Source: Verrucomicrobiia bacterium (GTDB lineage Bacteria > Verrucomicrobiota > Verrucomicrobiia > Verrucomicrobiales > Akkermansiaceae). Taken from it: DNA of 64,000 nucleotides. The position numbers and the translations under genes were made by a program. Below the pieces are notes generated by a model. That model was given only the letters and a program-made list of their open reading frames with translations. It ran no database searches and had not been told where the DNA came from. Where the stretch lies: positions 48,118-112,117 of the forward strand of contig CANHQJ010000012.1 in the NCBI GenBank assembly GCA_947462875.1, in the 5' to 3' direction. Below are positions 1 to 64,000 of the stretch, one piece after another (position 1 is the stretch's first letter; each line of letters begins with the position of its first letter).

Positions 1-618
1 TCCACCTTCGTTCTCCCAACTTGGTTTCAACAGTCCCGGTTCGTCCGGATAGGTTCCGCACACGATTTGCACGACCGAGAACCCTTTCTTTTTGCGGTCG
101 GCTGTTAGCTCTTGGAAACCTTCCCACGTCATCCGTTTGCACAAGCCTTTCCACCAGGTGTCGCCGAGCCAGAGGAACGGTGCGCCGTCGGTGTATTCGA
201 AGTGGCGCTGGTCTTTGGTCACGCGCAGCGGCCCGTGTTTGAGCAGAGGATTATCGCCTGTGTAGGCTGTGACTGACAGGGTTTGATCTTTCCCGTTGAG
301 ACCGTCGTTGGCCTTGTCATTACATTCAACGCGGTAGCTATATTTCCCCTGCACAGGCGGCGCGAATCGAACCGTCCACTTCTTGTCGCCGGCCCAGAAT
401 GCCGGGACCTTCCATTGCTTGTCGCCCTGCTGGAAGATGACATCCACCTCAATTTCCGTGAATGGATTGTCATACTTCCGCGCGGAGGTGAAAGATGTTT
501 CAAAGACAGCCCATTGCTCCGCATTGATAGCGATGTTGGGTTTTTGCGGCGAATCAACGGCATGCAGCACTGCCAGTGGAGCGAACAGCAGGGCGGCGAG
601 GATGACTTTGATTTTCAT
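1..618 (-). CDS. DUF5060/DUF4038-domain glycoside hydrolase-like protein (GH140-like), C-terminally truncated by the window edge; 5' part present
   Basis: Minus-strand translation from ATG at 618 gives MKIKVILAALLFAPLAVLHA (signal peptide), then DUF5060-like ...NPFTEIEVDVIFQQGDKQWKVPAFWAGDKKWTVRFAPPVQGKYSYRVE and the start of DUF4038 (RHFEYTDGAPFLWLGDTWW). It runs off the window at position 1. Its start overlaps the stop of the upstream esterase gene (ATGA at 615-618). Confidence 0.7.
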   Translation of the reverse strand, partial: MKIKVILAALLFAPLAVLHAVDSPQKPNIAINAEQWAVFETSFTSARKYDNPFTEIEVDVIFQQGDKQWKVPAFWAGDKKWTVRFAPPVQGKYSYRVECNDKANDGLNGKDQTLSVTAYTGDNPLLKHGPLRVTKDQRHFEYTDGAPFLWLGDTWWKGLCKRMTWEGFQELTADRKKKGFSVVQIVCGTYPDEPGLLKPSWENEGG

Positions 619-1865
619 GGCTGCTTGAGCATCTTGAGATTCGCCTCGGCAAAATTTTTGCCCATCAGGGCGAAGGTCTTGGCGCAGCCGAGGTAATGGT
701 AGCCGGCATTCGATGCGCCGCGTTTCCAGAGGGCGACTTCGGCAGGGGAGATGAGATCGGCTTCGTATTTCTTCAGGTATTCCTTCTTCTGCTCGTCGGT
801 CATTTTGCCGTCGGCATTGGCATGGTCTTTGTGATTCGAATTCAGGAAATGGTTCATCTGGCTCACTTGGGCGCGCTTGGCATCGATGGCACCGAGTTCG
901 TCGGACCAAAATGGTGCGGTTGGCACGGCGATGACATTGCCTTGGAACTCCGGCAGACTAGCGGGTGTGGCCATGGCTTGGCGGAAGGCTGTCATGCTGG
1001 AGGATTCATCCTTCAGTCCGCCCACTCCCATCACGCCGATGACGAATGGCATTTTCGCAGCCGATAGGTCCTTGCGCACATCACGGATGAAGTGATCTAA
1101 CAATTCCGAGTAAAGGGCATAACGATTGGGTTTGTTGTGACCCGGATAGACTTGACCATCGACCATGTCGTTGAAACCCTGGAGCCAGGAGAAGCCGGCG
1201 ATTTCATAGCCTTGGGAGGCGTCGTATGCGGGACAGACCTGCTTCGGATCGGCGAGCACTTTTTTCACATGATCGATCATGAGTCGATAGTAAACGCCGG
1301 TGGCCGCGGTCTTTTCAGCGTTCCATTTCTGTCTGTCCTCGGCCTTCGGAATCCCGTGTGCTCCCTGAGGATGCTTGTCCCACAATTCCTGGGTCTCCTT
1401 CGGCATCACGTATGGCCCGGCACTGGGCGGGCGGAAGTCGGTGTGCAGGCTCTTGCCGCCCCAGGCCGCTTTGATGATGAGGATCGGCTCATCGAGGGCT
1501 TTGTCCATGGTGAGGCCGAAGGTGAACTCGGGTCCGATCTTGTCGCCGGGCTTGCTTGGATCCTGGCCCCACATCGAGCCATAACCTGCCGTGAGTTTTC
1601 CAGAGAGCACGAAGTTTTTGTCATTCGCTCCGGTCAGGTAGGAAATCCATGTTTGCTCGCAGACGCTTGGTTTGCCATCGGCACCACGCATCATTTTTAA
1701 TAGTGGTGCGGTGGCCGGATCATCGCCGATGTAATCGAAGGTCGAGATATTCGCTGGGCCTTCCATGTTCGATTGCCCGGCGAGGATGAAGACCTTGAGC
1801 GGCTTGGCGTGGGAACAGACGGTGGTGATGACGGCTGCGGCGATGAGAGCGAAGTTGTGTTTCAT
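615..1865 (-). CDS. SASA/DUF303-type carbohydrate O-acetylesterase (sialate O-acetylesterase-like, SGNH fold), secreted
   Basis: 416-aa ORF with N-terminal signal peptide. Catalytic motif LKVFILAGQSNMEG is typical of the sialic-acid-specific 9-O-acetylesterase family. Confidence 0.75.
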   Translation of the reverse strand: MKHNFALIAAAVITTVCSHAKPLKVFILAGQSNMEGPANISTFDYIGDDPATAPLLKMMRGADGKPSVCEQTWISYLTGANDKNFVLSGKLTAGYGSMWGQDPSKPGDKIGPEFTFGLTMDKALDEPILIIKAAWGGKSLHTDFRPPSAGPYVMPKETQELWDKHPQGAHGIPKAEDRQKWNAEKTAATGVYYRLMIDHVKKVLADPKQVCPAYDASQGYEIAGFSWLQGFNDMVDGQVYPGHNKPNRYALYSELLDHFIRDVRKDLSAAKMPFVIGVMGVGGLKDESSSMTAFRQAMATPASLPEFQGNVIAVPTAPFWSDELGAIDAKRAQVSQMNHFLNSNHKDHANADGKMTDEQKKEYLKKYEADLISPAEVALWKRGASNAGYHYLGCAKTFALMGKNFAEANLKMLKQP

Positions 1866-1915
1866 GACGAGAAAGTAACGATACGTATCAGGGAATCGGG
1901 ACCTGTCGCGAGATT

Positions 1916-4270
1916 TTACAGGTAAATCTTGTATGTCTCTCCTGCTTGGGTGGGGAATTCCCTGATGCCGTTGTCTTGTTCAACAGGAGGAATGATGTTT
2001 CCCGCGTGGTGCACCGTGGCAGTGGCTCCGACTCTGATGCGACAAGTTTGCCCTTGCTTGGATAGAATTTCCACCGTCGTCAACTTTCCCAGATCCCACC
2101 GGAAATCGAGTTCAAAAGCCCCGCGAGCGCAGACGCCGCGGAAGCGACCGCTGCTCCATTGTTGGGGAAGAGCGGGGAGGAGTTCGATGAATCCTTCGTG
2201 CGACTGTATCAGCATCTCGTTGATTGCGGCGGTCAGACCGAGTGAGCCGTCCACTTGCAGAGGCGTGAAGCATTTGGCAAACAGTTGCGGGTAGGCTTGG
2301 TTTTTGAGGTATCCTTGGAAAATCCTATGCGCTCTCTCGCCATCAAACAGACGTGCCCAGAGCGACATTTTCCACGCATGCGAAAACCCCGTGCCTCCAT
2401 CGCCGCGTTGTTCGAGAACGGCTTTGATCGGCTCGATGAATTGCGGGGTTCTGCGGGCGGACAGCACATGTCCCGGGTAGATGCCATAGAGGTGCGAAAA
2501 GTGCCGGTGTTTTTCCTCCATCTGCGCGTAATCCTCGGACCATTCCTGCAGAGTCCCGTCGCTGCCAACTTGCGGTGGGACCAGCTTCGCCCGGGCGATG
2601 GTCACCTCGTTTGCCATTTGCTTATCGACATCTAACAATTGACACGCCTCAGCGAAATGGCCGAAGAGATCCGACAAAATTTGCATGTCGATGCTGGCAC
2701 CGTAACAGATGGTGGTGAAGTAGTAACTGCCGGTGACTTCATCGAAAAAATAGCGATAGCCCGGACCTTGCGGAGGGTTTTCGGGAGAGGTCGAAGGATT
2801 GGTCACCAACCACCGGCCGTTCGGATGCGGCACCAGAAAATCCATGAAAAACTCCACCGCGCCCTTGAGCACGGGATAGAGTTCGAGGAGGAACTTGTGA
2901 TCCAGCGTGTAACGATAATGCTCCCAGAGTTGATTCGCGAGCCATGCGCCGCCGACGGTGAAGGTGCCCCAGGTGGGGCCATCCATCGGTGCCGTGACTC
3001 GCCAGAGATCGGTGTTTTGGTGAAACACCCAGCCGCGCGCGCCATAGTGCTCGCGTGCGACTTGCGCTCCCTGGTCGGTGAGTTCCCTGACCAAGCGGAT
3101 CAGCGGCTCCGCGCAATCCGATAGATTGCCGGAATCCACCGGCCAGTAATTCATTTGCAGGTTGATGTTGGTCGTGTATTTCGAGTCCCAACTGGGATTC
3201 ATGCTTTCGTTCCAGATGCCCTGAAGATTTGCGGCCTGCGTTCCGGGGCGCGAGGATGCGATCAGCAAGTAGCGACCGAAGTGATAGCAGAGCGCCGCGA
3301 GATTCGGATCCGTCTCGTATGCGGCCATTCGTTCATTGGTGGGAAGGAAAGAGGAGTTGGTCGTTTCCAGGTCGATTCGCACTCTTTGAAAGTAACCGCG
3401 ATGATCTGTGATCGCGGCATCGCGGATGGCATCGTAGGACTTGCCTTGTATGCCTGCGAGGGTGCGGGTGACGCGTGCGGCGGGATCGGCGCTGACGTCC
3501 TTGTAGTTCACAAAGTTCGTGGCTGCTGTGAGATACAAGGTCACGGCATCCGCTTGGTGCACGGTCATTTCCGTGTCATCCACTGTCACCGTGCCGCCTT
3601 CCAGAACGGCGATCAGCTGCACCTGATAGCGCAGTGCTCCGGTCACGCCCAGATAATCCGCCGATTTGCCGCGAATCATCAGTCCATCCTGACCCACGCC
3701 ATCCATGTGGAAATAGTCCGTTGCGTAGTTCGAGTGCGCCGCATTGCGACAGCCGCGCAAACTGGCTTTGAAAGAAATGTTCTGCGCTGCATCGGCCGTG
3801 AGCCGGATGGCAATCACCTGGTCTGGTGCGGAGGAAAAAACGCTTCGTTGGAAATTCACGTTGTTTGCCTTGTAAGAGACACGGGTGATGCCCGTTTGCA
3901 GGTCCAGCGCACGATGATAGTCAGTGACTTCCTTTTGATTCTCAAAAAACAAGTGAAGGTTGCCGATGGATTGGTATTTCTGCTGCTCCACGGGATAGCC
4001 CATGAGGTGACGCCCAAACAGCTTGTGTGCGGCGATCGGTTGGCCCGCGAAGAGCAATCGTTGGATTTCCGGCAGGATTTCCTTTCCTCCTTGGACCACG
4101 GAAGAATAAGGGCCTCCGGACCAATACGTGTCCTCGTTCAGTTGGATGCGCTCTTCGCCGTGGTTCCCGAAAACCATCGCGCCCAAACGCCCGTTGCCCA
4201 CAGGCAGCGCCTCTTCCCAGGCCTTCGCGGGAGTGGTATACCAGAGATAAGTGGAGGGATCGAAATTCAT
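1916..4270 (-). CDS. Glycoside hydrolase family 95 (alpha-L-fucosidase-type)
   Basis: 784 aa. The N-terminus WYTTPAKAWEEALPVGNGRLGAMVFGNHGEERIQLNEDTYWSGGPY is the hallmark GH95 N-terminal domain. The length is typical of GH95. Confidence 0.8.
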   Translation of the reverse strand: MNFDPSTYLWYTTPAKAWEEALPVGNGRLGAMVFGNHGEERIQLNEDTYWSGGPYSSVVQGGKEILPEIQRLLFAGQPIAAHKLFGRHLMGYPVEQQKYQSIGNLHLFFENQKEVTDYHRALDLQTGITRVSYKANNVNFQRSVFSSAPDQVIAIRLTADAAQNISFKASLRGCRNAAHSNYATDYFHMDGVGQDGLMIRGKSADYLGVTGALRYQVQLIAVLEGGTVTVDDTEMTVHQADAVTLYLTAATNFVNYKDVSADPAARVTRTLAGIQGKSYDAIRDAAITDHRGYFQRVRIDLETTNSSFLPTNERMAAYETDPNLAALCYHFGRYLLIASSRPGTQAANLQGIWNESMNPSWDSKYTTNINLQMNYWPVDSGNLSDCAEPLIRLVRELTDQGAQVAREHYGARGWVFHQNTDLWRVTAPMDGPTWGTFTVGGAWLANQLWEHYRYTLDHKFLLELYPVLKGAVEFFMDFLVPHPNGRWLVTNPSTSPENPPQGPGYRYFFDEVTGSYYFTTICYGASIDMQILSDLFGHFAEACQLLDVDKQMANEVTIARAKLVPPQVGSDGTLQEWSEDYAQMEEKHRHFSHLYGIYPGHVLSARRTPQFIEPIKAVLEQRGDGGTGFSHAWKMSLWARLFDGERAHRIFQGYLKNQAYPQLFAKCFTPLQVDGSLGLTAAINEMLIQSHEGFIELLPALPQQWSSGRFRGVCARGAFELDFRWDLGKLTTVEILSKQGQTCRIRVGATATVHHAGNIIPPVEQDNGIREFPTQAGETYKIYL

Positions 4271-4353
4271 GCCGATCTATCTACTTTCCCTCGCGGTCTC
4301 ATTGTTTCATCGACTCGCTTTTTTTGCATGTCGTGAAACGATCGCGAGGGAAT

Positions 4354-5937
4354 TCATTCCTTTTTTAAAACGTGCCCGTGATACAGATAGAGTGCGCCAT
4401 AGGTCCAGTTGGGTTTTGGCATTCCGGGGAAATTGACGCGGTCCATCATGAGCGCGATGTAGGGGGCAGGGTATTCGTCGGGAAGTGGAATGACATTCGG
4501 CCAGATTCTCGATCCGTTCCCTTCATTCCACGGCGGCAATGAAATTTGCAGTTCTCCCGTAGGGCCTAGATCGGGATAGCTGCGAATGTAAATTTTCCGA
4601 TCCGCACTGCCAAACAGAGCGTAGCGTTTTGTGCCGATTTTCTGGATCATGGTGCCCGTGCTGTCCATTTCCACGGGCCCCGCAAGTCGGGTGAAGCCAC
4701 GGTCCCAGTGATCGCTCTCCCACATGCCTGCGCGATATTTTTTGCCGTGTTCGCAGAGAAGCAGTCGCCACTTTCCTGCCTCCTTGTCATAGATGCCGTG
4801 CGGGTCTTCGTGCGCTCCGGCGATGCCGATGGGCCTGGCTTTCATGATGGAAAATCCCTTGCGCGGATCGCGTGCGGAAGACACGGCAAGTATGGTTTTT
4901 TCCTCGCTTTTGCCCGCTCCTCCCAGAGCGCTGAAGCCGGTGGTCCAACCCCGCCACTCGCCCGTCTTGGAGTCGCGAAACAGGTGCGAGGCCAATTCGT
5001 TGCGGAAAAGTCCATCGTTCATGTCAAAGACGATGACACCCTCGAATCGAAGGTCGAAGACGGATGGGTTGAAGGAAAAAACTCCCTGAAGCGGATGCGG
5101 TAGTGCGCGTCCGCGCAAGGTCATCGTCATCCATAGGCGTCCGTCGTCGAGCAGAGGCGTTCCCTCTTCGTCCGTCATGGCGCGGATATCCGCCTGACCG
5201 GAGCCGGGGGAGAGGTAGGATGAGGCTTGTGCGATCATGATCTGAGCATCGGCCTTCAGTTCCGTCTTGATCGCAAAGTCCATTTGTTGGATTCTTTTGC
5301 GCTCTCTCAGGTCAAAGTGTTTGGAGAAATCCGAGAAGCCGATGAGCGTCGATTTGCCGTGGGATTCGAGAAACAAATTCACTCCTACGGCCGACATCTG
5401 GGCGCGCAGGGTCAGACCCTTCAAGGAGGTTCCCGCAGGCACAGGCCAGGATTGTTCCGGCACTGCGGCACCAGCGGCGATCATGTTCCAGGTGAGCGTC
5501 ACCGGTTTTCCGTCTTTGAACTGCAATCCCGCGGTCAATGAGTCGCCTTGGCTGGAATGCTGGAATGTCAGGGCGATCGCGCCATCGCCCGAAGCCTGTT
5601 GAATCTCCAGATCGTAAGTGGCAAAGGGATTGAATCCGCCCACCCATCGCAGCGAGGATGTGCTTTGCTGGGGAGAGATGCCTTTGAGACAACCATCCTG
5701 CAAATCCCAGCGTAGCGCCGAAGCGGAAAGCAGCTCCGGATGCATCAGATCGAGATCGATTACCTTGGCCGGGCGCAGGGAACTGAGGGGAATCCGATGG
5801 CTCGCATCGAAGATCAGGCGCGTGACGGCTTGGCGGCGAAACTGGATGTCCTCGGGTTTTACCTCGCTTTCGTCGGCAAGAAGCACTGGTTGCCAAAACA
5901 AAGGAGAGAGGAGAGCTATGAAGCGTAAAAGACGCAT
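4354..5937 (-). CDS. Hypothetical secreted protein (unassigned fold; candidate novel CAZyme given its context)
   Basis: 527-aa ORF with signal peptide (MRLLRFIALLSPLFWQPVLLA). It lies between the GH95 and galM genes on the same strand. I recognised no family motif. Confidence 0.5.
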   Translation of the reverse strand: MRLLRFIALLSPLFWQPVLLADESEVKPEDIQFRRQAVTRLIFDASHRIPLSSLRPAKVIDLDLMHPELLSASALRWDLQDGCLKGISPQQSTSSLRWVGGFNPFATYDLEIQQASGDGAIALTFQHSSQGDSLTAGLQFKDGKPVTLTWNMIAAGAAVPEQSWPVPAGTSLKGLTLRAQMSAVGVNLFLESHGKSTLIGFSDFSKHFDLRERKRIQQMDFAIKTELKADAQIMIAQASSYLSPGSGQADIRAMTDEEGTPLLDDGRLWMTMTLRGRALPHPLQGVFSFNPSVFDLRFEGVIVFDMNDGLFRNELASHLFRDSKTGEWRGWTTGFSALGGAGKSEEKTILAVSSARDPRKGFSIMKARPIGIAGAHEDPHGIYDKEAGKWRLLLCEHGKKYRAGMWESDHWDRGFTRLAGPVEMDSTGTMIQKIGTKRYALFGSADRKIYIRSYPDLGPTGELQISLPPWNEGNGSRIWPNVIPLPDEYPAPYIALMMDRVNFPGMPKPNWTYGALYLYHGHVLKKE

Positions 5938-5986
5938 AAGTCGTATTTTTCTTATAGTGGTTGATCAGGCAGATGCGATCAAGTGT

Positions 5987-7114
5987 TCACTTGATACCGA
6001 AGCGATAGACCGTCGTGCTTTGCCATGATTTCCCCGGGCGCAGGATCGTGCTGGGGAAGGTTGGCTGGTTGGGAGAATCGGGATAGTGCTGGGTTTCCAA
6101 ACAGAAGCCATTGCGGAACTGGTAGGGTTTGCCGCTTTTGCCGAGAAGTTTTCCATCGAGGAAATTACCGCAATAAAACTGCAAGCCCGGTTCCGTGGTG
6201 TGCACTTCGAGCACGCGGCCCGTGGTGGGTTCATGCACCGTCGCGGCGAGTGCAAGAGTGCCGGTTTGATTGTCCAGAACCCAGTTGTGGTCATAGCCGC
6301 CACCGAACTTGATTTGTTCGTCCCCGGCATTCACTCGCTCGCCAATCTTGTGCGGGCTGGTGAAATCGAAGGGAGTCTTCGCCACCGCACGGAGTTCTCC
6401 CGTGGGGATCAGCCCGACAGTGACAGGCGTGAATTTCGATGCCTTGAAGGTCATTTCATGGTCGAGTATGTCGCCATTGCCTTCTCCCTTGAGATTGAAA
6501 TAGCTGTGTTGTGTGAGGTTCACAGGCGTGGCCTGGTCCGTAGTGGCGACATAGTCGATGCGCCATTCGTTTTCATCGGTGAGCAGATACGTGACGCTGA
6601 CATCGAGTGTGCCGGGGTAACCCTCCTCGCCGTCCTTGCTGGTGTAGCTGAATTTCACGCCTTGGAAGCCATCCTTGACCAAGGCCTCGCCGCGCCAAAC
6701 CACCTTGTCAAATCCTTTCAAACCTCCGTGAAGCGAGCACTTGATGCCACCCGGCTCGTTGTTGGTGGCGAGTTGGTATTCCTTGCCATCAAGCTTGAAT
6801 TTGCCGTTCGCGATGCGATTGCCATAGCGCCCGACGATGGCACCGAAGTAAGGAGTGTCCTTGATGTATTCAGTCAGCGTGTTGTAGCCGAGAACGATAT
6901 CCGCCGTTTTGCCTTGTTTGTCGGGTGTCTCGAGACTGAGCACAATGGCGCCGTATGTCATCGCGCGGAGCTTGATGCCATTCTTGTTGGTGAGAGTAAA
7001 TACCTGGACTTCTTTGCCATCCGGTGTTTTGCCAAAGGGTTCGGCTTTCGGCATTTCAGCGCCCATGGCAAAGGTGCTCAAGGCGAGTGCGATCAGTGTG
7101 GTTTGTTTTTTCAT
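5987..7114 (-). CDS. galM: Aldose 1-epimerase (galactose mutarotase)
   Basis: 375 aa with signal peptide. Motifs GAIVGRYGNRIANGKFKLDGKEYQLATNNEPGG...LHGGLKGFDKVVW match the mutarotase family. Confidence 0.8.
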   Translation of the reverse strand: MKKQTTLIALALSTFAMGAEMPKAEPFGKTPDGKEVQVFTLTNKNGIKLRAMTYGAIVLSLETPDKQGKTADIVLGYNTLTEYIKDTPYFGAIVGRYGNRIANGKFKLDGKEYQLATNNEPGGIKCSLHGGLKGFDKVVWRGEALVKDGFQGVKFSYTSKDGEEGYPGTLDVSVTYLLTDENEWRIDYVATTDQATPVNLTQHSYFNLKGEGNGDILDHEMTFKASKFTPVTVGLIPTGELRAVAKTPFDFTSPHKIGERVNAGDEQIKFGGGYDHNWVLDNQTGTLALAATVHEPTTGRVLEVHTTEPGLQFYCGNFLDGKLLGKSGKPYQFRNGFCLETQHYPDSPNQPTFPSTILRPGKSWQSTTVYRFGIK

Positions 7115-7253
7115 GAAAGGTTCTGGGTTATCGTCATCGACATGATGTGCTGCGCATCATCATTCTTTGATGATGGTGTTCTTTCGTTTGATCCGGTTCA
7201 AGAGCAAAAACGAGTAATGGAAAACCCGGCGATTCGGGAAATGGGAAATTGGT

Positions 7254-7958
7254 TCAAGGTTGGGCTTTTTCCGGTTCCGCGGGTGGGACGTCAAAAAAAC
7301 GACAGATGCGGATGGGCTTGTAGTCCTGTGGGCCATCGAAGAGGAAAATGTAATTGCGCCTGCCCGGACGATTGCCCCACTGGGCGGAATAGACGGGTTT
7401 CATTTGATTGTCCTTCATGATGGCCATGGCGATATCGATCTCACTGACTTCCTTTTTCCATGCAGCGTCCGAGATCACGGACTCCTGCCCGGGCTTTACG
7501 GCAAACTTGCGCTCGCCCATAATCACGGAAACGGTAGAATGCGAGAAATTGAAAAAGCGATAGTCCCCGGCATCGATGCGCGCCTTGCTGATATCGTAAG
7601 CCATTAACTTCAGGGGGGATTCTCCCGTCTTGAGACAAGCGAGCAAAACGCGCTCGGTGTTCATCGGTAGATCCACTGCGGCGATGGGAGCGGGCAGAGG
7701 AGGTTTCGCGGCAAACTCTTCCTTGGATTTGCGCAGGATGAAACGTTGCGGACCCTGATAGCGGAGTGGCTCACCCAGTCCGGTGGGATTCGCCTGAAGC
7801 AGCGTAAAATCCTTACCATTGTGAAAATACAATTCACTTACAGATTCGTCCAACGCTATGGTAACGATCTCTGTTTTCACGACAGGATCCTGCGCCGAAG
7901 CGTATGGTGTTAGATAAAAGAGAAAAATGGCGAAGAGTTTTTTCATGGCAGGAGGCAT
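7254..7958 (-). CDS. Hypothetical secreted protein
   Basis: 234-aa ORF with signal peptide (MKKLFAIFLFYLTPYASA). Its start codon shares one nucleotide with the stop of the upstream giant gene (TGATG at 7956-7960), suggesting translational coupling. Confidence 0.5.
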   Translation of the reverse strand: MPPAMKKLFAIFLFYLTPYASAQDPVVKTEIVTIALDESVSELYFHNGKDFTLLQANPTGLGEPLRYQGPQRFILRKSKEEFAAKPPLPAPIAAVDLPMNTERVLLACLKTGESPLKLMAYDISKARIDAGDYRFFNFSHSTVSVIMGERKFAVKPGQESVISDAAWKKEVSEIDIAMAIMKDNQMKPVYSAQWGNRPGRRNYIFLFDGPQDYKPIRICRFFDVPPAEPEKAQP

Positions 7959-10900
7959 CAGATTTCAGATTGGCTGATCCAGCGGAAAGAAGTGAGTTGA
8001 TAGCGGCGACCAAAGGCTCGGTTCGTGGGTGAGGTGAGTTCGGCAGGGGTGCGGAAACTGGGGTCGCGCGAGTCGAGGTAGTTTGCGTAGCGTTGCACCA
8101 TGCCCTCGCAACAGGCGCGGGCGATGACCCTGCCATTGCTGTCCAAGGCTTCGCCGCAGGCGCGGATTTTGAAATAATCCGAACGGGCCTGGAGGAGCGG
8201 TCCAAGCGACTGAAGCACGTCTCCTTGCAAGACATACGCGGCACTGCCAGCGGCGGAATTTTCATTCGATGTGGCGTTAGAGAACTGGCTGCCGGGTGGT
8301 TGCGTTGCCATTTTTCCGACGGAATTCGGCAAATTGGCATTGAGCGTGCGATCGAGGGCGGCTTGCAGTGCGCCTTTTTGTTGATGCGCCACGTTGCTGC
8401 TCTGTGGGTGGCGATTGACAAATTCCGCCAACGAGCGGAAGGGCCCGCGTGCTTTGACTTCGGTCACCATCTCTTGGGCGAGTTGATCGATTTCGGCATC
8501 GGAGAGCCTGCGCCAGCCTTGCCAAAAAGCATCGCCATCGCCCGAGGCTCCTTGTGTGTAGGGCAGGTTGGTGAGAGAGTGGCCAAAGCGGTTGAAACGC
8601 GCGCTTGCTGGATTTTGCCACGTGACGGCACCCGTCTGTGGATGGAGCACAGGCAACTGCGAGGCGCCCATCGATGCGAGCAAGGTTTTCCACGCGTTTT
8701 TCGAGGTCGAGTTGATGTTGAACGCGCCTTTGATCATGATGCGTGCGGCGATCGCTTCCGGGGCGCGATCTCCCGAATCTGCTAGAATTTTGTCGATGGT
8801 GGTGTCGCCGCGAGCAGGCAAAAAATGCATACGCGGATTCGGCAGCGTTTTGGCACCGGACTGGAGTTGTTTGCTATCGAAAAATCGATCCCATGAGGCA
8901 CCGGAGCCATTGACGTAATCCAGAGCCATCGTGGAAAAGAAATAGTTATCCCAGAGCTTTTTGTTCACGTCAAAGGACACGTCAGTCACGTTCAATCCGC
9001 TGATGCCGTTGAAATTAGGATTGCTGGTGGATCGAAGTGGGATGCGCGGATTGGCGTAGGAATTGCCCACCACGAAACCGGGCTCGAAATTGTAGCGTGA
9101 GAGTTGCGCGTGCTGGAATTGACCGATCGATACCAGCGGCGAGCGCGGCACATCATAGACGATCACGTTTGTCTTGCCGCCGGCCAGTGTATTGGAAGAA
9201 CCGCCGAATCCCTGGTAACGTCCACCGGCGCGATTGACCTCGGGCTCGGTGATATTGCTGCCACCTTCCGCGAGCAGTCCGCGATTGCCGCCGAGGCCGT
9301 CACCCACGACGCGCGGGCGACCGGGCGGATTCCAGGCTCCGATGAATGGCGAGGTCGTGTGCCAGCCGCTGCGCTCGCCGGTGCTGCTCACGCGCGAGCC
9401 GTCCCAGAGGGAATTGGTGACGAGCGCGCGTGGGTTGGCATCGATCCAACCACGCAAGCGTTGATTCGCATCGGGCGCTTCGATCTGATTCGTGGTGCGG
9501 CTGAAAAACGACCACGTCGCGATGTTCGGTGTCACGGTATCTCCTGCCAGGTCTTCGATCAGGTAAGTCGCTTTGCTGGTGTTCAATCCGCCGTTCGATC
9601 CGGAAACGACAGGCTCCGGCACTCGAAGAGCTGTGGTGATCGAGGGATCGCTGCCGCCATTCCACAGCTCGGTAGAACGCAAGAGGATGTTGTTGGCCGA
9701 TTTCAGGGTGAACCAAGTGGAAGAAGCCGAGGATAAATCCAGCGAGGGAAACTTGCTTCTCACTTCATTGCTTTGGGTGTCTTGCAGCACGATGTCGCCG
9801 AACCAGGCGCGATAGCCTTTGGGAACGAGCCGCGTGTTTCCGGCATCGTCTTTCAGATCGACGATAAACGCGCCTTTCTCGCTCCATCCCGGTTTGAGCG
9901 TGTACGTTTGTCCTGCTCTGACAGTGATGCGCTCGAGCACGGAAAACAATCGGAACTCGCCCGGTTGCAAGTCAATGACGGGAGTTTCGAGCTGCAGCCA
10001 TCGGCCCGCATTGCCATCGCCCGGTGTGGGAATCACGCTGCCGCCATTGGTCCATTCCTCGCGCAGCCACAGCCTTGTGAGTCGGCCATCGGTGAAGGTG
10101 CCGTTTCCGGTGGGTCTGGCATAGTTGAATCGCAAATACGGATAGAGCGCCCAGTCGAAGCGATACGAAGTCGCACGAATCGTAATATTGTAGGGATTCC
10201 AAAGTCCTACGACCGGTTGAATGCCCACCTGTGCCCGATAGAACTCGGTGTTCGATGGTGGGTTGGCAGGCGGGGCCAGCTCCGCATTGAGGCGAAAGCC
10301 GATTTGAAACATCGAGAGCACGGGCGCGACCGGGCTGTTGGTTTGTTGCACATCGCGGCGGAAGCTTCCCTGATTGTGATTGGTGTAGGGAAGCCAGGTT
10401 TTGTAGCGGAGATCGGACTCGACGAGCGGGTGCCCGCCGACGAGCGGAATCTGTTGGCCACTGACGTTTTGCCAAAGCGTGGCATAGTTCCAGAGATTGC
10501 CCCAGTTGGGTCCGGTCGGCACGCTGCCATTTCTGCTGATGGCATCGCTGAGATAAAACTTCGCGGGAGTGGAGGTGGTGAAACTGAAAATCGGCGCACC
10601 ATTCCATGTCAGAGCGGAGGGTGTGGCACCGAAGTAGCGATCGCCGAATCGTTTGGAAATCTGCGAGCGGTCGAAGATCAGCGAGAGATCCGCCTTCATG
10701 CCTCCCGCCACGACATTCACGGGAAGGCCGAAGCCGCCCGTGGTGACATCGTGAAAAAACTCACGATCGAGAGCCGGGTTCGCCGCGGCAAGAGCGACGG
10801 TGGGGAGCGAGATGAGAGACTGTTTGTCCAGGGCCGCATCAGGCGCAAAGGCGGACCAGCTGTTTCCCAGGCTGGTCCATCCGCCTTCGAGTGGCGACTG

Positions 10901-11536
10901 CGATTGAGCAAGACGTTCGCGATCATGGGCAGGCGTCGATTTTGGTCGGGCCACGTCCACGCGCGCTTTGGTCCCCTCATCGGCAATCCACCAGGCATAG
11001 CGCCCGCGGTTGTTTCCTTGCGCAATGGCGACGACGGGTGCGAGCAGCTCTCTGTTTGTGTTGGGCGCGCTGAGGTAGGAACCGAGTTTGAGCGCATCGC
11101 CCTGCGTGGCGGAAGTGGATGCGGTCAGGTTTCTGTTAGGATTTGGCAGGTGACCGCTCACCAGCCACTGGATGGCAGAACTCTTGGGATCCGTGGTCAA
11201 AAAGGAAGGGCTGACATTCGTCACTCCGGTCCAATGCGGATGCGCGGGCTCGGCACTGCCAATGTGGGCGGAGGGAAAGGTAACCCGTTGATCCGGCCCT
11301 GTGGTTTTTTGCAATTCGCCTATCGCGAGCATCAGCGCCATGCGGGCGTTCGCCCTGGCGATGGACTGGGCGCTCTGAGCCGAAGTGTTTCGCAAAGTCA
11401 CACTGCTCAGACCAAGCATGCCGACCGCGAGCAGTGTCAGCAAAACCAGCAACGACAGCGTGATCACCAGCGTGAAACCGGATGGTTCATGCGCTCGTGT
11501 CAGCCGTCCCAGGGAAAGCGGGTGGCGGTTGTTCAT
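7958..11536 (-). CDS. Giant (about 1190 aa) secreted protein with prepilin-type N-terminal cleavage/methylation-like segment
   Basis: The long ORF reaches 11761, but the plausible start is the internal ATG at 11536 (MNNRHPLSLGRLTRAHEPSGFTLVITLSLLVLLTLLAV). That is a type IV pilin/pseudopilin-like leader followed by a hydrophobic helix, common in Verrucomicrobia. The rest is Gly/Asn/Ser/Trp-rich with no recognised catalytic motif. Confidence 0.65.
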   Translation of the reverse strand: MNNRHPLSLGRLTRAHEPSGFTLVITLSLLVLLTLLAVGMLGLSSVTLRNTSAQSAQSIARANARMALMLAIGELQKTTGPDQRVTFPSAHIGSAEPAHPHWTGVTNVSPSFLTTDPKSSAIQWLVSGHLPNPNRNLTASTSATQGDALKLGSYLSAPNTNRELLAPVVAIAQGNNRGRYAWWIADEGTKARVDVARPKSTPAHDRERLAQSQSPLEGGWTSLGNSWSAFAPDAALDKQSLISLPTVALAAANPALDREFFHDVTTGGFGLPVNVVAGGMKADLSLIFDRSQISKRFGDRYFGATPSALTWNGAPIFSFTTSTPAKFYLSDAISRNGSVPTGPNWGNLWNYATLWQNVSGQQIPLVGGHPLVESDLRYKTWLPYTNHNQGSFRRDVQQTNSPVAPVLSMFQIGFRLNAELAPPANPPSNTEFYRAQVGIQPVVGLWNPYNITIRATSYRFDWALYPYLRFNYARPTGNGTFTDGRLTRLWLREEWTNGGSVIPTPGDGNAGRWLQLETPVIDLQPGEFRLFSVLERITVRAGQTYTLKPGWSEKGAFIVDLKDDAGNTRLVPKGYRAWFGDIVLQDTQSNEVRSKFPSLDLSSASSTWFTLKSANNILLRSTELWNGGSDPSITTALRVPEPVVSGSNGGLNTSKATYLIEDLAGDTVTPNIATWSFFSRTTNQIEAPDANQRLRGWIDANPRALVTNSLWDGSRVSSTGERSGWHTTSPFIGAWNPPGRPRVVGDGLGGNRGLLAEGGSNITEPEVNRAGGRYQGFGGSSNTLAGGKTNVIVYDVPRSPLVSIGQFQHAQLSRYNFEPGFVVGNSYANPRIPLRSTSNPNFNGISGLNVTDVSFDVNKKLWDNYFFSTMALDYVNGSGASWDRFFDSKQLQSGAKTLPNPRMHFLPARGDTTIDKILADSGDRAPEAIAARIMIKGAFNINSTSKNAWKTLLASMGASQLPVLHPQTGAVTWQNPASARFNRFGHSLTNLPYTQGASGDGDAFWQGWRRLSDAEIDQLAQEMVTEVKARGPFRSLAEFVNRHPQSSNVAHQQKGALQAALDRTLNANLPNSVGKMATQPPGSQFSNATSNENSAAGSAAYVLQGDVLQSLGPLLQARSDYFKIRACGEALDSNGRVIARACCEGMVQRYANYLDSRDPSFRTPAELTSPTNRAFGRRYQLTSFRWISQSEI

Positions 11537-11562
11537 GTGGGTTTTGGGGAATGTGGTATGCT

Positions 11563-13857
11563 TCAGGAATAACAACGCACGGCAAAAAGCGCGGCGGGAG
11601 CATGGGGAGGCTTTCCGATGATGCGCAGCTTCAGACAGGTGGTGGTGATCGGAGAAGAGAAGAGTATGGACCGCCGCGACTGGTGGTTGTGAGAAATGGT
11701 TGCCACGGATTGAAACGCACCGTTTGACATTTCCGCTTCGACCGTTACATCGCTGATGCAAAAGGGCATGATGCGCTCCGGATGTCCCATGAGCACGGAT
11801 TCCATCGGGTGATCAAAGTCCGTATCGAAATCGAATTCGATCGAAGAAATGATCTGGGGCGCTTGCCAAGCCAGTTGGACCGCGGGTTCCTCATCGGCAA
11901 AATCCGCCACCCAGGCATTGGCCGCGCGGGTGGGGCGGTTGATGCCATGGATGAGATGATGCACCCCGAAAGAGGACAAGGCAGGTTCGCAGAGCAAGGC
12001 GAGATTTTTGCCAGCGGGTCTTCTCTTGGGTGTCCAAAATTCGAAGGTATCGATGCCGATGTCCGGTGGCGGGCTCTGCGTGTTGGATTTAGCCACCGCC
12101 TTGTTTCCTGCCTGGCACAGGGCGAGGACTCCGGTGAGGCGCTGTTCGCTCAGGTGGATGGCGACGTTGTCGTTCTTGATCAGGCAGAGGAAAACATAGC
12201 GTGCTTCATCGATCAACGCGGCAAAAGCCAATGGAATCTTTTGCTGTGCTCCGGGAGCGAGAGAGATGTCCAGCGCGGCGAGCGTGACGTCGGGGGTGTG
12301 GTTGTCGGGCTTTTCGCTGATTCTCAGTTCGGCGCGGAGAGTGGTCGCTTCGCTGACATCGGCAGTCACGGTGAACCTCGGCACTGGTCCGGCCGCGCAG
12401 GGGAGCATCATCGCCCATGATTCCGTTAGGAGAGCCGTTTCGCCGGACGCTCCCAGTTCTGTTAGGGTAAGTTCGCTCGATGCGCTGACGGTTGCCGTTT
12501 TTGCCAAGTCTGCGGATTCCTCAAGCGCGACGCCGGGGATGAATTGCCCGGTGCGCAGGAGCCTGTTTTGCAATTCCTTCATGCGATCTTCTCGCAACAG
12601 ATCGCGGGGCATGAGTCCATCGCGCAGGCACAGTGCGGCGGCGATGCCGACGGCTTGTCCGCCATGGGCGCAGGTGGCCATCACGCGGGTGCTGGCGAAG
12701 GCCACATGCGAGGCGCTGATGATGCGGCCGGCGAGCATGAGGTTGGCGATATTGCGGCTGTACATCGTGCGCCACGGAATTTGATAGACTCCTTTGGAAT
12801 GCCACTGGGTGCAGCCGGAGAGCGGGCTGTAAACGCCGTCCACCGGGTGCAGGTCGATCGCCCAGCCGCCGAACGATACGGCATCCGCGTGCACCCGTTG
12901 CTCCACGATGTCCTGCTGGATCAGGATGAGATCGCCCTCGAAACGACGGCTCTCGCGTTTGCCCGGGATCGTGCCTACCCACTCCAGGGTCAGTGTTTCC
13001 GCTTCGGGAAATTGTCCGGAATTCTTGATGTGATTCCACACGCCATACGCGACTTTCCACAGTTCCATCTTGATGTGCTCGCTGTCGTGGATGGTATCGA
13101 TCGCGCCGCCCCACTCGAGCCACCACAAACGGCAACCGTCTTGCCCGGCTTTGAAATCACGCCAGCGTGGGATCTTTGTGATATCCGAAAGCGCGAACGC
13201 GGGTGCGGTGAAATGCACCGGGCGTCCCGTGTCCTTGGAATAAAAATAAATCGAGTGACCTAACAGCTCGGTGGACGCCGTGGCGGGTGCGAATTTTTCG
13301 CCGAACTCCTCGCGCGATTCGGCACCGATGCGGAAGGCGGCGCCGGCGAGAAAGCCGACGATGCCATCGCCGCTGGCATCGCAGAACAGGGGTGCCGAGA
13401 TTTCATAACAAGTGGAATTCTGTGAGCAAAAGGCGCGCACCGAGCGGATCGTATCATCGTCGGCCTTTTCCAGATCATGCACGGCGGTATTCAGCAATAG
13501 CGTGATGTTCGGTTCGTTCAGCACATATTCCAGCACGACTGTGTCGAGAATCAGCGGATTGCCCTCGGGATTGCGGAACATGTTTTCCACGAGAATCTCA
13601 TCGATGACCCCACCTTCGCGCGCCCAGCGGTTGTTGTTGCCCATGTGCGATGTGGCGCCGAGAATCCAGAGTCGCACCTCGCTCGAGGCATTGCCGCCAA
13701 GCACGGGCCGGTCCTGGATCAGCACCACCTTGACGCCGGCGCGCGCGGCGGTGATGGCACAGCACACGCCTGCGAGACCACCACCCACGACGACAAGGTC
13801 GCAGGATTGGCGTATGGTATGAAGAGTCCGTTGCGGAGTCGGTGGATCGATGATCAT
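11563..13857 (-). CDS. FAD-dependent oxidoreductase (PF12831-like, PUL-associated)
   Basis: Dinucleotide-binding motif DLVVVGGGLAGVCCAITAARAGVKVVLIQDRPVLGGN near the N-terminus. Start chosen at MIIDPPTPQ (ATG at 13857); the ORF is open to 13923. About 764 aa. Confidence 0.7.
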   Translation of the reverse strand: MIIDPPTPQRTLHTIRQSCDLVVVGGGLAGVCCAITAARAGVKVVLIQDRPVLGGNASSEVRLWILGATSHMGNNNRWAREGGVIDEILVENMFRNPEGNPLILDTVVLEYVLNEPNITLLLNTAVHDLEKADDDTIRSVRAFCSQNSTCYEISAPLFCDASGDGIVGFLAGAAFRIGAESREEFGEKFAPATASTELLGHSIYFYSKDTGRPVHFTAPAFALSDITKIPRWRDFKAGQDGCRLWWLEWGGAIDTIHDSEHIKMELWKVAYGVWNHIKNSGQFPEAETLTLEWVGTIPGKRESRRFEGDLILIQQDIVEQRVHADAVSFGGWAIDLHPVDGVYSPLSGCTQWHSKGVYQIPWRTMYSRNIANLMLAGRIISASHVAFASTRVMATCAHGGQAVGIAAALCLRDGLMPRDLLREDRMKELQNRLLRTGQFIPGVALEESADLAKTATVSASSELTLTELGASGETALLTESWAMMLPCAAGPVPRFTVTADVSEATTLRAELRISEKPDNHTPDVTLAALDISLAPGAQQKIPLAFAALIDEARYVFLCLIKNDNVAIHLSEQRLTGVLALCQAGNKAVAKSNTQSPPPDIGIDTFEFWTPKRRPAGKNLALLCEPALSSFGVHHLIHGINRPTRAANAWVADFADEEPAVQLAWQAPQIISSIEFDFDTDFDHPMESVLMGHPERIMPFCISDVTVEAEMSNGAFQSVATISHNHQSRRSILFSSPITTTCLKLRIIGKPPHAPAALFAVRCYS

Positions 13858-13985
13858 AGGAAAAAATTTTGGGTTGGGTGCAGGCGCGCCTGTATGCGAG
13901 CCATAGGGAAGTGTAGAAATCATTGCGCTTGCCCGCTAGTGAAAAATGCGCATCATTTCTTCGATTTTACGTATTGCCGCTCACA

Positions 13986-15158
13986 ATGAAACAGCATCAT
14001 AACAACAGCACCTCCCCGAAACGCGTGGCGATTCTCGTCGATACCTCCACGACCTGGGGACGAAATCTGATCGTGGGAATCCACCGCTACAGCAGAGAGC
14101 GGGGGAACTGGGAGTTGTTGGTGGAGCCGCGCGGACTGGAGCAGAGACGGTGGTTGCCCCCGGGATGGAAAGGGGATGGCGTCATCGCACGGGTGGGTTT
14201 TCTGGAACTGGCGAAAAGCTTGAAGAGACTGAAATTGCCCGTGGTCAACGTATCCGCGATCACTCTGCCGCGCGTCGATTTTCCTCGCGTGATTTCCGAT
14301 CAGGTGGCGGCGGCGGGCTTGGCGGCCGAGCATTTGTTAGCGCGCGGATTCCGCAGCTTCGGGTATTTCAGCCAGTTGGAATTGGAATACGTCGCCGAGC
14401 ACCAGCGGGCCTTTGCGCAGGCCTTGCGCCGGTCGGGACACGATTGCCAGGTCTTCGCCGTGCCGGCGCTGGGAGAGTCCGAGCCGACTTGGAATCTCGA
14501 TATGAAGCGCCTCGCTGCCTGGCTGCACGCGCAACCGAAACCGCTCGCTGTGTTCACGTGGACCAGCAGCAACGCCCGCGATCTCATCTACGCGTGCCAG
14601 CGTGCCGGTCTGGCTGTGCCCGAGCAGGTGGCGGTGCTCAGTGGATCCGACGACGAACTGCTTTGCGAAGTCACGCCGGTGCCGATCTCCGCGATCAAGC
14701 TCGACTCCGAGCAAATCGGCTATCGTGCGGCGGAGCAACTGGACAGGATGATGAAACGTCCGGCACGCATTTCTTTCGAGGAAATCCTCATCGCCCCACG
14801 CGGCGTCGTCGAGCGGCGATCCACCGATACCCTGGCGCTCAGCGATGCGGCGATGGTCAAGGCCCTGCGTTTCATCCGCGAAGATCCCAGCCAGGAAATG
14901 GGCGTCGCGGACGTGGCACGCTGCGCGGGGCTGAGCCGCCGTGCTCTTGAACTGCGCTTTCAGCAACTGATCGGGCGTTCGCCCGCGGCGGAAATCCGAC
15001 GTGTGAGAATCGACCATGCGATTCACCTGTTGCGCCATACGAACTTGTCGGTGGCTACTGTCGCCGAACGCTCCGGCTTCAGCAGCGCCGAATACATGGC
15101 ATCGGTTTTCCGCGCACAGGGACAGACAGCCCCGCTGAAATTCCGGAATAAGAAATAA
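13986..15158 (+). CDS. XylR-like transcriptional regulator (periplasmic-binding-protein-like sugar-binding domain fused to AraC-type HTH)
   Basis: The C-terminus DVARCAGLSRRALELRFQQLIGRSPAAEIRRVRIDHAIHLLRHTNLSVATVAERSGFSSAEYMASVFR is an AraC HTH. The N-terminal ~270 aa (VAILVDTSTTWGRNLIVGIHRY...) look like a LacI/PBP-type fold. It is divergent from the minus-strand CAZyme array. Start chosen at MKQHH (13986). Confidence 0.75.
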   Translation: MKQHHNNSTSPKRVAILVDTSTTWGRNLIVGIHRYSRERGNWELLVEPRGLEQRRWLPPGWKGDGVIARVGFLELAKSLKRLKLPVVNVSAITLPRVDFPRVISDQVAAAGLAAEHLLARGFRSFGYFSQLELEYVAEHQRAFAQALRRSGHDCQVFAVPALGESEPTWNLDMKRLAAWLHAQPKPLAVFTWTSSNARDLIYACQRAGLAVPEQVAVLSGSDDELLCEVTPVPISAIKLDSEQIGYRAAEQLDRMMKRPARISFEEILIAPRGVVERRSTDTLALSDAAMVKALRFIREDPSQEMGVADVARCAGLSRRALELRFQQLIGRSPAAEIRRVRIDHAIHLLRHTNLSVATVAERSGFSSAEYMASVFRAQGQTAPLKFRNKK

Positions 15159-15166
15159 TCCGTCGA

Positions 15167-17680
15167 TTATTTTGTTTCCATCGTTTTTTGGATATCATCG
15201 CTGCGGAAAGGAACGGCGGGCAGGCCCTCGCGATTGAACAGATTTCCGTCCGGCACCTTCGCCCAGCAGTAGCGCACATGGGCGGGGTGGGGGACTTTCT
15301 CCGAGGTGACGACAACGGTATCGCCCACGATGGTGGCGGTTGCCGGAACATAGGCGCCATCAGCTCCGGCGATGGTGAAGCCCCGGAGCATCTCACCTTG
15401 GCTCATCAGTCCTGTGCCGCGATGAGAAAAGGAAACAATCGCACGGTCTTGTTCGATGCGCATTTCCTGAAACACGGGACCGGAAAATTCCACGGCCTCA
15501 CCGTAGCTCAGCGCGCGTGCCGCCAGGGCGAGGCGTGAACCCACGGGTTGCTTGCGTGTCGGGTGAATGTTATCGGCGTCGCCCACATCGGTGGTGACCA
15601 CCATCGCCGTTCGCGGAGTATCGCGCCAGATGTGATACTGCGCCTCGCGGATGGACGGGTGTATGCTTTGATGGGGGGCGAGTTGTATGAACAGGAATGG
15701 CATGTCTTTGCCCCACACCGCGCGCCAGTCCGCGATCATCGCGGGGAGGAGTTTTTCATAAGCGGCCGCCTGGCCGGCATTCGATTCGCCTTGATACCAG
15801 ATCGCACCGCGGATCGGGAACGGTTGCAGCGGGGCGATCATGCCGTTGTGCAGGGCTCCGGGGCAGTCGTGGCCGCGTGTTTTCGGCATGGTCGGCGCTG
15901 CGGGGATGGGCTTGCCTTCCGCCTTGGCTTGCGCGACGGCTTTCGGATGAACGTGGTCGCGTTGGTGTTGATAGGCGCGATAGGTGGCTACGATGTCCGC
16001 CAATGTTTCGTCCGAAACATTGTTCCATTTGGCCAGCAATGTCGCGGCTTCGTTCATCCGGGAGAGTGTTTCCGTGCGCATCCAGGTTTCGATGCGCGTG
16101 CCGCCGACAGAGCTCACCAGCAACCCGATCGGCACGCCGGTTTGTTTCTGCAAATCCTTGGCAAAATAAAAGGACACCGCCGAGCATGCGCCCGCAGTGG
16201 TGGGACTGACGGGCTTCCATTGACCGTCCAGTGTGGTCAGTGGCTCCTTGCTGAACTGGTCTTTCACCGAGAAAAACCGGATCATGGGATGCCGGGCCGC
16301 GGCGATTTCCTGGCTCGCGTTTTCCACGCTTGCCATCGTGAAATGCATGTTCGACTGCCCCGAACAAAGCCAGACATCGCCGACCAGGACATCGCCAAAC
16401 TCGATGCTTTGCCCGCCACACGCGATCTTCAGCGTTTGCGGTGTTTCACTGGCGGCCAGTGGTTCCAGTTTCACTTGCCAATGGCCTTTGTTGTCGGATG
16501 TGGTCGACTGGTGCTGTTTGTCGAAGCTGACGCGCACTTCCGAGTTCGGCGCGCACCAGCCCCAGACCGGCACGGCTTGTTCGCGCTGCAGCACCATGTG
16601 GTCGCTGAAACAGGCGGGCAAGCGCAAGGTGCTTTGCAAGGACCACTCGGACTGCCATGAAATGGTCGCTTGGTTGTTCTGGTCAAATTCCAATGGCAGC
16701 CAGATGTAGCCCGATTGCACCGGATCCTGCGGCAGGTTGATATCGAACATGGCGATCCACCGGTCCTCCTGCCCGGGCATGGGGAAAACAAATGTGCTTT
16801 GTCCGCCGAAGGTTTTTTCCGCACTGAGTTTGTTGTGAGGGTTGATGCCGCGACAGGGATTGCCGAGAGAAGTGAAGGGCCCGGTCAATTGATCGGCCAC
16901 GTAAAAGCGGGCCGGATTCGGGGCCCATCCCGTGCTGGCAGAGCCTAGCAGATAATACTTACCCTTGCGCTTGAACAGCACAGGGGCCTCGGTGGCGTTT
17001 TGGACACCTTGCATCGGCACGTAGTTTCCTACCGGTCGCAAGCCGTCGTCTGTCATCTTGCCACAGACCAGCGGTTTATCGGTGCGTGTGCCATCGGGTT
17101 TGCGAACCGCGATGTGATGGACGGATCCGTCTTCTTCCTGATAGATGGCAAAGTCTCCGGATCCCGTGGTGCTTCCGCCGCCCAAAAACTTGCCTTGATA
17201 TTGATACGGTCCGGTGGGTTTTTCCGCCGTGGCAACGCCGATATAGGCAAAGTCCTTGCCACTTTTGCCGCCCTGCGCTTTGGGGGGATAAAGTTTGAAA
17301 TAGAGAATGAATCGTTTTGTCCCCGCGTGGTGGATCACTTTGGGTCGATCGAGAATGTAGGCGTCCCTGAGTTCCGCCGGCATTTCCGGTGAGCGCGCAT
17401 CCAGCACCAGACCGGCGTTTTTCCAACTCAGCAGATCCTTGCTGGTATAGCAACTCACTCCCGCCTCATTGCTCTCTTCCTCGGTCTTGCCGGGGATTTT
17501 TTGCGCACCGAACCAATAATACGTATCCCCGTGATGGAGCACGCAGAAGCCGTGTGCGTTGATCCGGTTGCCCTCGGTATCGAGCCATGGCTGACCCGGG
17601 CGGAACGAGGGAGATGCTGCGTCCGCTGACGCAGTGAATGAAGCGAGTAGCAGTGCGATTGATAGCAGAATGTGTTTCAT
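15167..17680 (-). CDS. Bifunctional GH43-like beta-propeller glycosidase fused to SASA/DUF303 O-acetylesterase
   Basis: 837 aa with signal peptide. The N-terminal half (HGDTYYWFG... TEAPVLFKRKGKYYLLGSASTGW) resembles a GH43-like 5-bladed propeller. The C-terminal half has the esterase sandwich plus catalytic motif (VPVWGWCAPNSEVRVSF...VLVGDVWLCSGQSNMHF) and a C-terminal sandwich (VRYCWAKVPDGNLFNREGLPAVPFRSD). Confidence 0.65.
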   Translation of the reverse strand: MKHILLSIALLLASFTASADAASPSFRPGQPWLDTEGNRINAHGFCVLHHGDTYYWFGAQKIPGKTEEESNEAGVSCYTSKDLLSWKNAGLVLDARSPEMPAELRDAYILDRPKVIHHAGTKRFILYFKLYPPKAQGGKSGKDFAYIGVATAEKPTGPYQYQGKFLGGGSTTGSGDFAIYQEEDGSVHHIAVRKPDGTRTDKPLVCGKMTDDGLRPVGNYVPMQGVQNATEAPVLFKRKGKYYLLGSASTGWAPNPARFYVADQLTGPFTSLGNPCRGINPHNKLSAEKTFGGQSTFVFPMPGQEDRWIAMFDINLPQDPVQSGYIWLPLEFDQNNQATISWQSEWSLQSTLRLPACFSDHMVLQREQAVPVWGWCAPNSEVRVSFDKQHQSTTSDNKGHWQVKLEPLAASETPQTLKIACGGQSIEFGDVLVGDVWLCSGQSNMHFTMASVENASQEIAAARHPMIRFFSVKDQFSKEPLTTLDGQWKPVSPTTAGACSAVSFYFAKDLQKQTGVPIGLLVSSVGGTRIETWMRTETLSRMNEAATLLAKWNNVSDETLADIVATYRAYQHQRDHVHPKAVAQAKAEGKPIPAAPTMPKTRGHDCPGALHNGMIAPLQPFPIRGAIWYQGESNAGQAAAYEKLLPAMIADWRAVWGKDMPFLFIQLAPHQSIHPSIREAQYHIWRDTPRTAMVVTTDVGDADNIHPTRKQPVGSRLALAARALSYGEAVEFSGPVFQEMRIEQDRAIVSFSHRGTGLMSQGEMLRGFTIAGADGAYVPATATIVGDTVVVTSEKVPHPAHVRYCWAKVPDGNLFNREGLPAVPFRSDDIQKTMETK

Positions 17681-17698
17681 GCAGGAGAAAGATTCGGT

Positions 17699-19150
17699 TT
17701 ATTTGCCTTCCGCGGCCCACGATTTCATGAGCTGGATATTGCGTTCGACGCTGGGATTCGGTCGTTGCAGATAGACTTTCATGTCGCTGTCGAACATGGA
17801 CTCCGGCTCGGGACCACGGTCGCGCGTTTCCGTGATCCATTGATCCAATCGCGCGCGCATGCTGGCAAGGGTCGTCTGGTGTGCCGGGTCATCGGCGAGG
17901 TTGCGCCTTTCAAAAGGATCGGCTTTCACATCGTAGAGCTCCTCTTTCGGGCGGGTGGGGGAGAGCAGCAGGCTGCTTTGCTCGGCGGAGAGTTTTCCCA
18001 GCTCATGCAGCTCGCGGATTTTTTTCAGCACTGGTTTGTTGTCCTTGTAATCATTCGGCTGAAGCAGGGGGCGCAGGGGATGGAAGTTGCGGATGTATTT
18101 GAATTGTTCCGTGCGCACGCTGCGTATGCGATCCACCGTCTCATCACAGCGATCGCGTGCGGAAAAAACGGCATCGCGTTTCTTATACTCCTTGGCAAAC
18201 ACGTCGCGCCCCTGCATCCATGCGGGCACGGGCAGTCCGGCCCAGGCGAGAGAGGTGGCGGCCATGTCGATGTGCTGGATGAGGTCGCCGCGCACGGCTC
18301 CTTTGGTTATGCCGGGTCCGCGCACGATGAAGGGCGTGCGGATGCCTTCGTCATAGAGGAATTGTTTTCCGCGCGCATGGCTGATGCCGTTATCGCCCAT
18401 GAGGATGATATAGGTTTGTTCGAGAATGCCTTCCGTTTCGAGGCGCTGGAGAATGTCTCCGATCTGTTTGTCGCAGTAACGGATGCAGTCCAGATACTGC
18501 GCCCAGTCCTCTAACAGAACGGGGTCCTTCGGGTAGTACGGCGGAAGCGCGACCTTGGCCGGATCCGTCAGTGTGCCCAGCGCCTTGGGAGCGACATTGC
18601 GATACCACTGCCCTTTGTCATTGCGGTACTTTCCGCCCCATAGCTGGATTTGTGCGAAAAACGGCTGTCCCGTCTTGCGCGTGGACCAGTCATTGCCATC
18701 GTAGATTTTGGCATTCCATTCGAAGTTGTAGTCGGTCTTTCCCAGTCCTTTGCCTTTGTCCTTGTTCGGATCGCCCGCGTTGCTGGTATGATAGCCGGCG
18801 CGTTGGAACAGGGCGGGCACGGGCTCGATGCCGTCCGGCAGATGGATTTTTTCCGTACCTCTGCCGCTGCGATGGTGGTGCGCGCCGATGGTGGTCTGAT
18901 ACATGCCGGTGATCATCGCCGAGCGAGAGGGCGAGCAGACCGAGCAGGTGAGGAAGGCCTGATCGAAACGCGTGCCCTCGCGGACCAAGCGGTCGATGTT
19001 CGGCGTCTGGATGGATTTTTCCCCGTAACAGGGCAGCTGCGCGCCGACATCATCCATGACGATCCAGAGGATGTTGGGTTTGGTTTGGGCGTTTACGATG
19101 CTGGCGAGCACGATTGATAACGCGGCGAAGCAGTGCAGAAAATGTTTCAT
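17699..19150 (-). CDS. Sulfatase (formylglycine-dependent, S1 family)
   Basis: 483 aa with signal peptide. Signature CSPSRSAMITG (C-x-P-x-R) and the N-terminal PNILWIVMDD metal-binding motif. It lies 18 nt upstream of the GH43-esterase gene on the same strand. Confidence 0.85.
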   Translation of the reverse strand: MKHFLHCFAALSIVLASIVNAQTKPNILWIVMDDVGAQLPCYGEKSIQTPNIDRLVREGTRFDQAFLTCSVCSPSRSAMITGMYQTTIGAHHHRSGRGTEKIHLPDGIEPVPALFQRAGYHTSNAGDPNKDKGKGLGKTDYNFEWNAKIYDGNDWSTRKTGQPFFAQIQLWGGKYRNDKGQWYRNVAPKALGTLTDPAKVALPPYYPKDPVLLEDWAQYLDCIRYCDKQIGDILQRLETEGILEQTYIILMGDNGISHARGKQFLYDEGIRTPFIVRGPGITKGAVRGDLIQHIDMAATSLAWAGLPVPAWMQGRDVFAKEYKKRDAVFSARDRCDETVDRIRSVRTEQFKYIRNFHPLRPLLQPNDYKDNKPVLKKIRELHELGKLSAEQSSLLLSPTRPKEELYDVKADPFERRNLADDPAHQTTLASMRARLDQWITETRDRGPEPESMFDSDMKVYLQRPNPSVERNIQLMKSWAAEGK

Positions 19151-19305
19151 AATCGATCGTTTCGTTCCGCACGCATGATGGTGTGCCTATCAATTGTTGG
19201 CAATCCTGTTTCCTCACGTCTTTGTGTTGCGGTGGAAAAGAATTTCATTTTTCGAATCGTCATGCTGTTTTGGTATGGTAGGATTGCCCCCTATTTAAGA
19301 AGGTT

Positions 19306-19908
19306 ATGATAAAATTGGGATTGATCGGAATCGTGGTGGTGCTCGGCGTTCTGGCGCTGGGCGTGATGATTGTGGTGGGCATGTACAATGGCTTGGTGGT
19401 GGCGAGGAATTTGTTTCGCAACGCTTTCGCGCAGATCGACGTGCAATTGAAACGCCGGCATGACCTGATCCCGAATCTGGTCGAGACGGCCAAGGGCTAC
19501 ATGGCGCACGAGCGCGAAACCCTGGAGGCGGTCATTTCCGCGCGCAATCAGGCCGAGTTTTTGCGCGGTGCCGCCGCGATGAATCCGAGCGATGCCGCGG
19601 CGGTCGGCAAGCTGGCGCAGGCGGAGGGCCAGCTGGGGGGGGTGATCGGGCGCTTGTTTGCCGTGGCCGAGGCCTATCCCGATCTGAAAGCGAATGCGAA
19701 CATGATGCAACTGACCGAAGAGCTGACCTCCACGGAAAACAAAGTGTCTTTCGCGCGGCAGGCCTACAATGATGCGGTCACTGCCTATAATAACAAGCGC
19801 GAGACATTTCCGACCAACTTCATCGCGGGATTCTTTTCCTTTGGCGCGGCCTCTCTGTTTGAAATTACGAACGAGCAGGAACGCGAGGCGGTGAAAGTGT
19901 CCTTCTGA
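19306..19908 (+). CDS. lemA: LemA family protein
   Basis: 200 aa with N-terminal TM helix. Conserved LemA core NAFAQIDVQLKRRHDLIPNLVETAKGYMAHE. It is followed 20 nt later by an M48 peptidase, the canonical pairing. Confidence 0.8.
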   Translation: MIKLGLIGIVVVLGVLALGVMIVVGMYNGLVVARNLFRNAFAQIDVQLKRRHDLIPNLVETAKGYMAHERETLEAVISARNQAEFLRGAAAMNPSDAAAVGKLAQAEGQLGGVIGRLFAVAEAYPDLKANANMMQLTEELTSTENKVSFARQAYNDAVTAYNNKRETFPTNFIAGFFSFGAASLFEITNEQEREAVKVSF

Positions 19909-19928
19909 TCCGGCGAGTTCTCGAGGGG

Positions 19929-21746
19929 ATGAATTTTTTCACGGCACAAGAGCAGGCGCGCAGGCGGACCAAGTGGTTGGTGCTGTGGTTTGCTCTGGCC
20001 ACGGCGGGAACGGTGGTGAGTCTGTATCTGATCACGGGCCTGCTGATTGATTGGTATGCCGCCTTGCGGGGGGATGATATCGCGGTCGGGCATGAGTTGT
20101 CATGGTGGACGGCGGCGATCGGTAGCCTGGTGATTCCCGCCGGGAGTGCCTACAAGTTCATGCAGCTCTCGCAGGGCGGGGGAGTGGTGGCACGGGATTT
20201 GGGCGCGCGTCGTGTCCATCCGCTGACGCAGGATTTTTCCGAACGGCAGTTGCTCAACGTGGTGGAGGAAATGGCCATCGCCTCCGGAGTTCCGGTGCCG
20301 GAGGTGTGGATCATGGACGAGGAACTCTCGATCAACGCGTTTGCGGCGGGCACGGAGCCATCGAACGCGGTGGTGGGCGTGAGCCGCGGATGTTTGAAAA
20401 AACTGACCCGCGCGGAGCTGCAAGGCGTCATTGCCCATGAGTTCAGTCACATTTTGAATGGCGACATGTGCATGAACATGCGCCTGATCGGTTGGGTCTT
20501 TGGCTTGTTGATGATCGCGATGGCGGGGCGGGGGATTTTATCCTCGCTGCGCCACGTGCGCGTGCGCAGCTCCGGCGATAACAAAAGCGGCAACGGTTAT
20601 CTGATCATCATCGTCGCGGGTGCGGTGTTGTGGTTGGTCGGTTCGCTCGGGGTGTTTTTCGCGCGCATCATTCAGGCGGCGGTGTCGCGGCAGCGGGAGT
20701 ATCTGGCGGATGCCTCGGCGGTGCAATTCACGCGCGATCCCTCGGGGATTGCCGGGGCCCTGAAAAAAATCGCACGTCTGCCGCAGCAACGCGTGCTCTC
20801 GCCCCATGCGTCCGAGGCCGCGCATCTGCTGTTCCACGGCCCTGTGGGATTCCTTTTCCCGGGCTTGTTGGCGACACATCCTCCGTTGATCAAACGCATT
20901 CATGCGATTGATCCATCGTGGGATGGTGATTTGCGCAAGGTCGGCACGGAGGAGAGCTCCGAGCGCGCGCTCGATGGCAATGCTCTCGTCGCGCCCTTTT
21001 CCTCCCTGGATCTCTGCCAAGCGGGGGCGCTGCGGCAGAGCATGACGAAACAAGGGGCTGTCAGCACCGTGGCGCAGGCAAAGGCCCTGATGTTTTCTCT
21101 GGTGGCGGGAGATTCCAAGGCACTCGTGGTGCAGCCGGTGACGGCCCTTGACGCGGAGGAACAGGCGGCACTGGATTACTGGTGGCTGCGTTCGCGCGGT
21201 ATGAACTCGGCGGAGAAAATCGCCTGGATGGATCTGGCCATACCCACGTTGCGACAAATGTCTCCCGAGGAATACCGCCAGTTCCGTGAGGACTTGCAAA
21301 AGTGGACGATGAATGATGGCCAGGTAAGCATCTTCGAGTGGATGCTGCACCACGCCATCAACCGCCATTTGCTCGGAGCGTTCGAGCGCATGGATGTGGT
21401 GCCCGTGCGTTGGCATGACATAGCGCCAGTGGAGGATGCCGTGGCCGTGCTGTTGGCCTGCCTGTGCCAGCCATCGGGCCAAGCCAGTGCCTGGTCGCAA
21501 TGCGCGCAGGAATACCAACAGCGATTCGGGCGCGCATTGCCCCACGCGGTGGCGGATTTCCAGCAACTGCAAGAGTCGCTGTGGGTGCTGGAACAGGCCT
21601 CCCCCGATCTGAAAAACAGACTTCTCGATCTGTGCCGCTGGGTCACCCTGCTCGATGGCACGCAGTGCAATGGCGAGAGAGAAATCCTGCGCGCCACGGC
21701 TGATGCCATCGGAGTCATGCTGCCGCCCACCTCAGTGAGGGGCTGA
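19929..21746 (+). CDS. M48-family zinc metallopeptidase (HtpX-like) with long C-terminal extension
   Basis: HExxH motif in GVIAHEFSHILNGD plus multiple TM helices. At 605 aa it is roughly twice the usual M48 length; the extra ~300 C-terminal residues have no recognised motif. Confidence 0.75.
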   Translation: MNFFTAQEQARRRTKWLVLWFALATAGTVVSLYLITGLLIDWYAALRGDDIAVGHELSWWTAAIGSLVIPAGSAYKFMQLSQGGGVVARDLGARRVHPLTQDFSERQLLNVVEEMAIASGVPVPEVWIMDEELSINAFAAGTEPSNAVVGVSRGCLKKLTRAELQGVIAHEFSHILNGDMCMNMRLIGWVFGLLMIAMAGRGILSSLRHVRVRSSGDNKSGNGYLIIIVAGAVLWLVGSLGVFFARIIQAAVSRQREYLADASAVQFTRDPSGIAGALKKIARLPQQRVLSPHASEAAHLLFHGPVGFLFPGLLATHPPLIKRIHAIDPSWDGDLRKVGTEESSERALDGNALVAPFSSLDLCQAGALRQSMTKQGAVSTVAQAKALMFSLVAGDSKALVVQPVTALDAEEQAALDYWWLRSRGMNSAEKIAWMDLAIPTLRQMSPEEYRQFREDLQKWTMNDGQVSIFEWMLHHAINRHLLGAFERMDVVPVRWHDIAPVEDAVAVLLACLCQPSGQASAWSQCAQEYQQRFGRALPHAVADFQQLQESLWVLEQASPDLKNRLLDLCRWVTLLDGTQCNGEREILRATADAIGVMLPPTSVRG

Positions 21747-21761
21747 GACGTGGCCCGGGGT

Positions 21762-22187
21762 TCAGGACTTTTTGTCCAACACCTCCACCTTCACCGGCAC
21801 CACGCCGCGCGAGTAAAACCCGAGGCGCTCGGCACAGCCGACGGTGACATCGATGATGCGACCCTTGGTGTAGGGGCCGCGATCCGTGATGCGCACGATT
21901 TCCGATTTGCCGTTGGCGAGATTGGTCACGCGCACATGGGTGCCCATGGGAAGGGTTTTGTGAGCGGCAGTGGCGGCTGTGTTCGAAAGTCGCTCGCCGC
22001 TGGCGGTGCGGGTGCCGTAATTGGTTTTGACCGAATACCAGGATGCCTTGCCATGCTGCACGGTGCTGACGTCCCACTCTTCCTTCGTTTTATGGTGAGA
22101 AGCAGTGTTGCCGCTGACAGAACCACAAGAGTTCAGCACGGCAGCAGAGAGCAGTGCGGTTAGCAAAATTGTGATTTTCTTGTTCAT
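21762..22187 (-). CDS. RlpA-like lytic transglycosylase (DPBB domain) lipoprotein
   Basis: Start chosen at MNKKITILLTALLSAAVLNSCG (lipoprotein signal). The DPBB core reads ASWYSVKTNYGTRTASGERLSNTAATAAHKTLPMGTHVRVTNLANGKSEIVRITDRGPYTKGRIIDVT. Confidence 0.75.
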   Translation of the reverse strand: MNKKITILLTALLSAAVLNSCGSVSGNTASHHKTKEEWDVSTVQHGKASWYSVKTNYGTRTASGERLSNTAATAAHKTLPMGTHVRVTNLANGKSEIVRITDRGPYTKGRIIDVTVGCAERLGFYSRGVVPVKVEVLDKKS

Positions 22188-22384
22188 GACGGCGCCTAGG
22201 TAGGGCATCTTTTTCCATTGTGCAAGTGATTTTGGCCAACTTTCTGTCAGCATGCCATCTCGGCAGGTGAAAACTCGCACCAAACTACAGGATGGAATCA
22301 TTGTTATTTCAATGGTTTCCCGTCAAATTATTAATTTTTTGTTAATAATGTGATTTTTTTTTGAACAAAAGTAACAAAATTGTT

Positions 22385-22413
22385 TTGACAATCAGGGTCT
22401 CTCCGCATAATCT
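22385..22413 (+). promoter_or_regulatory. Candidate sigma70-like promoter for the PEP-CTERM gene
   Basis: TTGACA (22385-22390), 17-nt spacer, TAATCT (22408-22413), about 30 nt upstream of the ATG at 22442. It sits in an AT-rich intergenic region. Confidence 0.35.
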
Positions 22414-22441
22414 GTCGTCCGTCACCAGAAGAACATCTCTT

Positions 22442-22912
22442 ATGAAAAAAGCAATCCTTACTCTCCTCGCTGCCTTTTGCGCCAATGCTCAGGCATTCAC
22501 CCTCGACTTCCTTGCTTTCAACGGAACCAATCTGACTTCACCGTCCACCCTGAACGTTCCGGTCGTCGGTTACGGCACTTTGATTTTCAGCACTCTGCCC
22601 GGACAGGTTATCGCAATCAACAACACCCACGGCGCCGTTGCTGCGAACCTGGACTCTGGTGAGACTCTTACCGTAACCTTCGTGGGTGATCCACTCGTTG
22701 GTGGCACTTTCTCCTTCATCGGTCTCAACATCGGTGGTAACGATGATGTCAGCACCACTGAGATCAGCTCAAATACTTATGCGCTCAATCTTGCCACAGG
22801 TGACGGCGTAGGACTGCAATCCATTTCATGGAGCGCGATTCCTGAGCCATCGACCACGATGCTTGGTGCACTCGGTATGCTGGCAGTGGCTCTTCGCCGC
22901 CGCCGCGCCTAA
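22442..22912 (+). CDS. PEP-CTERM sorting-domain protein (exosortase substrate)
   Basis: Signal peptide MKKAILTLLAAFCANAQA. The C-terminus IPEPSTTMLGALGMLAVALRRRRA carries the PEP motif, a TM helix and an Arg cluster. Confidence 0.8.
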   Translation: MKKAILTLLAAFCANAQAFTLDFLAFNGTNLTSPSTLNVPVVGYGTLIFSTLPGQVIAINNTHGAVAANLDSGETLTVTFVGDPLVGGTFSFIGLNIGGNDDVSTTEISSNTYALNLATGDGVGLQSISWSAIPEPSTTMLGALGMLAVALRRRRA

Positions 22913-22930
22913 TCCATTCGGTGATACAAC

Positions 22931-22966
22931 GAAAAAAGGCTGTCTCTCACGAGACAGCCTTTTTTG
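22931..22966. terminator. Bidirectional Rho-independent terminator
   Basis: Perfect 10-bp stem AGGCTGTCTC / GAGACAGCCT with 4-nt loop (22937-22960), flanked by an A-run upstream and TTTTTTG downstream. It lies between the convergent PEP-CTERM gene and ffh. Confidence 0.7.
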
Positions 22967-22981
22967 TTGTGAGAGCTCGGT

Positions 22982-24358
22982 TTACTTTTTGCCGAAGCCG
23001 CGCATGATGTTGCCGAGGTCGCCCATGTTTTCGGCGCCGCCGGACATGGCTTTCATCATGTTCTTCATCTTGTGCGGGGAGCGCATCATCTCGCGCATTT
23101 GGCCGAACTGCTTGAGCAGGTCGTTGACTTCCTTCAGGGTGGTGCCGGAGCCGCTGGCGATGCGTTTGCGGCGGGTGCCGCGGATGATTTCGGGGCGACG
23201 GCGCTCGTCCTTGGTCATGCTGAGCACGATGGCCTCGGTGCGTTTCATTTTTTTGCCGTCAAAAGCGTTGGAGGGCAGTTGTTTTTTGATTTTGCTGAAG
23301 CCGGGCAGCAGACCCAGGAGCCCTTCGAGCGGACCCATGTTCTGGATCATTTTCATTTGATCGAGGAAATCGGTGAAGTCGAACTTGCCCTCGGCCATGC
23401 GCTGGGCGCTGCGCATGGCATCGGCCTCGTTGATCTTATCGGCGACTTGCTCGACCATGCCGACGATGTCGCCCATGCCGAGAATGCGGTCGGCCATGCG
23501 GGTGGGGTGAAATTCACCGAGCTGGTCGAGTTTTTCGCCTTCGCCGATGTACTTGATCGGCTTGCCGGTGACGGCGCGCATGGAGAGGGCGGCGCCGCCG
23601 CGGGCATCGCCATCGAGCTTGGTGAGGATGATGCCGGTGAGGCCGACGGCGTCATTGAAGTGGGTGGCCACGGAGACGGCTTGTTGGCCGGCGGCGGAAT
23701 CGGCGACGAGAAGGGTTTCCTTCGGCGCGAGGAAGGAGTGGAGTTTTTTCAGCTCGGCGATGAGGTTGTCGTCGAGTTCCTGGCGGCCGGCGGTGTCGAA
23801 GATGATGACGCTGTGGTCCTGGGTTTGCGCCCATGCCAGCGCGTCCTTGGCGACCTTGACGAGGTCGGTCTCGGAGGCGGCAGGTGTGTAGCAGGGAACT
23901 TCCGCTTGTTTCGCGAGGAGCGCGAGCTGCTCGATGGCGGCAGGGCGGTAAAGGTCGATGGCGACCAGCACGGGGCGGCGGCCTTCTTTTTTCAGGCGAT
24001 AGGCGAGTTTGGCCGCAGTGGTGGTTTTTCCGGCACCATTGAGGCCGCAAAGGAGGATGCGTGCGGGCGGATTGAGGTCGAGCGGGGCGTTGTCGCCACC
24101 GAGCAGGGCGGCGAGTTCATCGTGGAAAATCTTGACGATTTGCTCGCCGGGTTTGATCGATTTGAGGACATCGACGCCCAGGGCTTTTTCCTTGATGCGG
24201 TTGATGAAATCGCGGGCGACGGAAAATTCCACGTCGGCCTCGAGCAGGGCGAGCCGGATTTCGCGCAGGGCATCGCTGATGTTCGATTCGGAAATTTTTC
24301 CGACGCCGCGGAGGTTGCGGAAGGTTTTGTCGAGAGAGTCTGCGAGAGATTGGAACAT
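22982..24358 (-). CDS. ffh: Signal recognition particle protein Ffh
   Basis: 458 aa: MFQSLADSLDKTFRNLRGVGKISESNISDALREIRLALLEADV..., GTPase motifs (GLNGAGKTTT) and a Met-rich C-terminal M domain. Confidence 0.9.
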   Translation of the reverse strand: MFQSLADSLDKTFRNLRGVGKISESNISDALREIRLALLEADVEFSVARDFINRIKEKALGVDVLKSIKPGEQIVKIFHDELAALLGGDNAPLDLNPPARILLCGLNGAGKTTTAAKLAYRLKKEGRRPVLVAIDLYRPAAIEQLALLAKQAEVPCYTPAASETDLVKVAKDALAWAQTQDHSVIIFDTAGRQELDDNLIAELKKLHSFLAPKETLLVADSAAGQQAVSVATHFNDAVGLTGIILTKLDGDARGGAALSMRAVTGKPIKYIGEGEKLDQLGEFHPTRMADRILGMGDIVGMVEQVADKINEADAMRSAQRMAEGKFDFTDFLDQMKMIQNMGPLEGLLGLLPGFSKIKKQLPSNAFDGKKMKRTEAIVLSMTKDERRRPEIIRGTRRKRIASGSGTTLKEVNDLLKQFGQMREMMRSPHKMKNMMKAMSGGAENMGDLGNIMRGFGKK

Positions 24359-24420
24359 AAAAAAAGTGTTTAGTGATCCGCCGTCGCTGACGCTATGGCG
24401 GACATGTCAGTGGGGAGTGA

Positions 24421-25176
24421 TCAGTGTTTGATAACGTCGCGGAGGACCTGGATGGCGTGTTTGATGGGGACTTGGCGACCTTGGGTAGTGGCGAGTCCGG
24501 AGAGGTGCATGAGGCAGGACATGTCGCCGCTGATGAGGAGATCGGGCTCTTGTTCGAGGATGTGATCGAGTTTCAGCGTGCCCATTTTTCCGGAGATGTG
24601 CGGGAAGGTGACGGAAAAGGTGCCGCCGAAGCCGCAGCATTGTTCGCTTTGGCCGAAGGGGAGCAGAGTGACATTGCCGATGGAGGAGAGCAGCGTGCGG
24701 GTCGATTCTCCGGAGCAGGTGCCGCGCGAGTGGCAGGAGCGATGGAAGGCGATCTTGGTGGCGGCGGGCAGGCTGCCGGGCCAGGTGGTGATGCCGAGGC
24801 CGTGGACGAGAAAGTCCATGATTTCCCAGGTGCGGTTGGCGAGGGAATCGATGGAGGCATCGGGGCATTCCTCAAATTGCAATTTGTTACCGTGGAAATT
24901 CATCGCCGCGCAGGAGCCGGAGGGAACAATCACGGGCAGGTCGCCGGCGAAGACCGAGGCGGTGTGCAGCGCGACTTTGCGCGAAGCATTCCAGTCGCCC
25001 GAGTTGAAAGCGGGCTGGCCGCAGCAGGTTTGGTTTTCCGGGAAAATGACTTCCACGCCGAGGTGCTCGAGCACTTCGACAGTGGCCTTGGCGACATCGT
25101 CAAAAAACGCATCGCAGAGGCAGGTGCCCATGAGGAGGACTTTTTTTCCGGCGGGTCGAGAAGCGGTAATGGCCAT
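24421..25176 (-). CDS. (Fe-S)-binding protein with CCG (cysteine-rich) domains, LutA/GlpC-like
   Basis: 251 aa. Cys motifs MGTCLCDAFF, NQTCCGQP, PSGSCAAM, SCHSRGTCSG and EQCCGFGG are typical of LutA-type CCG-domain proteins. No lutB/lutC is adjacent. Confidence 0.65.
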   Translation of the reverse strand: MAITASRPAGKKVLLMGTCLCDAFFDDVAKATVEVLEHLGVEVIFPENQTCCGQPAFNSGDWNASRKVALHTASVFAGDLPVIVPSGSCAAMNFHGNKLQFEECPDASIDSLANRTWEIMDFLVHGLGITTWPGSLPAATKIAFHRSCHSRGTCSGESTRTLLSSIGNVTLLPFGQSEQCCGFGGTFSVTFPHISGKMGTLKLDHILEQEPDLLISGDMSCLMHLSGLATTQGRQVPIKHAIQVLRDVIKH

Positions 25177-25209
25177 GCGCGGAGAGCATCGTCGGGTTTT
25201 GCCGAAAAT

Positions 25210-25941
25210 TCAATCAGCGATTCCGTCAACGCGGCGTTTTTTGCGCAACAGCGGCAAGGTCAGGAAGACGAACAGCAAGAGCGCGATGAGTTCGAACGAA
25301 AAAATGTAGTAGGGCCAGGGGCCGAGGTGATCGATCAGGCTGGGATTGGGCGGCGGGTGGGAGACAAAGCCGAAATTGGTGCCGAGAGCCGCGTTGGCGA
25401 TGGCGGCGAACAGAAGATAGAGATTGACGCAGAAAAACGCCCGCAGCGGGCTCGTCCACCAGGGATGCCGCGGGCGCCATCCATCGCAAAGGGGGAGAAA
25501 CAGCGCCGCTCCGACGATGGCAAAGTGGTGCAGGAAAAACGAAAAAAACGTGAGGTGCGGATACGTGTAGGTCAGTGCGGGAGTGATCAGGGCCTGAAGC
25601 GTGGCCGCCAGTCCCCAGTAGTAGGTGAGCGTCTGCGCCCAGTGCTTGCGGGTCAGCAAGGCGTAGCCCGCGAGAAAGGCGGCGATATCGCAGAGATGAA
25701 AGGGCAGAATGTTGTCGAGATCCAACTTATGCTGGCAGGTGCTCCATGCATACTGGGAATAGCCGTAGGCGGTGAGGCAGAAAAATGCCAACACAGCGCG
25801 CACGAGAGGCTGCGCCGTCGCCGGGGAACGCTTGGCGACCAGGAGCAGAATCGACAACAAGGCAAATCCCAAACCCACCGTAATCAGATGGGTAGAAGAA
25901 AAGACAAGGAAGCGCTCAGGCATGGCGCATGATGCGATCAT
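25210..25941 (-). CDS. Integral membrane protein (TIGR02206/YwaF-like, tentative)
   Basis: About 240 aa, very hydrophobic with about seven predicted helices and an internal NILPFHLCD motif. Start is ambiguous (25941 or 25923). Family assignment is from memory only. Confidence 0.45.
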   Translation of the reverse strand: MIASCAMPERFLVFSSTHLITVGLGFALLSILLLVAKRSPATAQPLVRAVLAFFCLTAYGYSQYAWSTCQHKLDLDNILPFHLCDIAAFLAGYALLTRKHWAQTLTYYWGLAATLQALITPALTYTYPHLTFFSFFLHHFAIVGAALFLPLCDGWRPRHPWWTSPLRAFFCVNLYLLFAAIANAALGTNFGFVSHPPPNPSLIDHLGPWPYYIFSFELIALLLFVFLTLPLLRKKRRVDGIAD

Positions 25942-26113
25942 TCACAGGCGCCGAGCGAGAAAAAAATCGGCGCTCTTTCTGCGCGAAAAGGTGCGAAAGC
26001 CGTGAAATCGAAAGGGCGCCACAGCGGACCGGCGTAGAACAGCACGAACCACCTGCCTAGGCGATCCAGATCGAACGATATGCCTTTCATCGGTCAGCAG
26101 ACCATTACGAAGA

Positions 26114-29100
26114 TCAAGGGGTCAAGGTGACGCGGAGCTGATAGAAAACCTTGCCTGCGATGGGAGACGCACGCGAGTAGCGACGCTGCTCGATCCCGGT
26201 TGAAACGCTGACGCGATTATCAGTAACCGGAGTCCAATCTACCATGTTGGTGGATTCCCGGAGTTGATAGACAAGCCCCGCTCGATTGGTCGGGCGCGAG
26301 TAGCTGACGCCCACAGTGCCGGGCTGGTCGAGCAGTTGGAGAGTGACGGGTGCGACCGCGGAACCAGAACCGAGTCCGAGGGCGAATTCTATCAGATTGG
26401 CGACCCCGTTGCCATTGGCGTCGCCGCCGGGACTGGCGTCGGACCCGGCGGCGATGACGTTTCCGCTCCAAGTCTGATAGACTAACAGAACGGCGGCCGG
26501 ACTGACAGTTTTCGCGTTCAGGTATGCGAGAACGTTGGCGCGCTCGGTGTTGCTGAGAACCCGATTGTAGATCATGACCTCACCGATCGTGCCGCGCATG
26601 GAATTTCCCCCGGCGAGTCCTCCCAGTTGATACGTCGGATCGGTATTGTTCGCAGTGGCGGTGCCAGTGCCAACTTGCGTCCCGTCCAGGTAGAGTGTGC
26701 CGGTTTTTGTGGTGGAATCATACGTTCCGACGAGCAGATGCCCTTGCCCGGCGACCATTGCGTTTGTGGAAAGCACAAACTGCGCGCCGTGCCAGAGGCG
26801 AGGGAATGCCGTGCTGGCCATATAGAGCGCATGGCGGGTGCCAGTAGTGCCACCCGAGGAAAGGATGTTGCCACTGGTGGCGGGGAAATCCGGCATCGAA
26901 ACCCGCACGATTTTGGTGTAGCTCCCGGTGGACATTCCTGCCGTGGCGTTGAGGTTATCGGCCCCGTCGAAGAAGACGCCGGGCATGGTGCCGAAACTGC
27001 CTGGCACATAGGATGGTTTCGCCGCGGCCGTCGCTTGGCTGCAATGGTTGCCATTGCCGCTACTATCCTGCCAGCTGGAAACTGCCCCGGCGGAATCACG
27101 GATGATGCCGGTTTCCGGTTTGAGCCAGACGCTGAGTCCGCTGCTGACGCCACCCGGTGCTGCGGTGGTCCCGGCGAAGATCACGACCGAGGCCTCGCTG
27201 GTTTTTCCGCCGCTGTTTGTGGCGCGGAAGACGATCTGATGGCTGCCGGACGCGGGGACGGTCCAGGTGTCGGCAATGGCATTTCCTGATCCGACGGCGG
27301 TGTGCAGAATCCCATCGATGAAAATCTCCAGTTGCGTCAGAGTTCCGATCTGAGTGGTGGCTGTGGCGCTGAGGGGTAGGACCGTGCCGGGGGCAAATTC
27401 CGACACGGCGGCGGGCGAAATGATGGAAACTTCCGGGTGGTCGTTTACAATGGCGGGGACAGGTTCGGAAAAGGTCAGCAGGCCGACGCCATTGCTGTTG
27501 CGCACCCAGCCGCCGGCGCTGCCGATGTGGGCGAGGTAGTCGAGGCGGGTGGTTCCGCTCAGATTGCGATCGTATTGCAGCTCAATGGCGGTGGCGGTGA
27601 CCGAGGCGGATTGGAGGACGGCGGAGGAACCGGTGAGCCGGAAATCGACCAGAGCACCGGCATCAACCGCGATTCCCGCATTGGGTTTCCGCAGAACGAT
27701 GCGCAAGCGGGTGCCGGCCTCATCGGCTACTTCCACACGGGCGGGATTGGGGGCATCGATGGCCGGGGCATCCGGCGCACCGTAAAGTTCCCGTGCGACC
27801 TGTCGGAAACTATTCAAGCCGTGGGTTTCATGACCACCAATGAACGGGTAGTGGCAGTTGTCCGTGTGGACAGTCAGCCCGTTGGTTGACATCACGCGGA
27901 CTTTTGGATAGAAGTCAGGGAGCAGGCGTTGGGCGTCCCGTAGCTCGGGCAACTCACGTGTGGTGCTGCAGCCGACGTGCAACTGGGTGACAAAAATTTT
28001 CTCCACCGCCGGGTAATCCACCTGCCAGTCCGCCATCAGTGAGGCGAATCCGTCCACGTGCTGCGCCGTATTGTTGACGTCGCTTTCACCCTGATAGTAA
28101 AAGATACCGCGGACGCCACTGGCGACTTTTGCAAGATTGGCGCGGTAACGCAGGCGGTTGTACACTCGGAAAACGGGATCGGCATCCGCCAGGTTGTTGA
28201 GGTTGGCATCATCGCGCTGTAGCTTGGGCATCGAGTAACCGCCGCGGGAGCCGTTCAGAATGGCGACCGGGATGCCATAGGTATCGACAATCTTACGGCC
28301 CACCACGAGCGCCCATTGGCCGACGCCAGCAGGAACAGAGCGGCTGCCATCACCATCGGCCTGCACCCAGAATGGATAGGCCTGGGTGACGGTCGCATCG
28401 TCACTGGACATGCCAAAGGTGCGAATCCACGGCGAGGCGTAGGCATTGGCACTGCCCGAGCGCACGGCGGCTTCGGCATTTGATTGCCCATACCAAAGGT
28501 AAACATCGCCAGCCGTAACGTCGCTGATGCGCCGCACGAGAAAAAGATTCACGCCCTGTTTCAGATAGATTTCAAACGTATAGGAAGCGAGTTCGGCCGG
28601 GATGGTGGGACTGAACGAGAAACTCGCGGAGCCACCGGCATAGGTCAGGTTTTGTTGCATCTCTTGACCATAGAGGACCCCATTACGAAAGACTTTCAGC
28701 ACCGCCTTTTCGAAACCACCGGAGCTTTCCGTGCCAGCGACTGGAACGATCGCGGTAATCGATGCCACGTTGCGGGGGGTGACTTGTTGGTTGATCGGCA
28801 GGGCGGAGAAGGTCACGGCAAAACGCTTCGGGCGGACCAACACAACCAGCTTGCGGGCGGTGTAGGTGGCGGTGTTGGCGGCGAAGGTGTAGTCCGGATT
28901 GGTCCCCGTGGAATTGCCGATGCCGACATCGTCGTTCGTAGTGGCAGATGAGGCCCAGCGGTTGTATGCCAGCACCACTTGTCGGCTTCCGGGATTGTGG
29001 ATTTGAAAAGACCCGTAGCCGGAGGGCGAGCCGGTGGTGAGGGTATCTCCCCAATCGAAAAGCGTGGTGCTGGGGGCGGCAAAGACGGCCGTGCCATTCG

Positions 29101-29560
29101 GAGCGGAATAACTGTTGTGCCAAAATTCGATCTGTCCGCGATCAAAGGAGCCGTTTTGGACTCCGGCCATGTTGGAAAAGACGTCGAGATGGGAAACGCT
29201 CTGCTGGAAGCTCACCGGGTTGTTCACGGCGTGCGGCAAGCCTGTTTGCACGACTGAGGTGGTGAACGCATCCATCGACGCAAAGACCCATTTTGTAACG
29301 GAGGCGTTGGTCAGTTCCAGGTAATAGGCAACGCGGTCGAAGCCTGTCGGCGCGGCAGTCGCACTGTGATTCACCGAGTAGGGAACGGCGGTCGCGCCTT
29401 GAAAAGCGCCATTGACGGGGATATCGAGTTCATACGCCACGTTGTAGCCCGCTGCCTGGGGCACGTTCGAGAATACATCGGCTTGGGCAGAGATGGCAGC
29501 CATCGCTGTGAAGAAAACCCAAGTCATGAGCCTTGTTTTTTTGATAGATCTTGCGCTCAT
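26114..29560 (-). CDS. Large secreted multidomain protein: SASA-like esterase domain, Ig-like domain, LamG domain and conserved C-terminal module
   Basis: Start chosen at MSARSIKKTRLMTWVFFTAMAAISAQA (29560); the ORF is open to 29641. It carries an esterase motif DVYLWYGQSNAEAAV, a LamG-like region (LSVWLKPETG...GTLYLDGTQVGTGTA...IGEVMIYNRVLS) and a C-terminal module shared with the protein at 50431-53694. Confidence 0.65.
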   Translation of the reverse strand: MSARSIKKTRLMTWVFFTAMAAISAQADVFSNVPQAAGYNVAYELDIPVNGAFQGATAVPYSVNHSATAAPTGFDRVAYYLELTNASVTKWVFASMDAFTTSVVQTGLPHAVNNPVSFQQSVSHLDVFSNMAGVQNGSFDRGQIEFWHNSYSAPNGTAVFAAPSTTLFDWGDTLTTGSPSGYGSFQIHNPGSRQVVLAYNRWASSATTNDDVGIGNSTGTNPDYTFAANTATYTARKLVVLVRPKRFAVTFSALPINQQVTPRNVASITAIVPVAGTESSGGFEKAVLKVFRNGVLYGQEMQQNLTYAGGSASFSFSPTIPAELASYTFEIYLKQGVNLFLVRRISDVTAGDVYLWYGQSNAEAAVRSGSANAYASPWIRTFGMSSDDATVTQAYPFWVQADGDGSRSVPAGVGQWALVVGRKIVDTYGIPVAILNGSRGGYSMPKLQRDDANLNNLADADPVFRVYNRLRYRANLAKVASGVRGIFYYQGESDVNNTAQHVDGFASLMADWQVDYPAVEKIFVTQLHVGCSTTRELPELRDAQRLLPDFYPKVRVMSTNGLTVHTDNCHYPFIGGHETHGLNSFRQVARELYGAPDAPAIDAPNPARVEVADEAGTRLRIVLRKPNAGIAVDAGALVDFRLTGSSAVLQSASVTATAIELQYDRNLSGTTRLDYLAHIGSAGGWVRNSNGVGLLTFSEPVPAIVNDHPEVSIISPAAVSEFAPGTVLPLSATATTQIGTLTQLEIFIDGILHTAVGSGNAIADTWTVPASGSHQIVFRATNSGGKTSEASVVIFAGTTAAPGGVSSGLSVWLKPETGIIRDSAGAVSSWQDSSGNGNHCSQATAAAKPSYVPGSFGTMPGVFFDGADNLNATAGMSTGSYTKIVRVSMPDFPATSGNILSSGGTTGTRHALYMASTAFPRLWHGAQFVLSTNAMVAGQGHLLVGTYDSTTKTGTLYLDGTQVGTGTATANNTDPTYQLGGLAGGNSMRGTIGEVMIYNRVLSNTERANVLAYLNAKTVSPAAVLLVYQTWSGNVIAAGSDASPGGDANGNGVANLIEFALGLGSGSAVAPVTLQLLDQPGTVGVSYSRPTNRAGLVYQLRESTNMVDWTPVTDNRVSVSTGIEQRRYSRASPIAGKVFYQLRVTLTP

Positions 29561-29821
29561 TTCGGTTGGATGAAGCGCGGTGGGGATCCGCACATGCACA
29601 CGTTTCCCTGAGATCGGCGCACCGTATTTGGATGAATACATGGGGTTTTAGATGTTTCACTTGGCATACCAATGTATCATACCGTATTCGCTGTTACCTG
29701 ACAATCCCCAAAACGTCTCCGGGGGGGCACCCAAGCACCGGGCGAGCAAAAAAATAGGCTCGATGGGAAGCGGAAGATCGGTATCATGGGGCTGGATTTC
29801 TTCTCCTTATCCCACAAACCT

Positions 29822-30271
29822 ATGTCCTCGAAACGACCACCCGCCGATGCATCCTCCGGAGCTTCGGATCCGATCAAGCTGCTTGCAGGCGGGAATCCGC
29901 AGATTGCCAAAGCGGATGGTGATGAACCGGTGCAGCGCTACATTGCCGCGATGCCGGGGTGGAAAAGCGCGCTGGGGAAAAAGCTGGATGCGATCATTAC
30001 CGGTCAGGTGCCGCAGGTGAAGAAGGCGGTTCGATGGAACTCGCCCATGTATGGGATCGAGGGCGGTGGTTGGGCGATTTCCTTTCATGTGTTCACCCGA
30101 TATGTCAAAGTCACATTTTTCAACGGAGTGGCGCTGCGCCCTGAGCCGACGGGAAAAGGAAAGGATGCGAAGGCGCGCTGGATCGATGTTCACGAGAATG
30201 ATCCGCTGGATGAGGAGCAGTTCGCCCGATGGGTCAAGCAAGCGGCGGAGTTGCCGGGGTGGATTCCTTAA
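29822..30271 (+). CDS. DUF1801 (YdhG-like) domain protein
   Basis: About 150 aa from MSSKRPP. The segment ...IAKADGDEPVQRYIAAMPGWKSALGKKLDAIITGQVPQVKKAVRWNSPMYGIEGGGWAISFHVFTRYVKVTFFNG resembles the DUF1801 family. Confidence 0.55.
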   Translation: MSSKRPPADASSGASDPIKLLAGGNPQIAKADGDEPVQRYIAAMPGWKSALGKKLDAIITGQVPQVKKAVRWNSPMYGIEGGGWAISFHVFTRYVKVTFFNGVALRPEPTGKGKDAKARWIDVHENDPLDEEQFARWVKQAAELPGWIP

Positions 30272-30365
30272 GTGCGGTGTGCCATGTGAATCACGGTGAT
30301 CGCGACAAATCGTTCGGGCATATAGGCTTGTCAAATCACCCTGAATCGCTAGTTTCAGCGCTCAG

Positions 30366-31466
30366 ATGAGCCAAACGTCACCGCAGAAAAAACGCATTCT
30401 TGCCCTGGATGGTGGGGGAATCCGCGGTGTGTTTTCGATCGAGATTTTGGCGCGGATCGAGGAGCTGCTGCGGCAACATTACGGTCGCCCGCGGATGGTG
30501 TTGGCGGATCATTTCGATTTGATCGCGGGCACGAGCACCGGTGGCATCATCGGCTCGTTTTTGTCGTGGGGGGAGCCGGTGGAACGCGTGCGCAAGCTTT
30601 ACGAGGAAAATGCCGGGGCGATGTTTTGCAAGGCCCCTTGGTGGAAATTGCGCGGCGGACTGTTCGATGCGGCGAATCTATCGGCATTCCTGCGCGAGTT
30701 TTTTGTCGAGCAGGATGGCTCCCTGTCGACGATGGGCACAGCGCGGCTGAAGACGATCTTGCTGTTGGTCATGCGCAATGCCAGCACCGGCTCGGCATGG
30801 CCGGTCACGAATCATCCGGGTGCCAAGTACAATGCGCGGATTTTCCCCGATGGCACGGCGAACACCGAGTGCAATCTCGATTTCCCCCTGTGGCAACTGG
30901 TGCGTGCGAGCGCGGCGGCACCGGTGTATTTCCCGCCCGAGCATGTGGAGCTGGGCGGACGCATGCATTCGTTCATCGATGGCGGCATCACGGCCTACAA
31001 CAACCCCGCGTTGATCGCCTATCTGATGGCGACATTGCCCTGCTACGGCATGAACTGGCCGCAGGGTGAGGATCGGCTCCAGGTCGTTTCGATCGGCACG
31101 GGCATCACGCGGGCGAAGGTCAGCGAATTTTTGCGGCGATATGTCAGCGCTCTGAGTTATGCCGCGGTGGTGCCCTCGGGCCTGATGGAGTCGATCTCCA
31201 AAGAACAGGACATGCTGTGCCGCGTGCTCGGGCGTTGTTTGCACGGGGGGGGCATCGATTCCGAGATCGGCGATCTGATGGATGGCTCTGCGGGGAAATC
31301 CTTCACCTACGTCCGCTACAACCGCGAGTTCACGCAAAAAGAAGTCAGCGCCGTCGAAGCCAAGTATGGCGGCAAATTCGCGCTCGATAACCTGAAAATG
31401 CGCGACTATCTCACCGAAACGGGCCGCGAGTATGCGGATCATGTGCAACTTCACCACTTCCTTTAA
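30366..31466 (+). CDS. Patatin-like phospholipase
   Basis: Oxyanion hole LALDGGGIRGV, nucleophile elbow AGTSTGG and catalytic Asp in FIDGGITAYNNP. 366 aa with no signal peptide. Confidence 0.8.
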   Translation: MSQTSPQKKRILALDGGGIRGVFSIEILARIEELLRQHYGRPRMVLADHFDLIAGTSTGGIIGSFLSWGEPVERVRKLYEENAGAMFCKAPWWKLRGGLFDAANLSAFLREFFVEQDGSLSTMGTARLKTILLLVMRNASTGSAWPVTNHPGAKYNARIFPDGTANTECNLDFPLWQLVRASAAAPVYFPPEHVELGGRMHSFIDGGITAYNNPALIAYLMATLPCYGMNWPQGEDRLQVVSIGTGITRAKVSEFLRRYVSALSYAAVVPSGLMESISKEQDMLCRVLGRCLHGGGIDSEIGDLMDGSAGKSFTYVRYNREFTQKEVSAVEAKYGGKFALDNLKMRDYLTETGREYADHVQLHHFL

Positions 31467-31472
31467 CCTGCT

Positions 31473-33053
31473 ATGAGTCATCCCTTGATTGTCCGAATTG
31501 TTTCGTTCGCAGCATTGCTCGCGCTCTCGCACATGCACCTGTCCTGCACGGTGACGGGTCCTTCATCGCGCACTTCGGCCGCCTCTCATTCCACCGCGTT
31601 ACGGCAAGTCATCGCGTCGCTGCCGGCCAGACCGGATACCGCGCAGGTGGCGTCCTACAATCAGGCGCTCGATGCCTTGCTCACGCGTTTGTTCAGCCAA
31701 TACACGCCCGCCGCCTTGCAAGGAACGGTGGAGTGTGACGGGCAGAAAATTTCCATCGATCCCGGAACAAGCGAACTCCTGCAACTGGAGCCGCGGCAAT
31801 TCGATGACATCACAATCATTCGCAAGGTGGAAGGCGGCGATCAGGTCCACGCCTTCGTGACGCGCGGCGGGCTGGGCATCCCGGTAGTGATGAAGCAGAC
31901 TTACCGGGCCGAAAAGGCATCCGGCAAAAAACTGTTTCCTCTCAATGGCCGTCATCTGCCCGCCACCGTCATCGCGGATCTTGATCGCGAGGGAACGCTG
32001 GTGCTGCGTTTCCATCACACGCGCAACGTCCGGCAGGCGAAGGTGCGCGGCTCCACGCAGGAGCTGGCCTACGATCTGAGCACGCCGCTGCATCGCAGCA
32101 TGGGTGATCGTTTCCAAAACAACATGGCCTTGCGCGGATTGATCAATTCCGACCGTTATCTCGACGATACGGGCATTTATCTTCCCGATGTCTATGATCC
32201 GGCGAAGATACCCGTCGTGTTTGTGCATGGACTGAAAAGTGATCCGCATATCTGGCAGAACGCCATGAGTGAAGTGTTGCGCGATCCGGTGCTGCGTGAA
32301 AAATACCAGTGCTGGTATTTCCTTTATCCCACCGGATTGCCCGTCTATGCATCGGCGGCGAAGCTGCGACGCATGCTGTATATCGCCCGCGATCACTACG
32401 ATCCCACGCACAGCAACCCGCAAATGAACCGCATGGTTCTCGTGGGGCACAGCATGGGCGGACTGCTGAGCCGCATGCAGACCATCGATAGCGATGATGA
32501 CATCTATCATGCCTTTTTCACCAAGCCGCTCGACCAGCTACCGCTGAAACCCCTGACCAAACAACTGATCGAAGAATCCATGGTGTTCGAGCGTGTGCCA
32601 TTCGTGAAGCGCACCGTCTTTGTGGCATCGCCGCATCAGGGGAGCTCGGTGGCGCAGGTGCCGTTCGTGCGTGCCTGTGGCTTGCTGGTGAATCCCACCA
32701 ACAACCTGGATGCCGTGACGATGGACATCCGTTTGAACGCCCATGATCAGTTGAATCCTGAATTGCGCAAGTTCCGCAACATGGGGTGCCGCAGCGTGCA
32801 GACGCTCTCGCCGCAGCATCCGATTCTCACCTCACTCCAGAGCAGGCCCATGCAAGTGCCTTGTCATTCCATCATCGCGCGCAAACAGCCTAACGGGGAT
32901 GTGAAAAACACGTCGGACGGCGTGGTGGCGTACTGGAGTTCCCATGTGGCGCAAGCCCGGTCCGAACTGGTGGTCCATGGCACCCATAGCTGCACACGCC
33001 TGCCGGATGTGGCGGCGGAAATTCTGCGGATTCTGCGATTGCACTTGCGATAA
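31473..33053 (+). CDS. Alpha/beta-hydrolase, lipase/esterase-like (DUF676-like), probable lipoprotein
   Basis: Starts 6 nt after the patatin stop. Putative lipobox (LALSHMHLSC), PVVFVHGLKSDPHIWQ and nucleophile elbow VLVGHSMGGLLS (GxSxG). 526 aa. Confidence 0.65.
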   Translation: MSHPLIVRIVSFAALLALSHMHLSCTVTGPSSRTSAASHSTALRQVIASLPARPDTAQVASYNQALDALLTRLFSQYTPAALQGTVECDGQKISIDPGTSELLQLEPRQFDDITIIRKVEGGDQVHAFVTRGGLGIPVVMKQTYRAEKASGKKLFPLNGRHLPATVIADLDREGTLVLRFHHTRNVRQAKVRGSTQELAYDLSTPLHRSMGDRFQNNMALRGLINSDRYLDDTGIYLPDVYDPAKIPVVFVHGLKSDPHIWQNAMSEVLRDPVLREKYQCWYFLYPTGLPVYASAAKLRRMLYIARDHYDPTHSNPQMNRMVLVGHSMGGLLSRMQTIDSDDDIYHAFFTKPLDQLPLKPLTKQLIEESMVFERVPFVKRTVFVASPHQGSSVAQVPFVRACGLLVNPTNNLDAVTMDIRLNAHDQLNPELRKFRNMGCRSVQTLSPQHPILTSLQSRPMQVPCHSIIARKQPNGDVKNTSDGVVAYWSSHVAQARSELVVHGTHSCTRLPDVAAEILRILRLHLR

Positions 33054-33081
33054 GTGATGAGTGGGAAGTGAGCAGTGAGCA

Positions 33082-33855
33082 GTGTTTTTTGAAAACTATG
33101 ACATGAGGATTTGTAGCGATAAGATCGATCTTGTTCCGCTGATGGAGTCATTCGACGAGTTGTTTTCCCGGCGCGGATTCGATCGCGAGGAAATTGCGAT
33201 GACGGCTGCGGGGCCGATTGTGGCATGGTCGCGCATGGCGGGGGAGGCCCGTCCCACCGTCTATCTATCGGCGGGGATGCATGGCGATGAGCCCGCCGGG
33301 CCGCTGGCGATCGAAGCGTTTTGGCGCGAACAAGATCCGCGTGAGGTCAATTGGTTGATTTGCCCGATTCTCAATCCTACCGGCATCCAGGCACGCACGC
33401 GCGACAATGCGGAGGGCATGGATCTGAATCGCGACTATTTGCTGCAACGTTCTCTGGAAGTGCGTGCTCATGCGGCATGGCTGGAAAAGCAGGTGGTGCC
33501 GGATTTGTTTTTGAGTTTGCACGAAGACTGGGAAACGGAAGGCTTCTACTTTTATGAAATCAGCCTGGGGGAAGACCAACCCTATCGCGCGCGGCGCATC
33601 CTTGATGAAGTGCGGACCGTTTGTCCCATCGAGAAAAACCGCAGGATCGACGATCACGAGGTGCGCGAGGAAGGTTGGATCCATCACGAGCCGCAGGCGG
33701 ATTTCCCCGACTCCTGGCCCGAGGCGATCTTTCTGGCCAAACGCGGGTGCCCTTTGTCGTTCACCTTCGAGACTCCGAGCTGCGCGCTGCCTCTCGCCCA
33801 GAGGATTTCCGCGCAAGGTGCGGCGATCCGGGCGGCCATGGATGAGATCCGCTGA
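33082..33855 (+). CDS. M14-like zinc carboxypeptidase / succinylglutamate desuccinylase-aspartoacylase family protein
   Basis: Zinc motif SAGMHGDEPAG (HxxE) and the downstream FLSLHEDWE region are typical of M14/AstE-AspA enzymes. There is no signal peptide. It starts 29 nt after the hydrolase gene. Confidence 0.6.
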   Translation: MFFENYDMRICSDKIDLVPLMESFDELFSRRGFDREEIAMTAAGPIVAWSRMAGEARPTVYLSAGMHGDEPAGPLAIEAFWREQDPREVNWLICPILNPTGIQARTRDNAEGMDLNRDYLLQRSLEVRAHAAWLEKQVVPDLFLSLHEDWETEGFYFYEISLGEDQPYRARRILDEVRTVCPIEKNRRIDDHEVREEGWIHHEPQADFPDSWPEAIFLAKRGCPLSFTFETPSCALPLAQRISAQGAAIRAAMDEIR

Positions 33856-33863
33856 GTGATGAC

Positions 33864-34658
33864 TCAAAGCATTTCCTGCTTTTTCAGGGTCATGCGGACA
33901 TCGCCGATGAAGGCCGCGACGCGCAGCTCCAGCGGAATGCGGTGCTGGTCATCGCTGATCCACAAGGTGGCGGTTTTCATTTTGGCATAGGGTTTGAGGG
34001 AAAGGTCGGATTTGATTTTTTCCAGGCCGATGCTCAGTTTGATCGCATCCTTGCCGTGGATTTTCTCCCGACCCAGCACGCGGACCGTGGCAAGATAGGG
34101 TGACTTGAACGGATGCAGCACCTGCGAGAGGGAGTCGCCATCCGCCAGTTTGTGGCTGCGGATGAAGAGCATGGCGGAAAAGGCGTCGAACACTGGCGTG
34201 TAGGAAAAATCCTTGTTCGTGGTGGAATCCACGCCCGTGCTGTGAGGACGGGAAACTTCCGTCACGCGCACCTGATTGGCTTGGAACTTCACGGTGGTGA
34301 CGAGCGTTTCTTTGTCGTCGGTCTCATTGCAATGTACCAGCTGCGGGCTGAGATTGGTGCGATGGACCTTGCCCGTCATATCGAAGCGGTAGGGAAACAA
34401 TTTCGCGGCCACGCCTTGGCTGCCTCCCTCGCAAAAGCATTGCAGCGTCTGGGCCGTGGTTCCTTTGCTGCCGAAGGTGAACTCAACAGCACCCGCCGCG
34501 ACCTGGCCGTTCCAGGAGAGCGTGTAGTGCAGTTTCTGCGGGACGATGGCGGGATGTGTGCCGGGCTTCTGCGAGGTGATGCGCGCGGCCCATGCAGGCT
34601 CCGCGGCGTGGATGCCAGAGATGCAGAAGAGAACGGCCAGTCCGAGTATGGTTTTCAT
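33864..34658 (-). CDS. DUF3108-like secreted protein
   Basis: 264 aa with signal peptide. Its size and a composition predicted rich in beta structure resemble DUF3108. The assignment is from memory. Confidence 0.4.
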   Translation of the reverse strand: MKTILGLAVLFCISGIHAAEPAWAARITSQKPGTHPAIVPQKLHYTLSWNGQVAAGAVEFTFGSKGTTAQTLQCFCEGGSQGVAAKLFPYRFDMTGKVHRTNLSPQLVHCNETDDKETLVTTVKFQANQVRVTEVSRPHSTGVDSTTNKDFSYTPVFDAFSAMLFIRSHKLADGDSLSQVLHPFKSPYLATVRVLGREKIHGKDAIKLSIGLEKIKSDLSLKPYAKMKTATLWISDDQHRIPLELRVAAFIGDVRMTLKKQEML

Positions 34659-34688
34659 GTCCCCTAGTGGACGGCGGATCGGCAGGAA

Positions 34689-35951
34689 TTATTCAGATTT
34701 TTCCTTATGCCCCGCATCATCACCGCGATCCATTTCCTCGTCTTCTTCGGTCAGGTCGTGATCGAGAGAAGCGGCGTATTCCTGCTCGGGGTCCTCCGGT
34801 GAAGGCTCGGTGACGGGTGCGGGTGGATTGGCAAGCAGGCGGGCGAGGCGCTCTTCTTCTTCCTGTAGTTCTTTTTTCTTCTGGCGCCGGGCATCGAACC
34901 AAGCGAGCCAGATCGACAGCTCATACAGCACGACCATCGGCAATGCCAGCAATGCGAGCGTGAACGCATCCGGGGTAGGGGTGATCACGGCGGCCAGCAC
35001 CACGATGGCCACCACCGCGTATCCGCGCGTGCGGCTCATCACTTCGTAATTGAGCAAGCCGATTTTCACCAGCACCCAGACGATGACGGGCAACTCGAAA
35101 CAAAGGCCGAAGATCAAGGTGAATTGCGTCGCAAACGAGAGGTAGTAGCCGATCCTCCATTCGTTGGCGATGCCCATGGATTCTCCGTAGGAGTAGAAAA
35201 ACTCCAGCACGCTGGGCAGCACCCACAGGTAGGCGAAAAGCACACCGCAGAGGAACAGTCCGAAGCCGATGGCGAGCGCGGGCAAGATGGCTCTTTTTTC
35301 ATGCTGGTGCAGACCCGGCATGATGAACTGGAGGGTGTAAAGTAGCAGCAGAGGAAACGCGAGGACCGTGCCGGCGAAGAAGGCCAGCTTCATCGACAGC
35401 ATGAAGGCCTCTGTCGGATTGAGCGAGCTCATGAACTTGAAGCGATCGCGCGTGCCGGCGAGGGCATCCGGCTTGGTGACGATCAGTTCTTCCAACAGAC
35501 TCTTCTGATCGGGACTGAGTGTGATGAGGGTGTCGATGTAGGGCTTTCGCTTGGCTTCCGGCAGGGAAATGGCGGCGCGGTAGCAGGAGGCTACGATCAC
35601 CACTCCGCGGTCGGCGGGCTCGAGCTGTTGCAGGTAGGTTTCGTGCAGTGACTCCGGCAAATGCGCCAGCACTTCCGAACCGGTTTTCGCGAGCTCCCAT
35701 TGGTCGGCAGTGAGTTTGCCCGATTTCGGCAGCTTGTTGGCCGAGTGCATTTCCCACACATCGCTGATGGGCTTGCGCAAGATTTCCATCAACTGGTCGC
35801 GGTAGGTGAAGCACAGCACGGTGGTGATGAGAAGAGTCACCACGACCCTCGTGACCATGACGCGAAGATCTTCCAAGTGCTCGAGAAAAGGCTTTTCTGC
35901 ATCAGGATTCGCTTTGTCGCGAAGTTGGAAAACTTTTTTGAGAAGGAACAT
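34689..35951 (-). CDS. tatC: Twin-arginine translocase subunit TatC (expanded variant)
   Basis: N-terminal FLEHLEDLRVMVTRVV and C-terminal core YLSFATQFTLIFGLCFELPVIVWVLVKIGLL...TPTPDAFTLALLALPMVVLYELSIW match TatC. At 420 aa it is much longer than the usual ~250, owing to a ~130-aa insert in the first periplasmic loop plus an acidic C-terminal tail. Confidence 0.75.
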   Translation of the reverse strand: MFLLKKVFQLRDKANPDAEKPFLEHLEDLRVMVTRVVVTLLITTVLCFTYRDQLMEILRKPISDVWEMHSANKLPKSGKLTADQWELAKTGSEVLAHLPESLHETYLQQLEPADRGVVIVASCYRAAISLPEAKRKPYIDTLITLSPDQKSLLEELIVTKPDALAGTRDRFKFMSSLNPTEAFMLSMKLAFFAGTVLAFPLLLLYTLQFIMPGLHQHEKRAILPALAIGFGLFLCGVLFAYLWVLPSVLEFFYSYGESMGIANEWRIGYYLSFATQFTLIFGLCFELPVIVWVLVKIGLLNYEVMSRTRGYAVVAIVVLAAVITPTPDAFTLALLALPMVVLYELSIWLAWFDARRQKKKELQEEEERLARLLANPPAPVTEPSPEDPEQEYAASLDHDLTEEDEEMDRGDDAGHKEKSE

Positions 35952-36110
35952 CGGTGGCGGAGCTTAGCGTAGCATGCGCGGGAGTGCAAGGATCGCGTGA
36001 GGGGGAATTCGGCATTGCATACGGGGAAATGGCGGATTCCTTGCAGGGGGCATGACAGAAATCGATGGCTTTGTTTGTAGGAAATGGCCCTCACGGCTCG
36101 TTGATGATGC

Positions 36111-37094
36111 ATGCGTTGGTTGATTTCGATATTCTGTGTGGCAATGGCGTGCGCGGAAGAGAAGAATGATTTCCAGTGGGTCACCTCCGCACCGAATAAA
36201 GAATGCCTCGCCACGCCGCGTCGAGCCCCGTCGGACTGGGCCCGGCGCAGTGGTGCGGTTTCTCTCAACCAGGCGTGGGAAAAGGATCAGGGCAAGCCGT
36301 GGTATGTCGAGCTACAGCGTGAGGGCGGGCGCTGGGTGGAAGCGGGATTGGCGCATGGCGATGAAGCCTGCATCGGCTGGGGCTTGCAACAATTGGTCTG
36401 GGGATTCGCGCAGATGAAAGAGGACGGCTCCTTCGCGTGCGGTGATCCGTTTCACAGCGCGAGTTTTCTGGTGGAGAGCACGGCGCGTTCGCTGCTCTTG
36501 TTGCGCGGATCGAAGTATCAAAAAACGTTTCAACAACGCATCGATCTCTTGCGGCCGAAATTGCTGACCTGCGCGCGCTGGCTGACTTCGCCGGCCAATC
36601 AGAAGGCGGCGGACAAACAGCGCATTTACACGCATCGCCGATTTTTGTTAGGATGCGCCCTGGAGCAAACGGCTCTGTTGCATGATGATGCTTCACTCCA
36701 TCGCGCGGCGGCGGCGTTTGTCGGCGATGGTCTGTCTTTGCAGCGGGAAGATGGGGCGTTTCCGGAAAAAGGCGGACACGACAGCAGTTATCACGCGGTG
36801 GCGCTGATCTACTTGCAGCGATTTTCCCTTTTGATTCAGGAGAAAGAACTGCGTGCGCGATGCGAACAAGCCGCGGATCGCGGCGTGGCGTGGTTGTGTG
36901 GTCGCATCGATGCGCAAGGAGTTGTCAGCGTGGAAGGAAACACCCGCACCGGCCGGGAACAGGAAGTCGGGCGCAGTGGTGCGCTGAAGAAAGTCAACCT
37001 GCCGGAGGTTGCGACGGCTTTGTTCCTGCATGCGTATCGTCGCGACCAAACAAGCTTCGCCGATATCGCACGCAAGGTCTTATCGCATTCTTAG
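36111..37094 (+). CDS. Hypothetical secreted protein
   Basis: 327-aa ORF with signal peptide MRWLISIFCVAMACA, divergent from tatC. I recognised no family. Confidence 0.45.
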   Translation: MRWLISIFCVAMACAEEKNDFQWVTSAPNKECLATPRRAPSDWARRSGAVSLNQAWEKDQGKPWYVELQREGGRWVEAGLAHGDEACIGWGLQQLVWGFAQMKEDGSFACGDPFHSASFLVESTARSLLLLRGSKYQKTFQQRIDLLRPKLLTCARWLTSPANQKAADKQRIYTHRRFLLGCALEQTALLHDDASLHRAAAAFVGDGLSLQREDGAFPEKGGHDSSYHAVALIYLQRFSLLIQEKELRARCEQAADRGVAWLCGRIDAQGVVSVEGNTRTGREQEVGRSGALKKVNLPEVATALFLHAYRRDQTSFADIARKVLSHS

Positions 37095-37095
37095 C

Positions 37096-39261
37096 TTACT
37101 TGCAGTTGATGCGCGTTTTGGCATTTGTCGCATTCGGAGCCTGTGCCACGATTTCCCAAGCACCGCCCGGAGCGGCGTTCGCGGGAGCCGCAGGTAGGGT
37201 GAGTGTTCCCTGACGATTGCCGCGCAGTTCGCTCATGCCCTCGGAGAGCCCCAGAATCGCCCGGATGATTTGTTGCGACTCCTGCTCGTTGACCGCTGCC
37301 TGCGGGGGCATGGGAATTTCTCCCCAAACACCACCACCACCGGTCTTGAGTTTTTGCTGCAAGCGGGCCAAGGCCTCTTTGTCATCGCGATACCGCATCG
37401 CCACGTCTAAATAAGCGGGGCCCACGGATGGCGTCTCGACCTGATGGCAGGCAAGGCATTGCTTTGCGGTGATGAGTTTCGCCGCATCGGCGGCAAGCGC
37501 AGGGCCTCCGGCATCGTGCCCAGTGGGCGGGATGTAGCGGGCGCGGATCACGACATCCTTGTCAGTGGCTGCCCCTTCGATCGAGAAGTTGATCTTTTCA
37601 CCGAATCCCAGTTGCTGCGGATTGCCGCTGAGTTTGAGGGAGAGTTCGGGTTGAGAACCCGAGCTCAGTAGGATCCGTGCGATGCCGCGGTTGCCCTGCG
37701 GATCGGTCGCGACGGCGCGCAGCTGATCGGCGAGCTTGTTGGCCAACTCGATCTTGGGGCCTTCGCCCGCCTTGCGATCTTCGAGACCTTTTGTCAGATA
37801 CCAAACGATGGAGCAGTTCTCATTTTCCGGATCCTTGACAGTGGCTTCGAAGGAATTCCCCGCGCCCGGTTTGATCGTGATTTGCGGCGCTTTGTTGGAG
37901 CTATCCGGTGTCAGATGACGGATGCGGCCGTTTTTGTTAAAGTACCAATCCGCGCCGTATTCGAGCAGATAAATGCTCCCATCCGCCGCCATTTCCATGT
38001 CCATGGGATGTTGCAGTCCCTCTAGCAAAAGCTCCATCTTGACGAAGTTTTCCTGTTCGTCGAGTCTCACTTTCCACGCCTTGTTTCGCATCCAATCGTA
38101 GGTGATCAATGTGCGGTCGTCCTCCTGGCTGAGGAGGTTGTATTTCCGCTTCGCATCGTAGTAAAACACCGGACCGGCCATGGCATTGCGACCGCCCTGT
38201 CCCATGAGCGGGAATTCGGCACTGGCACTGTACGGATACCAGATGAAGGCCGGGCGTGCGGCGGGGAGCACCTCGAGCCCGGTATTGAATTTCGAGGGAT
38301 TTTTCGGAGCGGCGGGATCGGTCATGGCACCAATCGCGCCTTTGCTGAAGTCAACAATCGGATAGGGTTTGTTGTTCCCCACGAGAAACGGCCAACCATG
38401 ATTGCCCGCGGATTTCGCCTGATTGATTTCATCATGGCCGGCGGGACCTTTGGGGGAGGGATTTCCGGCATCGGGGCCGACCTCGCCCCAGTAAATCGTT
38501 TGCGTTTTGGGATCGACCGAAAGTCGGAACGGATTGCGGCAACCCATCACATAAATTTCCGGTCGGGTCTTCGGAGTGCCTGGTGGAAACAGATTGCCCT
38601 TGGGGATGTCATAGCCTTTTTCCGTGGGCCTGATGCGCAGCACTTTCCCGCGCAAGTCGTTGGTATTGCCCGCGCTGCGCATGGCATTCGCATGATCGTG
38701 GCCATCGCGATCATCGATGGGTGCCACGCCACCGCTCTCGAACGGATTGGTATTGTCGCCCGTGCTCAGGTAGAGCAAGCCATCCTTGCCGAAAGCCAGG
38801 GATCCGGCCTGGTGACAGACTTTGTCGCGGCGGTCGGTGGGTATCTCCAGCAGCATCTGCTCGGAGCCCAGGTCAATGCTTCCCTTTTTCAGCGTGAAGC
38901 GAGAAAGACGATTGAGCATCTTGTCGGGCGCGCTGTAGAACAAGTAGAGACGTTGGTTGCGGTCGAATTGCGGATCGAGCGCCACCCCGAGCAATCCGTC
39001 TTCCCGCGCCCAGGAACTGCCTTTGTTGGTCGCGCGCAAGGCGGTGACAGGGATGAGCCCGATCTCCATCACGGCACCGGTCTCGGGCTGGACGCGCAGC
39101 ACGCGGCCTTCGCGCTCGATGACATAAAGGTCACCATTCGGGGCGATGCTGATTTCCATCGGATCCCGCAGATCGGATGCGACAAAAGTGGTCTGCAAGC
39201 CCGCGATCAGGGAAGCCGGCCAGAGTAGGGTGGAAGTGAGAAGTGCAGTGTAGCGCGACAT
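37096..39261 (-). CDS. PQQ-dependent sugar dehydrogenase (glucose/sorbosone dehydrogenase beta-propeller) fused to C-terminal cytochrome c domain
   Basis: Start chosen at MSRYTALLTSTLLWPASLIA (39261); the ORF is open to 39309. The propeller region reads VASDLRDPMEISIAPNGDLYVIEREGRVLRV...LGVALDPQFDRNQRLYLFYS. The C-terminal haem-binding motif is CLACHQVE (CxxCH). Confidence 0.7.
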   Translation of the reverse strand: MSRYTALLTSTLLWPASLIAGLQTTFVASDLRDPMEISIAPNGDLYVIEREGRVLRVQPETGAVMEIGLIPVTALRATNKGSSWAREDGLLGVALDPQFDRNQRLYLFYSAPDKMLNRLSRFTLKKGSIDLGSEQMLLEIPTDRRDKVCHQAGSLAFGKDGLLYLSTGDNTNPFESGGVAPIDDRDGHDHANAMRSAGNTNDLRGKVLRIRPTEKGYDIPKGNLFPPGTPKTRPEIYVMGCRNPFRLSVDPKTQTIYWGEVGPDAGNPSPKGPAGHDEINQAKSAGNHGWPFLVGNNKPYPIVDFSKGAIGAMTDPAAPKNPSKFNTGLEVLPAARPAFIWYPYSASAEFPLMGQGGRNAMAGPVFYYDAKRKYNLLSQEDDRTLITYDWMRNKAWKVRLDEQENFVKMELLLEGLQHPMDMEMAADGSIYLLEYGADWYFNKNGRIRHLTPDSSNKAPQITIKPGAGNSFEATVKDPENENCSIVWYLTKGLEDRKAGEGPKIELANKLADQLRAVATDPQGNRGIARILLSSGSQPELSLKLSGNPQQLGFGEKINFSIEGAATDKDVVIRARYIPPTGHDAGGPALAADAAKLITAKQCLACHQVETPSVGPAYLDVAMRYRDDKEALARLQQKLKTGGGGVWGEIPMPPQAAVNEQESQQIIRAILGLSEGMSELRGNRQGTLTLPAAPANAAPGGAWEIVAQAPNATNAKTRINCK

Positions 39262-39622
39262 TGGGGTATTAATACGGCGAGAGAATCGGTTGCTTATCGT
39301 CCGGATCACGGTTTTTCCGAAAATGCGAGCGGATTACGGCTTTGCGGCGGGTCTGGCGGTGTGGGACCGCCTCATGATCGTGCGTCATCATCGTGACCGA
39401 AATGAATCTTGACATCCCGGACCCTGTGGGCATTTTCCTTCGTTAGTGAATGCTTCATTGAATTTTCTAACGTCTGCCGTTTTCCGGCGTGCTGAGGAAG
39501 CTTCGACACATTTGCTGATTTCAGCTCACACTCCTCAGTTTTGACCCGCTCTCAGGGCTTGCCGTCGTCTCGCGGTGGAGCCTTTGCGCGCACAAACCAT
39601 CCCCTAACATCAACCACACACT

Positions 39623-41689
39623 ATGGATCCCATTACTTGGTTCATCATCCTCGCCGTCATTGTATTGATCCCCTTCGGAATCATGACCATTCTCTGCATT
39701 CGCAAAATCCAACCGGGCCGCGCGGGGCTCAAGACCGGGTGGGGCGGCTTGAAGGTCTCCTTCGACTGGATGGTGCGCGTGCCACTGCTCCAGAGCTACC
39801 ACATCATGGACATTTCCGTGAAGAAACTGGAGATCGCCCGGAAGGGGCAGGATGGTCTGGTTTGTAAGGACAACATCCGCGCTGATATCACGGTGGCGTT
39901 TTACATCCGCGTGGATGCCACTCCCGATAGCGTGCGCAAAGTGGCGCAAATGCTCACGCCAGAGCGTGTTTCCGACATGGGGCAACTCCGTGAGCTTTTT
40001 GAAGCGAAATTTTCCGAAGCTCTGAAAACGGCAGGCAAACAAATGGAGTTCCACGAGCTCTTCACCGAGCGTCTGCGTTTCCGCGATGAAATCCAAACCA
40101 CCATCGGCAAGGACCTCGACGGCTTCCTGCTCCAGGATGTGGCCATCGACTACCTTGAACAAACGCCGCTGGAAAACCTCGATCCGAACAACGTTCTCGA
40201 CTCCGAGGGTATCAAAAAAATCACCCAGATCACCCAGCGAGAGCGTGTGGTGGCGAACGAGTATACCCAGCGCGCGCAAGTGCAGGTCGAGAAGGAAAAT
40301 GCCGATGCCGAAATCGCCAAGCGCGAGCAAATCCGTCGCAACGAGGAAGATACCGCGAAACAAAACCGCGCGATCACGGAAATCCGCGCCAATGAGGAAG
40401 CGGAGTCGCGCAAGGTCATCGAGGCCCGTCGCAGCGAAGTGGAGGCGAAGCGCCTCGAAACGGAAGAGGCCATTCACCTGCGCACGGAAGACATGAACCG
40501 TGCGGTGCAGGAGCGCGGCTACACGGTCCGCAAGGAGAAGGAGCGTCTCGAACAGGAAGCCATCCAGGAGGGCGAAGAGGCACGGGTACGCCGCGAACGC
40601 ACGGTCGCGCTCGCCACCATGGACAAGGAAGTCAAGGTTGCGGAAGCTGCCGTGGAAGTGGAGCGCAAGCGCGCCATCGTCGTCGCCGAGCAGAAGGCCG
40701 TGGTCCAGCAGGAGGAGGAGAAGACCAACATCGAAGCCCGCATGACCGCCGAGCGCGTACGCGATGTCACATTGATCGAAGCGGAAATGCTCGCGAAAAA
40801 GGATCAGGTCGAAAAAGTCGTCGCATCCGAAGCACAGAAGGAAGCCCAGAAAAACATCGCCGAGGCTGAGAAAATCAAGCTCGTCACTGCCGCGGAAGCC
40901 GGTCGCGAAGCCGCCCTGCGCGATGCCGAGCGTTTGCAGACGATCGCCGACTCCGAGGCGCTTGCCAGTGATAAAAAACGTCACGCCATGGAGCAGGAAG
41001 CCGAGGGCAAGGCTGCCCAGGAAGCCGCTCCCGGACTGGCCGAGGCGAAAGTCATCGTCGCGAAGGCAAACGCCCGACTCGCCGAAGCTGCCGCCGTGCG
41101 CGAGAACGAGGCCGCCGTTGCCTCGGGCATCGAGGCCAAGGGCAGTGCCGAAGCGAAGTCCATCGAGGAAAAAGCCAAGGCGATGAAACTCCTCCACGAG
41201 GCTGGTCAGCAGCACGAGGAATTCCGCCTCCGCCTCAACAAGGATCGCGATGTCGAACTCGCTGCCATCCACGTCGAACGCGACATTGCCGCCGCTCACT
41301 CGGGGCTCGTCGGCGAGGCGCTCAAGCACGCCAAGATCGACATCGTCGGTGGCGAAAACGACTTCTTCGAGAAAATCGTCCGCTCCGTCGGTCGGGGCAA
41401 ATCGGTGGACCGCATGCTGGCGAACAGCAGCACGCTCACCGATATCAAAAACACCTTCTTCGATGGCGGATCGCCCGAGCAGTTCAAGGCGCGTCTCTCG
41501 CAGTGGGTGTCGGACTTCGGCATCAAGAGCGAGGATTTGAAAAATCTAACGATTGCCGCGCTCCTCACCCGCATGATCGCCGGAAGCAAGGACAATGCGC
41601 TGCAAAGCATGCTCCAGAGTGCCATGGACACCGCGCGCGATGCCGGCCTCGCGAATGCGAAGGCATCGGATGTGCTGGATGTGAAATGA
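39623..41689 (+). CDS. Flotillin family (SPFH/band-7) protein
   Basis: 688 aa with N-terminal TM helix (MDPITWFIILAVIVLIPFGIMTILCI) and SPFH core (RVPLLQSYHIMDISVKKLEI...ITVAFYIRV). A ~300-aa Ala/Glu/Lys-rich coiled-coil region typical of flotillin/YqiK follows. Confidence 0.8.
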   Translation: MDPITWFIILAVIVLIPFGIMTILCIRKIQPGRAGLKTGWGGLKVSFDWMVRVPLLQSYHIMDISVKKLEIARKGQDGLVCKDNIRADITVAFYIRVDATPDSVRKVAQMLTPERVSDMGQLRELFEAKFSEALKTAGKQMEFHELFTERLRFRDEIQTTIGKDLDGFLLQDVAIDYLEQTPLENLDPNNVLDSEGIKKITQITQRERVVANEYTQRAQVQVEKENADAEIAKREQIRRNEEDTAKQNRAITEIRANEEAESRKVIEARRSEVEAKRLETEEAIHLRTEDMNRAVQERGYTVRKEKERLEQEAIQEGEEARVRRERTVALATMDKEVKVAEAAVEVERKRAIVVAEQKAVVQQEEEKTNIEARMTAERVRDVTLIEAEMLAKKDQVEKVVASEAQKEAQKNIAEAEKIKLVTAAEAGREAALRDAERLQTIADSEALASDKKRHAMEQEAEGKAAQEAAPGLAEAKVIVAKANARLAEAAAVRENEAAVASGIEAKGSAEAKSIEEKAKAMKLLHEAGQQHEEFRLRLNKDRDVELAAIHVERDIAAAHSGLVGEALKHAKIDIVGGENDFFEKIVRSVGRGKSVDRMLANSSTLTDIKNTFFDGGSPEQFKARLSQWVSDFGIKSEDLKNLTIAALLTRMIAGSKDNALQSMLQSAMDTARDAGLANAKASDVLDVK

Positions 41690-41743
41690 GTTCCACCATG
41701 CCGCGCAGTGGGTTATCCCGCTCGCGGCGCTGGATTCCTGTGA

Positions 41744-44700
41744 ATGTCCCGCTCCATGTCCGAAGATCCAAACAAGCCTGAGACTCCCGCCGCCGATGCC
41801 CCGAAAGCTGATGGGGCTGCGGAGGCGCTGGGCAGTGCGACGTATGAGATCATACGCCAGCGCCTCTCGGTGCAGGGCGAGAGCCTGCATCAGCGCATGG
41901 CCCAGCTCGATGCCCGCCGTGCCGAGGTCTTTGGTTCGATCGAATCAAAACTGCTCCAGGCCGATCGCATCGTCACGCAGCACAACTGCATGCCGCGCGA
42001 TATGGTGCAGCTCGGCAATGATCGTTTTCTCTTCGCCTTCAACGTCCGCTTCGGGCTCAAAAAGGAAATGGAACTCGCCGATGTGTTCGCCGTTTATCGC
42101 CGCGACCCCGAGACCGGTGCTTTCCGCGAAGAGTCGCTCGATGTCATCAACGACCCGCGTTTTGTCACCGATTTCAAACGACTCTACAACGTCTATGAAC
42201 GCAGCTCGTTCCGCAAGTTCGCGGTGCGCGAGGGCAAGCTGTTCATGAATTTCGGCACGGGTGCGGCGCTGACGGATTTCGCCGCATTCGTTTGGGATTA
42301 CAATGAGGGGAATTTGAAGTTCATCGATGGCCGCGCGGAGGCGGAATACCGGCGCATCGGCTACCCACCGACACACGAATTCCGCTGGCTCAAGCCCGAT
42401 CGCGAGGCCTACCGCTATGGTGATCATCCGCACATCTCGATTCAGGATCGCGTGTTTGTCGAATGCGTGGGCGGTGATTTTACCGTCAAGGTGGAAGATA
42501 ACACCAAGGACGGGGAGGGGGTCTTTCGTGAGGCGGTGGAGGATCGCCACCAGAAACTCGACGATGCCGAAATCGAATACGCGGTCATCAATCAGCTCAT
42601 CGTTCTCAAGGTTCGCCCCTACAAGGAAAAGGACTACCGCTATTACATCTTCAATGAAAAGCAGCACAGCGTCGTGCGGGCGGATTCCATCGGCGATTCC
42701 TGTGTGTTACTTCCGGAGAGCCATGGGTTGATTTTTCCCGATGGCTATTATTTGGCGACGGGGGAATTCAAGCAATTCGAGTGCCGCATCCGCAGCATGC
42801 AAATCGAGCGCGTGATCCAGGCTCCGAACGGCGAGGACGTGCTCTATGTTTTCTACAATCGCAGCACCGGCGACTATGCGTTGATGCCGTATCGACTGAT
42901 CCAACAGCGTGTGGAGGAACGCATCACTTGTCACGGATTTTCCTTGTTCCCGAATGGCCACTTGTTGCTTTTCCGCGCCGATGCCGAGCCGCAAAAGCAC
43001 CACATGATCCAGCTGCGCCAAACGCCCTATCACATGCCGGGCTACGAGCCCGAGGGGCGGCGCGATGCGTTTCTCTATCAGGTCGGCAACCGCGAGGTGG
43101 TGCGCTGCCTCGCCGAGTGCAATGAAGTGCTCACTCTCATTCGACGCGAGGAGCCGTATGCGGAACTTTATACCGACCTCGTGCGTCGCAGCAGTGCGAT
43201 TCTTGATGCCTATCCGTGGCTTTCTCACGCCGATGGTTTTGCCATTGATGCCGCACTGCGTGCCGTAGGTGAGGCAGCGGACCGGGCCGTGGATGAATTC
43301 GATCGTGTCACGCGCATGCGCCGCGAGGCCGTCGAGCGCGTGGCAAAAGCCCGCAAGGATTGCGAATTGCGCTTCCAGGAAATCCGCCGTGCGAATTTCG
43401 CCGCGCTTGCGGATTATGTCGTGAATCTCGCCGCATTGCGCGGGCTGCGCGGGGAGCTGATTTCCCTGCGCGAGGTGCGCTATGTGGTCGTGGCCGAAGT
43501 CGAGGCGCTGGAAAAACAAGTGATCGAGGAGTCGGCGACGCTGTCAGGAAAATGCGTCGAGTTTTTACTTCGACCCGAATCGCTCGAACCTTATCGCAAG
43601 GCCGCAGCAGGACACCTGGCCGCCGTCGATGGCGTGCGCACGGTAGCCGAAGGGAAAAAAATCGAGGAAGCCGCCGGCAAAGAAGGCGGCGAACTGGAAA
43701 TGCTCATTGAAGTCGTGAACGGTCTGCGCATCGAGGATGCCACGCAGACCACGCGCATCATCGATGGCATCACCACCGTTTACTCGACGCTCAATCAAGT
43801 GCGCGCCGCTCTGCGCAATCGCCTTTCCGACCTCGCCTCCACCGAGGGTGCGGCGCAGTTCGCGGCGCAGATGAAATTGTTAGGCCAGGCGGCATCGAGT
43901 TATCTCGATCTTTGCAACACGCCTGCGAAGTGCGATGAATACCTCAATCGTCTCTCGGTGCAGATCGAGGAGCTGGAAGGGCGTTTTGCGGGCTTTGATG
44001 AATTTACTGTCAGCCTTGCCGAGCGCCGCACGGAACTTTACGAGGCTTTCGAGCAACGCAAGGTCGCGCTGGTCGAAGAGCGCAACCGCCGCGCCAACTC
44101 GCTGTCCACCGCTTCCGAGCGCATTCTCAAGGTGATCGTCAATCGACTCGACGGCTTCAAGTCGCTCGATGAGATCAATGCCTACATGGCATCGGACATG
44201 ATGGTCTCGCGCGTCCGCGAAACCGTCGCGCAATTGTTAGATTTGGGCGATGCACCGCGCGCCGATGCCCTCGAGTCGAAGTTAAAAAGCGCCCAGCAAG
44301 AAGCCGTGCGCCGGCTCAAGGATAGGCAGGAACTTTTCGCCGATGGGGATAACATCATCCGTCTCGGCAAGCACAGTTTCAACGTCAGCACGCAGCCCAT
44401 CGATCTCACCGTCGTGCTGCGCGAGGGCGTGCAACATGTTCACATCACCGGCACGCAGTACTTCGATCCCATCACCGACGAGGAATTCGTCGCCACCCGC
44501 GATGTGTGGGAGCAGGAAATGGTTTCGGAAACCCGCGAGGTCTATCGCGGCGAATACCTCGCGTGGCAGATGCTCAAGGCCTGGAACGGCGAGGCGCTGC
44601 CATCCAACGAAGAAGAAAACCTCGAAGCCGTCCGCCAGTTCATGGGCGCACGCTACGTCGAAGGCTATACGCGCGGCATCCACGACATCGATGGCGCGAA

Positions 44701-47047
44701 TATCCTCGCCGCGCTTGTCACCACCACGCGCGAACTCGGTCTCGCCCGCGCACACCCGTTGGCCCGCGCGATGGCACTCGTGTGGTGGCATCGCTTTTGC
44801 CCTGAGGAAACGCGCACTCTGTGGGCATCGAAACTTTCCTCCTTCGCCCAACGCAATCGCCTCTTCCCCGGCGATCCGATCCAGGGCGAATACATCGCCG
44901 CGCTACAATCGCTGTTGCGCACCTTTGCGGAAACGACGGGACTTTATCCCACCGAACGCGCTGATGCCGCAGGGGAGTATCTTTTCCATCAACTCGTCGC
45001 CGGTTGGCCCGCTGCGGTCACGCGCGAGGCGGATCAACTCACCACCGAGTTCGCCCGACAGATCACGCACGGCGGCGCGGAAAAAACCTTTGCCGATGGC
45101 CGCGCCGCACTCGCCGATCACCCCGCCAGCGAGCTCGCCCTCGTGCGCGATTGGCTGCGCGGCTCTATTTTTTCCGCTGCCAAGGATGGCGCAGAACCGG
45201 ACTTCCGCCATCACGAAGAAGCCTGCGCTTTGATCTTCTGTGGCGATGCGCTCCAGCGCCGGGTGGTCACCGCCACCACCACCCTCACACTTACCGGCAT
45301 GAAAGGAGCGCACGCACGCATGCAGGGCGGCGAATACACTTTCGATCACCTCGATTTCCACGAACGCCTCTCCCGCCACGAGCGAGAGGTAGTGCCGCGT
45401 TTCGAGTCCTTCCACGCTCTCAAACAAGCCCGCATCGCCCGCGAGCGCGCCTTGCTGCGCCTCAATGAATTCAAGCCACAAGTGCTCAGCTCCTTCGTGC
45501 GCAACCAGCTCATAGACGATGTCTACCTGCCGCTCATCGGCGACAACCTCGCCAAACAAATCGGTGCCGCAGGCGATAACCGCCGCACCGACCTCATGGG
45601 CCTCTTGCTCGTCATCTCGCCACCGGGCTACGGCAAGACGACTTTGTTAGAATACATCGCCAGCCGCCTCGGCATCGCCTTCATCAAGGTGAATGGCCCC
45701 GCGCTCGGCCACAACGTCGTTTCGCTCGACCCCGAGGAAGCGCCGAACGCCGCCGCGCGCTCCGAAATCAACAAGCTCAACCTCGCGCTGGAAATGGGCG
45801 ACAACGCGATGATCTGCGTGGATGACATCCAGCACTGCAATCCCGAGTTTTTGCAAAAGTTCATCTCCCTTTGCGATGGTCAACGCCGCATCGAAGGCGT
45901 GTGGCGCGGTCGCAGCCGGACCTATGACTTGCGCGGGCGGAAAATCATCGTCGTCATGGCGGGCAATCCCTACACCGAGAGCGGCACTCGTTTCAAAATA
46001 CCCGACATGCTCGCGAACCGTGCCGATACCTACAACCTCGGCGACATCATCGGCAACAGCGCCGGTGCCTTCAAGGCCAGCTACATTGAGAACGCCGTCA
46101 CCTCGAATCCCGCCCTCGTTGCTCTCGCCAACAAGAGCCAAAAAGACGTGCGCGCCTTCATCCGCATCGCCGAGACCGGCCAGCGTGATGGCATCACGTT
46201 CGAGGCCAGCTACAGCTCGCGTGAGATCGAGGAAATCCTCTCGGTGATGAAAAAACTCGTCGCCATCCGCGATGTCGTGTTGCGCGTGAACCAGGAATAC
46301 ATCCACTCCGCCGCCCAGGCCGATGAGTTCCGCACCGAGCCGCCCTTCCGCCTGCAAGGGTCCTATCGAAACATGAACCGCATGACCGAAAAAGTCGTCG
46401 CCATCATGAACGATGCCGAAGTGCGCGGGCTCATCATCGACCACTACCGTGGCGAATCCCAAACTCTCACGACCGGCACCGAGGCGAACTTTTTCAAATT
46501 CAAGGAAATCATCGGCGATCTCACCGCGGAAGAGCAAGCCCGTTGGGACGACATCAAGCGCACCTTCCAGCGCAATACCATCGCGAAAGGCGCGGGCGGG
46601 GACGAGGATCCCGTCGGTCGCGTCGTCGCTCAGCTCCACGGCTTCCAAACCGGCCTCGAAGGCATCCGCGAAACCATCGCCGGCCAGCTCGCCAACCCGC
46701 AGCCTGCGCCGCAGGTTCACCTCGATTTTTCGCCCATCAGCAAAGCCATCGATGGCCTGCGCGCCGACCTCACCCGCCCGCAAGGCGAGATCCCCGAGCT
46801 CCGCAGCGTGCTCCACGAGCTGGAAATGGTCCACAGCACTCTCGCCACCTTAAAAGACCTCGCCGCCCGCCAACGCGAACACCTCGACGATGCCCGCCGT
46901 TTGTTAGACGAACGCGCCCGCCAAGGCTCGGTGGAAATCGAAGTCACCCAAGATCTGTTAGCCAACGAATCCGCCTTCCTGGAGCACTTCCACAAAGCCC
47001 TGGCCAACGCCAAAGAGGCGAAAAAACCAACCAACCCACCCTCATGA
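41744..47047 (+). CDS. Giant (1767 aa) protein with a single MoxR/AAA_5-type AAA+ ATPase module
   Basis: Continuous ORF with no signal peptide or TM helix. Walker A LLLVISPPGYGKTTLLEYIASRLG, Walker B MICVDDIQHCNPEFLQKF, and sensor/Arg-finger region KIIVVMAGNPYTESGTRFKIPDMLANRAD lie around residues 1280-1420. These resemble MoxR/dynein-type AAA_5. The other ~1400 aa have no motif I recognise. Confidence 0.7.
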   Translation: MSRSMSEDPNKPETPAADAPKADGAAEALGSATYEIIRQRLSVQGESLHQRMAQLDARRAEVFGSIESKLLQADRIVTQHNCMPRDMVQLGNDRFLFAFNVRFGLKKEMELADVFAVYRRDPETGAFREESLDVINDPRFVTDFKRLYNVYERSSFRKFAVREGKLFMNFGTGAALTDFAAFVWDYNEGNLKFIDGRAEAEYRRIGYPPTHEFRWLKPDREAYRYGDHPHISIQDRVFVECVGGDFTVKVEDNTKDGEGVFREAVEDRHQKLDDAEIEYAVINQLIVLKVRPYKEKDYRYYIFNEKQHSVVRADSIGDSCVLLPESHGLIFPDGYYLATGEFKQFECRIRSMQIERVIQAPNGEDVLYVFYNRSTGDYALMPYRLIQQRVEERITCHGFSLFPNGHLLLFRADAEPQKHHMIQLRQTPYHMPGYEPEGRRDAFLYQVGNREVVRCLAECNEVLTLIRREEPYAELYTDLVRRSSAILDAYPWLSHADGFAIDAALRAVGEAADRAVDEFDRVTRMRREAVERVAKARKDCELRFQEIRRANFAALADYVVNLAALRGLRGELISLREVRYVVVAEVEALEKQVIEESATLSGKCVEFLLRPESLEPYRKAAAGHLAAVDGVRTVAEGKKIEEAAGKEGGELEMLIEVVNGLRIEDATQTTRIIDGITTVYSTLNQVRAALRNRLSDLASTEGAAQFAAQMKLLGQAASSYLDLCNTPAKCDEYLNRLSVQIEELEGRFAGFDEFTVSLAERRTELYEAFEQRKVALVEERNRRANSLSTASERILKVIVNRLDGFKSLDEINAYMASDMMVSRVRETVAQLLDLGDAPRADALESKLKSAQQEAVRRLKDRQELFADGDNIIRLGKHSFNVSTQPIDLTVVLREGVQHVHITGTQYFDPITDEEFVATRDVWEQEMVSETREVYRGEYLAWQMLKAWNGEALPSNEEENLEAVRQFMGARYVEGYTRGIHDIDGANILAALVTTTRELGLARAHPLARAMALVWWHRFCPEETRTLWASKLSSFAQRNRLFPGDPIQGEYIAALQSLLRTFAETTGLYPTERADAAGEYLFHQLVAGWPAAVTREADQLTTEFARQITHGGAEKTFADGRAALADHPASELALVRDWLRGSIFSAAKDGAEPDFRHHEEACALIFCGDALQRRVVTATTTLTLTGMKGAHARMQGGEYTFDHLDFHERLSRHEREVVPRFESFHALKQARIARERALLRLNEFKPQVLSSFVRNQLIDDVYLPLIGDNLAKQIGAAGDNRRTDLMGLLLVISPPGYGKTTLLEYIASRLGIAFIKVNGPALGHNVVSLDPEEAPNAAARSEINKLNLALEMGDNAMICVDDIQHCNPEFLQKFISLCDGQRRIEGVWRGRSRTYDLRGRKIIVVMAGNPYTESGTRFKIPDMLANRADTYNLGDIIGNSAGAFKASYIENAVTSNPALVALANKSQKDVRAFIRIAETGQRDGITFEASYSSREIEEILSVMKKLVAIRDVVLRVNQEYIHSAAQADEFRTEPPFRLQGSYRNMNRMTEKVVAIMNDAEVRGLIIDHYRGESQTLTTGTEANFFKFKEIIGDLTAEEQARWDDIKRTFQRNTIAKGAGGDEDPVGRVVAQLHGFQTGLEGIRETIAGQLANPQPAPQVHLDFSPISKAIDGLRADLTRPQGEIPELRSVLHELEMVHSTLATLKDLAARQREHLDDARRLLDERARQGSVEIEVTQDLLANESAFLEHFHKALANAKEAKKPTNPPS

Positions 47048-47814
47048 AACAAATCATCCGGCGCATCCAATCCCTCAACGAAAGCGCCTCCCAGCTCACC
47101 GCCGCCGCCGGCCAATTGCCCACTCGCGTGGCCGAACTGCGTGAGGCGATGAAGGCCACCACCGGCGAGCTTCACACCCTGAAGTCCGATATCCAAGTCA
47201 ACATCGCCGATCTCCAAATCGAGCACGAGGAAGACATCGGAGCCGCCTTGGTCGAGGTTGCCGGGCACGCCGCGGTGTTTCAACAAGCCGGATTTTTGTT
47301 GGACGGACTCGATGTCGAGGTCAGCCCCATTCAGCGCATGATTGTCACGCTCAAACGCCAGAAGGATGTGGACATCGGCAAGCTCCAGGAGTTGATCCAG
47401 CAGTATCGCGACCAATCGACCATGCGCTCCATCCTTTCCGCCTTGTTCAAAGCGCGCACGATGGTGGACAACATCGAGATCGACGGGCTCGACTACGATA
47501 AACTCATCATCGGCATCGGCCCCGTGCCCACCATCCGCCTCAGCTGGCGCGACCGCCATGCCAAATCCACCACCCCGGCCTGGCAGCCCACCGCCGCACA
47601 GCCTCTGACCAGCAGCGCCACCACCTCCTTCTTCGGCCACGCCCTCCAGTCGAGCTTCGCCCCCGCGAAACCACCCACCGAGCCCGAAGCGGAAGAAATC
47701 CCAACTCCACAGCCCACCCCCGTCCCCGTGACCAAACCCCCACCACTTCCCACGCAGCCCGTCGATCCACTCGCCCGCTTCAAAGTCATGCCTCATCTCA
47801 ACCGCCCGCAGTAA
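47044..47814 (+). CDS. Hypothetical coiled-coil protein with Pro-rich C-terminus, translationally coupled to the giant ATPase
   Basis: Its ATG (47044-47046) overlaps the TGA (47045-47047) of the upstream gene. The protein begins MKQIIRRIQSLNESASQL..., about 256 aa, with a predicted helical N-half and a tail PTEPEAEEIPTPQPTPVPVTKPPPLPTQPVDP. Confidence 0.55.
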   Translation: MKQIIRRIQSLNESASQLTAAAGQLPTRVAELREAMKATTGELHTLKSDIQVNIADLQIEHEEDIGAALVEVAGHAAVFQQAGFLLDGLDVEVSPIQRMIVTLKRQKDVDIGKLQELIQQYRDQSTMRSILSALFKARTMVDNIEIDGLDYDKLIIGIGPVPTIRLSWRDRHAKSTTPAWQPTAAQPLTSSATTSFFGHALQSSFAPAKPPTEPEAEEIPTPQPTPVPVTKPPPLPTQPVDPLARFKVMPHLNRPQ

Positions 47815-47875
47815 GCGAGAAGGTGGACAGGCAAGAGATCGATGATATCGTCCATAGTTCATTTTCTGCTCGGTC

Positions 47876-48610
47876 ATGTTATCACACAATCTCACTTCAA
47901 AATCTAACAAAACAGTTCTTGTCACTGGTGCCAATCGTGGGCTGGGGCTCGAAGCGGCGCGGTTGTTTTTGCAAAAGGGATTTTATGTCGTGTTTGCCGG
48001 GCGTGACTTGGCAGCACTCGAAAAAAACCGTCATTTATTGGACCCGGAGTTCCTGCGAAGCAGTACGCTCGAGCTGGACATGACTTCCCGTGATCACATC
48101 GAGCGTGTGCCAAGCCTGCTTGAGGAGGCGGGCATCCAGCTGGATGTGTTAGTGAACAATGCCGGAATTTTCCCGCGCGATGGGGAGCTCGTTGACGGAC
48201 TGCGACAGGCGCTGGATACCAACGTGACCGGAGCCGTGGCGTTGACGTTGGCCTTATCGGACCACATGCTGAAGGCAGCAGAGCCGCGCGTTGTGATGGT
48301 CTCCTCGGGCCTGGGATCGTTTGGCCGCTGCGCGGGGGAGGGGGCACCGCTGGCGGCATCGAATTTCCTTGCTTATCAGGCATCCAAGGCCGCTCTGAAT
48401 ATGGCTACCGTTTGCCTGGCGAAACAGTTTGCGGATACGGCACTGGTGATCACGGCGATTTCTCCCGGTTGGTGTCGCACGGACATGGGCGGCGCGGAGG
48501 CTCCGCGCAGTGCGAGCGATGGTGCCGCGGTCATCTATCATGCGGCCACGTTGCCCGCCGGATCACCCAGTGGCACCTTCCTCGGCGAAGAGGGTGCGAT
48601 GCCGTGGTAG
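47876..48610 (+). CDS. Short-chain dehydrogenase/reductase (SDR)
   Basis: Rossmann motif KTVLVTGANRGLGLEAAR, NNAG, and the YxxxK active site (YQASKAALN). Confidence 0.8.
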   Translation: MLSHNLTSKSNKTVLVTGANRGLGLEAARLFLQKGFYVVFAGRDLAALEKNRHLLDPEFLRSSTLELDMTSRDHIERVPSLLEEAGIQLDVLVNNAGIFPRDGELVDGLRQALDTNVTGAVALTLALSDHMLKAAEPRVVMVSSGLGSFGRCAGEGAPLAASNFLAYQASKAALNMATVCLAKQFADTALVITAISPGWCRTDMGGAEAPRSASDGAAVIYHAATLPAGSPSGTFLGEEGAMPW

Positions 48611-48724
48611 ACGCTTTTTTTGCAATGAAGCATCAACCGGGTTTGCGTCATGCTCGACAAAGCGTTCTTTACGTTTCCGTCGATTGCGATCATCATCGCG
48701 TTGTCATCGATGAAATGTTTTCTC

Positions 48725-50146
48725 ATGCGAAGCCGGTCCCTGCTACTCGCGCTCGTTGCGTGGCTCTGTGGCCCGGCGGTCGCAACGGAGCGGCCTAACA
48801 TCATTGTCGTTCTGCTCGATGACATGGGGTGGGGGGACTTTTCCTGTTTTGGAAACAAGGATGCGAAGACGCCGCAGGTCGATCGGCTGGCGCAGGAGGG
48901 CATTCGTTTTTCCCAGTTTTATGTCAACTCGCCGATTTGTTCTCCCTCGCGCACGGCGCTCACGACCGGGCAGTATCCGCAGCGCTGGAAGATCAGCTCG
49001 TATCTGAACAACCGCGCCGACAATGCCCGCCGCGGTATGGCGGATTGGCTCGATCCGAAGGCGCCCACGCTCGCAAGATTGCTCCAACAAAGCGGCTATG
49101 CCACCGGGCATTTCGGAAAATGGCACATGGGTGGGCAGCGCGATGTGGATGACGCGCCGGCGATCTCGGACTATGGCTTCGATGCATCGCTGACGAACTT
49201 CGAGGGCATGGGTGCGAAGCTGCTGCCGCTGACGATGAAGCCCGGCGCGACCGAACCGGGGAAAATCTGGGCGGATGCCGAACGACTCGGTCAGCCTGTG
49301 ACCTGGATGCAACGCTCGCAGATCACGGGCGGATTCGTGAACGCGGCCATTCCATTTATCGACAAAGCGGTCGCGGACAAAAAACCGTTTTATGTGAACC
49401 TGTGGCCGGATGATGTTCACAGTCCGTTCTGGCCACCTGTGGATCAATGGGCGGACGGGAAACGCGGTCTTTATCACTCGGTGATGATGGAAGCAGACCG
49501 CCAACTCGGCAAGCTCTTCGATCACATCCGCAACAACCCGGCGCTGCGCGACAACACTCTCATTTTGATATGTTCCGACAATGGCCCAGAGCCGGGGGCG
49601 GGGAGTGCCGGTCCATTTCGCGGCACGAAAGGCACGCTCTATGAGGGCGGCACACGTTCTTCGCTCATTGCGTGGGCACCGGGGCTGATGGAGAAATCCC
49701 AGGGTGGAACGCACAATGAGCGGTCCGTCTTCGCGGCCTTCGATCTCGCGCCATCGCTCCTCGCACTCGCGAAACTCGCGCCGCCCGAAGGAACCGTATT
49801 CGATGGAGAAAATCTCGCTCCCGTGCTGCTCGGCAAAAGCCATGCATCGCGCAAAGCACCCATCTTCTGGCGGCGGCCGCCGGATCGCCAAACCATGCCT
49901 CCTTCCCGGGAACTCCTGCCCGCGCTGTCGGTGCGTGAGGGCGATTGGAAATTGCTCTGCGAATACGATGGCAGCGAGGCGCAGCTTTACGACCTGGCGA
50001 AAGACCGCGGCGAAACCAACAACCTAGCCGCGCAACATCCCCAGCTCGTCGCCAGGCTCACCAGCCTGCTGCTGGCCTGGCACCAATCGATGCCGCCTGA
50101 CAATGGGCCAGCTTTGTCCAAGACCCAATCGATTCGAAAAAAATAG
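48725..50146 (+). CDS. Sulfatase (S1 family)
   Basis: Start chosen at MRSRSLLLALVAWLCGPAVA (signal peptide). Motifs PNIIVVLLDDMGWGD and CSPSRTALTTG. Confidence 0.85.
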   Translation: MRSRSLLLALVAWLCGPAVATERPNIIVVLLDDMGWGDFSCFGNKDAKTPQVDRLAQEGIRFSQFYVNSPICSPSRTALTTGQYPQRWKISSYLNNRADNARRGMADWLDPKAPTLARLLQQSGYATGHFGKWHMGGQRDVDDAPAISDYGFDASLTNFEGMGAKLLPLTMKPGATEPGKIWADAERLGQPVTWMQRSQITGGFVNAAIPFIDKAVADKKPFYVNLWPDDVHSPFWPPVDQWADGKRGLYHSVMMEADRQLGKLFDHIRNNPALRDNTLILICSDNGPEPGAGSAGPFRGTKGTLYEGGTRSSLIAWAPGLMEKSQGGTHNERSVFAAFDLAPSLLALAKLAPPEGTVFDGENLAPVLLGKSHASRKAPIFWRRPPDRQTMPPSRELLPALSVREGDWKLLCEYDGSEAQLYDLAKDRGETNNLAAQHPQLVARLTSLLLAWHQSMPPDNGPALSKTQSIRKK

Positions 50147-50430
50147 ATCAAGCGTGGCGAGCATGGCCTGGTGCGATATAAATGACGCTGCCGATGATGT
50201 TGATCGCACCAAACGACAGACAGTCGCAAACTGTGTCATCCTGAAGTTCCTGCGCGTGCGGCGTCGATATATTCCTTGGCAAGGGGGTATGCTCCGCTAT
50301 CCTAATCCTTCGTGAACGCTCGGTTCATTCGCAGCACCGTTCCGCCCTGTGCGTGTGAAAAACCAGCGCCTTCACCCATGCGAAATGGCGCATGGGCCCG
50401 CTTACCGCATCCCTTCACCGATCGTTCGAA

Positions 50431-53400
50431 ATGATCCGCCATCAGAGAACAAAAGTCATCGTCGCATGCGCTGTCGCCTGTACGATGAGCTGCGCTGCCG
50501 CACCGGCACCGTTGATTTTTTTGACGGATTCGGTCGTCGATGACAAAGCGCTGGTCACCCCCGTGGGCACTGCTTTTGCCGGAGCGATGAACGGAACGGC
50601 GTTTCAGAACGACATCATCGTCAGCCACAACGGATGGCAGTACACCGCGTGGTATGATACCGTCGGAACCGATCAGAGTGTCTGGTTGGGGCGCCGGAGC
50701 ATACGCGGCCCCTTTGCGGGCAGTTGGGAAAAATTCGATACCGGTTCCGATCAGATCAATGGTGACGAAAGCACCTGGGACACTCATAACACCATCTCGC
50801 TTGGCATTTCGAAAGCCGATGGCATTCTCCACATGTCATGGGATCATCATGGCAACACCCTGCGCTACCGGCGCAGCTTCCCCGGCCTGACCACCTACTC
50901 TGACGGGGTGTGGAATGCCTCGGGGATCAAGACGGAGCAGAACTGGATCACTGCCGCGGGCAGCGGCATCACGGGCGTGACCTATCCGATGTTCATCAAC
51001 ACCCCGGAAGACACGTTGCTTTTCAACTATCGCACCGGTGGCTCGAACAACGGCTCGAATTGGCTGGCCTTGTGGCAACCCTCTTCCGCCAACTATGCGC
51101 CGCCGGTTTTGGTAACCATCAAGGATGGCTCCTATACCGGTCTCTCCAACAATGGCGGCAGCTTCACATCGACCAGCCGCAATGCCTATGCGAATGGGTT
51201 TGATTTCGACAACGATGGCAAACTTCATTACACGTGGACATGGCGCGAAAGCGTGGTGGCATCCAATCATGATCTATGCTACGCCTACAGTCCCGACCGG
51301 GGGATCAAGTGGTACAATAACGCCGGCGCGCTCATTGCCGATACCTCGCTGGGACAGCGCATACGTGTCGACACGCCGGGCACCGTGGTGGTGCCTCTCG
51401 ACTGCCGGCAGCAGTTGATCAACCAGCAAACCCAGTGTGTCGACGCGCAAGGTCGCCTGCACCTGCTGGTCTATCACCGCCGCCAGGAAGCGGGCTTCGA
51501 ATGGACTCCGGGTGATGCCCCCTTCAGCGGTGAGGATACGGCTTATTTTCATTATTTCCGCAATCCTTCCAACGGGGTATGGACCGGTTCACGACTGCCT
51601 GTCAGCCACCCCGTGGGCTCAAGACCCGATGTGGAAACGCTGCCGAATGGCGATATCTACACAGTCTATCGATCGGGCAAACAACTGGTCATCGCCGCTG
51701 CGACGGCAGCGGCGAATTACACGGACTGGACGATTCTGACGACCATGGGAACGAATTTCGCCGGTGAGCCTCGTCTTGATCATGACCGCTTGCGCCGCTG
51801 CGGAGTGCTCTCCGTTTTTGTTTCCGAGGACGCTCCCTCTTCCAGCACGCCCACACCGGTGCCTTTGCATGTGCTGGATTTTGCCACCGGAGCGGTGTTC
51901 GAAGCCCATGCCGGACAGGATCAACGCGTGCTGGACATCGACGGTGATGGCGCGCAAACAATTTCGTTAGAGGGAGGGGTGGGTTCCACGGCAGGCGCAT
52001 CCGTTGTCTCGCAGCGATGGATGTATCAGGGAACGATGGTGGCGAATCAGGCCGCATGCAGCATCAGCCTTCCGGCTGGCACGCACAGTCTTGTCTATGA
52101 GGCCACCTCGAATGAGGGGCTTGTTTCCACGGACAGCGTGCTCGTGACCGTTGTCGCGTTATCGGTCAGACTTCCGATCCTCAGCGCAACTGCCTCAACT
52201 CATGACGGCAATGTGCCGCAGAATACCCTGGACGGAAATGCGTCCACTCGCTGGTCCGCGTTCGGTGAGGGCGAGTTCCTCACGTGGGAGTTATCGCACA
52301 TCGCCAGAGTCCGCTCAATCGCGCTTGCTTTCTATCAGGGCAATGCGCGAAGATCCACCTTTGACCTCCTGACATCGCTGGATGGCGTCCACTGGATTCC
52401 CGCTCTCACGCGATCCATGAGTTCCGGAACATCGTTGGAGCCGGAAACGTTCGATATTCCCGATACCCCGGCACGTTTCATCCGCTACGTGGGTTACGGC
52501 AACACACTGAATCTGTGGAATAGCCTGACGGAAGCGGCCTTCGACTTCGCCACGCCACAACCCTACACGCCTGATTCCGAAACCCTGCATCTGTGGCACC
52601 TCGATGAATCCATCGCGCCCTTTGCCAATGCCGCCCAGCCGTCGCATTCCCTGACCGGACAACACAATGGCGCGCTGGCCCGGCACACCGCCGCGAGCGG
52701 CTTCGGTTCCGCCGTCAATTTCAATACGGGCACCGGCACCAACCGTGGGATCATCACGTATGCCTCCTCCCTTTCCGCGCTGGTGACGCCCGAAACTCCT
52801 GACACTTTCGCTTATCACGGGCCGGAGGGCGCGTTCACGATCGAGGCCCTGGTGCGCTTCGATACCCATCCCTCCCAATGGACCTCCGCAGGACAGATCA
52901 TCGCCATGGAAGGTGATGGTTCCGGTTTGCAGGATCGTGTGTTTCAGTTTCGCGTCATGTCCGCGAATGGACTGGCGGTCTTGCAATTCAACAAACTTTC
53001 CGTCGCCACAGAATCGCTGACAGTCCCGCTTCCCACGGAAGGGATTCACGCGGTGGCGACCGATGGGTGGTTTCACGTGGCCGTAACTTGCAATGGCAAG
53101 GCTGGTGAAACGGACAATACCCGGTTCTATTGGACGCGTCTTGATTCAGGCATGGCGGCCGCCAATCAGGTGGGAACGGGCACCTTATCCGCGAACTTCA
53201 GCTTTTCCACCATGCAGGGGGATTTTTCCATCGGCAACGAGGCCCGCTCCTCGGGAGGAAGTTCGGAGGTATTCATCGGGGCCATTGATGAGGTGAGAAT
53301 CAGCTCGATCGCCCGCAGCCCCTCGGATTTTTTATTCTCCCATGATGCCGATCAGGATCAGCTCGCGGATTCATGGGAAATGTCACACTTCGGCCATCTG

Positions 53401-53694
53401 ACCCAGGGCTCACTGGATGATTATGATGGAGACGGCACCAGCAATCTAGTCGAGTCCGCGTTGCAGCTCGATCCTGCGAACGGAAATTCCCAATTTCGCG
53501 CGCAAATGCGTCGTATCAATCAAACCGTGTCGCTGACCTGGCCGAGCGCGCCAGGCGTGCGTTTTCGGGTCGAACGCTCCACGGATCTTTCCGGAATGTG
53601 GAACGATGTGGGAACCACAGTTGACGGATCATTTACGGACGCCAATCCCCCCGCAGAGCGCGCATTCTATCGTGTCAGGCTTCTGTATCCGTGA
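50431..53694 (+). CDS. Large secreted protein: BNR/sialidase-like propeller (BNR_4-like), F5/8 type C discoidin domain, LamG domain, conserved C-terminal module
   Basis: Start chosen at MIRHQRTKVIVACAVACTMSCAAA. The N-terminal region is HNGWQYTAWYD...HMSWDHHGNTLRYRR. The discoidin-like segment is LDGNASTRWSAFGEGEFLTWELS. A LamG-like region and a C-terminal DDYDGDGTSNLVESALQLDP...AFYRVRLLYP tail follow. Confidence 0.6.
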   Translation: MIRHQRTKVIVACAVACTMSCAAAPAPLIFLTDSVVDDKALVTPVGTAFAGAMNGTAFQNDIIVSHNGWQYTAWYDTVGTDQSVWLGRRSIRGPFAGSWEKFDTGSDQINGDESTWDTHNTISLGISKADGILHMSWDHHGNTLRYRRSFPGLTTYSDGVWNASGIKTEQNWITAAGSGITGVTYPMFINTPEDTLLFNYRTGGSNNGSNWLALWQPSSANYAPPVLVTIKDGSYTGLSNNGGSFTSTSRNAYANGFDFDNDGKLHYTWTWRESVVASNHDLCYAYSPDRGIKWYNNAGALIADTSLGQRIRVDTPGTVVVPLDCRQQLINQQTQCVDAQGRLHLLVYHRRQEAGFEWTPGDAPFSGEDTAYFHYFRNPSNGVWTGSRLPVSHPVGSRPDVETLPNGDIYTVYRSGKQLVIAAATAAANYTDWTILTTMGTNFAGEPRLDHDRLRRCGVLSVFVSEDAPSSSTPTPVPLHVLDFATGAVFEAHAGQDQRVLDIDGDGAQTISLEGGVGSTAGASVVSQRWMYQGTMVANQAACSISLPAGTHSLVYEATSNEGLVSTDSVLVTVVALSVRLPILSATASTHDGNVPQNTLDGNASTRWSAFGEGEFLTWELSHIARVRSIALAFYQGNARRSTFDLLTSLDGVHWIPALTRSMSSGTSLEPETFDIPDTPARFIRYVGYGNTLNLWNSLTEAAFDFATPQPYTPDSETLHLWHLDESIAPFANAAQPSHSLTGQHNGALARHTAASGFGSAVNFNTGTGTNRGIITYASSLSALVTPETPDTFAYHGPEGAFTIEALVRFDTHPSQWTSAGQIIAMEGDGSGLQDRVFQFRVMSANGLAVLQFNKLSVATESLTVPLPTEGIHAVATDGWFHVAVTCNGKAGETDNTRFYWTRLDSGMAAANQVGTGTLSANFSFSTMQGDFSIGNEARSSGGSSEVFIGAIDEVRISSIARSPSDFLFSHDADQDQLADSWEMSHFGHLTQGSLDDYDGDGTSNLVESALQLDPANGNSQFRAQMRRINQTVSLTWPSAPGVRFRVERSTDLSGMWNDVGTTVDGSFTDANPPAERAFYRVRLLYP

Positions 53695-53797
53695 ATCCGG
53701 CGATGTCCAGTACGGTGGGACACATACATGTCCCCATGGCAGACGGGAACGTAGGGATTCTGCGGCATCCAGCAGTCCATTTTCACGGAAAAGGCCT

Positions 53798-54526
53798 TTA
53801 TTTCTTCTTCGCCAACGCAATGGCTTTCTCGGCAAAACGTTGGCCCAAGGTCGCGTAGCCAGCTTTGTTGTAGTGCAGTCCATTGTTGTCTCCATTGAGA
53901 TCGTCGGTATCAACCCACGCTCCTCTGGGGTTGCCCTCGGCCAGTTTGATCTGGATTTCACGGATACGGGTCCAGTGGGGATAGTTCTTGTTCTGCATGT
54001 CGAAGTCACTGATCCGACCGATGACAAAGTTGATGTCTTTGAGCTTCAGATCCTTTTTCAACTGATCGAGAATCGCTTGGAAGCTGCGTGCATAGACATC
54101 GGCGAGTTGCTCCTTGGCGTCGCGCTCGCCCTGCATCCAGACGAAAGTCACCGAATCGTAGGTGCTGCCCTGGATCGACGCCTGCACGGCTTGCAGCAGA
54201 TCCGCGTACTTCCTGCCCATGTTTTTCTTTTCCTTTTCGTCAATCTCGCGTTTGTCGGGAAATTGGTAGTCTTGCACCCAACTGCGGATCGGGGCGCCAC
54301 TCAGGGCGTTCTTGACCACGGTGACATTGTCCTTGCCGAAGGCGGCCTCGACTGCTGGCGTAAATGAAGCCTTGGGATCCAATCCCGCCATGTTGGATTG
54401 ACCAGAGAGAATGAACAGGTGTTTCCCTTCCGCCAGAACCGTCGCTGGTATCAACATCGTCAGTATGATGGCGCATCGAAAGAGGGGCTGCAGTCTGGAG
54501 ATGGATTTGCTATGGTGCTTTTTCAT
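53798..54526 (-). CDS. SASA/DUF303 O-acetylesterase, catalytic domain only
   Basis: Start chosen at MKKHHSKSISRLQPLFRCAIILTMLIPATVLA (signal peptide) with LFILSGQSNMAGL immediately after, giving about 243 aa. Confidence 0.7.
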   Translation of the reverse strand: MKKHHSKSISRLQPLFRCAIILTMLIPATVLAEGKHLFILSGQSNMAGLDPKASFTPAVEAAFGKDNVTVVKNALSGAPIRSWVQDYQFPDKREIDEKEKKNMGRKYADLLQAVQASIQGSTYDSVTFVWMQGERDAKEQLADVYARSFQAILDQLKKDLKLKDINFVIGRISDFDMQNKNYPHWTRIREIQIKLAEGNPRGAWVDTDDLNGDNNGLHYNKAGYATLGQRFAEKAIALAKKK

Positions 54527-54566
54527 GGATGTTGTCGTGTGGTGATTTGTTTCTTGGCGTGGGTTC

Positions 54567-55004
54567 TCATTTTCCCTGGGTTTGGCGTATCTCATCATAC
54601 CCGCAAGTGGTGAAGGGTCCGATGGGCATGCCGTCGGTCTTGTAAAGGAGATGGCCGTGTGGTTGGCTGGTGTAGGCGTAGCGCACGGCGATAGGATTCG
54701 CTACGCCCTTGGCGGAGACGACAAGCTGGGAGTCGTCGATTTTGCCGTCGGCCCAGTGCCACCGCCCCTCGGCGTCCGCAGTGGATGAGGCGGTTTTCCC
54801 ATCGAAACTGACGGTTACTTTCGCTCCCGGAAGCGAAGTCCCCCATACGGGCAGTTGGATCTTTTGCTGGAGCACGCCGTTGTCACGGAATGGCTGGGCC
54901 ATGAGCGGTTCCAGCGTGGGCGCTGACTCGGCTGCCGATGGGGTAATCGCGAGACAGATGATGGCAATGGCGGATGCGAGGCTAGGGATGCAATGACGTT
55001 TCAT
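54567..55004 (-). CDS. Small secreted beta-sandwich protein resembling the non-catalytic N- and C-terminal sandwiches of long SASA esterases
   Basis: 145 aa with signal peptide. QPFRDNGVLQQKIQLPVWGTSLPGAKVTVSFDGKTASSTADAEGRWHW aligns to the N-terminal sandwich of the esterase at 15167-17680 (DHMVLQREQAVPVWGWCAPNSEVRVSFDKQ...NKGHWQ). VRYAYTSQPHGHLLYKTDGMPIGPFTT aligns to that esterase's C-terminal sandwich ([27 protein letters not shown]). Confidence 0.55.
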   Translation of the reverse strand: MKRHCIPSLASAIAIICLAITPSAAESAPTLEPLMAQPFRDNGVLQQKIQLPVWGTSLPGAKVTVSFDGKTASSTADAEGRWHWADGKIDDSQLVVSAKGVANPIAVRYAYTSQPHGHLLYKTDGMPIGPFTTCGYDEIRQTQGK

Positions 55005-55043
55005 AGCGTTTTGCTCGCGTTGGGAAATGGGAGGCTTTCGATG

Positions 55044-56738
55044 TCAGCGTTTCTTTTTCGACCCGGGCTTCGGATAGATGTAGGTGCGCTCGGCTTCCTT
55101 CTCCCACAATTCGCGCAGTTCGCGAGCTTTCTCCGGATTTTTTTGACTGAGATTGGTGCTTTCGCCTCGGTCCTCCTCGATCGCGTAGAGTTCCCAGGGC
55201 TGCGTCTCTCCGGCGCGCACCAGTTTCCATGGTCCTTTCCGGATCGCGGCTCTGCCGTAGTGTTCGAAGAGCAAGGCCCGTTCTTCTTTGCGATCGGCGG
55301 CGAAACCGCCGGCAAGGCTGCGTCCCTCCAGCGGTAGTATCTCGTGATCGGCGAAGCGTGCGGGATACTTCGCACCTGACAGTTCCACGCAGGTGGCCAT
55401 GATGTCGATCAGGTGCCCCGGTTCCTGGCGCAGTTGGTTGCGGGCCGCGATCCCCTTGGGCCAGTGGGCGATCAGCGGGGTGGAGATCCCGCCTTCGTGA
55501 TTGCTGCTCTTGTATTCGCGGAAGGGGGTGTTGGAGACATTCGCCCAGTCGCGACCATAGGCAATGTAGGTGTCCGCCGGGCCGGGCATTTCCCCTGGAC
55601 CGGTGCGCACCGGTCGGCCTTCGCGCGACCGATCAGGGACCATCTTGGTCTGTAGCTCATCTTTACCCATCGGTACGATGTCATCGGGAAGCGGTCTTTT
55701 GGGAGCCTTGCGGCCATTGGCCTCGGCGCATCCGCCGTTGTCCTGCATGTAGAGGATCAGCGTGTTCTCGAACTGACCGGTGGCTTTCAGGCTATCGACG
55801 ATTCTCCCGATGCCCTGGTCCATCGAATCGACCATCGCCGCATACACCTCCATGCACCGCAACTCCCACGCCTTGGCGGACTCGTCCACACTTTTCCATT
55901 TCGTCGCGCCGGGGCTGAGTTCCCAGTCGCCGATGACGCCGAGCTCCTTCATCTTCTTGTAGCGCGCCTCGCGGATCGCCTCGTATCCGGCATCATAACG
56001 CCCCTTGTATTTGGCGATGTCCTGATCGAGGGCGTGCATCGGCCAGTGGGCGGCGGTGTAGGCGACATAGAGGAAAAAAGGTTGGTCCGCGTGGTTCGCT
56101 GCGTGCTCACGGATGTAACGCGATGCGTAGTCGCTGATCGCATGGGTGTAGTAGTATTGCTCGGGTTGGTATTCCTTGTCGTTGACGGGAGTGAGCGCCT
56201 CGTTGCCGCGGGTGAGGGTCCAGGGATCGAAAAAACTTCCCGCGCCGATGATGGTGCCGTAGAAGCGGTCGAAGCCGCGTTGCAAGGGCCAGTTTTTCTT
56301 GTCCCCATCGGGACGGAGCTGCGCGGTCACGTGCCACTTGCCTGTCATGTAAGTCCGGTAGCCCGCCGGCTTGAGTGCCTCGGCGATGGTCACCGCGTTG
56401 CGTGACAGGTCACCCCGGTAGCCACGCTGGCCGCCGTCACCGGTCATCTCACCGATGCCCGCCTGGTGGGCATAGAGACCGGTCAGGAGTGAGGCACGGG
56501 TGGGGCAGCAACGTCCGGTGTTGTAGAACCGGGTGTAGCGCAGACCGTTGGCCGCAAGCCGATCGAGATTCGGTGTCGCGATCTCTCCGCCGTAACAGCC
56601 GAGGTCCGAGTAACCCATGTCATCGGACAAGACGACGATGATGTTAGGTTTCGGCGCAGGCTGGGCACAGAGCGTGGGAGGAGCCAAGGCCATCAGGAGC
56701 GTTAGGTTGAGAATGCTTACCAAGCCGGGAACTTTCAT
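55044..56738 (-). CDS. Sulfatase (S1 family)
   Basis: Start chosen at MKVPGLVSILNLTLLMALA (56738), preceded by GGGGGAG. The ORF is open to 56822. Motifs PNIIVVLSDDMGYSD and CCPTRASLLTG. Confidence 0.85.
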   Translation of the reverse strand: MKVPGLVSILNLTLLMALAPPTLCAQPAPKPNIIVVLSDDMGYSDLGCYGGEIATPNLDRLAANGLRYTRFYNTGRCCPTRASLLTGLYAHQAGIGEMTGDGGQRGYRGDLSRNAVTIAEALKPAGYRTYMTGKWHVTAQLRPDGDKKNWPLQRGFDRFYGTIIGAGSFFDPWTLTRGNEALTPVNDKEYQPEQYYYTHAISDYASRYIREHAANHADQPFFLYVAYTAAHWPMHALDQDIAKYKGRYDAGYEAIREARYKKMKELGVIGDWELSPGATKWKSVDESAKAWELRCMEVYAAMVDSMDQGIGRIVDSLKATGQFENTLILYMQDNGGCAEANGRKAPKRPLPDDIVPMGKDELQTKMVPDRSREGRPVRTGPGEMPGPADTYIAYGRDWANVSNTPFREYKSSNHEGGISTPLIAHWPKGIAARNQLRQEPGHLIDIMATCVELSGAKYPARFADHEILPLEGRSLAGGFAADRKEERALLFEHYGRAAIRKGPWKLVRAGETQPWELYAIEEDRGESTNLSQKNPEKARELRELWEKEAERTYIYPKPGSKKKR

Positions 56739-56759
56739 GCTCCCCCGAATACCGCCTCC

Positions 56760-56812
56760 CTGCGCCATTTTTTTCAAATGTCGCCATGAGCGAAGGAATT
56801 GTTCAAACCCAT
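56760..56812. repeat. Copy A of an ~53-bp dispersed direct repeat
   Basis: CTGCGCCATTTTTTTCAAATGTCGCCATGAGCGAAGGAATTGTTCAAACCCAT. It is about 83% identical to copy B at 59816-59868, in the same orientation. Confidence 0.7.
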
Positions 56813-56959
56813 TCGTCACCAATTTTTTCGCCTTCTTGTCATCATCTCTGCGTCATTTTTGGTGTTGTAATTTCAATAAGCCAATCAGGCGTTGATCCGC
56901 TGGGGCATTTATGGAATCATCAAAAAAATTAACTCTGAAATTCCCAACACGAAAACACC

Positions 56960-57640
56960 ATGAGAATCCTGCTCATTGAAGATTCGAAACGACTGCGCGA
57001 GACAGTCGCCAAGGTCATGAGGCGATCGGGTTACAAGGTGGACGAGAGCGGGGACGGCGAGGAAGGGCTGTGGAAGGCACGGGAGAATGCCTATGATGCC
57101 ATCATTCTCGACATCATGCTGCCCGGCCGTGACGGTTTGGATGTGCTCGAAACGTTGCGCCGGGAAAAGTGCGACGTGCCGGTCCTGATGTTGACAGCCC
57201 GAGACACCATTCAGGATCGGGTGCGGGGTCTGCGACAGGGTGCCGACGATTACCTCTGTAAGCCCTTCGCTCTGGACGAGCTATTGGCCCGCATCGAGGT
57301 GCTGTGTCGGCGGGGCTACGGGCAGCGCGACCCGTTGATCCGAGTGGGGGATTTAGAAATCGATACGGTAGCCCGGAGGGCGTGCCGTGCCGGACATGAA
57401 CTCGATCTCACGGCACGCGAGCTCGCCCTGCTCGAACTGCTAGCCCTCAACCCGGGCGCGTGCCTGTCCCGTACGCGCATCGAGGAGCACATTTACGACG
57501 AATTGGTCTCCCCCATGAGCAATGTGGTCGATTCGACGGTTTACGCGCTGCGCAAAAAACTGTGCGTCGCGAAGGATATGCCGCCGCTCATTCATACCCG
57601 CCGCAAGCAGGGTTACATCCTGGAGGAACGAAGCTCATGA
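56960..57640 (+). CDS. OmpR-family response regulator (receiver plus winged-helix)
   Basis: MRILLIEDSKRL...DAIILDIMLPGRDGLDVLETLR...LMLTARD; the phospho-acceptor is the Asp in ILDIM. The C-terminal winged helix reads ...LTARELALLELLALNPG. Confidence 0.85.
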   Translation: MRILLIEDSKRLRETVAKVMRRSGYKVDESGDGEEGLWKARENAYDAIILDIMLPGRDGLDVLETLRREKCDVPVLMLTARDTIQDRVRGLRQGADDYLCKPFALDELLARIEVLCRRGYGQRDPLIRVGDLEIDTVARRACRAGHELDLTARELALLELLALNPGACLSRTRIEEHIYDELVSPMSNVVDSTVYALRKKLCVAKDMPPLIHTRRKQGYILEERSS

Positions 57641-59040
57641 AGTCGATCCGCCGTCGCTTGATCCTGTGGCTGCTGCCAGGCTTTGCCGTGCTTTGGCTGG
57701 CGGGGGGGACTACTGTCTTTTTTCTGTTCCGCGCATCGGAATTCGCGCGGATCGATACCCGGATGGAAGACCTCGAACGCTCGGTAAGCTTGATGATGGC
57801 CGCAGAAGCCGCGAAGGAAAATCCCGGCTTGGGCCAAGGCCCCAAGCGCAGACGGGTTCGCCTGCCGGAATTCGATGAACCGGGGAGCGGCTATTATTAT
57901 GCGATCTTCACGGAGGCGGGTGAGTTGGTGCAGCAATCTCCATCGCTCGATGGGCGAAGCCTGCCTGCGGCGGAGCCTGGCGTGGGAGCATCGAACGTCC
58001 GCCTCAAGGATGGAGAAGACGTGCGGCTGAGAGCAACGCCGCTGAATGATGGCACCCGCCGCGGAGTTGGTCGCGCGCGCGCGGGAGCGCAAATGCAATC
58101 CGGCACCGCTGTGGTGGCCATCAGTTTGGAGGAAGCGCAACAATCGCTTGCCGGGCTGGTCATTGGTATGGTCGTCACGGGAGGAATCGGTGCGGCGGCC
58201 TGTGCCCTGCTGATCGGGTTGGCCCTGCGCGATGGATTGAAACCGCTCAGGGTGCTGGGCAGCGAAGTAGCACAAATCGCCCCGCAATCCCTCTCCACTC
58301 GATTCAGCACCGGCGGTCTTCCGCGCGAGATCGGGCCGGTGGTCGGTCTTCTCAACCAACTGCTAGACCGGTTTGAGGAGGGATTTCACCGCGAGCGGCA
58401 ATTCAGTGCCGACTTGGCGCACGAGCTGCGCACACCGCTCGCCGAATCGCGCAGCCTGATCGAGATGGGATTGCGCTATCCGGATGAGATCAACGAGCAT
58501 CAGCAGCGGGAGATCCTGCTAGCATCCGGGAGGATGGAGCGGATCGTCGATGCCATGCTTCAGTTGGCACGCTGCGAAGCCACCAAGGTGGAGAGCGACG
58601 AAGTGATCGGGCTGCGGCAACTGGTGGAAACGTGCTGGAAACCATGCGGTGCGGTGGCGGGAGAGCGCGGGATCCATTTGCAGATCGATCTAACGCCTGA
58701 TGGATCGGTCCGCGGCAGTGCGGATCTCTGGTCGTTGCTGGTTCGCAATCTTTTGTCGAATACCGCCGTCTACGCGCCGGAGAGAACAACCGTGTTCGTT
58801 TCAAGAAACAACGATGCGCTCCTCCAGATCGCCAATCAGGCACCCGACCTTCGGCAGGAGGACATAGAGCGGATGTTCGACCGATTTTGGCGGGCCGATC
58901 GCGTCCGTTCCGGTGATGAGCATAGCGGTCTAGGACTCTCCATCGCCCGGGCCTGCGCGGAAGCGATGGGCTTGTCGCTCACGGCTTCGCTCCATGAGAG
59001 TGAAGGATTGCGTTTGCTTTCGTTTTACATCAGGGCGTGA
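57637..59040 (+). CDS. Sensor histidine kinase (two TM helices, periplasmic sensor domain, HisKA plus HATPase_c)
   Basis: Its ATG overlaps the response-regulator stop (ATGA at 57637-57640). It begins MKSIRRRLILWLLPGFAVLWLAGGTTVFFLF. H-box LAHELRTPL, N-box LLSNTAVYAP, G-boxes DRFWRAD and GLGLSIA. Confidence 0.85.
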   Translation: MKSIRRRLILWLLPGFAVLWLAGGTTVFFLFRASEFARIDTRMEDLERSVSLMMAAEAAKENPGLGQGPKRRRVRLPEFDEPGSGYYYAIFTEAGELVQQSPSLDGRSLPAAEPGVGASNVRLKDGEDVRLRATPLNDGTRRGVGRARAGAQMQSGTAVVAISLEEAQQSLAGLVIGMVVTGGIGAAACALLIGLALRDGLKPLRVLGSEVAQIAPQSLSTRFSTGGLPREIGPVVGLLNQLLDRFEEGFHRERQFSADLAHELRTPLAESRSLIEMGLRYPDEINEHQQREILLASGRMERIVDAMLQLARCEATKVESDEVIGLRQLVETCWKPCGAVAGERGIHLQIDLTPDGSVRGSADLWSLLVRNLLSNTAVYAPERTTVFVSRNNDALLQIANQAPDLRQEDIERMFDRFWRADRVRSGDEHSGLGLSIARACAEAMGLSLTASLHESEGLRLLSFYIRA

Positions 59041-59155
59041 CGGTTGCCCACAGCTGATGGAGGTGAAAAATTCCCGCCACATCACCTTGCCATCATCTAG
59101 GAATGCTATCCTGAGGTCGCCAATCAGGCAAAACAACCACACAAAAGAAAACAGT

Positions 59156-59488
59156 ATGAAAATCATTACCATTGGAATCGTTGCCATGTTGGGCCTCACA
59201 GGGGCTTTGCATGCGCAGAAAGGAGAACGGAAAGGCGGTGACGGCCAATTGTTCGACAAGCTGGACACCGACGGTGACGGCATCGTCAGCAAGCAGGAAT
59301 GGGAGGCCAACTGGTCTGGCAAAGGCCATCACAATCGCGGGCAGGCAGGAGCGAAGGGGCGAAAAGGCCAAGGCCCTCGTGGTGCCCAAGGGGATGCTCG
59401 TCCGGGTGGTCCTGGCAAAGGCAAAGGCCGCCCGGGAGCCGGTGGCGCAGGCCGTGGTGCTCGCGGCGGCAAAGGTGGGGCGCAATGA
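59156..59488 (+). CDS. Small secreted EF-hand calcium-binding protein with Gly/Arg/Lys-rich tail
   Basis: Signal peptide MKIITIGIVAMLGLTGALHA. Canonical EF-hand loop DKLDTDGDGIVSKQE. The C-terminal ~55 aa are low-complexity (GQAGAKGRKGQGPRGAQGDARPGGPGKGKGRPGAGGAGRGARGGKGG). Confidence 0.6.
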   Translation: MKIITIGIVAMLGLTGALHAQKGERKGGDGQLFDKLDTDGDGIVSKQEWEANWSGKGHHNRGQAGAKGRKGQGPRGAQGDARPGGPGKGKGRPGAGGAGRGARGGKGGAQ

Positions 59489-59531
59489 TCGAACAAGTGC
59501 GATTCTCCTTATTCGGCGAAACGTGAAAACC

Positions 59532-59570
59532 AAGACGTCGCTCCCCGTGGAGCGGCGTCTTATTTGTTTG
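59532..59570 (+). terminator. Rho-independent terminator after the EF-hand gene
   Basis: Stem AAGACGTCGCTCC / GGAGCGGCGTCTT (one G-U wobble) with loop CCGTG, followed by ATTTGTTTG. Confidence 0.6.
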
Positions 59571-59815
59571 GCGTTTGGGTCGAAAGGACGGGTTCACCGC
59601 ACGAAAGCTCACGTAAGACTGAAACGGTCTCGCTCGCTTGATTCGCCACGGATGACTGCGTTCAACTTCCTGCGCAGTACCTATCATTTGGATAGGGAGG
59701 TGGTTTACGGAGTTTATCCCTCATAGTTGCATGGGATGTCTTGCCATTCGTAGCTTGCGCAGAAAGCGAAGAATGGCGGAGAGGGTGGGATTGCCGCTGG
59801 CCATGCCAGTATGCG

Positions 59816-59868
59816 CTGCGCGGTTTTTTTCAAATTTCGCTACAAGCGAAGGACGCGTTCAAACCCAT
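59816..59868. repeat. Copy B of the ~53-bp dispersed direct repeat
   Basis: CTGCGCGGTTTTTTTCAAATTTCGCTACAAGCGAAGGACGCGTTCAAACCCAT. Conserved blocks are TTTTTTTCAAAT, the inverted repeat TCGC..GCGAAGGA, and GTTCAAACCCAT. Confidence 0.7.
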
Positions 59869-60591
59869 GGCCCTTTGGGCAGGGTTCTCGTCCCCCTGAA
59901 ACGCCAACACCCCAACCCAGACGAGCTGGGCTGGGGTGTTGGCGGATCGGTGAGGCGGTGGGTTGATAGTTCTTTTTTCTTTGTATTCATGTGCATTGGT
60001 GCGTTAGTTGTTTTGTATAGGGACGAAAGGCGAATAGCCATTGACCGTCATTTTGTGTGAAATCCGTGTGCAATCGAATGGATTCTGTCGCGAATTTGGC
60101 AGGACTGAAATCGCAACAGAACCGCTCCCGAACTGGATTTCCTGTTACTTGGTCGGTCTATTCGCTCTTCATTCATGCATTACCGATCTGCCAGATTGGT
60201 GAGTTGGATCAAGGTCTTTTTTCGTCGATCGCACTCACGCATTTCCCTTCTCATGCATACTTCAGCTACTTTCATCCCCGTATCGGTTTCTTTGAGGATC
60301 GCCACAATTTGGCTCTCTGTGTATTGACTCTTTTTCATCGTTTCGTTTGCTTTCTAGACACCAAAACCTCTCATTTCAATCTGTTTCGCCTGCGGGGACT
60401 CTTACAGTTCCCGGCTGATCACTAGTATTGCTAAATCGGATTAAGGCAAATCAACTTCTTGACAACTTAACAAGTACAGAATGAAGTCGCTCCTCCCTAT
60501 GACATCATAACTTAACTTGGTGAAATTCGGTCAAACTATTGGGTCCCGTTCAATTTAAGCAAAAAAGCAAATTTCTATAAAAATATCTCAG

Positions 60592-63129
60592 ATGAAACAC
60601 AAATCTCTTCTCGCACTGTCCTTGCAAGTCGTCCTGAATGCGAGTCCTGCGCTAGCGGGCACATACACTGTATCTACGGTTGCTGACAATTACTCGACTC
60701 CGGTGGCCGGAAGCTTGCGGGATGCCATCAATCAGGCAAACGCCGATCCCTCAGTAGCCACCATCGTCTTCAACATCCCCGGCGGCGGGACCATCAACCT
60801 CGCAGCCAACGCGGGTGGCGACCGAATGTTGCCCATCTTCACCAACCCCAACGGCATCAGTATTGACGGCTCCAATGGCGGGCAGGGCGCGATCACCATT
60901 GACGGCGGTTCGACCTCGGCCAGTACTGGCGACCGCCTCTTCTTCATTGGCGTCCAGGCGAACACACCGGGGGCAGCGGGCGGAAATCAGCCCAGCACCG
61001 CAGCGACCAGCTTTAGCGTCGCCAACCTCACATTGCAAAATGGCAATGCCCGAGGTGGCGCAGGCGGTGGCAGCGGCACCAGCAATGGGGGCGGAGGGGC
61101 CGGGCTAGGCGGGGCGATCTTTCTCAACGCCGGCAACCTCACTCTCAGCGGCGTCACCTTCAGTAATAACATCGCGGTCGGCGGCGCGGGATCCGTAACT
61201 GGTTCTACTACTCGGTCTGGCGGCGGTGGTGGAATGGGAGGCAATGGGGCCGCCGCAGCCGCAAATATGAACGGCGGTGGTGGGGGGCTTGGTCTCGCCG
61301 CATCCGGAGGTGGTAATGGTCAAGCCGGTAGAGGCGGTAATTTCATTGGTGCCGCTGCTGGCGGGTTCGGCGGCTTCGGTTCATCCGCAGGCGGTGCCGG
61401 CGGTGCCAGCGGTGGCGGTGGTGGCGGCGGCGTTAGCGGTGCCGGAGGGAGTGCTGGTGGTGGTGGCGGCGTTGCTGGCGGCAATGGCGGCAATGGCGGC
61501 GGCAACGGTGGTGTGGGCGGTTTCGGCGGCGGTGGCGGCGGTGGTGGCGACGGCGGCGCGGGCGGTTTCGGCGGCGGCGGTGGCGGCGGTTTTGGCGAAG
61601 GCGGCGCGGGCGGTTTCGGCGGCGGCGGCGGCGGCGGTGCGAGCGGCGGCGCAGGTGGTTTCGGCGGCGGTGCCAGAAACGGAGCCCAAGGCGGCGGCGG
61701 GCTGGCGGCAGGCGGGGCGATTTTTGTCCGCCAAGGTGGCACGGTCACGATCACGGATGGTGGAATCTCTGGAAACAACGTTATTGCAGGGACCGGAGGT
61801 GCAGCCAGCGCCATCGGCCAAGCCCTCTTCTTGGCAGGCAGTGCGACTTATCATGTCAGCACGAATAACACTGTGACCATCACCAATACTCTCGGCGGCG
61901 GAGACAACGCCCTGATCACCGGCGGCTTTACCAAGACAGGCTCCGGCACGCTGGTGCTTTCCGGTAGCAATAGTTACACGGGCGGTACTATCGTCAGCGA
62001 CGGCACGTTCGTAGCCAATAATTCCAGTGGCAGCGCCACCGGGACAGGCACTGTCACCGTCAACAGCGGCGGCACGCTCGGGGGCACGGGCACGATCAGC
62101 GGTGCCATTGCCGTCAACAGCGGAGCGACCCTAGCTCCCGGCGCTAGCCCCGGCACTCTCAACTCCGGGGCTGTGAGCTTTTCCAGCGGCTCGACCTTCA
62201 GCGTCGAAATCACCGGCGCGACGGTGGGTAGCCAATACGACCAGCTCAACGTCACGGGCACCGTCGAGCTCAACAATGCAACGCTCTCCCTCAGCGGGGC
62301 TTACGTACCCGCCAGCGGCGACAGCTTCGTCATCATCAATAACGATGGCAGCGATGCCATCACCAGCACCTTCAACGGCCTGCCCGAAGGCAGCATTGTC
62401 ACGATCAACGGCGTGAATAGAAAACTCACCTACATCGGCGGTACCGGTAACGACGTTGTTTTGTTGTCCTCACCTGAAATCGGTGTGCAACAACCCGTCG
62501 GCACGGACCTCGTGAATGGGACAAGCAGCATTGATTTTGGCACGGTGAGTGTTAGCAGCAGCGTGGTCAAGACTTTCACCATCACGAACAGTGGCACCGC
62601 CAATTTGACCAATCTGGTCATCACCAATAACGGGACGAATTCCGGCGACTTCATCGTGGGTGCTTTGGGTAGCACGACGGTGAATCCGGGCAGCAATACG
62701 ACGTTCACCGTGACCTTCACGCCGACGGGAGTCGTCAACCGGAGCGCGGCGATCAGCATCACTAGCAATATGACCGGAGCGAACAATCCATTCACCGTTA
62801 ACCTAAGTGGACAAGGGTATTACACCCAGGCGCAGTTTGACGCGAATCGGGCGGCAGGCATCAGTGATGTGACGAGCAATCCAAATGCTTACGATCTCTA
62901 CACTACCTCCCAAATCCAAGCACTAAACGTAGGCACACCCTTGATTCAACGGAACTCAACAACAGGCTTGTTTACACTAACCATAGCCGTGCAGAAATCC
63001 ACGAATCTCGTGGACTTCATTCACTTGCCGATGACCGCACCGCAGACGACTATCAATGCAGAGGGCAAGCTTGAGTTTCGATTCGGCTCGCCAGACAACG
63101 CTGCGTTCTTCCGCTTGGAATCGAAATGA
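60592..63129 (+). CDS. Giant secreted adhesin-like protein with Gly-repeat region, autotransporter-associated beta-strand repeats and an ASH/DUF1573-like beta-sandwich
   Basis: Signal peptide MKHKSLLALSLQVVLNASPALA. A ~150-aa tract is almost pure Gly (GGFGGGGGGG periodic). ITGGFTKTGSGTLVLSGSNSYTGGTIVSDGTFVANNSSGSATGTGTVTVNSGGTLGGTGTISGAIAVNSGATLAPG is the autotransporter-associated beta-strand repeat. FGTVSVSSSVVKTFTITNSGTANL...FTVTFTPTGVVNRSAAISITSN looks ASH/choice-of-anchor-like. Confidence 0.65.
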   Translation: MKHKSLLALSLQVVLNASPALAGTYTVSTVADNYSTPVAGSLRDAINQANADPSVATIVFNIPGGGTINLAANAGGDRMLPIFTNPNGISIDGSNGGQGAITIDGGSTSASTGDRLFFIGVQANTPGAAGGNQPSTAATSFSVANLTLQNGNARGGAGGGSGTSNGGGGAGLGGAIFLNAGNLTLSGVTFSNNIAVGGAGSVTGSTTRSGGGGGMGGNGAAAAANMNGGGGGLGLAASGGGNGQAGRGGNFIGAAAGGFGGFGSSAGGAGGASGGGGGGGVSGAGGSAGGGGGVAGGNGGNGGGNGGVGGFGGGGGGGGDGGAGGFGGGGGGGFGEGGAGGFGGGGGGGASGGAGGFGGGARNGAQGGGGLAAGGAIFVRQGGTVTITDGGISGNNVIAGTGGAASAIGQALFLAGSATYHVSTNNTVTITNTLGGGDNALITGGFTKTGSGTLVLSGSNSYTGGTIVSDGTFVANNSSGSATGTGTVTVNSGGTLGGTGTISGAIAVNSGATLAPGASPGTLNSGAVSFSSGSTFSVEITGATVGSQYDQLNVTGTVELNNATLSLSGAYVPASGDSFVIINNDGSDAITSTFNGLPEGSIVTINGVNRKLTYIGGTGNDVVLLSSPEIGVQQPVGTDLVNGTSSIDFGTVSVSSSVVKTFTITNSGTANLTNLVITNNGTNSGDFIVGALGSTTVNPGSNTTFTVTFTPTGVVNRSAAISITSNMTGANNPFTVNLSGQGYYTQAQFDANRAAGISDVTSNPNAYDLYTTSQIQALNVGTPLIQRNSTTGLFTLTIAVQKSTNLVDFIHLPMTAPQTTINAEGKLEFRFGSPDNAAFFRLESK
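61540..61690 (+). repeat. In-frame ~39-nt tandem repeat (GGC-rich) encoding GGAGGFGGGGGGG units inside the adhesin-like CDS
   Basis: Near-identical units ggcggcgcgggcggtttcggcggcggtggcggcggt recur four times, within a longer GGC/GGT-rich tract (about 61290-61700). Confidence 0.6.
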
Positions 63130-63869
63130 TGATGGGAAGGTTTTCGTTAATCGAGCACAAGTCATTTCGGACGGTTTCATTTCCAACCTCGTCTTCGTGA
63201 GCGAAGACGAGGAATTTGTTGGGACGAGAGGCCGTGACTCTCCACGTAAAGCATTGGTTCCCCGCCGTTCAAGCTTTCCCTGAGACACAGTCCATTTTTA
63301 CGAGCGCCAACGGATGCGATGAGCGCGGTTGATGGGCAAGGCTATGGTGCGCTTTCGAGTAAGGGGAATGTCATGCTTTCGTAATCAACACGACCGAACC
63401 GAGAATCCCAATTGAAAATGCAGAGTTCCCGGCTGGTCGAATAGAGCGCCACGGTCGATGCGGTGATGAGTCTCCACTCTTCTTTAGCAGCGTCATAGTA
63501 GCTGAATTTGATGGGCAGACTGACTGTTTTTGCCGAACCCAGCGGATTGTGAATGTTCACTTGTCCGGGACCCACTCCAATTTTGGCACTTCCGAGTTCG
63601 ATGCCGATTTTCAGGGTCGTCATATTTAAAAACATGGTATCACCGCCTTTGAGTGCCGCGAGATCCTGTACTTTGCTTTAAAAAGCAGACCGTTCGGGTT
63701 CTTGGCGATGGGCATGAGAATGACCATGGCATCGGATACGGATTCGGGAACCGTCGCTTGTGCCAGTGTGATTTCCATCAGGCAGGTTGTGCGCTAAGGC
63801 GACTTTATTGGAATAGTGATTGCGGTCTGCTGCGGGTGTCGCGCATCGGTGGGAAGCGGTGAAAGTATC

Positions 63870-63932
63870 TGCTTACACTTTGCTTACACTAAATCGGCAC
63901 TTTTCAGGGTATTTTGGCGCACATTAGTGCGC
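63870..63932. promoter_or_regulatory. Candidate operator region: 10-bp direct repeat at 11-bp spacing plus a perfect 16-bp palindrome
   Basis: TGCTTACACT-t-TGCTTACACT at 63870-63890 (helical-turn spacing typical of response-regulator sites). GCGCAC-ATTA-GTGCGC at 63917-63932. The downstream target lies beyond the window. Confidence 0.35.
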
Positions 63933-64000
63933 TTTGGATTTTCACAGTGTTTTCGTTGAGATCGCCGCAATCCTTTAATTATCAAGGGTTTTATGGCGGA

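Follow-up and report, generated by a model that had tools for sequence, protein, structure and literature searches.

The three genes described here, A, B and C, represent an operon type, widespread in bacteria, that joins a flotillin to a giant AAA+ ATPase; they are a lineage-specific variant of it, defined by the absence of YqiJ. They lie on one strand as a single real operon of a Verrucomicrobium, found by open reading frame analysis of a 64-kb window, by which we mean the whole stretch of 64,000 nucleotides analysed. The flotillin-ATPase core pair is known already: Ravi et al. 2024 reported the operon in mSystems (PMC11237479, section 19, Table S3), in a purely computational account that left the system nameless and proposed that it serves sub-membrane dynamics and chaperoning. 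What is new here is the variant without YqiJ and with gene C. The initial annotation had called the system a candidate undescribed one, which does not hold, given both that account and the family, named in Pfam (DUF3686) and NCBI ('DNA repair ATPase'), to which gene B belongs. The structure of the genes, the families they belong to, their conserved linkage, the clade of the AAA+ domain and the intactness of its catalytic motifs are matters of observation. The overall explanation that we prefer, with a little better than even confidence, is that the locus is a variant of a widespread operon coupling an SPFH scaffold to a dedicated giant ATPase, acting by the mechanism proposed below.

Table. 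Features of the operon, in positions of the 64-kb window
Feature	Position	Strand	Basis
Gene A (flotillin-type SPFH scaffold)	39623..41689	+	ORF, 688 aa
N-terminal TM helix of gene A (~aa 5-26)	39635..39700	+	Hydropathy scan, KD maximum 3.03
SPFH/Band_7 domain of gene A (aa 28-169)	39704..40129	+	Pfam PF01145, E 2.8e-11, 44.2 bits vs cut-off 23.6
Gene B (giant cytoplasmic AAA+ ATPase)	41744..47047	+	ORF, 1767 aa
DUF3686 domain of gene B (aa 48-490)	41885..43213	+	Pfam PF12458, E 2.6e-161, 537.6 bits vs cut-off 25
DUF7902 of gene B (aa 613-694)	43580..43825	+	Pfam PF25472, E 3e-24
Middle region of gene B (aa 871-1201)	44354..45346	+	AF2 pLDDT > 90
AAA+ alpha/beta core of gene B (aa 1288-1431)	45605..46036	+	Walker A, Walker B, sensor 1, R1426
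C-terminal helical tail of gene B (aa 1646-1767)	46679..47044	+	phmmer; AF2 long helices, lower confidence
Gene C (soluble protein)	47044..47814	+	ORF, 256 aa
C-terminal motif of gene C, DPLARFKVMP (aa 241-250)	47764..47793	+	Conservation, 27 sequences

The initial annotation had the coordinates and spacing of the three co-directional reading frames entirely right: a gap of 54 nt separates genes A and B, and the stop codon of gene B overlaps the start codon of gene C as ATGA (47044-47047). Gene C lies 3' of the giant gene in 9 loci, all belonging to one Verrucomicrobial clade from which YqiJ is entirely absent; this adjacency and the ATGA overlap mark gene C as translationally coupled to gene B. 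In the window the operon begins with the flotillin, and neither a YqiJ/NfeD-like gene nor a Tir-PspA pair lies upstream. The divergent neighbour, previously read as a PQQ dehydrogenase, is indeed a GSDH-type enzyme of the PQQ-dependent family, fused to cytochrome c, and the surrounding genes of the window (GSDH, SDR, sulfatases, glycoside hydrolases, TatC) serve carbohydrate metabolism and housekeeping. A promoter and terminator scan of the operon gave counts no higher than those in shuffled sequence.

Gene A encodes an N-terminal TM helix, an SPFH domain, a coiled coil of about 300 aa rich in E, K, R, A and Q (64% of aa 206-520) and a conserved C-terminal domain. The Band_7 match was obtained only when aa 1-216 were scanned alone, the full-length protein giving no Pfam match, and phmmer and profile searches of the PDB found nothing for this protein. 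A Streptomyces protein listed in RefSeq as 'flotillin family protein' shares 38% identity with it over the full length (E 6e-109). The last 235 aa, scanned on their own, gave no match to the Flot domain (PF15975) at E ≤ 1, despite being conserved with the Streptomyces protein. Together, the Band_7 match and the Streptomyces similarity bear out the earlier identification of a flotillin. Since R27 and K28 follow the TM helix, the positive-inside rule would place the bulk of the protein, probably, in the cytoplasm.

Gene B belongs to the DUF3686/DUF7902 family, whose NCBI name is 'DNA repair ATPase'. The family is large: we count more than 2228 homologues, full-length at 1600-1900 aa and of the same architecture, 1296 cluster representatives at 50% identity, and at least 584 species genomes with a relative. 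The AAA+ domain is thus not the only recognisable module of the protein, as had first been thought, because DUF3686 and DUF7902 both match Pfam. The fold of DUF3686 is given as a beta-propeller by Ravi et al. 2024 (PMC11237479), the sole source of that assignment; self-hhalign, used as a propeller check, detected no internal repeats in the domain. DUF7902 sits inside a long helical/coiled-coil region (aa ~568-864), modelled as long helices (model residues 16-297) in an AF2 prediction that covers aa 568-1767; the second structure prediction was of gene C. The model divides the middle region into a small beta domain, a helical domain, which bears a GxHDxD motif, and three more strands. The region has no Pfam, PDB-sequence or fold match. 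In an alignment of 77 sequences the motif (G978, H980, D983) is invariant, as are E929 and H1190 in the same region. A hydropathy scan of gene B found no hydrophobic segment, in keeping with its earlier assignment to the cytoplasm, and no protease, nuclease, TIR or other recognised effector domain was detected.

The C-terminal tail of gene B is clade-specific, with phmmer matches only in the giant proteins of loci L001, L002, L007-L010 and L013. We considered whether the tail and gene C strictly co-occur, and this idea was weakened twice: in L087 the tail is readable and gene C is missing within 8 kb, while in L011 and L012 gene C is present (convergent) and no tail match is detectable.

The AAA+ core contains a Walker A motif (GYGKTT), Walker B aspartates D1360/D1361, a beta-hairpin before sensor 1, the sensor-1 residue N1408 and R1426. 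The AAA_5 HMM scores 25.2-27.9 bits on gene B against a cut-off of 22, with similar scores for PF00004, and comparison of the AF2 model finds MoxR, dynein and midasin to be the nearest structural neighbours of the core; PDB searches with phmmer and profiles returned P-loop matches only. These results agree with the initial annotation of a MoxR/AAA_5-type ATPase bearing SPPGYGKTT and ICVDDIQH. Both motifs are invariant across 77 homologues, together with GNPYTESG...IPDMLANRAD, and at residue level so are G1295-T1299, D1360/D1361, N1408, R1426 and a GSYR motif. The intactness of the catalytic motifs suggests that gene B is an active ATPase. It had also been remarked that a VWA partner is lacking, and we found no VWA domain in the operon or among its named or Pfam-scanned neighbours, nor any conserved downstream partner apart from gene C.

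If flotillin and ATPase were neighbours by chance, related genomes should separate them, a check that the initial annotation had itself proposed. They do not: of the 70 loci with enough flanking sequence, spread over about nine phyla, 67 have a flotillin gene upstream of the giant gene, on its strand and no more than 2 kb away, with a median gap of ~124 nt. This adjacency is far beyond chance. The exceptions without an adjacent flotillin are L023, L030 and L066. In annotated loci of Hymenobacter, Pseudomonas pQBR103, Streptomyces and Deinococcus the SPFH/flotillin gene is directly upstream. Other partners vary. A YqiJ/NfeD-like gene is present in 55 of 66 loci, upstream in most relatives, and a Tir-PspA pair in 14-16 loci, among the fetched loci exclusively in Bacteroidota. 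This accords with the description by Ravi et al. 2024 (PMC11237479), in which the CesT/Tir-PspA pair often precedes the operon in Bacteroidota but belongs only to its extended form, and the YqiJ/YuaF partner is frequent but optional. In our 64-kb window, phmmer with four YqiJ-like queries found no match, and the PspA and Tir-PspA queries used found no homologue.

What the variant has in place of the NfeD-like partner is gene C. In its AF2 model a helix at the N-terminus precedes a compact alpha/beta core (aa 60-170), and the linker after the core is Pro-rich and disordered and bears an SFFG motif; the tail is 23% proline, as its earlier description as a 256-aa protein with a Pro-rich tail implied. 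No fold match was found, the hydropathy scan revealed no hydrophobic segment, and homologues number only 71, none with a Pfam domain, the named ones being from Luteolibacter. A PspA/IM30 identity was rejected, the hhalign probability being 3.7% and the modelled core alpha/beta. In 27 sequences the linker is hypervariable, and after it D241, P242, L243, A244, F246, M249 and P250 are invariant, which makes the C-terminal motif a candidate docking peptide. The triad that had been proposed as a unit is not conserved as such: gene C is limited to its one clade, and it is missing within 8 kb even at L087, a relative with 84% identity in the giant protein. It is therefore either dispensable or encoded elsewhere in that genome.

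Most likely, the operon would serve as a module for membrane stress, its ATPase remodelling the flotillin scaffold or cooperating with it; the physical interaction of the pair, its oligomeric state, its substrate and its physiological role are what we infer here. The flotillin would be anchored by its single N-terminal TM helix and, by analogy with other SPFH proteins, may use its coiled coil to form a large oligomeric cage or patch, seated on the inner membrane at its cytoplasmic side. Gene B probably oligomerises through its MoxR/dynein-type core, and its N-terminal region of ~1250 residues (the DUF3686 'propeller', coiled coil and conserved middle domain) would make contact with the assembled flotillin or with clients inside it. 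ATP hydrolysis could then assemble, disassemble or remodel that assembly under membrane or envelope stress. The gene C clade has lost YqiJ, the usual NfeD-like partner, and gene C is probably an adaptor or regulator acting through its conserved C-terminal peptide. The locations are compatible with this scheme, the TM helix of the flotillin being followed by R/K and genes B and C having no hydrophobic segment, and the reading given in the initial annotation, an ATP-driven membrane-proximal machine, still seems to us the most reasonable. The recurrent joining to CesT/Tir-PspA genes in Bacteroidota ties the operon to the phage-shock/ESCRT-III-like membrane-repair network, and an SPFH protein of B. 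subtilis is reported to link PspA to the membrane (PMC8581546). A more ambitious version seems rather doubtful to us: that flotillin/SPFH cages have in the giant ATPase their first dedicated ATP-driven factor for assembly or disassembly, with the role that Vps4 has for ESCRT-III, and that in its clade gene C, an orphan-fold adaptor with a conserved C-terminal docking peptide, functionally replaces the near-universal NfeD-like partner.

SPFH cages are known to partner AAA+ machines, as in HflK/C-FtsH and prohibitin-m-AAA, and this precedent offers an alternative that is possible, if on balance unlikely. The flotillin cage would not be the substrate; it would corral or regulate an ATPase that acts on other membrane-associated clients. 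The ATPase would unfold, extract or assemble such clients, as protein quality control or complex assembly within a flotillin microdomain. Enclosing or regulating AAA+ machines is the best-documented function of SPFH cages, the microdomains of S. aureus flotillin are reported to stabilise unfolded proteins (PMC11222466), and the middle domain of gene B, with GxHDxD, E929 and H1190, could serve client binding or catalysis. However, gene B lacks a protease or other effector domain, and in the neighbourhood no client gene is conserved besides YqiJ, flotillin and, in some loci, Tir-PspA.

Between close relatives the synteny of the flanking genes is lost, and the operon is also found on large plasmids; both facts suit a mobile accessory or conflict module as well as they suit a stress module. 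An anti-phage or conflict system, in which the flotillin would sense or act at the membrane and the giant ATPase would be the NTP-dependent switch to membrane disruption or abortive infection, would account for the patchy distribution over about nine phyla (hosts include Proteus, Vibrio, Streptomyces and the Pseudomonas megaplasmid pQBR103), the varying accessory third gene and the toxin-antitoxin genes that adjoin the operon in L087; big single-NTPase proteins are, moreover, frequent in defence systems. We nevertheless judge it distinctly improbable. The initial annotation had left a defence role open, but no defence-system model matches: in a PADLOC-DB 2.0 scan of genes A-C the best hit was to the P-loop only (mad8, E 6e-4, others weaker), with nothing below E 0.01 for genes A and C. 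No phage homologue emerged either, PHROGs and tblastn against 50,697 phage records yielding a P-loop match only or nothing. The proteins carry no recognised effector domain, the surroundings in the window are metabolic and housekeeping genes, and the recurrent partners of the operon (PspA, NfeD-like, the yjf-type polyamine cluster) are membrane-homeostasis genes. Very improbable, and already disfavoured, is a literal role of gene B in DNA repair, as given by its NCBI product name and the Pfam description of DUF3686 ('ATPase involved in DNA repair'), since the weak matches to RuvB and clamp loaders are confined to the generic P-loop region (E 1e-3 to 1e-5), the modelled core has its nearer structural neighbours in MoxR, dynein and midasin, RuvB being more distant, neither a DNA-binding nor a nuclease domain was detected, the gene that invariably adjoins it encodes a membrane scaffold and is no repair gene, and our literature search found no paper naming DUF3686 or PF12458 and none joining 'DNA repair ATPase' with SPFH. 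Nor did that search find a paper joining pQBR103 with flotillin, or experimental work on a member of the family.

The database name is misleading for the giant protein. Bacterial flotillins have been much studied, and no factor is known to us that spends energy on building, resetting or exploiting their assemblies; this operon, found in at least 584 species genomes and about nine phyla, is the obvious candidate to supply one. The confident structural model provides handles on it: a MoxR/dynein-type core, ~1250 highly conserved uncharacterised residues and the invariant GxHDxD motif.

In comparison with known systems, the preferred reading of an ATPase coupled to a flotillin scaffold has mechanistic analogues in HflK/C-FtsH and prohibitin-m-AAA, where an SPFH cage likewise meets an AAA+ machine at the membrane. 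Those partners, however, are membrane-anchored proteases of the classical clade, whereas gene B is soluble, of the MoxR/dynein clade, without a protease domain and five to six times larger per AAA+ domain; past the SPFH and P-loop folds there is no sequence relationship. From MoxR chaperones (CbbQ, NorQ, RavA) and the dynein/midasin AAA_5 clade, gene B differs in having no VWA-domain partner, in a single AAA+ domain that follows ~1250 residues of unrelated domains, and in a Walker B motif with DD rather than DE, at 13-14% identity. Vps4-ESCRT-III/PspA is a conceptual parallel, drawn also by Ravi et al., and the Bacteroidota operons include PspA, of the ESCRT-III superfamily; in the window and its operon, by contrast, there is no PspA, gene C is not PspA-like, and gene B falls outside the classical Vps4 clade. 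NfeD-SPFH operons (E. coli yqiJK, B. subtilis yuaF-floT) share a flotillin-like SPFH2-type scaffold as the core membrane component but have no ATPase partner (Hinderhofer et al. 2009, PMC2636767), and the window shows the reverse, an ATPase and no NfeD-like gene; such a partner goes unmentioned both in that paper and in a 2026 survey of P. aeruginosa SPFH proteins. The closest relative is the operon of Ravi et al., with the same gene order and strand and the flotillin directly before the giant ATPase. Gene B is an orthologue, 42-48% identical near full length, of the proteins in Bacteroidota Tir-PspA-YqiJ-flotillin operons; with the Hymenobacter protein it shares 47.5% identity over 92% of the length and the arrangement DUF3686, DUF7902 and AAA. 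Unlike that operon, ours has no YqiJ/NfeD-like gene or Tir-PspA and adds gene C and the clade-specific C-terminal tail. This addition is modest, one clade having swapped its NfeD-like partner for a new small protein, and it follows from the swap that the accessory subunit is replaceable, while the flotillin-ATPase pair is not.

Re-reading of the window recovered three co-directional open reading frames at the coordinates at which the initial annotation had placed them, with 54 nt between the gene for a flotillin-type SPFH protein (gene A) and that for a giant AAA+ ATPase (gene B), and with an ATGA overlap (47044-47047) of the gene B stop and the start of a third, smaller gene (gene C); the motifs quoted from gene B (Walker A, Walker B, sensor) were all found. 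Gene A has a single strongly hydrophobic N-terminal segment (aa 5-26, Kyte-Doolittle maximum 3.03) followed by R27/K28, then the SPFH domain and, spanning about 300 residues, a stretch in which E, K, R, A and Q make up 64%; the Kyte-Doolittle scan found no hydrophobic segment in genes B and C. Full-length gene A gave zero matches to Pfam. Scanned alone, residues 1-216 matched Band_7 with 44.2 bits, above the cut-off of 23.6 (E 2.8e-11); in the full-length protein HMMER's composition filter, set off by the coiled coil, probably hides the domain. In the precomputed Pfam tables the entry is also '-' for the gene A orthologues of L001, L002 and L087, three of the related loci fetched for comparison. 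Given that Band_7 is invisible in full-length gene A and in these orthologues, automated annotation is bound to miss this flotillin subfamily systematically. The RefSeq "flotillin family protein" of Streptomyces is 38% identical to gene A end to end (E 6e-109). Elsewhere the window codes for GH95 and GH43 glycoside hydrolases, SASA esterases, sulfatases, TatC and a histidine kinase, a setting typical of polysaccharide-degrading Verrucomicrobia; two further large ORFs, 7958-11761 (-; 1266 aa) and 31473-33053 (+; 526 aa), match no Pfam family at E <= 1e-5.

Genes of the operon and regions of the gene B protein
Feature	Position	Strand	Description
Gene A	39623-41689	+	688 aa, ORF call
Gene B	41744-47047	+	1767 aa, ORF call
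Gene C	47044-47814	+	256 aa, ORF call
DUF3686	gene B aa 48-490		"ATPase involved in DNA repair"; Pfam, E 2.6e-161
Long helices	gene B aa 568-864		include DUF7902 (aa 613-694; Pfam, E 3e-24)
Small beta domain	gene B aa 871-909		
Helical domain	gene B aa 935-1169		
Three strands	gene B aa 1172-1201		
Linker helices	gene B aa 1202-1273		
AAA+ alpha/beta core	gene B aa 1288-1431		beta-hairpin before sensor 1
Lid and further helices	gene B aa 1432-1617		
Long C-terminal helices	gene B aa ~1623-1759		lower confidence

Gene B thus has more recognisable modules than the AAA+ domain, at first taken to be its sole one: Pfam also matches DUF3686 and DUF7902. The nearest homologues (84-99% identity) belong to Luteolibacter-like Verrucomicrobia and, where named, are called "DNA repair ATPase" at NCBI. 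A word-indexed search placed more than 2228 proteins in the family, and exhaustive searching with the first 1200 residues as query gave 1296 representatives of clusters built at 50% identity, of which 416 had E <= 1e-30, the typical length being 1600-1900 aa; a relative is present in at least 584 species-representative genomes. The 80 fetched loci derive from Verrucomicrobiota, Planctomycetota, Bacteroidota, Desulfobacterota, Clostridia and Kiritimatiellota, to which full-length tblastn matches at 37-47% identity in plasmid records add Actinomycetota (Streptomyces, Nonomuraea), Pseudomonadota (P. fluorescens pQBR103, Proteus, Halomonas, Vibrio, Photobacterium) and Deinococcota. At one Rubripirellula MAG locus (L048:9917-12247) the best giant-gene ORF has just 776 aa, yet the tblastn match is full-length; a frameshift or pseudogene, or else faulty assembly, could account for the short ORF.

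Modelling of gene B residues 568-1767 from a 77-sequence alignment (mean pLDDT 86.7, pTM 0.70) means that a confident structural model now covers two-thirds of the ATPase. Structure comparison of the AAA+ module scored 16.1 for CbbQ2 (MoxR), 15.2 for NorQ, 13.4 for dynein and 13.2 for midasin, against at most 11.7 for ClpA and other clades. Foldseek retrieved dynein heavy chains (E 2e-7), and its target-normalised TM-scores were 0.55-0.58 for NorQ and CbbQ2 versus about 0.36 for RuvB. With CbbQ2, NorQ, dynein and midasin as the best structural matches, the MoxR/AAA_5-type assignment originally made from motifs is supported. For the modelled parts outside this module we found no specific structural relative. 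The beta-propeller label of the N-terminal domain is that of Ravi et al. (2024, mSystems, PMC11237479); self-comparison detected no sequence repeats in DUF3686. Invariant across the 77 sequences, which span many phyla, are G1295-T1299 (Walker A), D1360/D1361 (Walker B, which is DD and not DE), N1408, R1426 and G1539-R1542, a pattern that fits an active enzyme. Equally invariant are D860, G875, E929, G978, H980 and D983, in or just before aa 871-1201 (window 44354-45346), a region for which we found no family assignment; G978-x-H980-x-x-D983 forms a motif, and R935, D981 and H1190 nearby are conserved in at least 90% of sequences. These middle-region residues may serve in catalysis, in ligand binding or as an interface.

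ORFs called in 87 sequences (86 loci and the window) were searched with phmmer, and linkage was counted at the 70 loci whose giant gene has 2.6 kb or more of upstream sequence. We observed a flotillin homologue of at least 400 aa, on the same strand and no more than 2 kb upstream, at 67 of the 70, with a median gap of about 124 nt; L023, L030 and L066 have no adjoining flotillin. Chance adjacency, the concern that the initial annotation had itself raised for a neighbourhood search to settle, is therefore rejected. In annotated records the co-directional gene immediately upstream is called "SPFH domain-containing protein" on pQBR103 and "flotillin family protein" in Streptomyces, and encodes an unnamed protein of ~650-720 aa in Hymenobacter and Deinococcus. 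Ahead of the flotillin lies a YqiJ/NfeD-like (DUF1449) gene at 55 of 66 loci, itself preceded at 14-16 loci, in Bacteroidota only, by a CesT/Tir chaperone-PspA pair; the operon thus repeatedly recruits NfeD-like, PspA and Tir-chaperone genes. Two loci bear separate comment. On the Verrucomicrobial metagenome contig L002 a gene for a Y1_Tnp (IS200/IS605-type) transposase, together with an ORF of 121 aa (7176-7993), separates flotillin from giant gene, and in L030 an ORF upstream of the giant gene (4371-5774, -) contains 'FIDLFAGLGG', which we take to resemble motif I of DNA cytosine-5 methyltransferases.

The clade closest to the window (window, L001, L002, L007-L013; giant proteins 52-99% identical) is without a YqiJ-like gene. 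Where upstream genes were read, the flotillin gene is the first of the operon, behind a divergent unrelated neighbour, and gene C stands in place of the YqiJ-like gene. Only 71 members of the gene C family could be detected; all lack a Pfam domain, and those named are Luteolibacter. With a family HMM we located gene C right behind the giant gene and co-directional with it in the window, L001, L002, L007, L008, L009 and L013, directly downstream but convergent in the Verrucomicrobial MAGs L011 (8422-9285) and L012 (15569-16423), and nowhere else among the 87 sequences. The opposite orientation in L011 and L012 indicates that the association with the giant gene outlasts inversion; across the gene B family, downstream genes other than gene C are not conserved. 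In alignment, 170 conserved N-terminal residues precede a Pro-rich linker that is hypervariable; the FF (SFFG) motif and the C-terminal peptide DPLARFKVMP that come after it are both invariant. Kinship with sister-operon PspA, Tir or YqiJ was rejected (hhalign probability <=3.7%). A C-terminal helical tail of gene B (aa 1646-1767) is confined to the clade by phmmer. The Luteolibacter MAG locus L087 (giant protein 84% identical) retains flotillin, ATPase and tail, whereas gene C is missing within 8 kb; directly after its giant gene come a 117-bp x 4.2 tandem repeat (13410-13895, 93% matches) and then PIN and PhdYeFM toxin-antitoxin genes. Tail and gene C thus correlate imperfectly, and gene C is accessory rather than core. 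Translationally coupled and with a conserved peptide after a floppy linker, it looks like an adaptor or regulator.

A flotillin with a predicted membrane anchor and a soluble MoxR-clade ATPase, catalytically intact as judged from its residues, are almost always encoded side by side. On membranes, SPFH proteins assemble into large cages or rings; HflK/C and prohibitins have AAA+ machines as partners, MoxR ATPases act as remodelling chaperones in hexameric form, and PspA is an ESCRT-III-like membrane-repair protein. In B. subtilis an SPFH protein is described as tethering PspA to the membrane (PMC8581546). We hypothesize that the ATPase docks through its large N-terminal region onto the cytoplasmic flotillin assembly and, in our preferred reading, would then spend ATP on remodelling that assembly, in the manner of Vps4, during membrane or envelope stress. 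The main rival is that the ATPase instead processes clients kept in the flotillin assembly, as in HflKC-FtsH. Explanations joining ATPase and flotillin in membrane or envelope stress are, as a family, where we lean, with modest confidence. Defence or conflict, a role that the initial annotation had floated, would agree with the patchy distribution, the presence on megaplasmids, the synteny lost between close relatives and the toxin-antitoxin neighbours in L087; against it, PADLOC gave no significant match at the locus, PHROG and phage signals and effector domains are likewise missing, the neighbourhood in the window is metabolic and the partners are consistently membrane-homeostasis genes, and we consider it improbable. 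A DNA repair role, whose whole support is the inherited database label and P-loop-level similarity to RuvB and clamp loaders, is very improbable indeed.

The system is not undescribed, as had been proposed: gene B already falls in Pfam- and NCBI-named families, and Ravi et al. (PMC11237479) described by comparative genomics an operon of flotillin, giant AAA+ ATPase and YqiJ/YuaF-type 3TM protein, with or without a CesT/Tir-PspA pair; abbreviated operons, in which flotillin and YqiJ are joined "in some cases" by the ATPase, are more widespread. Our literature search found neither experimental work on any gene B family member nor papers containing DUF3686 or PF12458. The flotillin-giant AAA+ pair is a widespread, computationally described operon type and not a new kind of system; that the window operon belongs to it is near certain, the mechanism much less so. 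What the analysis chiefly offers is a candidate "motor" of bacterial flotillins that is misnamed and phylogenetically broad; the window adds a clade-specific variant that has lost the NfeD-like partner and gained an orphan-fold small protein. On pQBR103 (L004:44-3098) a DUF2491-DUF350-DUF1190-glutathionylspermidine-synthase cluster, the yjf-type PSP/polyamine neighbourhood treated in the same paper (PMC11237479), runs directly into the flotillin-ATPase pair; the cluster is without the PspA gene itself. The Hymenobacter plasmid locus, whose ATPase shares 47.5% identity with gene B across 92% of the length, reads Tir chaperone, PspA/IM30, DUF1449, 722-aa protein and DNA repair ATPase, exactly the gene order of the operon of Ravi et al.

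What the first reader, a model, noticed from the sequence alone, without database searches (positions are those of the whole stretch)
56760..59868. Fifty-three-bp direct repeats flank the two-component-system / EF-hand cassette
Two same-orientation copies of an ~53-bp element lie at 56760-56812 and 59816-59868, about 83% identical, bracketing exactly the response-regulator, histidine-kinase and EF-hand genes plus their terminator. Each copy has a T7 run, TTCAAAT, an inverted repeat TCGC(N3-5)GCGA whose loop varies while the stem is kept, AGGA, and GTTCAAACCCAT. That gives two TTCAAA half-sites about 29 nt apart. Copy A sits in the divergent promoter region between the sulfatase (start 56738) and the response regulator (start 56960). 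Possible readings: recombination or attachment-like scars of a cassette insertion; binding sites for the encoded OmpR-type regulator (autoregulation plus a second target); or a small structured RNA. On the minus strand each copy can also be read as a 12-codon ORF (MGLNNSFAHGDI / MGLNASFACSEI, stop, A7). I treat that as unproven.
Basis: seen in the sequence. Interest (0 to 1): 0.55.

Follow-up and report, generated by a model that had tools for sequence, protein, structure and literature searches.

The report
tRNA-Ser integration scars, not cassette borders
The two 53-bp repeats are real, but they are leftover junction pieces from mobile DNA that repeatedly inserted into a nearby serine-tRNA gene, not dedicated borders or regulator sites of the two-component cassette.

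Summary
The repeat is confirmed: 56760-56812 and 59816-59868 are 83% identical, with no other full copy in the window. It works on the minus strand. There each copy starts with a tRNA T-arm look-alike (ATGGGTTTGAAC), followed by a conserved hairpin (TCGCT-NNN-AGCGA).

Copy B runs on into 19 nt identical to the 3' end of a tRNA-Ser(UGA) gene. That gene begins at 63994, 4.2 kb away.

- A relative (L063) has the cassette directly next to the intact tRNA-Ser, so 59793-63993, including copy B, is an insertion at the tRNA.
- Near-identical strains differ exactly at this site, and one of them carries an integrase island there.
- Copy B belongs to a conserved non-coding unit of about 190 nt (tRNA 3' end, terminator hairpin, the element, tRNA 3' end). 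The same unit sits at tRNA-Ser genes in other Verrucomicrobiota, often beside a small GIY-YIG nuclease gene.
- Copy A is a truncated solo remnant.

The two copies are therefore equivalent far ends of two elements stacked in tandem, not the left and right ends of one cassette. The regulator-site and 12-codon-ORF readings are not supported. A better operator candidate (CTTGYCATCATCT) lies upstream of both cassette transcription units.

This is an ordinary kind of feature in an unusual, apparently undescribed form.

The parts
56760..56812 (-). Copy A (E_A). A truncated solo copy holding the T-arm-like 12-mer, the hairpin and the A-rich stretch up to GCGCAG. It lies 21 nt upstream of the sulfatase start codon.
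   Evidence: It is the second-best window hit (E=0.065) to a family HMM built without window sequences.
56813..56839 (.). Short stretch between copy A and the regulator promoter block. It resembles the last ~30-45 nt of region X, which lies upstream of the regulator in L060 and L063. Inferred to be a deletion junction.
   Evidence: Junction sequences, compared by eye. This is an inference.
56835..56890 (+). Conserved block upstream of the regulator gene (CTTGTCATCATCT..GCGTCAT..GCCAATCAGGC). Candidate promoter or operator of the cassette.
   Evidence: Conserved in L007, L010, L011, L012, L060, L062 and L063.
56960..59488 (+). Cassette genes: OmpR-type response regulator (56960-57640), histidine kinase (57637-59040) and a secreted EF-hand protein (59156-59488).
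   Evidence: Pfam hits. The cassette is conserved as a block in relatives.
59086..59129 (+). Second copy of the CTTGCCATCATCT..GCCAATCAGGC block, upstream of the EF-hand gene.
59532..59561 (+). Intrinsic terminator of the cassette.
59640..59682 (-). Degenerate third element copy (E_C) inside the old tRNA-Ser trailer. GAACGCAGTCATC is identical to the copies in L070 and L071.
   Evidence: Alignment. The HMM hit is weak (E=3.7). It is conserved in L063.
59740..59773 (-). Remnant of trailer 'L' (CCA|TTCTTCGC...GCTACGAATGGCA). In relatives this trailer leads into a small GIY-YIG gene, which is missing here.
   Evidence: Compared with L073, L077, L087 and L088. No GIY-YIG gene is found in the window.
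59774..59792 (-). att remnant: 19 nt identical to the 3' end of tRNA-Ser(UGA), covering T-loop 3' part, T-stem and acceptor strand with CCA.
   Evidence: Unique exact match in the window. It is identical to the tRNA end in L001 and L063.
59793..59815 (-). Distal part of the ~72-nt insert, joining copy B to the att remnant.
   Evidence: Module alignments.
59816..59868 (-). Copy B (E_B). The centre of a complete ~190-nt unit.
   Evidence: A family HMM built without window sequences hits 59809-59877(-) at E=1e-12.
59889..59957 (-). Hairpin H, a 32-nt-arm stem-loop. In relatives it directly follows tRNA-Ser and looks like its terminator (stem, then TTTCAGGG).
   Evidence: Repeat I1. It is conserved, with changes on both arms, in L060, L087 and L088.
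59940..59965 (-). Degenerate copy of the tRNA 3' end (att''). It overlaps the foot of H and marks the proximal end of the mini-unit.
   Evidence: Alignment A6.
59966..60230 (.). Region X. In L060, L062 and L063 the homologous sequence lies directly upstream of the regulator promoter.
   Evidence: BLAST (69% over 352 nt, 88.6% over 35 nt). Junction sequences.
59793..63993 (.). Segment of about 4.2 kb inserted between the old tRNA-Ser 3' end and the present tRNA-Ser gene. It holds copy B, H, X, an 845-aa Ig-like/Gly-rich protein gene and two small ORFs. It has no integrase.
   Evidence: Empty site in L063. Pfam results.
63994..64000 (-). First 7 nt (TGGCGGA) of the tRNA-Ser(UGA) gene, which is cut by the window end.
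   Evidence: ARAGORN finds the tRNA on L001 at 16358-16445(-), which equals window 63994-64081.

Best explanation
The repeats are junction pieces left by serial site-specific insertion at a tRNA-Ser(UGA) gene. On the minus strand, the element is the 5' half of a tRNA T-arm look-alike (ATGGGTTTGAAC) followed by a conserved ~70-nt insert that starts with the hairpin TCGCT-NNN-AGCGA. In a complete copy the insert ends in the real 3' part of the tRNA (AATCCCACCCTCTCCGCCA). Together with terminator hairpin H, this forms a non-coding unit of about 190 nt that sits at the far end of inserted DNA.

Order on the window minus strand: tRNA-Ser, then a 4.2-kb insertion ending in X-att''-H-copy B-att, then the old tRNA trailer (L, E_C), then the EF-hand/kinase/regulator cassette, then copy A, then the sulfatase.

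Copy B is therefore the distal end of the newer element. Copy A is the truncated distal end of the older segment that carries the cassette. It has lost H, most of X and its att.

Shown: the 19-nt tRNA-end duplication, the empty site, the strain polymorphism at that site, and the conserved unit at other tRNA-Ser genes.

Inferred: that a tyrosine integrase acting in or near the T-loop made the junctions; that the hairpin and T-arm mimic are recombinase-recognition features; and that copy A arose by deletion. Neither copy is inferred to regulate the cassette. Because of where it sits, copy A must now lie in the sulfatase promoter or 5' leader.
For: 1. The 19 nt at 59774-59792 equal the tRNA-Ser(UGA) 3' end and are unique in the window.
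2. In L063 (kinase 91% identical) the same trailer runs straight into an intact tRNA-Ser T-arm. MAFFT splits that T-arm around the insert in the window and in L060.
3. L004 is identical to the window up to 59780 and then diverges inside the att. L002 diverges after 29 nt of the tRNA end and has a Phage_integrase gene there. Contigs L003, L059 and L063 end at the att, and L005 ends inside copy B.
4. The unit [tRNA end]-H-element-[tRNA end] aligns across the window, L060 (two copies), L087 (two copies) and L088. In L088 the downstream copy matches the local tRNA-Ser(GCT) end, compared by eye from the sequence.
5. A family HMM built without window sequences hits copy B at E=1e-12.
6. In L060 the cassette also has X-att-H-element-att on its regulator side, in the same orientation as copy A.
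7. The sixth hairpin pair covaries (GC 4, AU 3, UA 2). The two wobble cases pair only on the tRNA-direction strand (alignment A4).
8. Integration into tRNA T-loops and 3' ends that leaves 15-220-bp direct repeats is established, as is tandem accretion with decayed att-flanked remnants (CIMEs) (10.1101/2020.11.02.365908, PMC1762012, PMC5704250).
Against: - The 4.2-kb insertion has no integrase.
- The integrase islands seen in L002 and L087 do not carry the element next to their att, so the recombinase responsible is unidentified.
- An insert between the two halves of a T-arm is not what a simple attR looks like.
- Copy A has no recognisable att beside it and only a borderline independent HMM score (E=0.065). 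Its history is inferred from 83% identity to copy B and from flanking similarity to X.
- The genome-wide copy number in the source genome is unknown. The genome scan used a window-specific pattern, and the metagenome collection missed known copies such as those in L060.
Confidence: 0.6

Rival explanations
1. The element is the conserved end, or the disrupted target site, of a small selfish element whose autonomous form encodes only an 80-aa GIY-YIG nuclease. This element would target the T-loop or 3' flank of tRNA genes. The ~190-nt H-element unit would be its non-autonomous derivative, and the window copies would be relics of it.
For: A GIY-YIG gene (PF01541) lies directly downstream of tRNA-Ser genes with four different anticodons: TGA (L060), CGA (L073), GGA (L077) and GCT (L088). 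In five of six independent loci it is followed within ~100 nt by the element or its 5' part. The GIY-YIG unit (tRNA end-L-GIY-YIG-element) and the mini-unit (tRNA end-H-element) have the same boundaries. The same insert type sits in the T-loop of a tRNA-Lys copy in L070 and in tandem in L071. The window retains trailer L and E_C, arranged as if the GIY-YIG gene had been deleted.
Against: There is no GIY-YIG gene in the window. Homing by a nuclease does not normally duplicate the target, yet the tRNA end is duplicated here. An 80-aa catalytic domain with no DNA-binding domain is not a known homing enzyme. Tyrosine integrases are present at the same sites. The link rests on only about six independent loci.
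Confidence: 0.15
2. The element is a structured RNA made from the minus strand. It could be part of the tRNA-Ser 3' trailer, processed into a small RNA or acting in cis. Copy A would then have been co-opted as the 5' leader of the sulfatase mRNA.
For: One hairpin shows covariation and strand-specific wobble pairs. The orientation matches tRNA transcription. Copy A lies 21-73 nt upstream of the sulfatase start codon, so it must be in the promoter or the leader. In the minimum-free-energy folds of copy B and L060 E1, the split T-stem (UGGG/CCCA) closes around the insert.
Against: There is no Rfam match, even at permissive thresholds. Folding energies are no better than shuffled sequence (z from -1.4 to +1.0). 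Apart from the first hairpin, the insert differs in length and sequence between copies. Hairpin H, which looks like a terminator, lies between the tRNA and the element. No expression data exist.
Confidence: 0.1
3. The two copies are binding sites for the cassette's OmpR-type response regulator, giving autoregulation plus a second target.
For: Copy A lies in the divergent promoter region. Both window copies have two TTCAAA motifs 33 bp apart, about three helical turns.
Against: Orthologous regulators in L007, L010, L011, L012 and L062 have no element upstream. In L060 and L063 region X lies in between. The left TTCAAAT is absent from the family members in L060, L064, L070 and L087. OmpR/PhoB-type sites are direct repeats about 10-11 bp apart, by general knowledge of the family. 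A different motif, CTTGYCATCATCT plus GCCAATCAGGC, is conserved upstream of both the regulator and the EF-hand gene in all relatives. Its two exact copies in the window are those two sites (0.10 expected by chance). Copy B belongs to a later insertion.
Confidence: 0.04
4. Each copy encodes a 12-residue peptide on the minus strand.
For: Both window copies have ATG, 11 further codons and TGA in frame.
Against: Differences between the copies are not concentrated at third codon positions (AAT/GCG, CAT/TGT, GGC/AGC). Family members in L060, L064, L070 and L087 lack the ATG and the stop. The 'start codon' is part of the T-arm look-alike.
Confidence: 0.01

Closest known systems
tRNA-gene-targeted genomic islands and prophages, with tandem accretion and decayed att-flanked remnants (CIMEs, e.g. 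ICESt1-related elements)
   Same: A direct repeat of the tRNA 3' end brackets the inserted DNA. Several elements are stacked at one tRNA gene. Some have no integrase and are bounded by att sites. Occupancy differs between strains, and an integrase-bearing island sits at the same tRNA in another strain (PMC5704250; 10.1101/2020.11.02.365908).
   Different: The conserved ~190-nt non-coding unit is far smaller than described CIMEs. Its distal tRNA fragment is split in the T-loop by a conserved hairpin-bearing insert. The same unit recurs at tRNA-Ser genes of different anticodons and at tRNA-Lys. No cognate integrase has been identified.
T-loop attB sites of tyrosine integrases (e.g. mycobacteriophage Ms6 in tRNA-Ala)
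   Same: The break in identity between the att remnant and the tRNA falls in the T-loop (GGGATT|CGAACCC versus GGGATT|GCCGCT). The T-stem halves could serve as the symmetric core (PMC1762012).
   Different: No experiment places the crossover here. In L002 the duplicated segment is 29 nt and includes the whole T-arm, so more than one recombination register is in use at this tRNA.
Free-standing GIY-YIG homing endonuclease genes in tRNA gene regions (e.g. phage T4 SegB)
   Same: In relatives, a small GIY-YIG gene sits right next to tRNA genes and the element (PMC2330249).
   Different: This protein is an 80-aa catalytic domain only, is chromosomal, and has no demonstrated cleavage activity. No such gene is present in the window.
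REP/BIME-type or MITE-type dispersed hairpin repeats
   Same: A short non-coding repeat with a conserved hairpin in intergenic DNA.
   Different: There are only two to three copies in 64 kb, all at one tRNA-linked locus. Family members found elsewhere all lie next to tRNA genes, tRNA 3'-end remnants or the GIY-YIG gene. There are no terminal inverted repeats.

Membership tests
Element integrated at a tRNA gene (genomic island / CIME) | A direct repeat of the tRNA 3' end flanks the inserted DNA | tested here: met
   59774-59792 is a 19/19 match to the tRNA-Ser(UGA) 3' end that starts at 63994, and it is unique in the window.
Element integrated at a tRNA gene (genomic island / CIME) | An unoccupied site exists in a relative | tested here: met
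   In L063 the cassette and trailer abut an intact tRNA-Ser T-arm. That contig ends 27 nt into the tRNA.
Element integrated at a tRNA gene (genomic island / CIME) | The element encodes an integrase | tested here: not met
   No integrase domain is found in 59793-63993. Integrases occur at the same tRNA in L002 and next to a tRNA-Ser remnant in L087. The fit is therefore with a decayed or non-autonomous element only.
Element integrated at a tRNA gene (genomic island / CIME) | Presence or absence varies among close strains at the att site | tested here: met
   L004 diverges at 59781 inside the att and lacks copy B. L002 diverges after 29 nt of the tRNA end.
Element integrated at a tRNA gene (genomic island / CIME) | Excision to a circle, or restoration of attB | not testable with these tools
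   Needs read-level or PCR data.
Operator of an OmpR/PhoB-type response regulator | The site is conserved upstream of the orthologous regulated genes | tested here: not met
   The element is absent upstream of the regulator in L007, L010, L011, L012 and L062. A different motif is conserved there.
Operator of an OmpR/PhoB-type response regulator | Direct-repeat half-sites about one helical turn apart | tested here: not met
   The TTCAAA motifs are 33 bp apart, and the left one is not conserved in the family.
Operator of an OmpR/PhoB-type response regulator | The regulator binds the site | not testable with these tools
   Needs EMSA or DAP-seq.
Described structured RNA family (Rfam) | A match to a covariance model | tested here: not met
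   No hit at gathering score. Only chance-level miRNA-type hits fall on hairpin H at a permissive threshold.
Structured RNA in general | Covariation that supports a conserved fold | tested here: inconclusive
   One 6-7-bp hairpin has two covarying pairs (score 0.201 against 0.091 in shuffles, 0/500). The rest of the element is not conserved in structure, and fold z-scores are near 0.
Small protein-coding ORF | The reading frame and start/stop codons are conserved in homologous copies | tested here: not met
   The ATG and the stop are absent in L060, L064, L070 and L087.
GIY-YIG homing-type mobile element | A nuclease gene lies inside or beside the repeat | tested here: not met
   tblastn finds no GIY-YIG gene in the window. 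In relatives the gene adjoins the element in five of six loci.
GIY-YIG homing-type mobile element | Site-specific cleavage of the empty target | not testable with these tools
   Needs biochemistry.
Dispersed REP/MITE repeat | Many copies at unrelated intergenic sites | tested here: inconclusive
   There are only 2-3 copies in the window and few hits in collections. However, the source genome was not scanned as a whole, and the metagenome collection is incomplete.

The most novel reading that the evidence does not exclude
The element, hairpin H, trailer L and the 80-aa GIY-YIG gene would together form an undescribed family of very small mobile units, about 190 nt non-coding and about 450-600 nt coding. 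These units would home to the T-loop or 3' end of tRNA-Ser and tRNA-Lys genes in Verrucomicrobiota, carrying a replacement tRNA end and terminator. The hairpin-bearing insert would either split and so immunise the target site, or serve as the recognition site of the mobilising enzyme.
Probability: 0.2. Interest if true: 0.7.

Novelty: new variant of a known kind. Interest (0 to 1): 0.42.

Why it matters
For this locus, the result removes a tempting but wrong reading, namely that the repeats are cassette borders or regulator sites. It also points to the likelier control sequence of the two-component system, CTTGYCATCATCT upstream of both transcription units.

It shows that the regulator/kinase/EF-hand cassette travels with tRNA-Ser-linked mobile DNA in marine Akkermansiaceae. 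That explains why relatives with 85-97% identical kinases carry it in quite different neighbourhoods.

More generally, a conserved ~190-nt non-coding unit and a tiny GIY-YIG gene recur at serine-tRNA genes of four different anticodons. If these are mobile in their own right, they would be among the smallest tRNA-targeting elements known. They would also give a handle on how tRNA integration hot spots are built and stabilised.

Tried and rejected
1. I scanned genome contigs with GAAGGANNNGTTCAAACCCAT. It returned 46 hits in unrelated phyla and none in Verrucomicrobiota, so these are chance matches. In hindsight the pattern was too specific to the window copies.
2. I scanned viral contigs with the family pattern and got no hits.
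3. The sigma-70 promoter scan found no sites in 56600-60650. I considered a Bacteroidetes-like -33/-7 promoter on the minus strand (TTTG..AnnTTTG). I dropped it because the A-rich/TTTG part is not conserved in L060, L070 or L087.
4. I considered the element being a tRNA 3'-half pseudogene as a whole. Only the 12-nt T-arm half is convincing for the Ser-type copies. In L070 the tRNA models do read the first ~20 nt of the insert as an alternative tRNA-Lys 3' end (55.6 against 74.2 bits).
5. Pairing between the tail of H and the att follows trivially from both containing the tRNA end, and it is not conserved in L088.
6. A first fuzzy-regex script timed out. One contig look-up (P0179) found nothing.
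7. Protein P0145 is listed on about 21 contigs, but these turned out to be one locus sampled many times, not a multi-copy gene.


Full report
**Observation.** The two copies are real. The repeat finder reports 56760-56812 and 59816-59868 as a two-member direct-repeat family, 53 nt and 83% identical. A 45-nt degenerate pattern built from both copies matches only these two places in the 64-kb window, with none expected from shuffles. The right-hand 12-mer GTTCAAACCCAT also occurs only there.

The genes between the copies are an OmpR-type response regulator (56960-57640), a HAMP/HisKA histidine kinase (57637-59040) and a secreted single-EF-hand protein (59156-59488). An intrinsic terminator follows at 59532-59561. 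A sulfatase gene is transcribed divergently from 56738. There is no Rfam family at gathering score and no tRNA within the window.

**Source and relatives.** The kinase is encoded on a contig of an Akkermansiaceae MAG (GCA_947464735.1; L001, where window coordinate = L001 coordinate + 47636) and on several near-identical metagenome contigs. Kinase homologues at 76-97% identity gave contigs from relatives.

The regulator-kinase-EF-hand block is conserved in all of them, but its neighbours differ from one relative to the next. BLAST shows that the shared block runs only from about window 56827-56840 to about 59561-59572. That is from just right of copy A to just past the terminator, about 250 nt short of copy B. 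So the repeats do not bracket the cassette exactly.

**What lies around copy B.**
- Immediately left of copy B, 59774-59792 reads TGGCGGAGAGGGTGGGATT. This is the reverse complement of the last 19 nt of a tRNA-Ser(UGA) gene. It is unique in the window.
- ARAGORN finds that tRNA on L001 at 16358-16445(-), which is window 63994-64081. The window's last seven bases, TGGCGGA, are the start of it.
- In L063 (kinase 91% identical) the ~200 nt after the terminator are conserved. They then run directly into TGGCGGAGAGGGTGGGATTCGAACCCAC, an intact tRNA-Ser T-arm.
- When L063, L060 and the window are aligned, MAFFT splits the L063 T-arm. GGGATT aligns with the att remnant, and CGAACCCA aligns with the right end of the element (CAAACCCA in the window), with the rest of the element in between.

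On the minus strand, copy B plus its left flank is therefore a tRNA-Ser 3' fragment interrupted in the T-loop by about 72 nt: ATGGGTTTGAAC, then the insert, then AATCCCACCCTCTCCGCCA. Relative to L063, the segment 59793-63993 is an insertion bounded by a 19-nt duplication of the tRNA end. That segment holds copy B, the long hairpin H (59889-59957; I1), region X, an 845-aa Ig-like/Gly-rich protein gene and two small ORFs.

**Strain-level variation at the same point.**
- L004 is identical to the window up to 59780, then diverges inside the att remnant and lacks copy B.
- L002 is identical to L001 through 29 nt of the tRNA end, then carries unrelated DNA with a Phage_integrase gene.
- Contigs L003, L059 and L063 stop at the att. 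L005 stops inside copy B. This is the usual behaviour of assemblies at repeats.

Integration into the T-loop or 3' end of tRNA genes, leaving direct repeats of 15-220 bp, is well established. So is tandem accretion of elements that later decay to att-flanked remnants (10.1101/2020.11.02.365908, PMC1762012, PMC5704250).

**The element belongs to a wider family.** The first genome scan used a pattern too specific to the window copies and returned only chance hits.

L060 (kinase 89% identical) has three diverged copies. Two of them sit in a larger unit: tRNA-end remnant, element, hairpin H. One of these units abuts a real tRNA-Ser(UGA).

A metagenome scan with TCGCNNNNAGCGANNNNNNNGTTCRAACCCA gave true relatives in L064, L070, L071 and L073/L075. 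A viral scan gave none.

A six-way alignment covers the window, L060 (two copies), L087 (two copies) and L088. It shows a conserved unit of about 190 nt, in this order:
- the tRNA 3' end or a remnant of it;
- hairpin H, ending TGGCGTTTCAGGG;
- GAGAACC;
- GGGTTCGAAC;
- the TCGCT-NNN-AGCGA hairpin;
- a variable stretch;
- CAATCCC...TCCGCCA.

In L088 the unit follows tRNA-Ser(GCT), and by eye the downstream tRNA-end copy matches that tRNA. In L070 the same kind of insert sits in the T-loop of one of two tandem tRNA-Lys(UUU) genes. In L071 two inserts lie in tandem between T-arm halves.

A family HMM built without any window sequence hits copy B at E=1e-12. Copy A is the second-best hit in the window at E=0.065. 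A degenerate third copy at about 59642-59668 scores E=3.7. That third copy (E_C) shares GAACGCAGTCATC with the L070 and L071 copies and is conserved in L063.

**Which strand, and is the hairpin real?** In a 13-sequence alignment the five inner pairs of the hairpin are almost invariant. The sixth pair changes on both sides: G-C in 4 sequences, A-U in 3, U-A in 2, G-U in 1. The covariation score is 0.201 against 0.091 in shuffles (0/500), and slid controls are lower.

The two wobble cases (copy A and L060 E2') pair only on the tRNA-direction strand, which is the window minus strand. This supports a conserved stem, in RNA or single-stranded DNA, or a structural palindrome.

The rest of the insert is not conserved in length or sequence. 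Whole-element folding energies are no better than shuffles. Permissive Rfam scans find nothing relevant.

**Copy A.** Copy A matches copy B only from the T-arm look-alike to GCGCAG. No tRNA-end remnant is recognisable beside it, and the sulfatase start codon is 21 nt away.

In L060, L062 and L063 the regulator promoter is preceded by region X. In L060 this is followed by a tRNA remnant, H, an element copy and att, in the same orientation as copy A. In the window, X lies beyond copy B and H (59966-60230).

The 27 nt between copy A and the promoter block resemble the last part of X (by eye). I therefore infer that copy A is the distal end of the older tRNA-linked segment that carries the cassette, and that it has lost H, the tRNA remnant and most of X by deletion. 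This step is inference, not demonstration.

**Resulting map (minus-strand order).**
1. tRNA-Ser(UGA), starting at 63994.
2. A 4.2-kb inserted segment ending in X, a degenerate tRNA end (59940-59965), H and copy B.
3. The displaced 19-nt tRNA end (59774-59792).
4. The old tRNA trailer, with L (59740-59773) and E_C.
5. The EF-hand, kinase and regulator genes.
6. Copy A.
7. The sulfatase.

The two 53-bp copies are thus equivalent ends of two stacked elements, not attL and attR of one cassette. I found no literature describing this unit, so 'apparently undescribed' rests on a limited search.

- Regulator binding. The element is absent upstream of orthologous regulators in L007, L010, L011, L012 and L062, and its left TTCAAAT is not conserved in the family. 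By contrast, CTTGYCATCATCT followed by GCCAATCAGGC is conserved upstream of both the regulator and the EF-hand gene in all relatives. The two exact copies of the first motif in the window are precisely those two sites (0.10 expected). GCCAATCAGGC occurs at those two sites plus once inside the kinase gene. That is the better operator or promoter candidate.
- 12-codon ORF. Its start and stop are missing in other family members, and the differences between copies are not codon-like.
- Promoter. No sigma-70-like site is found.

**A lead beyond the finding.** A small GIY-YIG gene (80 aa, PF01541) lies directly downstream of tRNA-Ser genes with four different anticodons: TGA in L060, CGA in L073, GGA in L077 and GCT in L088.

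The gene is preceded by a conserved trailer L that starts right after CCA (TTCTTCGC...GCTACGAATGGCA, with interleaved inverted repeats). In five of six independent loci it is followed by the element or its 5' part. The window keeps L and E_C but has no GIY-YIG gene.

The GIY-YIG unit and the non-coding H unit share the same boundaries. This raises the possibility of a very small tRNA-targeting mobile family. I rate that at about 0.2, for three reasons: nuclease homing does not explain the tRNA-end duplication, tyrosine integrases are present at the same sites, and the sample of loci is small.

**Verdict.** The repeat is confirmed. It is best explained as junction remnants of serial integration at tRNA-Ser(UGA) (confidence 0.6). 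The kind of feature is known. The conserved ~190-nt unit with a T-loop-split tRNA fragment, and its link to a GIY-YIG gene, appear to be an undescribed variant. The limits are as follows:
- the source genome could not be scanned as a whole;
- the metagenome collection missed known copies;
- the recombinase is unidentified;
- copy A's history is inferred.

Noticed in passing
window 56835-56890 and 59086-59129: CTTGYCATCATCT has only two exact copies in the window, upstream of the regulator and upstream of the EF-hand gene (0.10 expected by chance). Each is followed by GCCAATCAGGC. Both motifs are conserved in all orthologous loci. This is a likely shared promoter or operator of the cassette.
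   Followed up: partly
L060 5347-5589, L073 528-764, L077 1501-1764, L088 2501-2743, L087 3001-3243: An 80-aa GIY-YIG gene sits immediately downstream of tRNA-Ser genes of four different anticodons (TGA, CGA, GGA, GCT). It is usually followed by the element. It may be a tiny tRNA-linked selfish element.
   Followed up: partly
L077 1360-1460; L088 2363-2460; window 59740-59773 (remnant): The trailer 'L' between tRNA-Ser and the GIY-YIG gene has two interleaved inverted repeats: TTCTTCGCTTCC/GGAAGCGAAGAA and GCTACGAATGGCA/TGCCCTTCGTAGC. These could form a pseudoknot or alternative structures. One arm includes the last bases of the tRNA.
   Followed up: no
L070 2103-2270 and 2354-2427; L071 12240-12480: A tRNA-Lys(UUU) copy carries the ~85-nt hairpin-rich insert in its T-loop. 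It lies in tandem with an intact tRNA-Lys that has a duplicated upstream region. In L071 two inserts lie in tandem between T-arm halves.
   Followed up: partly
L002 16358-17505 versus L001 (window 63994 onward): A strain variant has a tyrosine-integrase island inserted after 29 nt of the tRNA-Ser 3' end. ARAGORN finds no intact tRNA in the part of L002 that was fetched.
   Followed up: partly
window 59156-59488 versus 59211-59726; window 56738 versus 56768: The public gene calls pick a 171-aa ORF that reads through the terminator, instead of the EF-hand frame with its signal peptide. They also start the sulfatase at an ATG inside copy A (574 aa), rather than at the ATG before the signal peptide (564 aa).
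   Followed up: partly
window 60592-63129: An 845-aa protein has a long Gly-rich region encoded by 9-nt-periodic GGC repeats (61380-61700, up to 77% GC) and a C-terminal ASH/DUF1573 Ig-like domain. It lies inside the tRNA-linked insertion. The region upstream of it (59950-60700) has a low GC content of 41-46%.
   Followed up: no
window 63342-63778 (minus strand): Two small overlapping ORFs (50 and 97 aa) lie next to the tRNA-Ser gene and have no Pfam match. Their position and size would fit a toxin-antitoxin or other island-maintenance pair.
   Followed up: no
L007, L010, L011, L060, L062 versus the window: The regulator-kinase-EF-hand cassette (kinase 76-89% identical) has different neighbours in every relative: sulfatases, GntR, RsmB, ThuA, beta-eliminating lyase. 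Fragments of L, H or the element lie nearby in L007 and L060.
   Followed up: partly
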